From contig JAYWIR010000001.1 in the NCBI GenBank assembly GCA_036172245.1, forward strand, positions 6,448,001 through 6,512,000: a stretch of DNA of 64,000 bases, in the 5' to 3' direction. This stretch comes from Raillietiella orientalis (taxonomy: Eukaryota). Shown here piece after piece: positions 1-64,000 of the stretch. The position numbers and the translations under genes were made by a program. The number at the start of each line of letters is the position of its first letter. The stretch's first letter is position 1. The notes beneath the pieces were generated by a model. That model was not told the DNA's origin, searched no databases, and saw nothing but the letters and a program-made list of their open reading frames with translations.

Positions 1-1379
1 CAAACCGGGGAACCCTGAGGAAACGTTGCTGCCTCCGTTACTGACGTCGGCGACCCTTCGCTGGGGCGGAGAGATGCGAAGCGTGATTCGGGTGTCCCCT
101 TGCTACCCCAGACGCTTTTGCAGTGTGGAGGACGGGCTCTTACTCATCGTGAGGAAACAGGAGGAGGAGGAGGAACCAAGACATCAGACAACGGTCCGTT
201 CTCGAAGCGAGAGGTGGTGACAAAGTTGAGAGGCCAGTTGCCGCTCTGAACAGCCTCCTGCTCGCGCACGCCTTTCGATCTCGCATCTCTGAGCAGCGCA
301 TCCTTCCCTCCTTCGGGACTCGACCGATCTGCCTAGACCTGATCGCGATGAGTTGAAGGTGAGCTGCAGCTCTTCCTTGCCGAAGACATGCGAAATTTTC
401 ATGCACCTGAGACTGAGTTGCGACTAGTGTAGAAGAAGAGATATGCAACTTCGGCTTTGTCTTTGGGGGTGTGTTAACCACCACAAGGAGGATGCAAGAT
501 TGAGTTCGAACCGTTCGCTACGCAGCCAGTCTGCTCTCCTGAACGATCCGTCAGAACGACGCGACTGGACGCACAAGCGACTAATCACGAGGATGCAACG
601 TGCAGGCACTTGGTCCAGAAACGCGCACGCATGCTGTTGGTGTACACCAAGATGGAGGAGGAGCTGGGAGGAAGACTTCAAGGTGATCGGCTCGCATTCA
701 AGTTGCCTGCGCTTGAGATTCAAGATGCTCCATCTGACGCGGACGACGCCTTCACAAGAAAAGCCACGGGCCGCTCATAGAGTCAAAAATTTCAGCGGCA
801 GACGGACACGGAAGGCAAACACTGAAGATGCGAGCACAAGAAGTCTGTCCAACCACCTGCTTCAAAGTAGCTGCGAAAGACGTGCTGCCTCACCTCATCA
901 GAGATTCATGAGCATGGACCCAAGTGGTCTTGATGCGGCGGATGCACAATTCATCTTGCGAACGCAATGAAACGAATCAGATTAGAAAGCCTTCATCAGG
1001 AAAATCACAGATTCCAGATCTAAAGTTTCCTCCCAACAGATAAGTGTAATGTTTAACCCGATATATCCATTCTGCTTCCTTCTTATGTAATTGGGTTCTC
1101 TCAGATACAAAAGCTGCACATTTCTTGAAATGTATATTTGAATGATTCGATAGGTCGATTCCATCTGAGTGGAGGTATTGAAAGCGCTCACTGGCAGATC
1201 CGAATTTCGCTGGCACTTGGTCAACGAAAGACTCATCTTGCCAGACTGAAGAGGCTTCAATCAAAAAGATGTCTGTGAGAAGTCCTAAAAGTCGTTTTGC
1301 TGTCCATTCCAAGAGGAAATGGCTCCAGCCATAGAGGAGAGAGCTCTCTCTGCATGCGCCACATAAGAGCTAAATCAAA

Positions 1380-2010
1380 TGAATTCGACCTTTCCTTGTC
1401 AGCTGCTCACCAAAGGCGTTGGATCAAATCAAAGTGATTGGGACGCAAATGCTACTAGAACTGTGGATTTTCACATTCTGATACGCTGCTCCAAGACTCA
1501 AGATCAGCCAAGACGCGCGGATGAGAAATGGATGAGCATTTTGAGGGCAGATCATTTTGAGGGAGCTTGCGGAAACCAAAACACACTCATGTGCAAGACA
1601 CGAGCATCCACTCAGGTCTTCAGAAGATAACACGGCCTGCCTTTTGGACCTGAAGCTGATGGCTTCGGCGGCAGAACAAAGAGTTTCGCTTTGGTTTTTC
1701 CAACTCCATCGACGTGAATACAAAACGATAAAAAGAGATCCAAAACACCAAGGGTTCGAAGAAAAGTACTGTGAAATAAGGATTGCGCTGCCATTTATTT
1801 CGTTGCTCGATTGTGATCGTAAAACGTCCCTCCGCCGATACCGGAAAAAAATACCAACGTATCCATAAATAATGGAAAGCGTTTTCGCAAGAATGAGGCA
1901 GCACGTGAGAAAAAGGTAGTAAATTTAGAAAAAGAGGAATTTTCTCTCAATAGCCCATGGTGTCGTAATTCTGTGTTGACCAGATATTTAACCTCAGCCA
2001 ACTCACTGAC
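1380..2010 (+). mobile_element. Possible decayed Mutator (MULE)-type transposase remnant
   Basis: The stop-interrupted frame reads 'LLDLKLMASAAEQRVSLWFFQ...IKRDPKHQGFEEKY..IALPFIS' and later 'EEFSLNSPWCRNSVLTRYLTSANSL'. This loosely echoes the MULE layout DFE..A / CxFH..R.I...GL..Y / ALPF / W..TNN. Resemblance by eye only; no TIRs found. Confidence 0.25.
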
Positions 2011-4464
2011 GATGCTAAGGACACTAAGAAATCACGGAGGTTTGCCCATAATTTCGAAATACACTCCACGAAATTATCCCTAAATAATGCCACATACGAA
2101 AAATGCCGTTTAAAAATTCCACATCCCCTTCCATATGCATATGCGCTACAACTGTACAGCATGTCGCGCCTCCACGAGGAAATCTCAAACGAATTCTGTA
2201 ACCCACGACTGCCTTCATTGTACCCTAATCATCAGAGGAATGGCAGGTCTTTCGCTCTTCGGTACAAGAGGCGTCGGGCAGAGGCTGTCCAAAGGCTAGT
2301 ATGCATAGGGGCCGAAGAGACACCAGAGACAAAAGAGCTAGACGGTGATATCGGTGAGAATATGAATTCCATGCAGAGTTTATAAGGGGATTAGGTTAAG
2401 AATTCCTTTCACTCAGTGACAATCTGCTACCAATCCTAATGAAGAAATGCCAAGTGTGCCGCGTATACTTTTTCAAATGGAACCAGGATTGCCAGATAGG
2501 AGCAGAGAACAGAAGAAACTAGTCGCAAAAAATATTAGGAAGCGCCGGTGCCTTTCTTAGTAGAGAGTTAATTTACGTAATGCGTGAATCTTTGCATAAT
2601 TTACTGTATCATACGAATGTGCTTATGTAAGAAAGATTATGTACTTACATAATTGTGTGGACTGTACATATATAAACGCAGATTGCGGGGAATACCTATG
2701 AATAGCGCGCATTTATGGAACTCTTCGCGCTTTTGCATGTCATCCTTGAGAATGTTAATATTGTATTGTTCCCATTTCATTCTGTGTACTGCCGAAGCAG
2801 GTGTATACTTTGAAATTATGCAAACGTACATTTTCAGAATAAATTAATAGGTTCTGGAAAAAGTAATAAAGTCAAATGTTTCGACTTTATTACTCTCAAG
2901 TATAAAAATACTACACAATTCTTCAACGTACTTTCTCTTAATACCCATTAAACTTTCCTTTTTTCTCAGTGTATGGATTAATTCGAAGATGATTGTTGCT
3001 GATTGCTCTCAATGATGATTTATTTTCAATCTTTATTTTTCAATTGATTTATGCACCAACTATCACACGGGACAAATAGTTTTTCGGCAAGCTATTTACC
3101 TAGCTCTTCGAGTTTCATGGAACATCGCTAAAATCAAGGGACAGCATCTCACGTTGCAACACACATGGAAAATAAAGGAGACAAGAAAATAGGCATAAAA
3201 GAATCTCCTCACAGGGAACTCGCAGAAATCAAAAGATCTTCGAAATTTGAGATATTTGGAGAATCTCCATTTAAGAGTGATATGTACAATGAAGATAAAG
3301 CAAGAAATAGGCTAGTATACTCTTTACGTATGACGTGGTCTATACCGAGGAGGCTGATGAGTGTCAAACTAGTTACAACACACACACACATACACACTGG
3401 TGCATCGTGATGAATATTGCAAAAACACAAAAAAACGATTGAGTTCTAAATATTTTATTTACGATTCGAGCACAGAGATATTAGAATCACGGTGATCGAT
3501 TTCTTCTTTATTAATCTAAACCTATTTTATTTGTAAAGGAAAGATGCTTCCATGACTTAGTTGTGTGTACTATGGGGTAGTTTTTACTTCACAAAATTGC
3601 CAACTGATTCATTTTCTCCAGATTTTGAACAACTAGTCATGTGATATACAGGGAAAATTACTAGTTCCCGCTTGTTATTCTGAATTCATTTATCTGCAAA
3701 TAATTGAGAGGGGCGGAAGGAATGTTCCAATATTTGACGAAAATAGACTTTTACAAATCAACCAGTAAACGAAATTCCCCCTCAATACAAATAAAAGAAT
3801 GACTTACTTGCTTTTCAAGAATTCATTATGATTCATAATTACTTGTTTCCGAACCTGCCTATTTAGAAGGATAAAGGAAATGAAACCATAAGCCACGCTG
3901 ATTTTTATAAATTTTGTCCCAGTGCGTTCAAAGCCGCCAGCTGTTTGAAAAAAAAAAAAACACAGAATTCAAAGTTCCAACGGTGTTCTTATCGCTGCTA
4001 TTTTTTTGGTTGTTCAACGACCATTATTATGGCTGAAAATCTCTCCCATATGATCAAAGGGAAATACATCCGATCTGTTCCTTGTCACGGTTTCGTTTTT
4101 TTTTTTTTTTTTTTTTCACTCGGATGATTTTTTCTCCGGCATTTGTCCCAGTCCAGAGGCACGTATGAATGCGTAAATGCATATAAGTAGATAACATGTG
4201 TGAAATCAAATCGGCAAGTTGTGGCAACTGCCTGCGAGCGAGTGCGCCAGGTTATCGACGAACATTCGTTGCAACGCGTGGGGCAAGACCGGTGGGCCGA
4301 CGACTGCCAGGTTTGTCGAAGTCGGTTGCATTCGTGGTTGTCGAAAGTTGAAGTTTGGATTTGGAATTTGGAAAGGAAAGTGACCGAAAGAAGACATCGG
4401 GATCCTTCCAGCCGCAAGCCGAGATTCGAATTTTTCCGTTATTCAAGGCACCTTGTACTACATC

Positions 4465-5583
4465 ATGACGAAAGTTATCGAAGAACCGCAGCACGGTGAA
4501 AGCTCCAAAGGTTTAATTGTTTTTTTCATTACGTAGCTACATTGGAATGAGTTTCAAAAGGATTATGAAATTTAATCGGGGGAATATTTAATTCACGCTC
4601 ACCGGCGTATGCTTTCTGTTGCAGGGTTTGTGAATCAAGATGAGCTTATTTTGGAACAGCAGCGACAGATTGATAAAGAGGTAACAGTCACCGAGTTTGC
4701 CAGTTGACATGTCATGTTTCCTACATAGGTTGCAACTGCTGTGCCTTTGGTTGGTAAAAAAGAAAGCATCGATTTGTTGGTTAATGAATACAAGAATGAT
4801 GCAATATACACCAAAAAAGCTGAAGATCTGAAAAAGCGTTATAATTTCATGAGGAGAATGAGACCAGATGGCAACTGTTTCTTCCGTGCTTTCATCTTCT
4901 CATATTTGGAATATTTGATAGCAGACAAAAATGAGCTAGAACGGTACATATTCCCTTTAGAAAATCATCAATGAAACCTATTGGTAGGCTTCAAGGTTTC
5001 GTAGTTTCATTCTTACGAGCAGAGATAAGTTGATTGCCAGTGGCGTATCGGAATTTACATTGGAGGACTTTTATAACAAGGTAATAATAACCTATCAGAG
5101 CAAGTGGATGTCTCCAGGTGATGGACATGATTGACTTAGTCAGTCAGCCAATTTATGGTGAGCAGCTAGAAGAAGCGTTCAATATTGATGATGGAACTTC
5201 TGATTATGTGGTTGTTTACATGCGTCTGTTGACATCTTCACAGATTCGAAACAATGCAGATCTCTATCAGAACTTTCTAGAGGGTGGTCAGAATGTAAAT
5301 GAGTTTTGCCAGCAGGTATCAGAAAAGGTACAAAAATAATGGAATTATTTTTGATTTTCAGGAAGTAGAACCAATGTATCGTGAAAGTGACCATGTTCAT
5401 ATCCATGCTCTCAGTACTTCCATGGGGGTTGGAGTGAGAGTGATGTACATGGATCGTACAGATATGAGCACCATCAACATGCACAATTTTCCTGATAATT
5501 GTGATCCTATTATACATCTGTTGTACCGGCCAGGTCACTATGATGTATTGTATTCACTGGATAGTGATAATAACATGAATTAG
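4465..5583 (+). CDS. OTUB1: Otubain-family deubiquitinase (ubiquitin thioesterase OTUB1-like), 273 aa, 6 exons
   Basis: Exons 4465-4510, 4625-4680, 4729-4943, 4996-5080, 5118-5315, 5362-5583, all GT-AG and in frame. Contains the N-terminal 'QDELILEQQRQIDKE', the catalytic Cys motif 'RRMRPDGNCFFRAF', 'EVEPMYRESDHVHIHAL' and the His motif 'LLYRPGHYD'. Confidence 0.96.
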
Positions 5584-8500
5584 CTAAATACAGAGGATGT
5601 TTGCTTGTGGTTCAAGCATGCTGATTTTGGGTGGTTCAAGTGATTTATTTGAGTTCATGCAAAAATAAAAATTCTCACATTTTGGTTAGTTTTACATTGC
5701 TGAAGTATGCTATAAAATTAAAGTTGGCAGTCAAGAAAGTTTGATTTTTTCAATAAGTGAGGGTAACAGTGGAAAAGTCTCAAGATTTAGATTGGAAGCT
5801 ATTGTTAGTCATTACTTTAAAATTACAGAAGGATTACAAAATAGCGTAAAAGAACATTCATATGAGGAAATCCATTTATAACTTCATTAATTTCGTATTC
5901 AATCTTTGTGGTTTTTGATCACAGACCAGGTTTACATGATTTTCCCAATTCATTGAACTGCACTACTTAAACAAGCAACAAAACACTATATTTGGAAGAA
6001 CATGAATTGTAGGACCAAGTGACACCTGTTGGCTCAGAAGTACACTAGCAGTCACCAAAGTCCTATTTATTAATTGCAGTTTAATCACCACAAAAACTAA
6101 AAACTGTCAGAGAACTTTTGAACATTAATATTGAAATGAATGTGTAGTACCAATACTTATTGTAAGAATAGTTCAGAATTATTGTTACTAATATCAAGCT
6201 AATTTAAGGCAGATTCTTCTATTAGCATTTTAACTTTTTTCAATCCACATGGTGGTTTTCAGCAATTTGATTAAGGAAACTTGATTGTTTTCACATGAAG
6301 AATTTTTATTGTGTAGTTATGAAAATCTTGGAAGGTTTTGATTAGAAAGTATTATACTATTCCATAAACAGTCCAGTTGAGTGGTAACATCATAATAAAG
6401 TGCTTATGAGAATCAAAGAGGGACATGAAATGAGTAGTGGTGAGGGTGTTTGTGATTCTACAATGATGGCCAATTGAATCCTAAATTGTGAAACCAGACC
6501 ACATAAAATGCGCAGAAATACTTGGGAAGCTATAGCCACTCAGTGTGCTAATTGCACTAATGAACTAATAATAAACAAAGTAATAATAAACTTCCATGCC
6601 TCCAGGTTTCAATGTACTAAATGCATTGGAAATTGTTTGTAATGCATTGAAAAAGCTAGTTCAGGCTAATATAATTTTTGAGTGCACTGTCTCCAAGTAT
6701 GCTTTCATGTAAAAGCATTGCAAAAACGTGATCATTTCTTGATGACCAATGTTACAAATTTGCTGGTTAGAAAACTCCCGTTTTCTAACGGGAAAGGATC
6801 ATAATGCACTTGATGCAAAGCTTTCGTTGGTCCGTATTTGCGGTCAGATAGGAAAACTGTTCCTTGAATTATGAATTCGTCGACTGGGTTGTTGTTCAAA
6901 ATGATTTCCCGCTGTTTTACTGTCATTAATATTTATTAAAGTGTATTCCTTATGCTATTTTAATTAGGTTAGTACGTTTACATTTGCTATGCTCATTTCT
7001 TGGAATCACTGTTCATTACAATGTTGCCATTTATTGAAGAAAAATGGACAGCTTCTAAATGCTGAGTAAAAACAGTCAATGAGGGGAAATAATTTATATA
7101 ACCAAATATGTTCCGAAAGCATCTTTTTTCGGTCCGCGTCGCAGTTTCTAACTTTCAAATAAATCAGCTGAAGGTTTTCGTATTTTCTGAAAAGATCTGA
7201 AATGAGACCTCGATATTACTGAGCCCATTGATTGCAAGACTTTGTATGTCATCATTGTTATTCCGAGTTATTTTGATTTCAATAGACTTCGACAGCTCTT
7301 ATGACGAACTAGGAATTTACAATGGGCTATATTGTTTTCTGTATAGGAATATAGCGTGGTTACGGTTTCAAAAACAAGAAAGCACGCAATGGGCTAGTCA
7401 AAATTTCCTGAGGCTGTTTAATTTTCATACAGCTGTTTATTGACATATAGGAATACAAATGGTTTTTTAGACGTCGAAGATGTTATCTGGCTTAATTTGC
7501 GACACTTACAGTGAAATCATCGTCTTTGACAGCGTTCTCAAAAGTTCTCATTTTTGTACATTCGATGATTATTTATAAATGATCAATTTACTGATGTAGA
7601 AGTCTTTAAATCCATATGCTTATGTGAAATCAGTGTGATTTGTTTATTAGCATATTTTCAAGTTGGTATCATAATAGAACTGTGATTGCAGGAAATTATT
7701 TCAGAACAATGTATGAAGATAATAAACAAAGAGATTGGAGAGATTAGTTTTTCCGAATGTAAAACAAATGCTCATAAAATAAGAAAACGAAACGCTGTAA
7801 ATGTTAAGTCCCTGTAAGGGAAGAAATTTTCGTTTTAAAACATTAATTCGCACGAGGGAAAAAGTGGTCATAAAAGAGTATCTGTTTTCACATTGAAGTT
7901 GAAAATTTTAAATTCATGCTGAGAGAATAACGGCATAATTTGTAATAAAACCCAGTTTTGCGTTTAAATGTTTCAAGTTTGGAAAACAAAATGCCCTAAT
8001 TTTATTTATTTTTCTGAAATGTATTCCATAAATTTATGCAAGCTTATAGAACCTTAAATTTGCATTAGATATTACTCCACCAAGAGAAAAAAAACAAGCT
8101 CTATGAAAGATAGAATGGGAATCTGAAAAACCATAGTAGATAAACTTTTGACTTGAGATTCAATCCCAGAATCATGATCACTGTGTTGAACTTAAGTGAA
8201 CGAATATAATGAACACATTCAAAATTAGAATTTGCATTGACCTTTTTCATGTTTTTGGTCCTGGTGGGGACTGGTTTTGCGATGTGATGTAGAAAGCTGT
8301 ATTTACATGCTTACACTTCAGTAAGAGAAACGTGGACTGATTTATAATCGAATAAATCAAGATTGGAAATGATATTTTATTTGAGCATAAAATAATTGAG
8401 ATCATAACGATAACCTTGGGGGCAAAATAGGGAAAAGGCGATTGCCTACATGATTAGATGAGAATAAGTAGATACATAATTCACGGTAAACCGATTGAAA

Positions 8501-9810
8501 CCAAGATGATTGATTTCTAAGAAATATAATACAAACAGGTGAAAAAACTTCACCATCGTATTATTGGTAGCCACATTCATGAACGTGTGGATACTTTTTA
8601 ATCATGCTCCTTAATGCGTAGACAGACACTTCTGAGTTTTTCGGAAAAAGCAGCAACTTCGTCGGATCCCATTGGATGATGACTGAGAATGCAATTGCAC
8701 AAGGGTGTAGCAAAAGTGGTTATCAAGCTACTGGAGAGTACTAAAAGTCATCGTAAAATTTTGTTCATATGGTCTCTATCGAATTTATTGATCGAAGGAA
8801 ATCTGTATACGAAAATAAACTTTTTCACTATATCGTTTCTAACATGAAAACCCTAAAGAAATTCAGTTTCCACAAAAATTGGCACATATAAGGGGAGAAT
8901 AAACGGAAATGTTCAAATGTGCGTTCCTTTACTGATCTCACACTTTATTTAGCAAAAGTAAAGCATATACTAAAAAATTTGAAATGTCGAAACTTCAGAA
9001 TGTTTTTTTTTTTTGATTTAATAAAAACAAGCGGCTCAGATGCTGGAAGGATGCATCGATGCACTCTACAGCAACTAAGCTCATTGAGGGAATTATGTTT
9101 TCTATCCTGTTTATTTATAAAGTCAAGGTTTTTATTCAGTGCTCTTCAGTTAATACATTCAGTTGGTTTCGATCTTCAATTTAGCTGTATACAAATGATT
9201 TGTGAATAAACTTTGTTTATAACTCCTTCTGGATTCGAAAAGCACTTATCACCCCTGACTTTTGTGATGCCTTTGATTGCCGAAGTCGTCTTTTGCGTAA
9301 ATATTTATGACTTACATATAACTCCTATTTTTTTTTTTAAACGATTTTAACAAAACCAAAGAATGATGAATAAATTCTCATATCCATTGGTCTCATTTAT
9401 TTTTATTATTTCCCGATGAATCAATCCTGATTAAACTTGGAAAATGCAATTTATTTAGCTGAGCTTTCATGCTCGCATGTGTCGGAAAAAGCGATCGATA
9501 GGAAAAAACGATTACAAATTATGCATCGCAAATTGCTGCCCTCCAGTTTTCAATTCTAAAATTTGCAAATTTAGTAAAGTAAGCATTACGAGATCGAAGG
9601 AAGAATCTTAGCTGTAAACGCTTCAGTATTAAAAGCGTTAGCCTGATGTAATTTTTGTAATGAATCGCTGACTTCAAATAATACCAACTATGTGTAAAGT
9701 CCATTTATTTTACGTTTTTTTAAATTACACCTCCTGATTGCATTACAGCCGTTTATATGCTACTCGAATCTGTGGCCAAGAGACAATGAATATATAGAAA
9801 TCTTTCATAA

Positions 9811-11930
9811 TTACTTTAATTTGATTCTTTTACCATCCTGCCGAGGAGGCCGCCCTTTTTTACCTCCACTAGACTGCTTATTGTTGACAAGGGGATGGAT
9901 TTCATCAGCAGGAGCATTTTCTAATGCAATATCAAACACTTTTGTCTTTTTCCTCTTGGGAGAGGTATTTTCTTTCTGCTCCACACTTTCAGAGGGAGCA
10001 TCCATGTTCATTCCCCATGCTTCTTCTGGCTCCTCAATCTCAGGAGCAGTTGGCAGATATAGCAACACATCATCAGTGCAACCTTCTTCATCTGAACTGC
10101 AAAATGCTGCTACAGGCTCAATGGTAGTGACATCAACTTCTAAATCTTCCTCTTTTGGTTCAGGGTGCAATTCAACAGAGCGATCTTCATCTTCTAGATC
10201 AAATTCAGATTCACGTTCTTCATATTCTAGGTTTTCATCTAACTCTTTAAAGTCTGGAGCAAATGCGGACCAATTCTCCACTTGGTTCTGTGACCAGATG
10301 GATACCACCCCACTAGATATGGAAGCTATAATAGGGCGTACTGGATGCCATGCTACATCCAGAAGCAATTCTCCTTTTGTGCCATGTAGTATCTTCACTA
10401 AACTACCACTACTTCTCTCCCAAATGTACAGGGCATGCTGCTTGGCAGATCCAGCACAGATGAATTCTCCATCCCCAGAGAAACAGCATTTTTTCCACAT
10501 AGTTCTGGAAAAAAAAACCTTGTGAGAATTGAGAGATTTTTATTACAGCACCACTTGTTAACAAGATCTTGCAGTTTCTGAACAGGTTCCGGATCTACAT
10601 CCTTTCCTTTTCCTAAAACTTCTTGCAGTTGAAACACACGGATGACCCGATCAGCCGTATTAACCAAGAAACATCTTTTGCAAATATTATCAGAATGTCA
10701 TCCCACTCACTGTCCACGGCGGGCAAATTCTATGCTTTTGATAGCTGTTGCACTGCTTGTTCCTTGACTAACCCTAAAGTTACAGACGAGCTGCAAACTT
10801 GGGCACCGCAGAACTGTCACTCTTCCCTTCGAATTTCCAGTAAAAATGTACTGACCCCGGTGATCAAATGAAGCAACAATGTTGAGATCAGACTACTGAT
10901 GCTTACAAAGATAGTTTCATTAATAACTGAATACCTCATCATCAACTGGGACCAGCTGATGACCACCTTCTATATGCACTAGTACAGCAGGATGATGCAT
11001 TGGACAAACCAAAATCATGGATGCAACACGGGGATTGAATTGGGCCTTGGAATCAATGATACAACCCTATGCATTCAGGAATATACCTTTAAGATGGGAG
11101 AAGGAAACCGATAGTGAACTTCACATTCGCCACTGATCACTTCCCATATGGACACTGTATTGTCTGTACATGCACTGAGAAGCTGGTAACCATTTCGGGA
11201 CCAGCTAGGAAAACCGTTGCCATGCTTTGCACCAACTGGCAGCTACTGACCTCAAAGAGCAGACTGGATGCACATGTGCACTAATGATTTTTGCAATTCC
11301 TCTGGTCAAAAAGTCCCAAATGACAATGCGACCATCGTTGCAGCCAACTGCTAATAAAGTACCGCGACGATTAAACGTGCATGTTACAGCAACAGAAACA
11401 CAATCTAAAGCTCCATCGAATTCCTGTAAACACAACACGATGAACACGGGGTCACACAGTTGGAAGTCTTTACCTCTGGGTAATTTTGACCAAAAGACTC
11501 TAAAACGAAAGCATTATCAAACCCAATTCCGAAACGGTCATTCGCTGCGATCAACAGAAAGATGACAGAGCAAGGGTATTCTCTTTACATCACTTTTCCC
11601 CCGAAGAAGAGAAACCCAAGAGACGCGAAACTGCCGTTCTGCCGATTGCATGCACTTTGAATCGACCCACTTTGCGTCCGCCATTCGCGAGGTGGGCAAT
11701 GCGGTGAGTGCGTGCAAAGCCGAGGCATTTCCATTCGCATCAACCGCAATGAAGGTTTGTTTTGCTTTGCTTTTTTCCTTCTTTTTTCCTTCTCCCCCCC
11801 TTAACCCTCCACCCCACCGCCCCTTGTTTTTAGAAAACGATCGTTCAGGCAGCGAAGCTCGCTCCCTGCACGGGCAGATTTCAGCGAAATGCCACGAGAA
11901 CCCCGACTCACCTAATAATTCCAAATTCAT
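9811..11930 (-). CDS. RBBP5: Retinoblastoma-binding protein 5 (COMPASS/MLL WD40 subunit), 480 aa, 8 exons
   Basis: Exons 11930-11912, 11499-11474, 11423-11251, 11204-11087, 11045-10935, 10892-10711, 10674-10555, 10504-9811, in frame. Hallmarks: 'MNLELLESFGQNYPEEFDG', 'LLAVGCNDGRIVIWDFLTRGIAKIISAHVHPVCSLSWSR', 'WHPVRPIIAS', 'ENWSAFAPDFKELDENLEYEERESEFD'. Confidence 0.97.
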
Positions 11931-14900
11931 GATGCTTTTCGACAGGATGCTGCTGCACGCGCGCTTCCCGACACTGCGTCTGCAGCCTTCTCCGCAACGC
12001 CCGCCGCTGCTTCTTCACGTGTCCATCAGGGCTGTGCGGCAAGCCGGTCGCCGTTTCCTTTTGCCAGCTGCCAAGTCCAGCGTTTCGACACGCATGCGGG
12101 TGCTCCCTTCCCGACTCGGTGCCGCCGAGCAGGACGCCGAAAACTGGGATCGGGGAACGCGGAAATGGCCCCGCGCAAACCCGACTCACCCGCAAAGACC
12201 GACCACCCGGCGAACGCACAAACCGCGGTGGCCACCCGCGCTTCTCCTGCGGCCGCCGCAGCAGCAGCGCACTCGCCTTCCCCCACCCGGCAGCGCCCAC
12301 CGACAGGGAAAACGGGGAAAGGGCATCATCATCCCAGGGATCAGCGAGAGGACGGAACCGATCCGCCAGCAGCCAACGCGCCACCCTCGTTCCGCCACAC
12401 CTCCGTTCCCCCTCCCCGTGCGCGTCCGCTCCCGGAAATTGCTGCGGTGCTTCAACGTCGGCACGACGGCAGACGCGAAAGAATGTCCACAGCCCACCCC
12501 GTGAGCTGCTAGGTACTCAAGCCGCTTGTCGCCCCTCTTCCTGGTGCCTCTTCCGCTTCCCGGCTTCCGTGCGCTAAGAGGCTGTGCTCGTTGCGCTTCT
12601 CCGGCTGGTCGCCTTTTTCTCCGTGCGACGTGTGCTGCATAGGTATCGCACAAAGACGTCATGTGGTGCCTCCTTTCCATCGATTGCTTCTTTGCGATTG
12701 CCAGACTGCCATACTTCCTCATTTATGGGGTGCCGCGCTCCCAGACAGCCAACCTTGCATTGCTTCCCCCCTTTTCCCAGCTGTAGGCCTACACCCTCGT
12801 ATTCTCCTTCTTTGCTTCTTCCGGTTGCGCTGAACACCACTCTTTCACTGTCGCATGGGCAGCAAAAGTCCAGCACTGCAATCCGCTTTCCTTTTTCCCT
12901 TACCAAATGCGGTTTTAGCAGCCAACTCGTTCCGGGAACTCTCTGGCTGCTCGACACAAGGGTCCACTTGGCTTCGTCCACTTTCTGATCGTCTCTTCAA
13001 TCGCGCTGTGGCGTGTCATGCACAGAGGAGCGCGTTTCTTGCATCCGTTCCGTATGTGGGGCAACGTTTCGTCCAGCAAGGAAGACATGCGACACGTTCT
13101 TCCCGTTTCATTCTTGGCTCAGCGCTGATTGGTAGCACGTTGAGTCTCGCTGCGTGGACGAATTTGCAATCCTGGAAGCTCACTCCCAAGTTGGCGTGAA
13201 AGAAGCTTGGGGCGTGGTGCACGTTCACGCACCGCGTGGCTTTTCGTCGACTCGTGTGTTTTTGGATCAGGGATTGCCTGCCATGCGTGTTCCCTCTGCA
13301 GTGCTCTCGCGCCGGAGCCGATCTTCCTCCTCGTGCTGGTGCTGCTGCTGCTGCTGCTGCTGAGGATGACGCCGTCGACCGTTATGTTCGGTTTTCCATC
13401 GTTGAATTGCCAGCGAGCTTTCGCTCTTCCTTTTGACCGAAGGCTCTACGTGCCCTTGCCACATTGTGCGCTTTCCCCGGAAGAAATCCCCGTCATGAAT
13501 TCCCCGAGATCTTCGTCTGTCGGGGCCTCGGCCGCGGATCCTCTTTCCGACTACTTCGCTTAGTGTTTGTTTGCTGCATTGCCCGGCGAGATGAGTAACT
13601 CGAAGCAGCTGTCGATGGTAAACACGTCCGACTCATTGGCCAGCTTCCTCAGTCTTTTGTTATTCTTTCTCCGCAGAGGTATTCGTTGTTGCCCAGGGTG
13701 GGAGGTGCAAGGTCTTCTTAACTCTTCGTCTGATTTGCTCATCTCTACAGTCAACTTCGGTGAATTGGCAGCCTCTCTCGTGATGAACTGGGCTGAAGAA
13801 GAAGTGGGTTTTCATAGCGTCATCCATCATCTGCCATCCGGATGGCACTTGCCTTCTGGCCAGTGGACACGACCTTCATACCGGAGTGCTTGCCTAGGTA
13901 CTTGTACGCCTCTGATAAGACGATACTAGGGATTTTCCTTTTTCTCACCTCAGCATGAATTTCTTTCGGTCCTCTTGGGGCTTTCCCGCTGTAACACAAC
14001 GACGCGCACTCCGCCGGATTGACGGCCAAGCCGGCTCGCTCCACGCAGTCTGGAAAGGTCGGTTTTCACTTCTCGAGTGTCCTTTTCGATAGAATGACTT
14101 TGTCGTCGGCGTGTGTCCAGTAAAAGCTATGGGGAGAATTACATGCTCCCTATAGCTTTCCCCCATAGGACGAAGTATGGCTTCAACTGCTATGATGAAG
14201 AAAAGTGAACTTAATGGACAGCCGTGCTTCGCTCCTGGCCGCACGGAGAAGGTTCTTGCGGCCGTCCATTCCTACTGGACGACACGAAAATCCATAACTG
14301 AAAAAAAAAAGTAGTCCGTCTCCAAGCAGTCTTTATTTCGCTCAGCTACTGCAGGGTCGGATGTAAGTGGAACTTCCGGAGTGCATCTCCTGGATGATGT
14401 ACATCAGTTCGTCGCCTGCCCCTGCTTCTTTTAGTGTTTCCAGGATCATCCCATGGTCCAGACAGTGCCGAAGGAGTTCTCGAAGAAGTTCTATGAGTAC
14501 TTCTCAGGAATCCTTCGACCAGCAGAGTCCAATCTTGTTTGGAGGACCCAGTTGTTCTGACGGGAAGCCCTTCCGTCGAGTGCCGATTCCCCGAACTGCT
14601 GCTGCGCAGCGCGCACGAAAGCCCCGGAGCTTCTGCAGCCAGTCCCTTCTGCCTGATCGAACCGACGAGCGAGAACACGCAGCGGAGCGGCAGGGCGCGC
14701 GTTCTTCCTTGCGCGAAAGCACAGCGAGATCGCTCCCCGTCCAAGGCGAGTGCCTATTCGCCTTCTTCCCGACGCAAATTGCGCGCGCATTCCCGGTCCA
14801 GCTGCTACGGTGCCGTCGCTTGCGTCCTCCAGCGTGGCGAAGAGGTCCAAGCCTACCCCTGAACCTTACCGCTCGGCGGCAGGAGGGGGTTGCTGCACAT

Positions 14901-16529
14901 CAGCGGAAACTTCGCCCTCCTTCCTCAGCCATCCATCGGAAGCGGCGATGCTCGGGATGGGGTGGTCCTGCGTGACCCGGCGGTCACCTCTTGCAGCAGC
15001 GCTGTCTGCCCCGAGCGAGCGCGCTAATCACGACAGGTGCCCACCGGCGAGGCGCAGCAGAGATCAAACAGGCAAACCCCTGAGCTCTGGGGCTGGGCAA
15101 CGAACGAACTGGCGCACGCTGCCACTCCTCGCTCCATGGGGAAGCGACTCCTTCGCCGGCCTCCAAACGGTTCCGAGTCACCCTCGAGGACCCCGTGGCG
15201 CGCCCCTCGCGTTCGAACGCTCCCCTGTTCCCTGCGACGTGCGAGCGGGAGGCGCCTCTGTTTCTCCGCTGGAGATTCCAGCGCCATCGGCGCCTCCTCC
15301 AAAGCCAGTGGACGGCACCAGTCCGAAAGCGGGTACGGCGGTTCTTCGCGCCCGGAGCACTCACGACCGGCGCACTGATCGCAACCGCGCCACCGACGCG
15401 ATCCGTTGCGTGGACAAGACGCAGGTGCGTAGCGAAGGTAAGGAAGTCGCAGGGATGGCACGGCTGCCAGGCGGCCTCACCAGGAAGACGAAGCGAAGGC
15501 GGAGATCGCTGGCGTCCGTTCCGAAGTGAACGAGCGCGGCTGGCACCGGTGACGCCCGGTCCCTTTATTTATTTGTTGCCCCCTTCCTTCCGTCCCCCAT
15601 TATTTTCCCATGTCCCGAGCTGCGTGTCGGTGCGCCGACTTCCTTCGCCTTCGGTTGGGTACTTCGCCTCCCGACAGGTTCGTTTCCCCTCCAGTGAGCG
15701 AACTCCCCGCAGGGTTTGACCGCTTGAAAGACACCTGCACGGCGGCCTGCCTCTTACGACCGGATGGTCTTCTCGGCGTCGCCGCCGTCCACGCTCAACT
15801 CCCCGGCCGAGCGCGGTGCTTCGCGCGCCAAGAGCGCCGCCGGCCTTTTCCTCTCTTCCTCAGACGCGTCTCCGAAACAAGAAGCTGCCCGGGCATGTGG
15901 ACCGACGCCATGCCTCTCTCGCGGCCGTGGAGGGCCCCGAACAGCCACTACGACTCTGCAAACTTGCAGCAGATGATTGCTCCGTTCCGTGCTTGCGCTG
16001 TAGTTGGCTTTACGGTGTTTGTTTTCCTCAGCGACGTGCGTGGGAGGTTTCGCGCGCACCCCCGTGCCGCTTGCTTACCATATCCGTCCACCTGGTCTCG
16101 GAGCGAAGGCACGAAGCAAAGATGCCGAAAAAAAACGAGAAGCCTTTCCTTGCTTTTCCGACCGATGAACCAAGTAATCTGGGATGCTGACCTTGACGCC
16201 GCCTTGCTGACGCATGGGCGAGCGCCATCCGTCCGCCGAGGATGCAGTAGGAGTATTTCCTCGCTCTGCTTTCCGAGCGCGCGCCCTGTCGGCTGCAGGA
16301 TGCATCAATGTGCTCATCCCCGTCGCTAGGAAGGTCTTGGTGAATCCGCCGCTTCTTGTCTGCTTCCCAGCCCTGGTGCCTGCTGTGGCCATCACCGATG
16401 TCTTGGACAGGAGGGAGAAGAGCGGGGTGATCCACAGTTCCTGCATTCCTCGTCGCCGCCATAGGACGTGGGATTCCACATCTCGCGCTTGCGGCGTTCG
16501 GACCTTCGTTCGTCATGTGACCAATGGAC
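11087..16529. repeat. Left arm of ~5.4 kb near-identical inverted duplication (partner 23884-29322)
   Basis: The ORF track is mirrored, with identical peptides on opposite strands. Coordinate sums stay at ~40409-40415 (11930/28479, 14367/26046, 16329/24084). Both ends were checked at nucleotide level. Confidence 0.97.
12574..14850 (-). mobile_element. Decayed RLE-type non-LTR retrotransposon (R2-group, NeSL/Utopia-like): RT, CCHC knuckle and restriction-like endonuclease remnants; left copy
   Basis: Mirror image of 25563-27838 with the same motifs. The 5' boundary is approximate. Confidence 0.82.
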
Positions 16530-18141
16530 GAGTCCGCGGCTGGCTCTCGGACTTCGTCTACGTGCTTGAGAGAAGGTCGCGCACCACCCGGAGGCGGTTT
16601 GTGTTCGCCACCCTTGGCTCTCTGCAGGCCGAGGCCCACCTAATCAAGATCAGTCGAGTTCTGTGTTGCTGCTGCTATCTTTCCAGTGACGTTGCAACAG
16701 ACAGACTTAAGCAGTGTGCTGAGTAGTTCAGCTAATTTGCAAAGCTTTGCTCATTTAACGTTTAGTCTTTTTTTTTTCATCAATGTTTGTGAACTATAGT
16801 TTGGGATGAATTAATGAATTTGATGTAACTTTTTCCAAGTGAAATTATTGGTTTACATTTAAGTGTTAACATCCTGGTTTACTGCTAGGAAACGTGTGTG
16901 TTTTAGAGGATATTCTGCATTAGTCATCGAGGAATTTAATCTTAATTTTTGCACTATTATATTTTAAGCGCTCTCTTTGTCCTAATTGATAATCCTCCTT
17001 ATTATCCACTCCTTGATGCAATTAAGGATTACTGTGATCTTTGCTAACTATTCCTTTTTGAGTTCCTTCATCCGAAGGTGCTGGCTGTTGCTCAAACAAA
17101 TAATCCATTTGCAATGCGAAATGACTGAGGTTCATCCCAAATAAAAGCTGAAACTTTGATCCTGAAAGCATTGGGAAGTTATTTTGCTTCTTAACAATAC
17201 AGGAGGAATTTTTGCTAATTGATCCATGCAATGGTTGTCTGGGCACAATGAATACCAACTGATTCTTTTCTAGAATTTTTAACACAAGAAATCTTGGCTA
17301 GCTCTGAATAACCTCAACATCCTGAGGCATTTCCATGTTTTCTGCATGTGACTTCCAAGACAAGGCTGTACTTCATTGGGGAGTTGTCCTTTCAAATGAA
17401 GCAGCACACTTCTAATTCAACAGTTCCACATGGCGGTCTTTGCACAAACTTATTGAATACTAAGTTAATCCTGTGTAACCGCGCTCATTTTGCCACTCAT
17501 AATCTTACGTTTGGTTTAGAGAATGAATGAAGAGTTCAATTCCATTATTTTGTGCTCAAAATTTTCCTTTTTAATAGTTCATTTTCATGTCCTCTCTTGT
17601 GAACATCTTGCACAACTTTAAAGCACGTACTATCAAAAATCCGGTTTATGAAAACCACAAAATATTCCATAAGAAGAATGCAGTTGGACTTTATATGAAA
17701 TTATTTTGGGAATGGCATCACCAAAAAAACCAAAAACAACTGTGAAGTTTTCTATGCACAACTTTGATCATGCAGTCCATTTGCTCCCTGTGTTGACATG
17801 TATTCACATCTTTTATTTGATTCTAGAATTTTCCTCTCATTTCGCTTCATCTGCTTATAAAACATTAAACAGCAGTTGAGTCGGTCATAACAGCTCTCCT
17901 ACTGAAACTGATGATAGAACAAAATTACAATTAGGAACCGATTCTGAACATGTTTAATCCATTTCTTGAGGAGTCACTGATATGATTTTAAAGGATCCTA
18001 ACACAACCAAGGAATAAAGGCATTCCACACCTGGACTTTATGTGAAATGTCTTCCGTTTTTAAGCTGGAACTGAATCATGTTGATTGTGAGCATGTGAGC
18101 TGGATGATACACATGAATGCAATGCAAACAAGAATCAGAAC

Positions 18142-18957
18142 TCAGTTGTTTTTCTCAATTCCAATCGAATCCCCAAGACGAGTGATGAAACTCAAGAGAT
18201 ACATTTGAACACGAATATCTGTTGGATTGTTGGTCACAAAAAATCCTGGTACTCCAGCTTTTTCCAGAGTAACCTGTTGGTCACTGACCTATGCACAACT
18301 CATGTAGCTAACAAACAAAATCTGCATCCTATGCAAACCTTCTGATCAATTTGTAATATCAGTTTCATGTCAAAACGCGTCAATTCTTCTTTAAAATGAG
18401 ATTCAAGCCGTGTTATTTGTGATCGATGCTCTAGAGCAAGTGCTAAAAGTTGTTCCTCCTGATTTTCCTGGGCTGCCAAGGCCACTCTGTATTGTTGCAT
18501 CAGTTTTTCTTTCTCTCCTAATGCAAACAAAATATGTCTAGACAGCCCCAGCACCCACCTCTTTGTTGACATAACAACTGTTGCCGTTGTTGATACAAAT
18601 GTTTTTCAGTAACCTGCTGAATTTCCTCGAGACCATGAACAATCTCAAATACAGTGCCATCCAATAGAGAACTGGCCAATCCTGATAAAGTCTCATAAGG
18701 GATGCGTTGCTGGTACTTGCTGCTTGCTTGCTCACACTTTACTTTTGACACATCTTACTCACAGAGGCAGCTCATGGGCCATTAATTGCAACCTGTCCAT
18801 GTACATGTAAAGCCGCTCTTGACGAGGGTCCACATCCATCAGGGCAATTGCTACAATAAGCTGTTGTATTTCAAGAAACAGATTAATGATTACATCCTGT
18901 GATAGACAATCCAATTTCCCCCCTTCCCCCATCCTCCATGCTGAATTTCACTGTCAT
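18142..18957 (-). CDS. DGCR6: DGCR6 / gonadal (gdl) family protein, 206-212 aa, 5 exons
   Basis: Exons 18957 (or 18939)-18894, 18850-18763, 18719-18559, 18517-18339, 18288-18142, in frame. Motifs 'QERLY', '[45 protein letters not shown]', '[38 protein letters not shown]'. The true start is ambiguous: in-frame ATGs at 18957, 18939 and 18839. Confidence 0.93.
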
Positions 18958-19752
18958 GGCCAAGTTATTTTCTGTCTTACAGACTTTGTTTTCTCTTCCT
19001 GAAACACATGAGCTATGATGCTCCTAATCTACTACTACTTACATTTAACTCATTTTCCAACTTGTTTCTCTTCACTTCTATTGGCTTAATTACTTCATTG
19101 CTGTATCTCTTCAAAATGACTTTTGTAGAGGAATTTGTCAAAGTACCACCATTTGCACAAGTACCAGATGGGGCTGCATTAGGTTTTGATGGAAGTAATA
19201 CTTGTGATTTGAATAATGCTTTCTCCTCAGAATCTTCCTTGTTCAATGGTTCTTCATCAATGCACCTAATGTTCAAAGAATGGAAAGTATGAAAGTATAC
19301 TTTCTTTCATAGTTCTTTTTAATATGTTAATTACATTTCTAGCATAAAACGAAAAAAATTACGAGGAAATTCAAGGGAAAAAAAGAATATTACCTATATG
19401 TTAAACTGCTGCTATGGAATCCTAACACATTCAATTTCCTTTTATGCAAACGCTGTGGTAGTGGAAGTACATATTTCTTATATAAATCAAGTAAAGCACG
19501 ATGACTCAAACGATCCAAATTGATGCCCTTAAAGTAGCGCTAAAAAATTTCAGAAACGTGGCATGTTACATTTCATACATATTTTCACATCATGAAATTT
19601 TTCAGAATAGTTTCCATCAAAAATTGTGGATATTTAACATCGGTAAGGCCAGCATAAATACTATATCATACCTTTTTCAAAATTGCCAATAATAATTTCT
19701 CTGGAAAACATTCAGGATGAGTGAGGTCAACATCTGCAACATTTAGCTCCAT
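18954..19752 (-). CDS. Ashwin (C2orf49-like; tRNA-ligase complex subunit family), 164 aa, 4 exons
   Basis: Exons 19752-19672, 19539-19394, 19265-19043, 18998-18954 give MELNVADVDLTHPECFPEKLLLAILKKRYF...LLDLYKKYVLPLPQRLHKRK...[10 protein letters not shown]. This matches the ashwin signatures L-x-HPE, 'L.DLY....PLPQR' and the C-terminal 'TWP'. The ORF track shows only one exon of it. Confidence 0.87.
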
Positions 19753-22700
19753 TGAAAAAAACCTTTACAGATAATACTGTGACTGATTCATTTACTCAAC
19801 AAAAAACTGCTATTTATAGGATGTCAGCAGTCTAAGTACCAACTGGGTCAAGCACATTGTTAGTTTATACTTGATATGTAATACTGTACATAAAATGTGG
19901 GAAGGTTTTCAGTGGGTGCAGATGTAGTTCCACATAATCTCCACTTCCAATTTTCCAACAACTTTTTTTCTATTTCAATGGATCCTGATAGATGCAATTC
20001 ATGGGTACCTTTCTACCTCCGTTTATCACTAGATTAATAAAAATGATTTGAAATCAGATTTCATGAGAATTAATTTCCATATGAAGCTACATTACGCATT
20101 CACGTTTTCTATCAATGCACACTGCATCCTACTTAAAGAGATTGCTCAATAATGTGCCACTAAACCATATTTTCGATTGATCAAACAAGCATCATGAATT
20201 GTACATAATTATATTGCAAAATTCGAACACAGTTACTCGAAAATGTCATTAAGTCTGCAAAAGGGATCGCCTCAAACCTCCCCCATTCTATCGAGAGCTG
20301 CACGCTCATCGCTTCCAAACAACGATGCAGCTCAGCCTCATTAACTGCATGCCGAGAATAATCGAAATATACATTAAGGGGGGGGAGGGGAACTTTTATT
20401 GTCTTATTTGTTACCAGTCAATGATTGTAAGGGTGTACCTATCAATAATCAACGACCAGAGGCATGACGTGATGCCAAGAACATCCTGAAGCACTCCGCC
20501 TCGTGAGGTGTTGCACCTCCGCAGGAACCACTTGGGCCGGGACGTGGTCTTCTGGGTTTCCCGATGCAGCAGCCCAGGCTCCTTTCAGTCAGTATCCCTG
20601 ATTGACCTGGATGGACCTTTCGAACAAGGAGACCTTAGGGAAGGGACCCTCTGCCCTCCAAATACTTGCTATTCCATGCGATGACTCCCCTCCCCCCCCC
20701 CATTTCATTCAAACGAGATCTTCCGTGGGGACCGGGAACTGGGGAGCTCGGGTGCGTTCGCGTTAGCAAATGTCACAGCCATGAAGATTCGTGGCCACTG
20801 AAAGCAGTGACGGCTCCATCGAAGATCATTTGAACCGAAGCTCACAACCCAGAAGGAACAGCTTCGAGCAGGATTCATGGCAATTTCGTCACCGATAACT
20901 GATACTGATCTTTGCCCACCACAATATAACACAGTTCTTAGGCTGCTTCTCATTTTCAAGTAGAGTGAAGTAGCGAGGGAAAAACAACAACAACAACAAC
21001 CAAAAAAAAAAAAAAAACAATAATAAAACAAGCAACAATAATAAAACGAGCCAGTTTTCTCTTCCTCGTTTTGCAAAAGCAGATAAAGCGGCATGTTGGC
21101 AGAGAGAAATAGTGAGCAGTTTTGAGAACATAAAGAAAATGAATTTTCAAGAAAATCAATCTTTTTTTGGCAAAAAAAGAATAAGCACGCGGTTTTTACT
21201 TCAACAGAAATAGGCGTACGAGAGAGGGAAACACTCCGTGAAGTTATCGAGTCTTTTCAAAATGCTTGGCTGACGTCGCATCACTTCGAGTCGGTTCTAG
21301 AATTGCCTCTTCCACGAGGCACTGTCTGTGTACGGTCTTCGTACGGACCGGAAATCCCTGCCGTGGACATTGGTCAAGAACCCTTGAAATTTCCCAGAGC
21401 CTGCGCGAGGGCACACTTTGGGTACTTCTCCTAAAATCCCAGTGCTCAGGTCTAAAAAAGATCTACAAGATTTTTCTTGGAATCAAACAGATCTGATTAT
21501 GTTTTCCAAAAACACTTGAATGGAAGAGGATTTCTTTCTGGCTGTTCCTGCACTTTCTATTTTTCTATTTCCATTATTCTAAGTTGTTGTGGTGTATTTA
21601 TAAATAAGAAATTTTCATGTTGAAGACTTTCTACATTTGTTTGCTCCAAATCCTTCATGAGTGCCCACTTAGTCGATTCAACTCACGTATTCTTCAAGAA
21701 ATCAGTAGTTCGTAAGCTTGACTTTTCACACATTTCGTGGCTGTAGTAATCATCATATATACGACTATGCCATAAATTTTCAAGCTTATTTGCAACTGAA
21801 CAGCCCATGTCGAGCATCCGACAGTACCACGGAGGCTGACCAGCATAACTGTGCAATGTAAAAATTACTTCTCCATGTTACTTATGTTGTTCTTTGAAGG
21901 TATTCGTATTCCACAATATTATCAATTGCCGAAACTGCCATGTTTTAAAACTTTGTTACTTGTAAAGTCTTCATAACTCTTGGGAACTGAGAAATTGGAG
22001 ACACGTGGTTCGAAGTGCACAGTGGATGCACGGTGATGAAAGTTGGCATTCCAGGTGTGAAGAAATTCCAACATACTAGAGGGAATGTTTCGTTTCTCAA
22101 ATTGCACCAAAGTTCGGTACTGAAACGCAAATCGAGTAAGTTGGAACTAACTAGGCACTCGTGGAGATCGTTAGCCATAAATTTAAATCCAGTTGCATCA
22201 CGGATGCCAAAAAAAAAAAATTGTTCCAAAGGTCAAACTTCCAATGACATTCAAGGGCGGATTTGAGTAACGGAAGAGAAAACTCCATCTTGGAATACAC
22301 TTCAGTTTTCAGCCAAAAAAAAAAAAAAGTAGATTTTCCTCTGTGGACAACATCAAGGACAACCAAGAACCAGCTGCAACCAATAATGTATACGTACTCT
22401 CAGCTTCCCATCAAAAATTTCTTACACTAAAAGCTACCGAAATTCTCAGAACTCTCACTATACTAAAACCTGGATATCTACTGAAAACAGAAATTCGCCT
22501 CCAATATTGATGGTGGACGGACTCACGTGTGACCACGGAAAGTTCCGGGCAAGGAACGACAGACAACCCGGGGTCATTAAAATGAAGCACGCATATACGA
22601 TAAAGACTCATCTCTCATTCCGTAGATTTTGCGCTTTCTCCTGACGCAAAACGGCCAGAGTCCATTCCAGAATTTCACAGCTCCCAGAGCACTGCCACAG

Positions 22701-24489
22701 CACGCAGTGGGCGAAACACCAATAGAAAGAAACCTAAGCCTTCTCAAACACCAGCAATGTTGAGGACGTCCTACCATGAAGACCAGCAAGTTACTGAAGC
22801 ACCCTGCTCTCTGTGCCACCCAAGACGAGTAGAGCCCGTTGCACTCATCTTCATCCTCAAGAAGACAGGCCATAGATGTCCCAGGTGATCATCGTCTGCG
22901 GCTGAGGCATCCAGCCGGTGAGGGACGGATCGGTCTCCTCGTTAGCTGCGAGTCTGTGGCTGCCGGCGGCTGCCGCTCCGCACAACCATCGACCCGGGGA
23001 GCCCCGCTTTTCCGGGACTGATCTCCGACGGAACCGGCAGCGCGCCGGACCCTGCGTATAGCATCCGGGAACACGGATCTTGCGAACGGAGACGGTCCTT
23101 TCCCGAAAGGCCGCGGAGCGCGCACGTGCCGTGGTGCGGAAGGGCGGGGAACTCGCCGCAGCGGCATGCGAGCTGCGCTCCCGCCTGCCTCCTTCTCCCT
23201 GCGTCCACCCTCAGCCTAGCGCGCTTGCGCCAACCACAGCGGATGCCCGCGCTACGCGGATTCCCAGAGCGCGGCGAAAGCGTGGCTGCAGTCCCGGTCC
23301 ACTAGCGCGGTGTGGATCAACCGCGCTGCTGATTCGCGGCTTCGCTTTGCGGGAGCGGCGTTCCGATCCGGCCGTCCCGGAAACGCGGAACCAGAGATGC
23401 GTACACGTGGCCAGCGCGAATCGGAATCCCTTCTGCCTCCTTTGCCGTCTCCGTGCCAGGAAACGCCGAGTCCCGGTGGCGGTGCGGAAAGCAGGAGTCC
23501 ACCAGAGCTGACGCGAGGGAGAGAACCGCGACCCGCGAACGGGCGAGCCTACGACAAAGAGTTCTGTTGCAAGGAAGAGGGAGCGGAAAGCCCAAAATTC
23601 CTGCTGTTCGAGTAAGGATACCCGCGGCCCTCCTTCCACCTCCCTAGCCTAAAACACCTGCGAGAGATCCCCAGCCCCGCTGCTGTTTCCGTGAAGGAAA
23701 TGGCTCGGGAAGATCCTCCCTGGGACATTGACCACGAGAGAATTCTGGATTCCCTGCAATCGAGCCGATCCTCCTCGGTTCGAGGGACCTCGTGGATTCC
23801 CAGTGCTGGGAGGCAGCAATGACTCGCTTCTTCCTTACGCTGGACCGTATCGAAAGCACACTGACAGTAACTCACTCGTCCGTGTCCATTGGTCACATGA
23901 CGAACGAAGGTCCGAACGCCGCAAGCGCGAGATGTGGAATCCCACGTCCTATGGCGGCGACGAGGAATGCAGGAACTGTGGATCACCCCGCTCTTCTCCC
24001 TCCTGTCCAAGACATCGGTGATGGCCACAGCAGGCACCAGGGCTGGGAAGCAGACAAGAAGCGGCGGATTCACCAAGACCTTCCTAGCGACGGGGATGAG
24101 CACATTGATGCATCCTGCAGCCGACAGGGCGCGCGCTCGGAAAGCAGAGCGAGGAAATACTCCTACTGCATCCTCGGCGGACGGATGGCGCTCGCCCATG
24201 CGTCAGCAAGGCGGCGTCAAGGTCAGCATCCCAGATTACTTGGTTCATCGGTCGGAAAAGCAAGGAAAGGCTTCTCGTTTTTTTTCGGCATCTTTGCTTC
24301 GTGCCTTCGCTCCGAGACCAGGTGGACGGATATGGTAAGCAAGCGGCACGGGGGTGCGCGCGAAACCTCCCACGCACGTCGCTGAGGAAAACAAACACCG
24401 TAAAGCCAACTACAGCGCAAGCACGGAACGGAGCAATCATCTGCTGCAAGTTTGCAGAGTCGTAGTGGCTGTTCGGGGCCCTCCACGGC

Positions 24490-24630
24490 CGCGAGAGAGG
24501 CATGGCGTCGGTCCACATGCCCGGGCAGCTTCTTGTTTCGGAGACGCGTCTGAGGAAGAGAGGAAAAGGCCGGCGGCGCTCTTGGCGCGCGAAGCACCGC
24601 GCTCGGCCGGGGAGTTGAGCGTGGACGGCG
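24490..24630 (+). repeat. Dispersed repeat segment related to 41270-41395 (mirrored at ~15783-15923)
   Basis: ggcatggcgtcggtccacatgcccgggcagcttcttgtttcggagacgcgtc...gagcgtggacggcgg aligns by eye with ggcatggcgccggtccacgtcccccgggcagctctcgttggctcggagacgcgtc...gagcgtggacggcgg. Confidence 0.75.
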
Positions 24631-25562
24631 GCGACGCCGAGAAGACCATCCGGTCGTAAGAGGCAGGCCGCCGTGCAGGTGTCTTTCAAGCGGTCAAACC
24701 CTGCGGGGAGTTCGCTCAATGGAGGGGAAACGAACCTGTCGGGAGGCGAAGTACCCAACCGAAGGCGAAGGAAGTCGGCGCACCGACACGCAGCTCGGGA
24801 CATGGGAAAATAATGGGGGACGGAAGGAAGGGGGCAACAAATAAATAAAGGGACCGGGCGTCACCGGTGCCAGCCGCGCTCGTTCACTTCGGAACGGACG
24901 CCAGCGATCTCCGCCTTCGCTTCGTCTTCCTGGTGAGGCCGCCTGGCAGCCGTGCCATCCCTGCGACTTCCTTACCTTCGCTACGCACCTGCGTCTTGTC
25001 CACGCAACGGATCGCGTCGGTGGCGCGGTTGCGATCAGTGCGCCGGTCGTGAGTGCTCCGGGCGCGAAGAACCGCCGTACCCGCTTTCGGACTGGTGCCG
25101 TCCACTGGCTTTGGAGGAGGCGCCGATGGCGCTGGAATCTCCAGCGGAGAAACAGAGGCGCCTCCCGCTCGCACGTCGCAGGGAACAGGGGAGCGTTCGA
25201 ACGCGAGGGGCGCGCCACGGGGTCCTCGAGGGTGACTCGGAACCGTTTGGAGGCCGGCGAAGGAGTCGCTTCCCCATGGAGCGAGGAGTGGCAGCGTGCG
25301 CCAGTTCGTTCGTTGCCCAGCCCCAGAGCTCAGGGGTTTGCCTGTTTGATCTCTGCTGCGCCTCGCCGGTGGGCACCTGTCGTGATTAGCGCGCTCGCTC
25401 GGGGCAGACAGCGCTGCTGCAAGAGGTGACCGCCGGGTCACGCAGGACCACCCCATCCCGAGCATCGCCGCTTCCGATGGATGGCTGAGGAAGGAGGGCG
25501 AAGTTTCCGCTGATGTGCAGCAACCCCCTCCTGCCGCCGAGCGGTAAGGTTCAGGGGTAGGC

Positions 25563-27838
25563 TTGGACCTCTTCGCCACGCTGGAGGACGCAAGCGACGG
25601 CACCGTAGCAGCTGGACCGGGAATGCGCGCGCAATTTGCGTCGGGAAGAAGGCGAATAGGCACTCGCCTTGGACGGGGAGCGATCTCGCTGTGCTTTCGC
25701 GCAAGGAAGAACGCGCGCCCTGCCGCTCCGCTGCGTGTTCTCGCTCGTCGGTTCGATCAGGCAGAAGGGACTGGCTGCAGAAGCTCCGGGGCTTTCGTGC
25801 GCGCTGCGCAGCAGCAGTTCGGGGAATCGGCACTCGACGGAAGGGCTTCCCGTCAGAACAACTGGGTCCTCCAAACAAGATTGGACTCTGCTGGTCGAAG
25901 GATTCCTGAGAAGTACTCATAGAACTTCTTCGAGAACTCCTTCGGCACTGTCTGGACCATGGGATGATCCTGGAAACACTAAAAGAAGCAGGGGCAGGCG
26001 ACGAACTGATGTACATCATCCAGGAGATGCACTCCGGAAGTTCCACTTACATCCGACCCTGCAGTAGCTGAGCGAAATAAAGACTGCTTGGAGACGGACT
26101 ACTTTTTTTTTTTTCAGTTATGGATTTTCGTGTCGTCCAGTAGGAATGGACGGCCGCAAGAACCTTCTCCGTGCGGCCAGGAGCGAAGCACGGCTGTCCA
26201 TTAAGTTCACTTTTCTTCATCATAGCAGTTGAAGCCATACTTCGTCCTATGGGGGAAAGCTATAGGGAGCATGTAATTCTCCCCATAGCTTTTACTGGAC
26301 ACACGCCGACGACAAAGTCATTCTATCGAAAAGGACACTCGAGAAGTGAAAACCGACCTTTCCAGACTGCGTGGAGCGAGCCGGCTTGGCCGTCAATCCG
26401 GCGGAGTGCGCGTCGTTGTGTTACAGCGGGAAAGCCCCAAGAGGACCGAAAGAAATTCATGCTGAGGTGAGAAAAAGGAAAATCCCTAGTATCGTCTTAT
26501 CAGAGGCGTACAAGTACCTAGGCAAGCACTCCGGTATGAAGGTCGTGTCCACTGGCCAGAAGGCAAGTGCCATCCGGATGGCAGATGATGGATGACGCTA
26601 TGAAAACCCACTTCTTCTTCAGCCCAGTTCATCACGAGAGAGGCTGCCAATTCACCGAAGTTGACTGTAGAGATGAGCAAATCAGACGAAGAGTTAAGAA
26701 GACCTTGCACCTCCCACCCTGGGCAACAACGAATACCTCTGCGGAGAAAGAATAACAAAAGACTGAGGAAGCTGGCCAATGAGTCGGACGTGTTTACCAT
26801 CGACAGCTGCTTCGAGTTACTCATCTCGCCGGGCAATGCAGCAAACAAACACTAAGCGAAGTAGTCGGAAAGAGGATCCGCGGCCGAGGCCCCGACAGAC
26901 GAAGATCTCGGGGAATTCATGACGGGGATTTCTTCCGGGGAAAGCGCACAATGTGGCAAGGGCACGTAGAGCCTTCGGTCAAAAGGAAGAGCGAAAGCTC
27001 GCTGGCAATTCAACGATGGAAAACCGAACATAACGGTCGACGGCGTCATCCTCAGCAGCAGCAGCAGCAGCAGCACCAGCACGAGGAGGAAGATCGGCTC
27101 CGGCGCAGGAAGCACTGCAGAGGGAACACGCATGGCGGGCAATCCCTGATCCAAAAACACACAGTGTTAAAGCCACGCGGTGCGTGAACGTGCACCACGC
27201 CCCAAGCTTCTTTCACGCCAACTTGGGAGTGAGCTTCCAGGATTGCAAATTCGTCCACGCAGCGAGACTCAACGTGCTACCAATCAGCGCTGAGCCAAGA
27301 ATGAAACGGGAAGAACGTGTCGCATGTCTTCCTTGCTGGACGAAACGTTGCCCCACATACGGAACGGATGCAAGAAACGCGCTCCTCTGTGCATGACACG
27401 CCACAGCGCGATTGAAGAGACGATCAGAAAGTGGACGAAGCCAAGTGGACCCTTGTGTCGAGCAGCCAGAGAGTTCCCGGAACGAGTTGGCTGCTAAAAC
27501 CGCATTTGGTAAGGGAAAAAGGAAAGCGGATTGCAGTGCTGGACTTTTGCTGCCCATGCGACAGTGAAAGAGTGGTGTTCAGCGCAACCGGAAGAAGCAA
27601 AGAAGGAGAATACGAGGGTGTAGGCCTACAGCTGGGAAAAGGGGGGAAGCAATGCAAGGTTGGCTGTCTGGGAGCGCGGCACCCCATAAATGAGGAAGTA
27701 TGGCAGTCTGGCAATCGCAAAGAAGCAATCGATGGAAAGGAGGCACCACATGACGTCTTTGTGCGATACCTATGCAGCACACGTCGCACGGAGAAAAAGG
27801 CGACCAGCCGGAGAAGCGCAACGAGCACAGCCTCTTAG
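25563..27838 (+). mobile_element. Decayed RLE-type non-LTR retrotransposon (R2-group, NeSL/Utopia-like); right copy
   Basis: Motifs occur in the canonical order across frameshifts. RT: 'LDHGMILETLKEAGAGDELMYIIQEMHSGSST', 'GAKHGCPLSSLFFIIAVEAILR', 'GLAVNPAECASL..SGK.PRG', 'YKYLGK'. Thumb: 'DEQIRRRVKKTLHLP', 'ESDVFTIDSCFELLIS'. Then 'FQDCKFVHAARLNVLP', the knuckle 'CLPC..DETLPHIRNGC..TRHSAI', and the RLE 'LKPHLVREKGKRIAVLDFCCP...K.GEY...VGCLGARHPINEE'. Confidence 0.85.
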
Positions 27839-28478
27839 CGCACGGAAGCCGGGAAGCGGAAGAGGCACCAGGAAGAGGGGCGACAAGCGGCTTGAGTACC
27901 TAGCAGCTCACGGGGTGGGCTGTGGACATTCTTTCGCGTCTGCCGTCGTGCCGACGTTGAAGCACCACCTTCATTCCGGGAGCGGACGCGCACGGGAGGG
28001 GGAACGGAGGTGTGGCGGAACGAGGTGGCGCGTTGGCTGCTGGCGGATCGGTTCCGTCCTCTCGCTGATCCCTGGGATGATGATGCCCTTTCCCCGTTTT
28101 CCCTGTCGGTGGGCGCTGCCGGGTGGGGGAAGGCGAGTGCGCTGCTGCTGCGGCGGCCGCAGGAGAAGCGCGGGTGGCCACCGCGGTTTGTGCGTTCGCC
28201 GGGTGGTCGGTCTTTGCGGGTGAGTCGGGTTTGCGCGGGGCCATTTCCGCGTTCCCCGATCCCAGTTTTCGGCGTCCTGCTCGGCGGCACCGAGTCGGGA
28301 AGGGAGCACCCGCATGCGTGTCGAAACGCTGGACTTGGCAGCTGGCAAAAGGAAACGGCGACCGGCTTGCCGCACAGCCCTGATGGACACGTGAAGAAGC
28401 AGCGGCGGGCGTTGCGGAGAAGGCTGCAGACGCAGTGTCGGGAAGCGCGCGTGCAGCAGCATCCTGTCGAAAAGCATC

Positions 28479-29322
28479 ATGAATTTGGAATTATTAGGTG
28501 AGTCGGGGTTCTCGTGGCATTTCGCTGAAATCTGCCCGTGCAGGGAGCGAGCTTCGCTGCCTGAACGATCGTTTTCTAAAAACAAGGGGCGGTGGGGTGG
28601 AGGGTTAAGGGGGGGAGAAGGAAAAAAGAAGGAAAAAAGCAAAGCAAAACAAACCTTCATTGCGGTTGATGCGAATGGAAATGCCTCGGCTTTGCACGCA
28701 CTCACCGCATTGCCCACCTCGCGAATGGCGGACGCAAAGTGGGTCGATTCAAAGTGCATGCAATCGGCAGAACGGCAGTTTCGCGTCTCTTGGGTTTCTC
28801 TTCTTCGGGGGAAAAGTGATGTAAAGAGAATACCCTTGCTCTGTCATCTTTCTGTTGATCGCAGCGAATGACTGTTTCGGAATTGGGTTTGATAATGCTT
28901 TCGTTTTAGAGTCTTTTGGTCAAAATTACCCAGAGGTAAAGACTTCCAACTGTGTGACCCCGTGTTCATCGTGTTGTGTTTACAGGAATTCGATGGAGCT
29001 TTAGATTGTGTTTCTGTTGCTGTAACATGCACGTTTAATCGTCGCGGTACTTTATTAGCAGTTGGCTGCAACGATGGTCGCATTGTCATTTGGGACTTTT
29101 TGACCAGAGGAATTGCAAAAATCATTAGTGCACATGTGCATCCAGTCTGCTCTTTGAGGTCAGTAGCTGCCAGTTGGTGCAAAGCATGGCAACGGTTTTC
29201 CTAGCTGGTCCCGAAATGGTTACCAGCTTCTCAGTGCATGTACAGACAATACAGTGTCCATATGGGAAGTGATCAGTGGCGAATGTGAAGTTCACTATCG
29301 GTTTCCTTCTCCCATTTTAAGG
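28479..29322 (+). pseudogene. RBBP5: Truncated duplicate of RBBP5 (exons 1-4 with introns)
   Basis: Nearly identical to 11930-11087 in inverted orientation. Homology stops at the exon-4 donor (CCCATTTTAAGGTTAC versus CCCATCTTAAAG|GTAT). Exons 5-8 are absent. Confidence 0.92.
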
Positions 29323-32300
29323 TTACACACGGGATTGGCGAAGTTTTCTGACTCGTGCCGCCCGAATCGTGACGGAGGTAGGAGGGGAAGAGGCACGGGA
29401 AAGTGCAGGGGGCTGCCGTCTTCCTCACTTCGTCGAGCTCTTCCATGGAGTTCTCGCGCTGGTCGCTAGGTGGATCCCGATCCTAGGCTCATTGAGGACC
29501 TGTTACGTCCCCGGATGCGCGTGTGCTGCAGTACCCTTAGGAGGGTCCCTCATCCAGCGGAACTCTCCTGCTCATCCTCATCTCGTCATGGTGACGTCCT
29601 GTGTCGTCTGCTAGGACCGCGGCTCGGTTCTCATGGAAAGGGAGGAATGCAGTGAGGAGTCGGCGCAGGTTTTTGGAAGAGAGAAGGAGGACGGATTATG
29701 GGAGGTCTTAGGTGAGGGGGAGGAGAAGAAAGAGAGGAACTGGTCCTTCTTAGTCTTTCCTTCTGCCTTCCTGCTCTTTCTTTCCTCCCCTTTTTGGGCT
29801 CTCCCTCGCCCCTTCTCCCCTCCTCCTCTTCTTTTCCTCCCTATCTTCCCTTCTGCCCCCCTTTCTGCTGCTCCCTTCCTTCTTCTCGGAGGTCGCACTG
29901 CGCGATGGAAAGAGGTGGCCCTTTTCCTGCTTAGCTGTCCTCCGTTTCCTCTGGGAAGCTCCCAAGGCCAAGGAGTGATCAAGGAGGTGCTGTAAGAGTC
30001 CGGGTCGCGAGCAGGAAGATTCCTTCCGGAATGCCTCTGGAGCAGGAGACGAACCATGCAGGACTGCGACCTCGGGCCTGCTAACAGGAACGAGACGTAC
30101 CTTGGTGCTCGCTTCTGGGGTGGGGTGGAGTGGTCTCCTACCTGCCTTAGGGAGAGCCCACGTGCTTGCGGTTGGGAGCAACTTGTGGTTCAGGAACGGA
30201 AGAACCCTTCGGGAGCTCAGGGGACGAAGGAAGTCCCGAGGACGAGTAGTGGAGCAGAGGAGGTGGGAGGTCGGTGGTCTTTCTCCTAATGGAAGGAGTC
30301 ATCGTGGCTCCTCGGCTTGCGGCGTCATATTGTCAATGCCCCGCGGTTTTTGGTGCGCGCGCTCAACTTCTCTTTTTGTAGGACACATTCCGGGGGACGT
30401 CTTTCCCCCTCTGCCGCGGGAGAGAAGGCACCGGAGGGAGTGACTTCCCCCATAGGGTTTTCAAGGGGTTGCTGCTGTTTAATGGGGTGTTAGAATCAGG
30501 GTGGATACGGGGGTGGGAGTGGGAGGGTGGATCGGCCGATGAGCGCCAAGCCAGAACCGGTGTGGCCCCTCGCGACTTCTTGCAGCGCCGGTTGCGGGAG
30601 CGGCGCCCTCCTTCGAGGGAGTCTCCAGCAGAGGATGCGCCGCGATGGAACGCGGGCGCTTGGACCTCAGGGATGTCACGATGCGCAGCTGCGTTTCAGG
30701 GGCCGCGGGCGTAAGAGGGTCTCGCATCCCACGAAGGACCTAGATGGGAGTTGTGCTTCCGCTAGTGAACCACGGAGCGGGGCGCGGCATGTCTGGAGGG
30801 TTCGTTCCTCAGTCGAGCGGATCCGGGAGGGCGGTAGGGAGGTCGAGTTTCTTCCCCTCTAGCGCGCGGGTCGTCCGAGGAGACCGACCTGCCGCCGGGA
30901 AGCGCGACAGCGAAGCCTCCGCTCCAATCAGCAGGATCCACTCCCTGCAGTTCGCAGTTTAGGCCGCGGGCAGGAGGAGGACCAATGGAAAGCAGCGTGG
31001 TCCGGTCGGGGAGGGTCATCAGCGCTTTCCGGAGACCCAAGAGAGCTGCGGTCCTCCCGCTCGCAGCCTCCTCGGGCAGCGGGGAGGGGTGGCATCTGCG
31101 CGGACACGGGAAGGTCCGGCTCGCGGAGCAGCCCGGGAAGGCGGCCGCAGCAGCAGGCCGGGAAAGCCCGTCGCTCAGGGAAGAGGCACATTTTGGGCAC
31201 GGAGGTGGGCCTTCGCCCCTGGTGTCGTCAGGCGGAGGATGAGTTGTGCTGACTCAGGACGCGAGATGGCAGAAGCAGCCTCTTCGCGCGAATTGCCCAG
31301 ATGCACCGCCCCCTCGACAGTCCCGCCCGGTCGGCGAGAACCAAGCCGGGTCCTCCAGCAGCTTCGAATTTTCTCCCCGCGTCCAGTCCGATGAATTCCA
31401 GATCTCCCCTCCCCAGTGCAGTCCTCGTTCTCAGGGGCGGCGCGCTTCGCCCGTCCCCCGATCTTCAGTGCTGCCATCTCGTAGAAGGGAACACTATTAG
31501 GCGGGAGCTCGTCGTAGGGTTCGCTGCAACCGGTCCGACGCGCGCTCGAATGGCGGACCGTCGGCCAACCGCTTCGACGGAAGCCCGGAGGGTCCGCCGA
31601 AAAATGGGGATGCGAGAGACAGCTCCTGCATTCCTGCACGGACCGGCAGGCAATGCCCCTCCGCGCCGCCGTGGTTCCGCTCTCGTGGGTCCACTGGCAG
31701 GGAAGGCAGACCATGCTACCTCGTCAAGGTCGCCAAGGGCTGGGAGCTGCGGAGTGCTGCCTGCCAGCAGCAGGACGGGTTTCTTGGTGACCTCCCCTTG
31801 CCTGTTGGGGAGGCCTGGAAGGGCACGAAGGGCTGCTACCTGGGGATCCGGCGAGATGCTACAGGGCCGCGTGACCCGAGTCCAGCGGAGAGGCGAGTCC
31901 GAAGGGCTGGGCTCGCGGAAGATCTTCCTGCCCAAGACGCTGCGACGTCCACCACTTTCTGCCCGGACCGGCGAAGGGCGCCGCCGGTCTCGAGTGGCGG
32001 GGCAGCCACGCACGAGGGCCTCGCAACGCCTCTGAGCGCGCGGCGGCAGCGGCGACCCTCTTGCAAGCTGGAGGTGCCCGGCCGCAGTGAACCTCCGGCC
32101 AGCAGCCCTGTCAGAGCTCCCAGCGTGGGGAGGCGACCTGATGACCCCTGGCATCCAGGCCGGATCGCGCGGCTGGCTGCGGGCTTTCGGAAGGAGCTGC
32201 AATCCCACAGAGGGGTGCTCGTGCGCAACCACGGTCTGGGTGGCCGCGCCGACGCGGGGTCGCGCTGGCCGGCACGCAGCAGCGTGTCGAGGGGAAAGCC

Positions 32301-33427
32301 CGAGGCGTGGCCTGCGAGCCACGCCCATGGTCCCGAGCGGCAGAGACAGAGATTCCTTCCCGCGTGATGACGCACGGACAAAACAGTCGCGTGTCCCCGC
32401 CGGCGCACGTCCGTGGTGGTCCTTCCTCCAGGGCTGTCCAGCGGAGCCGCACGGTTCGACCGACCGTTGCAACCACGAGGACGCAGCAGGAGGGACGACG
32501 GGGAACGCGTCCTCAAGCGGACGGCCCCTGTGAGGGCGGCCTCTCTGCTTTCTGCGTCTCCCCAGAGGGCGGCGCCGACGGGCGGATGGGACCCTCGTCG
32601 CAGCCTCCTCGCCTCTCCACCTCCTCGATCCAGGCCGCTCCCCGCAGGCCAGAGTCCCAACCCGACGGCCGGGACTCTGGTCCGCAGGTCCTTCCTCCCC
32701 GGCCCTGCGACGCGATGCGGCCCGCTGCGGGGGCTCCTTCCGTGCGGCCCCGCTGGTGGATGCGGGCGGTGCGGTCCGACATCCCAGGGGTCTCCGACCA
32801 CCCCAAGGGGGCCGATGGCCTCCTCGGGGCGAAAACGCCCGGCAGCAATCCAGCAGCAAGGACGCTTGGCGGGGGACGCCGCCTCACCTGTTGGCGCACT
32901 GGCGACTGCCCCCTTCTCGAGCTTGGCACCTCGGCTGGGCAGTGGACGTCGGGAAAGGAGGAACCTGCGCTTCCGTGGTTCGCACCACCTAGTCCGGAGG
33001 CCTGAAAAGCGCTGCGGAGTCGCGGTACTGTCCGCGCCCTCTGCAGGCTCGAAGCGTCCGGTAACAACTGTGGATCCTTGGAAAGCGTTTGGCAAGGGTG
33101 TGGTCTACAGGGGGAGGTCCACCGGGAAGGGCAGCTCGCCGAAAGGGAGGGTCCCGCTTGCCCTGAGAGGGCAGCTGAGCTATCCGGGCACACCTGGATG
33201 AAGTGGCGTTCCGGAAGACCTCCGGGGTTGAACATCCCCCACCAAAGCAAACGGCGCCACTGCGGCCGTCTTCCTTCCATCCAGTTTCAGCGACCCGGAG
33301 GGATACCTCGGGAGCAACGAAGAGAGTCAGCAGGTTTCTTTGACGATGATGACCTTCGGGAGAAACCCTCACCAACTGGAAACGAACTGAGTAGAATTGC
33401 TTCTCATGGTATATCTACATGCTCTGG

Positions 33428-33540
33428 CATGCGACTATTTATATCCTGCGTCTATCTGTAGCTTGCATCTATTTATAGCGCCTGCGCCTATTTATAGCTT
33501 GCGTCTATTTATTGCCTGCATCTATTGATAGCTTGCTATT
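33428..33540. repeat. 17-bp minisatellite, about 6-7 degenerate copies (consensus cYtgcRtctatttatag)
   Basis: catgcgactatttatat / cctgcgtctatctgtag / cttgcatctatttatag / (cg) cctgcgcctatttatag / cttgcgtctatttattg / cctgcatctattgatag / cttgctatt. Confidence 0.85.
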
Positions 33541-36500
33541 ATACTTAAATTTATTGCTTTCGTGTGCTTGACACACGTGTAGGTGCCAGTAGGTTACCAT
33601 CTTTTCCTTCCGTCTTGTCTTTCCACTCCGATGTCTGCGATCACCAGAGACGCGGACACACACACACATTCTTTCCTCAAACACACTGTGCACTCATGTG
33701 CTTTCGACAAGCGCGCTGCCGGTTGTGACAGACGTCAGACTTCAAGCCAATCTGTCAACCACACACAGAAACGGGGAGCTTTCAAAGAGAAGATTAGGCA
33801 GGTCGGGACGAGGAGCCCAGTGATTTTGCAAATCCACTGCGCAAGCGTGGTCCCATTTTCTCATTTCTTCAGAATGGAAAGTCTTAAGCTCGCCGGGGGA
33901 AGAGAGGGAGAGAGAGAGAGAGGAAGAAAGAATTCGTGAGGGAAATCAAAGCGTCCGAAACAACCTCACTGCTCGCACACCCAACAAGATCTGGCCGCTT
34001 GGATTCGGAATTAATTACTAAAAGTAGAGATGAGGTGATGCAAGATAATAAACTACCAATCCAAACCATGTCCGCTTCCTTCGGATGGCATCGCCTACCT
34101 GGTGTTGGATGATCATCTTTCCGGCTGCGCCCTATTTTGTGCACGTTTACTGAGGATGGTTCAAGTTCGTGGTTTTTGCAATAGCATACTTTTCTTCGTG
34201 TACGTGTTCGGAGATCACCACCAGGCAGTCTGAGTGCGCGTGAGGCCCGCTTATGGGAGGGTTCAATCCTAGGACTTGATCAGCGAAGACCTGAAATCGC
34301 AGATGAGGGGGCCGGCTCGTGCCGAAGAGGGCAGGAAGAGGGGAGTCGCAAAAACCCGGTTGCTGCTGTGGAAAGCAAATTGCCCCGGACTGGAATCCGG
34401 CTCTCCGCTCTCGCGGAGCGCGTTCTAACTTGCCTTCACATTCTTAGATGACGCTGCCGGTCACGGGCCTAATTCGGAAGCGTCAGCATGACTCTAGCAC
34501 ATTGTTGCAACCGTCAGTCCCTAGGCCTGCGTCTTGGTGTAATTTCACTCCGCAGTCACGTTTCGTATCAATGAAAGATGGACAGTGTAAGAATGCGTGT
34601 CCCCAATGACCGCAACCAATTAATTTGTGCACACGTTGACCACTCTGTCGCCCCTAGTCGGGTTTTCGTTTTCCCGGATTAACGAACCGATGTTATGGGT
34701 GGAATCCGGCGCTCATTTCGACAGCGGTCATGACTCGTGAAACAAGAAGGAATGATCTCATCGGACCTGTGGGGACTCTGAGGAGGAAGGTTTCTGGTGT
34801 GCATGCACTGCTGGTACAAAGCCATCGCTCCACCAAAAGCAGCTGCATCATGTTGAAAAGCGTAGATCCCCACAGAGAGCATTTGTCGTCTGTCTTCCTC
34901 TCTGGGACAAGCTTTCGGAATCCTCGGAGGCTTTCGGAAGGCGGCAATGGCTTCTTGCCAGCGTCGGCGCGCAGCAAGCGAACCTCTGTCTTGTCCCTCA
35001 TGTCAGCAGCTAACCGCTCGCAGTATCTCGCGAGGAAACTTCATTTTCTGTCGGATCGGAAAATTCGTCGCCCACAGTTCTTTAGCACCCGTAGTGCAAC
35101 GGTTCTTTAACACTGTTCCACTCCACCCAACAATGCGTGTAATTCTTCAAGATAGGGGGTATCCGGGAGGAGAGCACCCTTTAAATCCAAAAAGGGTTCC
35201 GGAGAAGGGAATCCGTTCCTCTCGCACTTGGGAAGGGAACCCCGAAGGGAATATCCTTCCTTATTCTCTCCGGAGGAGCCCCGAAGTGGTCCGCTCCATT
35301 TTCTCTTCTCTGAAGGAAAGCCGGAAAGGATCCGCTATTAGGAATTTCTTCTCCGGAGGAGGGACCCCCCGCAGGACCGCTCCTGGTTTCCTACTCTGGA
35401 GAGAACCCCGAAGGGACGCTTCCGAAATTTCTCAGAATGGCCCTCCCCGAAGGGAGCAGTGCTCTTCTTTGCACTCTGGAGAGGTATCATCAATCCACCA
35501 GCTCCAACGTACGCGACGGGGGTTCCCCCCCGAAAAAGGATCCGTTCCTTTGCACAATCGGAGAGGAACCCTTAAGGGAACCTCGCTCTTTGATTCTGTT
35601 ACCTGGAAGGACTCCGGAGGGTCGACTCCCCATCCCGACCACTCATCGGGGGCATCGGGTTTTAACCGCCACCGGTACCGCATCCGAAGTCTATAGGCCA
35701 ACTAGCGTCATCTTGCGGGAGGAACTCGAACCCACGACGCACCCGTTTCTCTGCGTCGATTCTTTCCGAGTATTCGAACCCGAGACACTTGGTGACACGT
35801 GCGGAGACCGCAACCACATGGCCTCCGACGCGGGTGAAGTGCTCCTTCCACTTCCACGCGTCCCGTGTCACCCGAGAACGAAAGTCACGGGTGTTTCAGA
35901 GGGTATTCTGTCCCACGCTGCGTGGTGCTGAAAAAAAGGGAGGACAAGGGAACGGAACGAATCCCGGAAAAGCAGAGGACCGACAGCTCCTCCAGTAGAT
36001 GAGTCTGTTCGATTGGTGCTCGTTTAAAAGTGTCTTGCAGCTGAATTATCCGTGACTTCAGTCTTCTAGGAGACTTCCCCCTAGAACTCCCCACCTCGGA
36101 ACGTGGGTTGGCGACCTTCCGCAGTTTCGTTCCACCCAGGGCGATGCCGAGCGCGAGATCGCATAGGCAGAGAAACATTCAAAGCATCTTCTCTTCTTTG
36201 CGGTTTTGGCTTTCCAGTTTCTCTGTTGATAGACTGGAGGAGTGGAAAGGGCACTTGAGCGCTGACAAACTTACGCAAAAAAGAAAAAAGAAATGCAGGA
36301 TGCCTTGCCGAGATGTCAGGGGAAGTTCGACGGGACTCGCGTTTCTTTTGTCTGCAATGTTTCGTTCCATCAACTCAGGCGAGCTTATGGGATCCAATTC
36401 GTTTGAATTGAAACTGCTGGCTTTCTGATGGTCAACACTGAAGACTAGCCGAGAAGTAGGCATGGCATGCCTCTAGGCGTAGGGGCTCACAATCACCCGC

Positions 36501-39500
36501 ACGCAGGTTGACCACAGGGTGACTCTGGGCATCGGGAGATGCCTTCGGAAGTAGTGGGATGTCGTTTGGTTGGATTCGTTGACCGACGAGGACATTTCTT
36601 TGTGGGGAACTGTCGATCCTTCGCGTTGGGAAACCGGCGTCTTGCGCAAAGGCGCTCACGTCCGCCTTGTGGACCACCGAGAAGCGACCTGCATTCATCC
36701 TATGAGTTCATCTTTCATTCCGCGTGCTTCCCGTGACCCGAAATCACCCGGTCTGTTCCCATTCTGGAGATCCATCGCTTTTCGTCGAGGGACGGAAGGG
36801 CGAGCAGGGGGATCAGCAATCTTCTTGGGTAGGCACGGTAGAGGTTCCTTCTGCGAACCTCGAAGATTAGCAGCGGATGAGGGCCTCGAGTTGCGTAGTG
36901 GCTGAGCTCGAGAGAGAGAGAGAGAGAAGGAGATAAGGAGGGAGAGAGAGAAAAGAAGCAGAAGAAGGAAGAGGAAGAAGAAGAAAAAAACGATCCTAAG
37001 CCGCACGTGATCACGCGCGAGATCCTTCGAGATGTTCAGCTGGAAAAAAACAAAACAAAACAAAAAGGAAAAGAGAAAAAAAAAAAGGACGGAGGAGAGC
37101 AGTCAGAATTGATTTCTGGCGCAAGATAAACAGCCAATCGAAGATCGCGAGCTCGGAACGCGTTCGCTTGCCCTCCGCGGCAGCGCAGCCGGAATTCGTT
37201 CTGAGCCAGTGAGTCAGCAAATATTTAGCGGGATGGTCGCGCCGAGCTGCGGCTCCTTCGCGGCGCGAACGATCGGGAACGGACTCGACTCGCCCTTGGC
37301 GGTTCACTCCACCGCTCCCGGCCAGGGGGCCCTCGCACTCGACTCGTCCCTGGAGGTTCATCCTCCGCCATCTCGGCCAGGGGTCCATCGACCGGGGTGG
37401 ACTGGCAGTGGTCCCTCGACTGGGGTTCAGCGACAGGGTCCCTTGACTGGGTGACCGCACTCGGCCCGCCCTTGGCGATTCATTCCGTCGCCCCCGGGAG
37501 GGAGTCCCTCGACTGACGTCGCTCAGTGCGGAGGGGTCGCGTGATCCCGCAGATGCATTGCGCTGCCGGAGGGAGGGGAACGCTTCGGGGAACGGCGGCA
37601 CACCTCCGGGTGGGCGCACGCACGTAAGAGGGTGGGAGGCAGGTGTCCTCCCGGGAAGCGTAGAACTCGCCCGAAGGGGTGGAGGGAGGAGGACCCCCAA
37701 CCTACTCTCTTTGCAATGTCTCCCGGGCGGGCGAGGAGGAGAAACGCCGTCGCTTCCTCATCCGGGAACTCTCGCTGCCCTCCGCCGGGAGACCCGAGGC
37801 TAGTGCACGCGAGCACGGGTCCGCTCTTTTTTGCGAGTGCGCCCTCCCTCTCGTGAACAAAGGTGCTGCCGGACAAAGGGCCTGATCCGGAGCTTGGAGC
37901 CGCGTGCGTTGATTCCGGCTCGTGGTTCCCTGGGAGTCACTCCCCACCTCCTCCTCTCCACTGTCCCTCTGAGAGCGCGGAAGGAAGCCGTCAGGTGACT
38001 GACGCCTCGGGTTGGGAAGGGATCGCGCGCAACACTCGCGGGAGGGCACCTTCCACGAGCGTCGCTCTGCCCCCGGTTTGGAGGGGCAGAGGTGCCTTCT
38101 TCAGACCCCCACCAATGGAAGGAGCATCGAGGTGCCTCCCTGCCCGAGGGCAGGGAAGCGGCGCGCGCGAACGCCTCTCGTTGGGGACGGCTGCTCGTGC
38201 AGCCAGCCGAGCGAAAGCCCCGAAGGGACATCCCCATCCTATCCTCCTTCTATACGGGGCGCCCCTTGCTCCCTCCCGTCCCGCAACATCGCCCAGCGGA
38301 TCCCTCTTCTCCTGGGGCCGCTCCTTTGCCGTCTCTGAACACGGTGCATCGCCTTCTTCCGGGATTTCCTCCTCCAGGAAAGCCGCCTCCTGAGCAGGTG
38401 TTCCCTCCCGGGGGAGCCGCGGTCCGCCTCTGCTGCTCCCGGGTCCCGCCCGTTCCTGTGCCGGCACGGACGCTCTTCCCCTTCACGGAGTGGGTCCGGG
38501 ACGATCAGATGGATGCGGACGGAGTGGCTGACCTATAGGGCACGGGGCCGCTTCGCGACGAGGGCTCTTCGAGGTCCAGGGGCTTCCGAGGGGCGGAACG
38601 GCGTGAGCAAGGGGACTGGAGGCGCCCTCCGGGAGTAGCGGATCCCACGTGGGCAGGCTTCGAGGCGCATCGGCCGTGCGGTCCGCAGGAAGAGGGGGGG
38701 GGGAGGAGGAGGAGGAAGAAGGGGACGGGTGACCTCGGGGGGCTGCTGAGTGGCCACTCGAAACTGCTCGGTCGGGACGACTTTCCCGCCGCCAGACAGC
38801 TTCTCCTCAGCCGCCGCCGGTCAGCGACGCCGACGAACAACGACCTTCTACCATGGGGGGCCCTTTCTCTCGGACCTCCCGGGGCCGACCGCGCGCACAC
38901 CGCTTCGGGGGATGCTCCCGGCGAAAAACGGTCGCTTCCGGACCTCAAGTCCCTTGCGACCCGCGAAGCCCTCCTCTGGGCGCGGAGTCCCGAGGGGCTC
39001 CCGCGCGCGACCGCCACGTCGACACGCGAGCGTCGGAGGAGGGCAAGGAGAGGGTGGAGGACAGGGAGTGGAACGAGAGGATGATCCGGCGAAATTCTGT
39101 AAGAGAGCGCGCGAGAGAGGAAGGAAACCGTAACTTCCCCCCTCTCCCTCCGCCCGCCGCCATCCCCTGTTCCCCGCTGCTAAGCAAAGCGAGCTCGGAC
39201 ATCTCGGCGCTCCCCTCCTCCTACACGCCCTCCCTCTTCCTTTCTTCATCTTGCTCCGAGACGAGCTAGGTCCTCCCCGCTCTCCGACGCTAAGTCGGGA
39301 CTCTCGAGAGCGCCCCCTCTGGCGATAGATCCGCCGCCTCAGCGCAACCCGCCGGATAGCGGAGGAGGCATCTCGAAGGCGCCCACGTGCTTCCTGAGTC
39401 CGAGCCCACGGCCTGGTCGGGGAAGCCTCGCTGGGGTGTGAGCGCCGTCCGGACTCGGGGCGCGAACCGAGTCCAGACGGCCTCCACGACAAATAGGGCG

Positions 39501-41269
39501 CACGCACCTCCCCCCCTCTCGCTCCCCTCGACCGATCAGCGTGCACACTCCTCGGTCGCCTTCCGAGGGTCGCTGCAGACGACCCTCCTTCCTTGTGACT
39601 CGCAGATCGCGGAGAACGTCCGAGTGCGAACGAGGGTGCTGCCGCCACCCAGCTTTCCTGGAAGTGGGCGCACCTGCCCCTCCTCCCCCCGACGGACTCA
39701 ATCCCTCGACAGGGACGGACTTGCTGTTGGCTGAACCGGGCAGCCCCTTACGTCTCTTGTCGAGGACCTTGGAAGGTCGCCGAGGGGCTCGTGACCTGCG
39801 GTCTCCCCCTCGACGAGGCCGGACGGTTCTTCCGGCGGGAAGGCAGAAACCGCCGTCTGCGTCGAGTCCCGGTGGCCGAGTCTTCATAGGGCAGCGCGCG
39901 GCTCTCCGAGGCGGAGTGGTCATTGGAGATCACCTCTCCTCCGCTGGAACCTCGCGCCTGCCGTGACCCGACTTCCTCGTCGTCCGCCCCGAAGGGCAAC
40001 GGAGGCGACGCGTCGGTCCTCTCGGGCTCTTCCGCGCGTGCGCCATGGGACCGCAACTCTCGCTAGCGGCATGGCGGGGCCGGAAGCGCGCCGGCAGTTC
40101 CGTCCGACAGGTCGGTCGGCGGGGGCTCCACCTCTCGCTGAAGCCATCTCTGGAAAGAGCTTTGAGGGCGATGGGCAGAACGGAGTAGACACTATCGGGT
40201 CGGTGGGCGCGCATGGCGTCCCGACCGACCAGGAAGAGCAGTGATGTCCGGCGCCGCCCCGAGAGTGACTTCGAGCGGTCGTCCGGGGCAAAAGCCCCGC
40301 GGAGGGCCGGGCGCGCGAGCGAAGCCTTTTCTTCCCGCCATGCGAGTGTCATCCTCCTCGGCCGCGCCGCGTCACGGTGGGCGTGCTAAGTGGCGCCACC
40401 TATCTCGAAGACCTCGTTCGCCGCTCCATCTTAGAAGCGACCTTGCAATCGCTCTCAGGTTGCGCCTCCTCCCGCCCTCGAGGATGACCGAACGCCCGCA
40501 GCGCTCCGCTCCCGAACTTTTCTAGTCGCGAGTCTGGAAGCAGAGGAACGCGGCTACGTCGGCTGCTGCCCGGGGACGCCGCGCGCGCGCGCGTCGGTTC
40601 GTAGCGTCCCCAGCGGCTTCTGGGTCGGTGTCTTCCCTGGTTCCGTTCGGCGGTATCCCAGCGCAAAGCGGGTGGAAGGCTCCACGACCCAAGGGAGGAC
40701 CCACTCTCGGGGGAGCATGCGGTCGAGGGAACGCCAATGCGGTAAGGAACACGCTCCCGGCGGAGCCCCGGAGGGTCTGCTGCTCCGGACAAAGGGACCT
40801 TTCCAGGTGGGGGAGGAGGTCGCCCTAGAGGACTCCAGCATCCGGATGCCCTCCCCAGGAAGTGGATAGCCCCGGTCTGCAGCAGTATCCGGCGGGAAGC
40901 ATCCCTACAGGTGTCCGGAGGAGTTCCCGTCGAGATGGGTGGGGCGCACGATGGATCCGGGCCTCGAGGCAAGAACCCCCGAGGGCATTTCGCCTCATTC
41001 GCCGCAGCATCCCTTCCTCTGCGCATCCGCCTCTGGACCGATGTCCGATCGATCTCGGGGGAGCGAACCACCGCGTGCGGAGCGAAGCAGTCGGCAAAAA
41101 AAGAGGGTGGGGGTGGGGGGAACTCTTGAAGAGCGCCGGAGGAGCTGCCCCATCTGCGCGCGCTCGGATCCTGGGCCGGAGGGCAGACGAAGGCGTGATA
41201 ATCGCAGTGGGCGGCGTGTCATTACCAAGCGATTGGGCAACGCGTCACCCACCCTGTGCCCTCGATGGC

Positions 41270-41850
41270 CGCGAGGGAGGCATGGCGCCGGTCCACGTCC
41301 CCCGGGCAGCTCTCGTTGGCTCGGAGACGCGTCCGCGGCAAAGCAGAAGAGTCCAGTGCTTTTCTCGGCACGCAGAGCCGAGCGTGGACGGCGGGGCCCA
41401 GCCTCTCGAGAGACGCACGGCTCCGAGGCGACCTCTCGGGCAGACGCGGGAGCGCGCCCCCTCGGGGTGCCCAGCTCCGGAAAAACGGTGTGCGGCCTGG
41501 GCAGCGTCCGGCGCGGGAGTCGTCTATTCGGGAGGTGGACGGAACGTCGATGGGGGTCCTCGAGGGTGCGCGCACCGTCAAATCTTGCGGCGTCGCCTTC
41601 CTGCTTCGGCCAGCCATTGAGGCCGCGGCAAAGGGTTCTATGGTGCCGGTCGCGTCGGCCAGCTGACTCTCAGGTGATCCGACTCCATCGACCTGGTCAT
41701 CACCAGCCTGTACGCCCCTAGCGGCAACGACGCGTTAAGGGCGAAGGCAAGAAGAGAATTCTACCTTGCCCTGAGACGCGAATAGCTGACCGAAGCGGGC
41801 GTGCGCAAGGCGCACCTGATTGCAGGTGACTTCAACCTGCGCCTGCTGTC
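41270..41850 (+). mobile_element. Decayed LINE apurinic-like (APE/EEP) endonuclease remnant
   Basis: Ordered motifs across frameshifts and stops: 'LVGSETR', 'KSCGVAFLL', then in one frame 'DLVITSLYAPSGND...RREFYLALRRE*...HLIAGDFN'. This is the classic LINE endonuclease series ET / GVA / YAP / FY..L / GDFN. No downstream RT was recognised. Confidence 0.78.
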
Positions 41851-44800
41851 AGGTGCGCCGGACACACTAAGGGACCGCGTCAACGAGTTGTGCGCAGAAA
41901 TGCACACGGACCACTGGTCCAGCCACAGATTCTTCGAATGTTTTATTCGAAAGAATAAACGTTCAGGCGTGCCCAGGTGGGAATCGAAGGTGCGCTCGGC
42001 GGCAGCCCTCCCAGTCGGGCCGACACGTGTGCGCGCACCTCTCCTCCGTGATGGTGCAGCGGGTGGTAAGCGCAGCGCTCCAGTCAGATGGCACACGGGA
42101 CAACCTCCTGTGGCCAGTGTGAGTCTCCCTCCAGGTCAGGCTGCCCTGAGAGTGGGAAGAGGAGGGGGGGAAGAGTCACGAAAGAGGATGGGGAGTAGGG
42201 GAATTGCTGTAACGAGGCGCGGACCTGGGGACGGAAGCCGAAAGGACGTCTTCCCGCAACTCTCCGCAAGGAGCGACTCTCGCGGAGAGAGGAGGAAAGC
42301 CGCGGGCATTCGGTCATCCCTGAGGACAGACAGCTCGTCGGGAGGCCCGATCAAGGGTACGCGCGAGGCGTGGCCACTTTGAAGATAGCGGCGAGAGGGA
42401 CGACTTCGCCGAATTGCTGTCCCCTCCCCCCATCCCTTTCGGATTCCCCCGAACGCTGCTAGCGCTCGTGGCGGAGGTCCTCTGTGACGCAACTGCTGCT
42501 GACGAGCACGGCGTCTCACTCGCCTCCGCGCCATCGTCGGGGTGGCGAGCCCGAGCGCAATCACAGGCTGCTTCCGCTGCTCGCTCCCGCGCCTTTCCCT
42601 CCGGACTCCCTCCCATAGACCAGGGACAGCTGGACGCCGCTTCCCTGGGAGAACTGCGAGTTGGCCACGAGGTGGGAAGAAAGGGAGTCGAGGCCAGGGT
42701 CGGGAGGCCCGCGGTCCGCCTGAAGAGATCGACTAATGAGAAAAGGGGGCCGCGCGACTTCCGCAAAGGGTCAGCCGCGATCGGGACCTCTGTGCGATGG
42801 TAGACCGGGACACGAGAGTCCTGGGGACTGCCGCATGCGAGCGCGACTCCTAGACCGGTGTTCCACAAGCGTGGCGCCCACGGAAGACCGGCAGGCTCAC
42901 TCCTTTGACCTCGCCGGTAGCGTCGGAGGGCTTGAAAGAACCCGGGGTGTGCAACTCCGTACGCCGTGGGCAGCGGGGGGGCAGCAACTGAAGAGGCTGG
43001 CCGCAAATGGGCTGCGCTTCGTGAGTCATGGCAGCCGAACCGCCTTGCAGGTGCCCGTCGCCTCTCTGTGCCCGCTGCCCATCGATGTGCCTGTCTCCAG
43101 CCCCGCTGATCTTCGCGTCGCCACGTCTTCGCCCTCCTTCCGCGGGACGCAGTCCTCTTGTACGTTACCGGCTGCTTCGAAGTCTCCACGAATCACGCCG
43201 CCCTGGTCGTGGGCTATGGAGACAGCGGATTGTTGAAGCGTGGGGAACTCGTGGGGCTGGGAGGGTTTCTTTTCTCTGCCTAGCAACAGGAAGAACTTCT
43301 GTGGAGTCGCCTCGGGAGCCGCAGTGCAGCTATGATAGCCGGCATCCGCAGCTCTGAGCACGACCCGGCTGAAGGCTCAGCAAGAGCACTTTTTCCCTCA
43401 GGTGTCGTCCGGCCCCAGCGCGCGGACTCCGGGCGGAAGGGCGGCGTGGAACCATCTCCCGCTCCCGTCCTGCAGCACGACAGGGAGGCGTGAGCTTCCC
43501 TCCGGCCTGCGCACCCTCGCAGGCGTCCGCCGGCAACAGGAACGCTCCGGCGCGGGGTGTCCTGCAGGCGCCACCTGTGCGCCGGCATGGAGAAGCGGTG
43601 GCGGCGCTCGGTGCTGCTTTCCACCAATCCTGCACAGCTTCGGGAGCGGAAGGGGCGGTGGAAAGGTGGTGGGGCGCAAACGGGGCCTGTGGCCGCCGCC
43701 CTTGAGCCCTGCTTCCTCGAAAAGAGGGCGGCTGGGAGGCGTGTCGTCGCCCAGTCACGGGTGGCTGTCCCTGTGGTGGTCGCGAGAGCATCCGAGCGCC
43801 TTCCCCCCCACATACATCCTCACGGCAGGCGCAACCTGGTGGAGCTGTGGATGCGCCATTGCAGGCGATGACCTGCAGGGGAGAGGGAGGGTGCTGAGCC
43901 CGCGCGCACCGTCGTCGTCAGGGGAACGGGATTGGCGGTCCTCTCCAGGCCGGGAGGAGGGTGGCTCTTTCTGGTCGAGGGCGGCTGCAGTGGGCGAGAC
44001 GGCCGGCGCGCCGTGGGAGGAGGGAGAGGAAGAGGAGAGGCGGCACGCTTCCCGACGTCTCTGGACCGGGAGGAGGAAGAGGCCTCTCATCCCTCACGCA
44101 GAACGCCCAGCTTCGGGCAATTACGGGGAGCGTCACGCGCCCGGCCGGAAGGCGCAGCGGCGGCAGCGGGCGGGCGGGCGGGTGGGGGGAGGAGAACCAA
44201 GGCACGGGCGAGGAGGGAGGGGCGTTGCTTAGAAGCGCGGCGCCGGACGCCGGATCTGCGGGAAGGACGAGGCGAGGAGGGGTGGGCCCACGCCGGGCCG
44301 GGGTCGACGGACGCGGCTTCGCGGGCCTCTCATCGGAGGGGGCAGGGCGCCGGGCTGTCACGCCGCGCTGAGGTAATGATAGAAGCCGCGCGCGTTTTCA
44401 AGGCAGCGGCGGATCCGCGACGTTCCCGCCGGCTGCTCGCCGAAGACAGTCGGAAGGAAGGGAGGGAGGGAGGGAGGAGGAGAGGGAGGGAAAAGGAAGG
44501 ATGGAGATGCAGAGGATCACTGGGAAGGGCACACTGGCGCCGCAGCTCCAGCAGCGCGCATCTCACGACCGTTCCGAGAGCATTCCCCCTGCTGCTCGGG
44601 AGGTGCCTCCTGGGAGTCGCCGCCATGCCTTGCCCCACTGGCGACCCCGCCCTCTCTGGTTTGTTCGGCTTGAGGTCAGCTGGTGACCCTCACCACGGGC
44701 GGGAAGGTCACGGAGACTTCGAGGGACGGGAGGAGGGAGGGAAGAAACCCTCGCCCCTCTGCGTCTCCTGCGGCGGGGGGGGGGGTCGCTTAGCAATGGC

Positions 44801-45950
44801 TGCGTGGTGCCGAGCAGTGTCCCTGATCGTGCCGCAGGGGGTGCTTCCGACAAAAGGCGGCTAGGCAGCTTCCGGGGCTCCTCAGGGCTCGCGGCCCTCG
44901 AGGTTCGGGTTCATAGGAGGAACTCGTGCCTGAGGCGGACGAGTGATCCCACCGGGAGTTTCGCGCTGCTGTCGTCAGGGCGTGCGCGTCTTCCGGTGGT
45001 GGGTCCCGTGACCTGGAGAGACTTCCCACGAGACCCGAAGACACGCGCATCACCCAACGTCGCCCTCCGGACCCCAGTGGAGCAGCAACAGTCCTTCTAT
45101 TCCTCGGTCCCTTAGATAGGGGATGCGCGGACTCTGGGAGCGCCGTATAGGAAAGAGAGTCGGGTCTTCGGCATCCGAGATGCCCTCGGGGCCGGTACGT
45201 GCAAGCGTCCCCTCCTTCCGTCCAACCTCAGGTTGCGGAGGGCCGCTCCCTCGGGGCCTCCCGCGCTCACGAGTGACGCGGTCAGGGAGACTGTCGCGTG
45301 CACGGGCCGAGGCGGGCACGACTCCGCTGCGTCCCTCTCGCACCCGCCGCCTCGCCCCGCGCGCGGAGCGGGACGGCGGCGCTGCAGTCTGTCGGCCGTC
45401 GCCTCTCGGCGCATGCGCGCCCGAGCGGTTCTCCGGTCCGCGCGCGCGGCTATGCGAGCCCGCTCGTGACGCGGAAGTGGGTCGAGCGGGGTGGTCCTCC
45501 ATCACAGCTTCCCTTCCGCCGCCTCCTCCCCGTCCCCCCAGGAGTCGCCTCCGCGTCCTGGGAGGCCGGTGGGACCGTCCACGAGAATGCGGATGGTCTC
45601 CCCTCCACCGTCCTTCCGCGCGAGACGTGGCGAGGGGTGGGTGGGGCGAAGCGTCTTACGTCGGCTGGCTCCCGAAGGGAGAATCCTCGCAATGGGTTCG
45701 TGGGTCATCGCTCCCTTGGTCACCTGACCTGTGCTCTTCCTCACTACCCATCCCGGCCACTTAGCCGCACTCTCCCCTCCGTGCCAAGAGAGACGCGTCC
45801 CCAAGGAATGGGGAGGCCGGGGAAGCGGAGCCTGCCTCACGCCTCTTCTGCTTCCTCTTCCTCCTCCTCTTCTCCTTTTTCCTCTTCTTTTCCTACTGCT
45901 GCTGCTGCTGCTGCTGTGCGTGTGTATGTTTTTTATTATTGCTATTATTT

Positions 45951-45956
45951 TTTATT
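45951..45956 (-). terminator. Candidate AATAAA polyadenylation signal of the dysfusion/NPAS4 gene
   Basis: tttatt on the + strand, ~175 nt past the stop codon at 46130, in a short AT-rich patch within GC-rich DNA. A second copy lies at ~45932-45937. Confidence 0.45.
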
Positions 45957-45985
45957 CTGCCATAAAGATCGTTTCTATAAATAGA

Positions 45986-46020
<35 letters not shown>
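45986..46020. repeat. (CT)n microsatellite in the presumed 3' UTR
   Basis: Directly visible CT dinucleotide run with one interruption. Confidence 0.9.
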
Positions 46021-46129
46021 GATCTCACTATGCTTCTCGTCGGTTTCTCGTGACAACCGGTGTCGCAGGGTAACGGCGGCAGCGAGGGAGAAGCCGCCAG
46101 GGGGGCGCGCGCGCGCGGGGGGCCGACGG

Positions 46130-49100
46130 TCACCCACGCGAGCTGTTGCTGCTGCTGCTGGCCGCGAAGTCCTCCAGCTGCTTGAGCAGCATCTTGCGCG
46201 ACTCGTCCGCCCGCGCGCCCTGCGGGTCGAACGTCGCCTCGGGCCTCCTCGCCCTGGTCCTCTCCTTCGCGTCCCCGAAAGTGGGGAAGGGGGAGAACGG
46301 GATCCTGGCGTGGTGGCCGAGGTGGTGACCGTGGTGGTGGCCGTGGTGGCCGAGGAGGTGATGGTTGTGATGGTCCTCCGCCGCGCCCGCGGGGTGGCCC
46401 ACGACGACCGGGAACATCTTCTGACCGGGGTAGGTGTGTGCCTCGTAGAGGACGCCGTCTGGGAGCGGCCCCTGGCGGCAGTCGTCGTACCTGCCGCCGC
46501 CGCCGCCGGCGGCGGCGGCGGCGGCGGCGAAGGCGGGAAGGTGCAGCCGGTGACACTCGGGGGCAGCCCCACTAGAGGGCAGGGGCAGCGGGGGACTCAG
46601 GTCGGGACTCTGGATGTCCGGCACCTTCTGGGCGGCCTCGGAGTGGTTCCAGGCGGCGACGGCCGCAGCGGCGGCGCGGTCATCTGGGGCGACCACGACG
46701 TCATGGGTCCGCTGCCCCATCTCGATGAGCTTCGTGGAGAAGGGGTACCTCCTGGGGATGAGCAGGGTCAGGGTGGTCCCGTCGCTCCCGGAGACCACGC
46801 CTCCGGGGGGAAGGTGGTGGTGGTGATGATGCGGCGCGTCCGTGGCGCCGCCGCCGCCGGCGGCGACGGCTGGCTCCGGGGAGGAGGAGGAGGACGGGGA
46901 GGCGAAGGCGGCGCCCCTGCCAGACGAGTGGGTCGACAGGATCTTCTTCTTGAAGCCCACGTAAGGCCCACCCCCGGCGCTCAGGGAAGACCGCTTCTGC
47001 TTCTTAGCGGAGCCGCCGCCCCCCGCCAGAGAGGGTGGCGCTGGCGTCGGCGCAGCAGCGGAGGGAGTCGGCGGCGACTTCCGGTCGTCGTCCTTGGGCC
47101 GCTCCAGCGGGCAGGAACCCCTCGCGTACAGGCCCTGCGGGAAGTACTGGTTGACTGCGGGGTAGGCGTTACCCGAGGGCATCAAGTCCGAGGCGGAGGG
47201 CGACCTATGGGCAGGGGCGCCACCGTCCAAGTGGTGGTGGTGGTGATGGTGGTGGTGGTGGTACGTCCCGTGGGGGTGGTACTGGGGGAACACGTAAGGA
47301 GAGGGTCCGTGCTGTCCTGGAGGGTCGCCGGCGGGGGCTGGGGTGGGCACCGGGCCGAGGTACGGAGGCGGCACGTAGACGCAGCCGCCGGAGGAAGAGG
47401 AGGAGGAAGGGGACGGCTGGTGATCCCCGGCCGGCTGGCGCGGGGACTGGAACCCGGCCGCCGGGGACGGGAAGGGTCCGACGGCCGCCCTGGGGGCCGC
47501 CACCGCCGCCTCGTAGGGCAGCCCGTACTGCAGCTTGCTCTGGATGCTGTAGTAGTGGTAGATCCAGCCGTTGGTCTGCATGACGGAGGCCTCGCTCTCG
47601 CTGGAAGGGCAAGGCGAGAAGAAGACGGGAGGGCGGGCCCCGGCCCCGGGTGGAGTCCCTTCTTTTCCTCCGGAGGAGTGCGCGCGCGCGGGGCAGGAAG
47701 AAAACGCGCGGAAGCCGCAGTGATGACCGCGAGGATGGATGAGGGCGGCCTTCCAGGTGGAAGGGAACCTGCGCGCGCGCGCGCTGCGAGGCGGAAAGGT
47801 CGCGCATGCGCGCCGCCTCCCGGAGCAACCTCGCTGACGGAGCCCCGAGGCGTCTGCCACTGTCGCCTCCTCCTCCTCTTTCCTCCTTCTCCCCCGCCCC
47901 TACTCCGCCCCTCCCTCCATTCCCGTGCCCAGGTGACCGTCCACGCCGATCGTCGCCACCGCCTTCGCCTAGGGCGGCGGGAGACGTGTGACCCGGCGCA
48001 CCACCGGGTCGGCGTCGGGGGCGAAGGAGGGTTGAATGGGGGGAGGGGGGATTAGAGGCGGGGTCGCAGGGAGGAAAGGCGACGCGAGAGCGCCCTCCTT
48101 TCCTCCCTCTGCGCGCCCGCGTGCGCCTCCCTGTCTCTCCCGCCGCCGCGCTCGGTCCGCGTATCCGCCGTGACGTCACGCAGCGGCGGCGGCGACACGC
48201 GGGCGGGCGGGCAGGCCGCGCGCGCCGCCGCGGCTGCCCCGCGAGACCCCGCCTGATTTGCTGTCGCGGACACGTCGGACGGGGCTGCCGGGGAGCGGGG
48301 AGGACCGGAGTGACAGCCGAAGGCGGGCGGCGGAAGGTCAGGCAGCGAATGACACGACTGCTGCGCCGGACTCGAGCGTCCCCCACGCGTCGTCGATCCT
48401 CGCCGGCCTGCAGAGCGCGTTTCCACGGTGACGGGCGGCCTCCTGCTCTGCACCTCTCCGGAGAAGGCAGCGAGCGAAAGGCGAGGAGCGGGGAGGTGAG
48501 GGGGGGAGGAGGAGGAGGCGGACAACGCCCCCCAGCCTCTCACCCCCTTCCTTGACCGCCCACCGGCGCCTCATCCTATCGGAGCCGTCACCGGGACAAC
48601 CCTGCGTCATGACAGGAAGCCCCCTTCCCTGGTCGCGCGTGGTGTCCCGACACCGCCGTCCGCCGAGGCGGGCGGGAAGGGGGGAGGAAAAAAAGGGGTA
48701 AAGCGGAAGCTGCACCAACCTCAGCACCTGATTCGTGCAGATGATGACGGGCGGCTGAGTGCTGTCGGCGTTCTCCTTCACCTGCAAGACGCAGTGGATC
48801 CACAGGTGGAAGCCCAGTTGATGCTGCAGGCGGACCAGGAGGATGCAGCTCTTCTCGTGCTCCGACTGGATGACTGCAAGGCGGGAGTGGCGGTGAGGAA
48901 AGGGTGGAGGAAGGGACGCGAGTGCGCAGCTTCCGAACTTCCGGACCGGAAACCGACTGCCTTCACCGAACCGGAACGTGGCCTTCCCTATCCTCCTCCC
49001 GCCGTCTCCCGGACGTCTGCAGAAGCACCCGTCCTGCGACCCCTCGGCCATCAGGGGAGCAAGGGGGGAGAGGGAAGGGCGGCTCCGCCCCTCACTCTCC

Positions 49101-52100
49101 TTTTTCAGGGCAGCCCAGGTCGACACGAGGCGGTCAAACCGCTGACCCGGATCTGCGACGCGTCGCCGCTGGCAGCGGGGGAAGGGTGAGGCCGATTGAC
49201 GCCCGCAACCGTTTCCCGGACGATGGGGCGGGCAACGGACGGCTCTCTGCCGGCGGCGGCCTTCCTCCTCCCACGTGGCCCCGTCGGAAGAGAAGACCCG
49301 TCCCCGACCCTTTCAGACAACTCCCCAGGATCCTCCAGGAAATGTGTGCTTGCTGTTCGCTCTTCCCGCCACCAAGAAGACCCTTTGTAGGCCGACCGGG
49401 AAGAGACGGAAGGGGAAAGAGACGGGGGAAGGAGGATCGACGGCGCTTCCTCGCGCGGCCCCGAGGCGAGGCAGGAGGGGGGCATCCGAGTGCGAGCCTC
49501 TCGGATCAACTTCCCCTTCCCTTCCCCGGCGCTTCTGCCGCGTGATTGGACGGGCGGGGAAGAAAAGCGTTCTCCGTCCGGATCGCGCGCTCCTTTGGAA
49601 GCCCTCCGTCCCCATCCCGGCTACCTTGGAAACGCGGACGAAACGCGGAGGCAGCGAAGCGCCTGCTAACAATGGTTCTCGCCGATGAGGCAACAATGCT
49701 TTCTCGCCGGTTTCTGCTGGCATGCGGCGGTCCGCTTATGACGCGTTCGCGAGACGAGAAGCGCGCAGCGGCTGCGAGTATCCCAAGAACGGAGGGACGT
49801 CCAGGAGCAGCGCGGGGAAGACACCGGAAAGGGAAAGCGACGTCGCCGGCGCCGAAGAGAGCGCCGCTCCGGTCCCGTCCCTTCTCCCCCATTCCAACCT
49901 TGGCCTACTCCCTCCCCCCTCGCAGCGCCTCGCGTTTGCCCCCGTCTGCCGTCCGGAGACGTTCGCTGCACCGCCTAGCTGTCCGCGCCCTACTGCGCCT
50001 GGAGTCCGCTGACGGGAAAGGGCCGCACTGCTGCATGCCTACTCCTCCCCCGCCCCCTCTCCCTTCCCCCGCGGGGGAAGCGTCCGCTCCCAGAGGGGTG
50101 ACCGGTCGCCTTCTCATCGCTCGGAGCGGGCGGCGGAGGGGGTGAGGAGGGGGAGGGATTGGGGCGGGGGAGAGGCGGAGGCGACCTACTTATCCTGTGC
50201 TTGCACTGCGCCTCCTTGATGGACTCCCAGTGGAGCAGGTGGTACCAGGAGAGCCCCTCCAGACTGGACTTGGAGTATCCCAGGTAGAACTCGCCGCTGG
50301 AATGGAGACAGGCGGTCACGGGGGGCAGACGCGACGCGGAGGGCGGGGCAAAGGAGACAGGGGCCGCGAACGCGTCCGTCCTCTCACCCTGGCCGACGCC
50401 CTCGGCTGCACCCTCCCCCGCCTGCATGCCTGCCCCGCCACGACACCCGCCCGCGCTTCCTGGGCAGGAAGGCGGAGGGGGAGTGCCGGGGTGAGCGCGC
50501 GCCCGCTGCCCTCAGGGGAAGAACCGAGGAGAGGAAGAGCGGGAGGGTGGCGAAACCGCCAAGTGGATGAGCCCGGCCACCGCTATCATCGTGGAGGGCT
50601 ACCTCTGGGCCGAGGGCAGCTCCCGCCTCGAGGCGCCACCGCCCTTCCTGCTCCTCGCCGCCGTCTGTCCGGACGCCACCAACGCTGCCCCCATACGCCC
50701 GTCCCTCCCCTCCCCTGGCTGCCGCCGCTCGTAACGGTTTCTCGGCCATGGGATGCCAGGGGGGAACGAACGCCCGCGGTCTCGCGGTCGGCAGCATCCG
50801 GGAGCGGCCGGAGGAGTCCCTTGGATGCCCGCGCGTCCCGGAGGAGCGTGCTGCGCGGGTTCGTGGGATGGGGTAGGGAAACGTCGGGGCAGTGGGGGGG
50901 GGGGGGACGTGGCGCCTCCGCGAACCTCCTCCTCCCTCCCTCTTCTCTCCTCCTCCGCACCTCCCTCCCGGGCTCGAGAACAGGCCCAAGCGGGACTCTA
51001 TGGTCGGGAAGCGAGGCTCCGCGCATCCCCTCTGCTCCCCTCCTTCCTCCCGGCCCCGCCTCATCCCCGCACTCACATGGCGTCCACGTGCACGTACTTC
51101 ATGTCCATAGTGTGGACGGACGTGAACATGTTGGTGGCTCCCTGGACGACGCACTCCCGGGTCTCGGGCATCACGACGGGGGTGCACCTGGCCAGGAAGA
51201 CGGGCTCGTTGCGGCTGCAGAGCGGCAGGTAAGAGAGATAGCGTCCCTGGACAAGCACCACCTGGGGGGCAGAGAACGGCGGGTCAGTCCGTCTGAAGAG
51301 GGCAGGGGAGGATGAGGAAACCCCCAGCCATGCGTCGGGCGCGCCATCTGGCAGGGAGGGGAAAAGGGCGCGCAAGAGAGGCCGCCTGCGGCTCCGGATG
51401 GCAAGTGCAAGTGGGATGAGGGGAGCTCGAAGATGACGATCAAGACGAGGACAGGATGAGGATGGGACGACGGCGACTATGCTGATGAGTACCAGGGGCG
51501 AGAGTGGGGGGGGGGGGAGGATGCTTAGGATGATGATGAGGAAGAGGTGAAGGAAGGGAAGAAGAAAAGAGGGAGGAAGAAAAGAGGAGGAGGAGAAAGG
51601 GAAGAAAAGGAGGACAAGGAAAAGAAGAGGAAGAGAAGAGGAGGAAGAGGAAGGGGAGAGGAGGAGTCGATGATGCTTAGGATGGTGAGGAGGAGGAGGT
51701 GAAGGAAAGAAGGGAGAGGACGAAGAGGACGAAGAGGAACGGAGGAGCCGAGGGGATGCTCAGGAAGATGGCGATGAGAAGGAGGAGCAGGGCGACAAGG
51801 ACGGTGATGAAGACCGTGCGGAAGAGGAAGGGCGGGAAGCCAAGGGAACGTGTCTGGCTGGCGTCGAGCTCGCGGGCCCGCGCAGGGGCGCTGTGACGGG
51901 CAACGGTGGCGGCGGCGGCGGCGGAAGGCAGGCAGGCAGGCAGGAAGCAGAGGGGGAGGAGGGAGGGAGAAGAAGGAGATGCCGCCGCTGGTGGTGGCGC
52001 CGATGCTCCTCCACGAGCGTTCTCTCCGGTTGTTGTCGGGGAGCCGCCGTTGCGAAAGATAATCAGCGTGTCGCGCGTTCCAATGACCGCGCCGAAGGAC

Positions 52101-55100
52101 GCGGGGGAGGGTTGGGCAATCGATAATGACGGTACGGCGCTGCTCCATAAATCATGGCGGAGTGGTCATTACGGCGAGCCGCGGTCCGGCCCGGCCTGCC
52201 TTAATGCCACGGGGAGAGGTCCGCGGCAACATCCAGCGACCTGTCCTAATGACAGACGCGCGCGCGCGCGCGGGGGAGGGGGAGGGGATGAGACGGGGAG
52301 CCCGTTCCTCCCCCTTTCCGGCGCGCGCGCAAGAGCGGCAATGGGGGGGGAGGGTGTAGGAAGGGAAGGGGGGAGGGGGTAGGCGCCTCACCTTCTGATC
52401 CCCGAACCGCATCTGCCGCCGGACGTTCCTGGAGACGTTCATCCGGCACAGGAAGATCCTGCCGTCGTCAGCGGGCAGGGAGGAGGTCCTCAGCAGCTCG
52501 TTCTGGACGGAGTGCTGGTCATTCTTGTCGATGATGTCATAGAAGCTGTCGCCGTGGATGAGGAGGTCCTCCTGTGGGGACGGAGAGCGGCCTCGAGAGG
52601 AGCCCTTGCAGCGGTCGCGCGGACGTCCCAGGGGAGGAGGGGGGGGGAGCGCAGAGGAGCGAAAGGAAAGCCGGGGAGGGAGACAGGAGAAAGAAAAAAA
52701 AATAAAAAAGGAAGGAGCTGACCGCTGACCTCCGCGGCCATGCGTCACGTTCCGAGACCGATAATTTGGGCCGCGCTCTCCGCGCGGCTCGGAGCGGAGA
52801 TGCAGCTTCTAATAGATGCAGCTCGCACGCCCCTGGGGGCGCTCCGATCGAGGTCCGACCGGCTGGCCTCGCCCCCTGGAGGAGAGCCCGGTCGTTGCGG
52901 CGGTGGCGGCAGCGGCTGACCGAGGTCGCGGGAACGGGGCGCCGGGAGAAAGGGAAATATGGGGTAGGGGAAAGGGGGGGCGCACCCCACCCCTCGACCC
53001 CACCTCCACCGCCGCCTCGAATCTCCTTGAAGCAGAAAAGCGGGAGACGTCCCCGTGTCTCCTCACGGCCCGGGTGGTGGAAGAGGGAGGTCCCGCGTCC
53101 CCGGAAAAGGCGCCCTCTGCGAACCACGCCCAACCCGGAGGCGACCGCAGAGACGGAGCACTGAGCGTCATGGGGGTGGCGCACAAATAGAGCGCCACAG
53201 AGGGAACCAGCGGGAACGACTGGTGGAGGAGATTAAAGAGGGGGGGCGACGGGAGTAGGAGCTGGGAGCCCCTCCTCGGGACGCCTCGCCTCTGGCGGCG
53301 GGCACCCTGAGAGGATGCCTCCAAGGTCGCGCGTTCCTTCCGACCCTCGGAACCGCCGACAGCCCGGAGGGCGTCGCCCCCTTCGCGCGTTCCTCCCATT
53401 GCCAGTGGAAGGCCCACGGCTCGGAGGGGTCGCGCGTGTCCTTCCGCGTCTCCCAGGGCAAAGGGTTAGGGTGACCTAAGCAGGCCCCTGGTGACCCGAG
53501 ATCTAACGAGAGCAGCGGCGGCAGGGTGCATGGAGGGTTGGACAGTCACCGGCCAGGGGTGAGGATTCCCTGGTCCCTCGTCTTCCTCTCTCAGTGCTCC
53601 ACAGGATGAAAACACGGGGTCAGAGACCCAAGATCGGCACAGGTCTGTGGCTCCTCCGAGAAAAGTACATGGCGGTGCTGGGAACCCATGGCCGTGGGGA
53701 GGGGACCTCCTGCTTCAGAATCCTTCCTCCCTCCCCCCATCTGCCCACTCCAGCGGGGAAGAGGAACGGCAGCTATTGGTCAGCGGACGCAACGTGGGGC
53801 GACGTCTCCTCCTACTGCCGGGGCAGAGAGGATCGTCAAGGCAGCATCCCGTGCAGCTGCAGTAGGGTGGCGGCTCTCTCCCCGTCTCCCGTGGGCTCCT
53901 CCACGGGAGACGGGCGAGATGCCCGCCTTTCGGGGAGTGAACGGATCGCGGGCGAGCCGGAGGATTGTGCTCCCCCCCCTTTCCTCCCAGCAGCTAGCTT
54001 GGTGCGGAGCCTCCCCTGAGACCCCTCCCTCTTTTCTGTGACCCGTGGGGGTTAGGGGCCTCCCTCGGTCTTCCCTTCGCCCAGGCAGCGACGGCAGCGA
54101 GCAGGAAGGTGCGCGCGCCTCCAGGCGGCAGCAGCGGCAGCTCGCGTGCCTGCGAGCCTCGAGCGAGCACTGCGAGGTCGCGAGAGCCAATCAGAGAAGC
54201 GCTGCCGAGCGTGCCGTCACTCGAGCGTCCAATAGAAGCCGTACCGGCGCCCGACAGCGCGCCACATCGGCACCGGGTCCTCCTCTCCAGCATCCTCTCC
54301 TCCCCACTCCATGCTGGTGTCTCTTCCTGCGTCATCGTCGTCAGTATGGGCACTCGGAGACGTTTCTTGTCGAAGGGCGGGAGCCCCGGGTGAGGCATGG
54401 GGAGAGGAAGAGCTGCTGGTCGGGGGAGTTGTGGCCCGACGCGCGAATGCGACGTGCGGCTGTCGACAATGCCCGAGCGGGGGGAGTAGTTGCGCAACAG
54501 TGCAACAATGAGCAAGGAGGGCAGGGGGGAATGACGCGACAATGGGGGAGAGAGGAGGAGGGGAACAGTGACGCAACAATGCGGAAGGGAGGAAGGGGAG
54601 GGGTGAAGAAAAAACGGTATTTTTAGATACCGCTCCGTCCACCCCCTCCAAGCGTCCACCAGGGATCCATTAATCACCCTCGCAACCGCCAGATCGCATT
54701 CCTGAGGGAGGGAGGGAGCATCGCGCTCGCCCCTGTCCAGAGACGCCCCGCCCGAGGAGGAGAAGGGGAGTCGCTCGCGTTCGGGCGAAGAACGGCACCG
54801 CCTCTCGTCCCGCCCCCTTCTGCGGCCCGCGTCCCTTTCCGTTCCTCCCGGTCTGTGAAAGGAGCGGAGCGCCCGCTGGAAGCCGCCGATCACCGGTCGG
54901 CCAGGAGCGCGTACCCCACCCCTCTCCTGCAGAGGGCGCGGTGTGCCGCTGCTCCTCTTCCCAGCGCATGCAACCCCGGCGGTTCCCGAGTCTTCGCCCT
55001 CCGTTCCCTTGTCGAAGGATTCCGAGTCACGAGCGGGTCGGGGAGACAGCCCAGTCTCAGGAGGGGTTGCCGGGATGAGCGCGGGTCAAGAAGGAGGAGC

Positions 55101-56712
55101 AGGGGTCCAGGTGCGTGTTCATCGTCCCGCCCAGGCCAGTGGTCGCCGTGTTCCTTCGAGCCGCTGGTTCTCCGGCGCCGTGTCGCCGGACCTTCCCGCG
55201 GTTTCCAACGCTTCCCTCGGAGACCCATCACCGCCAGCCGCCGTTGCCTTCGAGACGCTTCATTTTTCCATTTCCGCGCCTTTCTTTCGCGAAATGGAGA
55301 AGTTTCTCCGTTTTCCTTGCCCCTCCTCTTCCCGCCCGCCCCGCCCCTTCTACCCTCCGCCTCCTCGTCCCTCTCCGGAAGAGGAAGGGGGCGCTGACCG
55401 GGAGAGCGTGTACTCGAGTCTGCCCGCTCCAGAGCTAGAGGCGCGGAAGTATCTCCGCGTTCCCATTCGCCGGGAGAAAAGGGGGGTGGGGGGTAGGGGG
55501 GGGGGGCATGTCGCGCTAGGGAGCGGCCGTCTTCGGCAAGCGGCGAGCCCGGAAGCGCTGGGGCTCATTTCTTGCCCCCCTCCTCCGCTCGTCCTTTCCT
55601 CCGTCCGCGCCAGAGCAAGGTGTCGTCCAGCTTGTAGGATTTGCAACAACAAAACAGACGAGGCGCGCCTCTCTTCCCGCCCCTTGTGGAGCAGCAGCAA
55701 GGAAGCGTCGACTGTCCCCCCGAGTGCAGTCGGGTGCCCCCCCTCCCCTCGAGCACTGGCTGGGGCCGCTGACGGCGGCGGCGGCGACGACCACGACGAC
55801 GACGACGACGACGACGGGTCGATGCGCTGAGGAAGCGGCAGCGGTGGTGAGGGGGACGACGCGAGCGGAGGACTTTGCGGCTGCGCGAGGCTTTCCGCTT
55901 TTGGAATTTCATCGCCCACCTCAAGGACGCGCTTCCTGAGCGCCCGAATTTACTTTGCCCTGCGAGCTCACGGCGAGCGGCGAAAACCCGAATGAGTTGT
56001 CAAATAACTCTGGGGAGGGAGTCCGTTCGTCCTCTTTCGCATCCTCGGATGCTCGTTCCTATTTTTTTTTTTTTTTCTGCTTTTTTTTTTTTTTTTCATT
56101 TTTTGCTTTCGCTTCTCGCGCGCAGCTGCGAAAGCGAAATCCACGTGAAATCTCTTTTCCTCGTTTGCTTTCCGAGTCGTTTCAGACGCTTAGCATGGGT
56201 TGCGGACACGGACACACACACACACACACACACGCAGGCAGGCATACACACAAAAAGGAAAGGGGGAAGAAAAAAAAAAAGAGAAAAAGAAAATGATGAT
56301 AATAACAATAAATAAATAAAAAGCAAAGAAGGAAAAGAAGCAAGGGAAGCGAGGGGAGGGAAAAAAAAAAAAGCGAGCGCTGACGTCACAATGAGCGGGG
56401 CAGCCCTGTCCTAGGCTTCGTTCGGCAGCGGGCTGAGGACTTAATTGTGAGCATTTAATTGCAACCTCATGAAACTCATAAAGCCATGCAAATACCGCTC
56501 ATCATCGCGAGTCAAACTGTTTTCGACAAATCGTGTGGACACGCGCTACGTTAAACAAATTAATTTTTTCCCCGTGCAATTCGTAGAAAATAATTTTTAA
56601 TAAGGAAACTCTCGTGTGTGTGTCTGTGCCTTCCCCCTCCCCCCCCCCCCTCCCAGGTTTTTGCCGGTGCTGCCTGCTTTGTTTTCACTCCAAGAACTAC
56701 AAACTCATCGTT

Positions 56713-56763
<51 letters not shown>

Positions 56764-59700
56764 GAGGACAAAAAAGAAAAAAAGAAAAGAGGAACGGAAT
56801 ATTCAGGAAATATTGGAGCATTATTATCGCAAAAATATTCAGGGAAAGCTCATTAACAAAGGTGGAATTTATTGCTCTTTATTTCAGGCGAGCTTTCTGT
56901 TGCCAACAGTGCACGTGAATAACACCTGCGAATCTAAAATAATGGATGCAGACCACGTGACGCGGCCGTTTCGAAGATGACTGGGTGTCCAATTTTGTTT
57001 TTTAGTTAATGGTGATCGTCGAATTATTCCGCTGGAAGGTCACTCGCGAGAGGATCGCGCGTCTCTTCGGGATTTCGCACGTGGAAAATGTGTGCCTTTC
57101 GCGGGCGCTGGCGAGCGCGCGTGCTCGCGCGCGGCTCGCGCACGTGCGTGCTCGTACGAGCGTGCGCGCGCGCGCGCGCGCGCACGCGCGTGTGTTTCTC
57201 CTTCGCGGCACCACCTCGGAGTATCCAAGTTTTGTTTGTTTTGGGGCCCGAGCGCGCGCGCGCGCGCACGGCGCACGCCACCGAGCCCCGAGACAGCCCG
57301 CCGACACGGGCGCATGCGCGGCGCGCTCGCATGGCAGCAGCAGCAGCAGCAGCCGGGTGGAGCGGAGAGCGGGCGCCTTCGAGAAAGAGGCTGGGGGTGC
57401 CGCAGCACAGGGCGGGGATGCCGGCGCCCCCCCCCCCCTCCCTCGGGTCTCCCCGTTCTTTCCTTCCTCTGGAGCTACGAGCTCTGACGCTCCGGACGGA
57501 GACAAGCGAGTCTTCGGCCGGAAGAACGCGGAGGGATCTCTTTTTCCCGCGGATCGACTGCCCCTCTTCAGGGAAGACGCATCCTCCCTAATGGTGGGAA
57601 CTCCTTAACGACCGCCTCGGAGCGCCCGGGCGCTCCCTTGGTGCCGGCAACGGCGTGGGCAGGAATGGGCAAGTCCGCAGCGCCGGGAGGGGGCGGCGGA
57701 CCGAGCTCGCTCTGCCTTCCGTTCTCCCGCTAAGGCCTGCCGCTCCTTGGGCGGACGGCAGGGAAGCGTGCGCGGACTCCGAGGGTCGAGGGTGAGGCAA
57801 CCGGCAGAAGAGGAAAAGGGAGGGGGGGTAGGCAGGGAAGCCACTGGGATGAGTCCCAACTGCGTGCCTAGGCTTCTCTCCTCCCTCTTTCGGTCTTCTG
57901 AGCTCCCAGCGGCGCGTGAGAGGGACGTTACCTTGCAGGGTGCGCCGTTCCCTCAGCACCACACGGGACTCGTCGCCGATCGACGCACCCCTACGAACCC
58001 AACGCGTCGCCCCGGGCGCTACTGCTGTGCGCAGCTTTCCCCGCGCTCTGCCGCGCGGCCTCGCGCGCGCCTGCGCATTCCGAGCGGCCGTCGCTGGCGC
58101 CACGGCCTTTCCCACACCCCGTAATGTCCGGCAATTACGAGGACTACGCTGCCAAAATTAGCTGCCATCCGAGCCCGTCGCCCAGAGACGGCTCTGCTCC
58201 TCGCCTTTCAATTTTCCTCTTCCTCCGCGTCTCCCGAGAGCGTTTTCACCTCCGAGGGGAGCGCGCGGCGCCCTCGCGCGAGGACCTGCTCGCTCGCATG
58301 CCGTCTCGGCACGCTTTCCGCGACCGACGACCGGCATCAGGATCCGGACCTACGGCGGCCCCGGGCATACCATCCCGGCGAGCCGACCCTTCCGTCGCCG
58401 AGCATCTCGGAGCTGGCGGGGTCCAGCATGCCGAGGACGCGGGCACACCCCGGCGATGACGCCCTTCGTGACCGTGCGGCGGGGTGTTGGCGCGCCCAGG
58501 GCGCTTCCCCTTCCCGACGCCCGGGAGCTGCGAGCGCTGTCCCGCGAGGTCGTCCGCGATCGACGGGGCGGGAGGTGGCTCGCGAGGGCCGGCGACGTAC
58601 CACCGCGCGCGCGCAGGGAAGGGGTCTTCCCCATCCGCGCCGGTTCGCCGTTAGGTTGCCCGGGAAACGGAGAGCTGCCGTTCCTTCTGTCGTGGGTTCT
58701 TTCCCAGGAGGGAGCGGGCAGCGGGCTCTCACCCTTCCCGGAGCGCAGCCCGCCCTTCCGTGACGCCCGCAGCTGCACCGTTCGACGTCACCGCTGGACA
58801 GATCGATTTGATGGCCGCCATTTCACCGGAGCGATGCGCACCCGAGACCCTCCCTTGCGGAGTCGCCCAGGAAACCGCAGACGTCATCGCCGCCCGCACG
58901 GGTCGAGGCAGCGGGGAAAAATCCTGCCAACCCCCCCCCCCCCTCCCTCTCTTCCTCCTCACTCATCTGGAGAGACCGCGCGGGGCAGGCAGAAGAGGGG
59001 AAGGGGGCGTCGGCAGTGACCACGGAAAGAGCAGCCGCGTGGGCGAGCCGCCGCCTCTCTCCGGCCGCGAGGAGCAGTGCGACAGAGGCGGCGCCAAATA
59101 GCCGCCGCGGCCCGCACGCTGCTTCCGAGAGCGAAGGGCCACGCCGGGAGGAAGGAGGGGTGCCCAGTGCTCCCGTGCAGGTCTCTCCTCCTCGTCTCTT
59201 GGAGGACCAAGCGGTGCCGCTGCAGGCGCCGAGGAGGAGGCGACCTCGCCGCGCGCATGAGAGGCATACGGCTCTCGCGTGGAGGAGCCATCAAACGCCC
59301 TGCGGGAGGAACGCCGGGGCGCCTGCAACGAGACTGGTGAGGGTGGCGGGTCGCGCGAGGAAAAGGCGCTCTGCCCCCCTCCAAACCCACCGGGAGCACC
59401 CTCTTCTCCCTACGCGCGGGTGGGGGGAAGCAAGGAGCGGGAGCGACATAGTGGCCCCCGCAGCTGCCTCGGGAGGGAAGCTCCGACAGGCCCGGGGGAG
59501 AGGGGCCGCAGCTTTCCTGTCGCACTTCACCCATTGTTTCCGTGTTGACCCGGGTTTCTTCCGAGGAGAGGTGGACTCCAGAGAAAGACCCCCAGGGACG
59601 AGACCCCCCGGTACTTACCATAGAGTGACCCAGGTACTCGGCCGCGTTGTCTGAGATGTACAGCAGCTTTCCGCTTTGGGTCATCATGACGAGGAATCCG

Positions 59701-62700
59701 GTCAGCGCCTGGGGGAAAAGAGCAGAGGTCGCGCGGCGTGCAAGGGAGAGGAGAGTCCCCTGGCAGTCCCCCGCAGGTGGAAGGCACCTCCCGACGACGC
59801 CTCCCCTTCACTTTGGAACTCCCGGGATTCGGTTAGCGGGGACTCGACGCGCGGGTTGCTTCTGAGAACGCCTGGAGAAATGCGAGGACGGCTCTCCAGC
59901 CCTGCTGTCCTCCAGGGCGCGGTCCGGCTCTCCTGCTGCCTCTCAGCGGGAGTGCTGTGCCCTCGCCTCGCCGCGATCTCTCCGGAAGGACCATTGGACC
60001 GCGGCGCTACTTCCCGGGGCGCGGAGTGCTCTTGCCACGAGACCCGGAAGGAAGGGGTCGCGATGGAGGTGCTCGGGAAGGCCGCTGAGTGACGACCCTC
60101 TAGCGGGAAAGCCCACGGGAATAGTAAGAAGGGCGCACGATCCCATCCGCCAGCCTCCTTTCTGACGATATGCCCGCAGTGCGACCCCCGGAGACGGAAC
60201 GCGCACATCTTTCCCAGAAGGTTGATGGGCGACGGCGGAGGGGCGGCAGCGAAGGACCCCCGAGGACCGACGTTCCTGGGGTCGTACGGCTGGAAGCGCG
60301 AGCGAGCTGGCCCAGGGGGGCAGAGTCCGGGGGAGGTCCAGCGTCCCAGGAGGCGAAGGACAGAGCTGGAGGAGCAGCCCCGCCTTCGAGCGCGGGACCT
60401 GCCTGGAGACGGAGGATGGCCGCGCGCAGCCGAACGGGGGGGATGTGCGGAGATGCCGGGTCGCAGGTGGCCAGGAGGCGGCGCTGGAGGGCCCGTTTCC
60501 GTTCATAGGAAGTGGAGTTCCCTTTCTCCGCCCCACACCCACCTCGACGGCCCTTTGCCCCGAGGACCTCCGCCGGAGGCTACTCACCTTGGAGAACCCC
60601 ATCCCTGGGCTCGCGATTCCCACCTCCTCGGGCGTCCGGCACACTGGAAAGGACAAACAGGGCGATTAGTGACCGGTGGCCGATCGGCGTCCCGGAGGAC
60701 GGTCGCTAGGGCGACCGCCCGCCCGCGACCGCCGCCGCTGACTCGAAACCATGGGGTAGGGGTGGGGTGGAGCAGACTGGCAACGGCGGGGGCGGTAGAG
60801 GAGAAGGAGGAGGAGGAAAGGGAAGTTTCTCCCCTTCTTCCCCCCTCCCCCTGCCCTGCGCGAGCTCGCAAAGCGGCCCGGCCGGTAGCCGGCGGTGGCA
60901 GGCGGCACAGACGGAGGTAATGTTACGCGCCTCCTCGGGCCCGGCGCGGATTGGTCGCTCCTTTCCTTCCGGATGGACCCGTCCAGCCCCGGATTGGTCC
61001 GCTGCGCGCCGCGGACGACGGTCAAGGGGCCTCCGGGCGTGGCGCACGCGCAGGAGCCGGACGCAGCAACCCTTCTGGCGGTCCTTCAGAGGACCTCTCC
61101 CGGGGTGGCCCTGACGGGGGGGAGGGGGGGGGGAAAGAAAGGGTGCGACCAGGACAGCCGGACGGTTGCGGAGCTGCACGTTTCTTGCCTCCCACTCGTG
61201 GAACTTCCGCGAGGACGCTCCCTGAGGGTCATTCGAGAGGCAGAGCGAGGGACGAGAAGAAAGGGGAAGGGAATCTCCGTCTCCGAGAGGTGAGCCGTGG
61301 GGGCCGGCAGCATCCGTCCCACGAGGGGTTCGTTGGGGAGCGGTCTGGGCGACGGGAAGCGTCCTGAAAGGTCGTCTTCATCCCCCACCTCTTGCCTCTC
61401 CGGGCGCTCCTGGAAACGCGGGGTTCCCCTGTGAGCCACGCTCGCGTGGCCGGAGTGGGCGGTGCTGGGTCTCGTTCGCCTTCTCCGGAGGGTGTGCCGA
61501 GAAGGGAGAGGAGACCGTCGGAAGGGTGCAGAGGGGCGGGAGGAGCGGCCGGACGCGACACATGGCGCATGCGCTCTCGCTCGCTCGCTCGCCGGCGGGT
61601 CTTCCGTCCGGCGCTAGCGGCGTGAGCGAGCTCGGCTTTTCGGAGCGCGAGGACTGGAGATGCCGTCGAGCTGCGGGGCCGGAAGCGTGGCTGAGAAGAG
61701 AGGAGGAGGAGGAGGAGGAGGAGATGGGCACGAGGAGGCGTCGGGCAGGGAGGGGGGAAAGTGCCGCGTCATCGCCGCCGTCCCCAGGATGACGAGCGCT
61801 CGACTGCGGGCGACGTCCGCACTTGACGCCCCGGCGGAATCCGCTGAATAATCCCGGAGGCTGCCGGCGGCCGCTGCCCTGGAGGCCGAGAAGGGCAGCG
61901 GCGGGACGAAAGCCCCTGCACTTGTGCTCCCGGGGGCGTGGGGGACGCGCGACGCGGCCCCGCGGGCAGTCGCGGCCCTGTATCAGAACAGAGATGCCCC
62001 GACAGGGGAGGGGGAGAGAAGGAAACCCGGCAGGAGCGCGCCGGGCCCGGTTTGGGGGCGCCCTCGCCGAAAGGACCCCTGCTCGGGTGGGACCCGGATC
62101 GCACGTATGCGCTCTCGGCGCCGCTCCCGCCGGGGCCTCCCGGATCGCACGCGTGCGCGGTCCGCCGCCTCCACCGACCACGGATGTAAACACGCAGGTC
62201 GCACAGGACGCGGCACGCATTGTGCGCGCGTCTGTTTACGTCCGCGGTCGGGATGAAACAGCGCCGCCCTGCCCCGAAAAGGAGCCGCTGCCGCTGCCGG
62301 GACGCCCGCCGCTGCGAGGGGAGGTCGGGCGTTCCCGGGTCGGGCAGAGTGGGGCTCGCAAGCGACTAAGTTTCTTTGCCCTGGGGTGGGGAGGCATCCT
62401 CGCGGAGAGGACCCTGGGACGAGGCAGGCAGAAGGAAGCGCGCCCCTGGAGGTAGCCGCGCACCCCCGCATCCCAGCAGAGGACCCGGCACTTGCCACCG
62501 GTCGAGAAAGAACGAAGGCCGCGCCCTGCTGCCCTCGGAAAGGCGGCGCGAAGGGCGGGGCGTGCACCCGGCGCCAGCGCCGCGCCCATTCCCTGCTGCT
62601 TACCTTGCTGGAAGTAGTTGGCCTTGCGGATGTACACGCAGACCAGCGCCATGAGCTGCAGCTGGCTGAGCCGCTGGCGCGTCGTCGCCGGCAGGGGCAG

Positions 62701-62785
62701 CAGGTCACGGAGGTTGGCGATCTCGCCGTTGATCAGGTCGCGGCGCAGCTTGCTAGCTCCCTTGGTGGACTTCTGGGAGTCGTAG
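46130..62785 (-). CDS. dysf: bHLH-PAS transcription factor dysfusion / NPAS4 orthologue, at least 807 aa, 5' exon not located
   Basis: Exons 62785-62604 (bHLH 'KSTKGASKLRRDLINGEIANLRDLLPLPATTRQRLSQLQLMALVCVYIRKANYF'), 60643-60588 ('GFSK'), 59708-59619 (PAS-A 'ALTGFLVMMTQSGKLLYISDNAAEYLGHSM'), 52571-52392, 51261-51077, 50296-50190 (PAS-B 'SWYHLLHW'), 48873-48720 (PAC 'WIHCVLQVK..IICTNQVL'), 47600-46130. All phases are compatible. Confidence 0.95.
51505..51840. repeat. Purine-rich (GA/GGA) low-complexity tract in a dysf intron
   Basis: Long stretch almost entirely of G and A on the + strand (gaggaagaggtgaaggaagggaagaagaaaagagggagg...). Confidence 0.8.
56715..56759. repeat. 45-nt poly(T) homopolymer
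   Basis: Directly visible. Confidence 0.95.
57114..57195. repeat. (GC)n-rich alternating purine-pyrimidine tract containing the palindrome gctcgtacgagc
   Basis: ...cacgtgcgtgctcgtacgagcgtgcgcgcgcgcgcgcgcgcacgcgcgtgtgt; a further (GC)n run lies at ~57252-57267. Confidence 0.85.
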
Positions 62786-64000
62786 CTGGGGGGAGGCGGG
62801 AGGAGGAAGACGAAAGGGGTGGGGAGCTGCAAGGCGCGGGTCGGGGGTCGGGGATGGAAGGGGAGCAGGGGAGCCGCCCACGCTACTCCGCATTCCGCTC
62901 TCGGCTCCCCAGAGGGGAGGCAAAGGGAGGGATGGCGACGGCGGCGCCGAGGGGGCCGCCGCGGGCGCGGGCGCGCCTGGAAAAGTCTGTGCGGACTGTC
63001 GCGGACACGCAACGCCGCCGCCGCAGCCGCCGAGCGCGGCCCAGGTGTGCGCTTCGCCCTGCGAAGAGGACTTTTGATTTCGGGATGGCGCAGCTTTTTT
63101 CCTGGGGGAGGCCGGGAGAGTCAGGCTAGAGGAAACGCCCCCTTGCCTCCTCCCCTTCCGTGCCTTAGCGTGCAGTCGCGCGCGGGCCGCTGCGCCCACC
63201 CTTGGCCTTCTCTCCATGGGGAGGCGAGGTCCTGGAAGGGACAGCGGCGGCGAGTCGTGGGGCCCGGAGGCGTCGCCTCCCGTTGGCGGGGCCCGCCGCG
63301 GGACGTCCCGCGCGGACGACGGTTCGCGGTCGCATCGCAACTGAAGGTCGCTGGCGCTGCGCCCTCGTATGGGAGAGGGAGAGAGAGAGGGAGGTCCAAG
63401 ACGAGGCATGCCCGTCCCTCCGGGAGGTCACTGGGGGGTCACTGAGGGAGTCACTCCGGGAAATGTCCGAGCGGGCAGCGGGACGGGTGACGTGCCGCCA
63501 GCGGGGTGTCCGTCCACCGGCCGAAGTAGGGCGGGCGGCACGGTTCCCCCTCCCCTCCGCTCCCTTACGAAAGCAAGGCGTCGGCAAGGTGGGTGTGGGA
63601 GGGTGCGGGTAGGTGGGTGGGGTGCGCCTGCGACAGCTACCTGCAGGTGGCGTCCGTTCTTTCCATCTGCGCTCCCTCGCTCTCACCGACGCTCATGCAT
63701 GTCGCCCCGGCAACCGCAAGAAATCCGCGTACGCTCACCGCCGCGACGCACCGCTCACTAAGGAGACGAGGCGGCGGCGGTTGCGGCGGCGGCGGCGGCG
63801 GCGACGGCGGCGGCGGGAGAGTCGGGGGAAAAGGGAGGAAAAAAAAAAAAAAAAACCTCGTGTGTGTGTGTGCGCGCGCGCGCGCTCGAGGAGAGGAAAG
63901 AAAAAAAAAATCTCCTTTGCCCGAGGGCGGATCTGCTGGACCTTCGCGCGCCGCTCCTCGGCCGCCGACGCCGACACCGATCAGCTGATCGCGCGCGGGC

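Follow-up and report, generated by a model that had tools for sequence, protein, structure and literature searches.

Two genes on the minus strand of the DNA analysed here (a stretch of 64,000 nt from Raillietiella orientalis, called the window below and used for all position numbers) follow each other so closely that it must be asked whether they are transcribed separately or give rise to a single dicistronic mRNA. The downstream gene belongs to DGCR6, a poorly understood gene family of the 22q11 deletion, and the upstream gene probably encodes Ashwin, which in vertebrates (C2orf49) is a subunit of the RtcB tRNA ligase complex. Both are conserved animal proteins whose functions are poorly defined, and information on Ashwin is described as scarce (PMC10630183). 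The pair had been proposed as dicistronic in an earlier interpretation made from the letters of the DNA, referred to here as the sequence-only reading. We read the strand and spliced both genes by script, and the coordinates given for their boundaries (18142, 19752, 18998-18954 and 18894) proved to be exact. The features of the locus are listed in Table 1.

Table 1. Features of the Ashwin-like gene and DGCR6 in the order of transcription; positions are those of the window, and L002, L004 and L005 are metagenomic loci with a DGCR6 relative.
Feature	Position (strand)	Characteristics
TATA box TATAAATA	19811..19818 (-)	Upstream of the Ashwin-like gene; regex scan
Initiator-like TCAGTC	19781..19786 (-)	Inr regex; putative function
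Ashwin-like exon 1	19672..19752 (-)	ATG 19752, 27 codons; without a Pfam match on its own
Ashwin-like exon 2	19394..19539 (-)	Carries the conserved N-terminal Ashwin stretch; Pfam PF15323 match
Ashwin-like exon 3	19043..19265 (-)	Basic, low-complexity middle part; without a Pfam match
Ashwin-like exon 4	18954..18998 (-)	Final 14 codons and TGA; 5' portion of the exon common to DGCR6
DGCR6 candidate first coding segment	18894..18939 (-)	ATG 18939, A at -3, G at +4
DGCR6 candidate intron	18851..18893 (-)	43 nt, GT..AG; 28% GC, flanks 50-51% GC
DGCR6 exon 1 core	18763..18850 (-)	Weak, positionally consistent tblastn matches to L002, L004 and L005
DGCR6 exon 2	18559..18719 (-)	PF07324, 69.1 bits, E 5.5e-19, profile positions 36-89 of 194
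DGCR6 exon 3	18339..18517 (-)	PF07324, weak, 14 bits, E 0.044, profile positions 93-147
DGCR6 exon 4	18142..18288 (-)	PF07324, 57.2 bits, E 2.4e-15, profile positions 148-186
ATTAAA	17953..17958 (-)	Nearest canonical poly(A) signal downstream of the pair, 184 nt from the DGCR6 stop codon
AATAAA	17812..17817 (-)	325 nt past the DGCR6 stop

The Pfam scan of the pair was performed on seven single-exon translations, and Ashwin was thus scored exon by exon. The downstream gene ends at 18142 with the stop codon TGA (18144-18142). Its exons 2 and 4 both exceeded the curated cut-off of PF07324, which is 29.6 bits, and exons 2, 3 and 4 together covered the profile collinearly from position 36 to position 186 of 194. 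Exon 1 gave no Pfam match; in tblastn its core showed 40-47% identity over 19-20 amino acids to exon 1 of three of five metagenomic relatives (E 0.4-2.4). Given two exons above the Pfam cut-off and the collinear matches, we regard the assignment of this gene to DGCR6, already made in the sequence-only reading, as certain.

The position of the DGCR6 start codon is uncertain because the first coding segment, and with it the N-terminal extension of the protein, is not conserved in the relatives. Two models can be drawn. In the first, translation would begin at ATG 18939, and removal of the 43-nt candidate intron would join the DGCR6 frame to give a protein of 206 aa. In the second, translation would begin at ATG 18932, which is in the DGCR6 frame, and a straight read with no intron removed would give 218 aa. 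A third in-frame ATG lies at 18839. The introns between DGCR6 exons 1 to 4 measure 43, 41 and 50 nt; local intron lengths are 41-50 nt in this pair, and they are 38-47 nt in the Otubain gene of the same window. The splice donor that had been placed after 18894 agrees with these values, as the intron that it opens has GT..AG ends, restores the DGCR6 frame and fits the local range of 38-50 nt. Because the candidate intron is poor in GC relative to its flanks (Table 1) and has a length like that of the local introns, we consider the spliced model to be slightly more likely.

The upstream gene consists of four exons (19752-18954, minus strand), and splicing them yielded an intact ORF of 164 aa that ends with TGA at 18956-18954. 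All three introns, of 132, 128 and 44 nt, have GT..AG ends, and the 44-nt intron before exon 4 has the acceptor TTTCAG. Exon 2 matched only one Pfam family, Ashwin (PF15323), with an E-value of 5.8e-4 and 20.6 bits, under the curated cut-off of 27. In this alignment, residues 10-32 of the exon, or 37-59 of the protein, correspond to profile positions 31-53 of 217, and the match therefore sits at the equivalent place, in the conserved N-terminal region of the Ashwin profile. Exons 1 and 3 and the 24-aa ORF that holds exon 4 had no Pfam match at E up to 10. As a control, we scanned 144 of the 182 ORFs of the window, those from its low-GC parts (ORFs within the locus or at the edges of GC-rich repeats were omitted), and among these 144 translations E < 0.001 was reached only by the true Otubain exons. 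The protein ends in ...ITWP, and vertebrate Ashwin has a conserved C-terminal tryptophan-proline end. In addition, the protein is basic (29 of 164 residues are K or R; pI 9.47), which is a weak and non-specific criterion for the family. Ashwin has been described as a basic protein with nuclear-localisation signals (PMC10630183).

Since Ashwin is the sole family for exon 2, the control ORFs were clean and the protein is basic, the upstream ORF is probably Ashwin. The exon 2 match falls at the place expected for the identity proposed in the sequence-only reading, but the score stays below the Pfam cut-off. A search of the PDB gave no matches at E up to 10, and no Ashwin relative was found with exon 2 in the protein libraries searched; one of these, a word-indexed library, apparently lacks animal proteins, and DGCR6 exon 2 was likewise without a match there. 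The single library match of Ashwin-like exon 2, a 1147-aa repeat protein with Tri-helical/DUF1203 domains (P0001), was dismissed as irrelevant.

These results also bear on another reading, namely that the upstream ORF is a chance or decayed frame and not a functional Ashwin, or that the arrangement is an assembly artefact of a palindromic region, so that only DGCR6 would be real. The low Pfam score, the failure of all three further pieces to match at E up to 10 and the lack of an Ashwin relative in the protein libraries are what this reading would predict, and the locus is indeed flanked by perfect 5.4-kb inverted repeats. The arms of these repeats, however, begin 1.6 kb and 4 kb from the pair, and the 164-codon frame is open across four exons with canonical splice sites. 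The sole match of exon 2 also falls at the right position of the right profile, at a level of significance which the control ORFs attained only for a real gene. We therefore consider this reading to be very improbable.

The stop codon of the Ashwin-like ORF and the DGCR6 ATG 18939 are in the same exon, separated by a spacer of 14 nt (18953-18940, minus strand; CAGTGAAATTCAGC), which becomes 21 nt if ATG 18932 is used and would become 114 nt with the third ATG, at 18839. The two ORFs are on the same strand and do not overlap, and with this short spacer they have the layout of a dicistronic locus. It had been stated that the genes abut within one shared exon, leaving no room for a promoter or a poly(A) signal, and both points hold for the 14-nt spacer. 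A promoter, together with a poly(A) signal and a cleavage site, does not fit into 14-21 nt, so that Ashwin transcripts necessarily extend into DGCR6. For the same reason, transcription of DGCR6 must begin inside the Ashwin-like gene or ahead of it, unless the DGCR6 transcript is cut from a longer precursor. This geometric argument is firm. Genome compaction does not explain the tight spacing, because the other genes recognised in the window by Pfam scans lie at least 12 kb away; these are only Otubain, 12 kb off, and an NPAS4-like gene at a distance of about 29 kb.

No unusual RNA structure was predicted at the junction, where the minimum free energy was not below that of shuffled sequences (z = +0.74; 151 of 200 shuffles folded as well). 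An in-frame fusion of Ashwin and DGCR6, either by exon skipping or by use of a cryptic 40-nt GT..AG segment (18980-18941), was considered and rejected, as the frames fail to join the DGCR6 frame.

The spacer ends in TTCAG (18945-18941), which resembles a 3' splice acceptor and stands one base before ATG 18939. Operons that are resolved by a spliced leader occur in nematodes, tunicates, flatworms, rotifers and some crustaceans. If the pair were such an operon, a dicistronic pre-mRNA would be cut, DGCR6 would receive a leader at TTCAG/C before ATG 18939, and Ashwin would be polyadenylated just upstream. The acceptor-like AAATTCAG directly before the ATG is similar to the cis acceptors TTTCAG, CATTAG and GCATAG of the locus, introns of 38-50 nt are typical of several trans-splicing lineages, and very short spacers are typical of operons of the tunicate type. 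On the other hand, neither canonical poly(A) hexamers nor their common variants were found in Ashwin-like exon 4, and the window, which gave no Rfam matches at all, showed no SL RNA gene. Moreover, genes are sparse in the window, whereas genomes rich in operons are compact, and the combination of TATA box and TCAGTC upstream of the pair is of an arthropod-like promoter type. Taken together, this makes a spliced-leader operon unlikely.

We looked for promoter and poly(A) motifs on both sides of the junction. The only properly spaced pair of TATA[AT]A and TCAGTC that was found is located upstream of the Ashwin-like gene. Counted from the first T of the TATA box, the A of TCAGTC (19784) follows at 34 nt, a near-canonical spacing, which would place the transcription start site at 19784 and give a 5'UTR of about 32 nt. 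A regex scan of 19400-18940 found no TATA[AT]A. At the other end, the minus strand has neither AATAAA nor ATTAAA in the interval from 19323 to 17958. The sequence-only reading had pointed out that the junction contains no AATAAA; this is true, but the absence inside DGCR6 is not statistically notable, since canonical hexamers were missing by chance in 31% of 5000 shuffles of the 812-nt DGCR6 span (P(0) = 0.31), and we rejected the lack of a poly(A) signal as strong evidence. The neighbouring Otubain gene has an AATAAA about 80 nt after its stop codon.

It is also conceivable that the two genes overlap and are transcribed separately, DGCR6 from a TATA-less start inside the Ashwin-like gene, while Ashwin transcripts would end within DGCR6, where a poly(A) site of non-canonical type would be used. 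Many animal promoters are TATA-less, and an internal DGCR6 promoter is therefore possible. Intron 1 or 2 of the Ashwin-like gene, both long and AT-rich, could harbour such a start, as could its exons 3 and 4. These two introns are unusually long for the window, with 132 and 128 nt and 24-29% GC, the other eight introns measured there having 38-50 nt. Variant hexamers are available at 18743 (AGTAAA, in DGCR6 intron 1) and at 18870 (AATACA), and the missing canonical signal in DGCR6 is, as described above, not significant. There is also a parallel in FlyBase, where an alternative promoter yields monocistronic transcripts of gonadal (gdl) in Drosophila. Against separate transcripts, no TATA was found inside the Ashwin-like gene, where the only Inr-type match (19119) has no TATA upstream; transcripts starting in intron 1 or 2 would carry several ATGs ahead of the DGCR6 ATG; and a poly(A) site within the 43-nt intron would presumably compete with its splicing. 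We judge this arrangement to be possible, though on the unlikely side.

From the structures of the two genes, the distance between them and the location of promoter and poly(A) motifs, we infer that the Ashwin-like gene and DGCR6 belong to a single transcription unit producing a dicistronic mRNA, a reading to which we give about an even chance of being correct. Transcription would start at the TATA/Inr promoter near 19784 and end at the ATTAAA/AATAAA signals (17958/17817), and splicing would leave an mRNA of about 1.5 kb with both cistrons, in whose shared exon the Ashwin stop and the DGCR6 start would be separated by the spacer alone. The Ashwin cistron would be translated by normal scanning. 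The DGCR6 cistron could be reached by re-initiation or internal entry, or DGCR6 could be made from a further, monocistronic transcript like the one that FlyBase has for gdl. Leaky scanning to DGCR6 seems unlikely, as the Ashwin mRNA model holds 13 ATGs. Re-initiation after an ORF as long as 164 codons is usually inefficient.

The age of the arrangement is a separate matter. When metagenomes were scanned with DGCR6 exon 2, five loci (L001-L005) matched at 46-57% identity, and no Ashwin was detected upstream of DGCR6 in any of them, within upstream DNA of only 60-2,340 nt and in relatives that are distant. When the spliced Ashwin-like protein was compared with the five loci by tblastn, the best match had an E-value of 0.084 and was in the wrong place. 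Similarly, Pfam found no Ashwin match in 83 upstream plus-strand ORFs of these loci (83 of 107 were scanned; those omitted overlap or follow DGCR6 exon 2), and a search of the loci for Ashwin motifs gave one match, which was irrelevant. L002 instead has an NTR2-like ORF of 490 aa (35 bits) in this place, which begins about 95 nt ahead of the DGCR6 start and points away from it. Because the upstream DNA is short, the relatives are distant and only one of the four Ashwin exons is detectable even in the window, the absence from the metagenomic loci is weak evidence against conservation.

A collection of genome contigs contained no DGCR6 relative that we could find. The viral contig L006 (68% GC) was rejected as a relative of DGCR6, its 22-residue tblastn match (E 0.006) being due to chance; it contained no Ashwin. 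In the literature searched, no paper was found that links Ashwin/C2orf49 with DGCR6/gdl. It seems improbable that the dicistronic Ashwin-DGCR6 arrangement is ancient and conserved in arthropods or in a wider group of animals, in which case the small ORF that precedes gdl in Drosophila, gdl-ORF39, would be a decayed N-terminal stump of Ashwin.

What the locus means depends on which of these readings is correct. If the unit were ancient, the expression of DGCR6 would be coupled to that of a subunit of the RtcB tRNA ligase complex, which would hint at a shared function. Dicistronic partners are sometimes functionally linked, the example in FlyBase being the two Mocs2 subunits (PMC4528330). Should the pair be both a single unit and conserved, a testable lead from DGCR6/gonadal to the tRNA ligase complex would result, and it would become clear how the bicistronic gonadal transcripts long known from Drosophila arose. 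If the genes just overlap, the pair is close but ordinary. The locus needs manual annotation, since an automatic gene predictor will probably merge the two genes or miss one of them.

In operons resolved by a spliced leader, genes of the same strand lie from a few to about 100 nt apart, and a 3' splice acceptor stands just before the downstream start. The pair resembles the operons of nematodes, tunicates and others in the acceptor-like site before the DGCR6 ATG; it differs from them in having no poly(A) signal ahead of this acceptor and in its gene-poor surroundings. Compared with vertebrate Ashwin (C2orf49), the predicted upstream protein is alike in being small and basic (PMC10630183) and in the match of the Pfam Ashwin family to exon 2. 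It differs in that the score is below the Pfam cut-off and in that its 164 aa are fewer than the 217 positions of the profile.

The Drosophila gene gdl, which we take to be a member of the DGCR6 family, is likewise a 3' cistron that is preceded, across a short spacer, by an unrelated ORF on the same strand. In FlyBase, as listed in File S1 of Crosby et al. (2015; PMC4528330), gdl-ORF39 (FBgn0028377) is 'di/polycistronic only', encodes 39 aa and lies 67 nt from gdl. The Drosophila precedent invoked in the sequence-only reading is thus confirmed, gdl being the 3' member of a listed dicistronic pair. The upstream ORF, however, has 39 aa there and 164 aa here, and the spacer 67 nt there and 14 nt here. 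The further suggestion that gdl-ORF39 could be the counterpart of Ashwin is weakened by the same listing (PMC4528330), since a protein of only 39 aa cannot be a full-length Ashwin and would at best be a relic. According to File S1, a monocistronic transcript of gdl exists as well, made from an alternative promoter, and Schulz et al. (1990) is cited for the mono- and bicistronic gonadal transcripts, among the nine dicistronic loci that were first described (PMC4528330). With this precedent in the DGCR6 gene family, it is plausible that the Ashwin-DGCR6 pair is dicistronic.

Annotation release 6.04 of Drosophila includes 159 dicistronic pairs (PMC4528330), and in some of these the two ORFs are as close together as in the pair described here: the spacer is 15 nt in CG42507/Trl, 18 nt in CG9960/Snapin and 1 nt in CG34314/Rad1 (PMC4528330). 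In those pairs, as here, two unrelated protein-coding ORFs are separated by 1-20 nt from stop to start; they are backed by cDNA, RNA-seq and TSS data, whereas the present pair is known from its DNA. Given such pairs in FlyBase, a spacer of 14 nt is ordinary for an arthropod dicistron, and the Ashwin-like gene and DGCR6 may plausibly be a further case of the dicistronic gene pairs known from animals.

Within the exon shared by the Ashwin-like gene and DGCR6 there is a cryptic, intron-like segment of 40 nt (GTAAGA...TTCAG), and its splicing out would take away the Ashwin stop codon. A junction of the Ashwin and DGCR6 frames by this route was considered and rejected, as on reading by hand the resulting frame fails to meet that of DGCR6. 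The segment may be relevant to alternative isoforms.

Two inverted-repeat arms with a GC content of 45–63% flank a unique segment of 7.35 kb, which contains the Ashwin-like/DGCR6 pair. The arms align in four blocks of 798–2229 nt, each 100% complementary, and a Pfam scan of their long ORFs detected no domains. The arms could represent either a genuine palindromic duplication or an assembly artefact.

GC content is extremely uneven along the window: it is 33–38% surrounding the three short-intron genes and 54–71% from 22 kb to the window end. Neither tandem repeats with a score of at least 200 nor matches to Rfam families were found in the window. The Otubain gene has introns of 38–47 nt and an AATAAA about 80 nt past its stop codon. 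In contrast to the low-GC genes, with their introns of 38–50 nt, the NPAS4-like gene, which lies within a 66–70% GC domain, has kilobases between its exons.

Features of the window and of the metagenomic DGCR6 locus L002
Feature	Sequence	Coordinates	Strand	Basis or remark
Otubain (Peptidase_C65) gene	window	4466-5585	plus	three exon ORFs matched in Pfam, with E from 3e-24 to 2e-15
Inverted-repeat arms	window	11084-16529 and 23884-29325		four complementary blocks; 5.4 kb each
Cryptic 40-nt segment	window	18941-18980	minus	inside shared exon
NPAS4-like bHLH-PAS gene	window	48341-63120	minus	Pfam matches in ORFs
PAS_11	window	ORFs 49993-50511 and 48341-49312	minus	Pfam
bHLH_NPAS4 domain	window	ORF 62239-63120	minus	Pfam, E 2.2e-22
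NTR2/GCFC2-like 490-aa ORF	L002	552-2021	minus	match of 35 bits
DGCR6	L002	from about 2116	plus	

In L002, one metagenomic relative, DGCR6 and the NTR2/GCFC2-like ORF are arranged head-to-head about 95 nt apart, which suggests that they have a bidirectional promoter and that the neighbour of DGCR6 there is not an upstream cistron.
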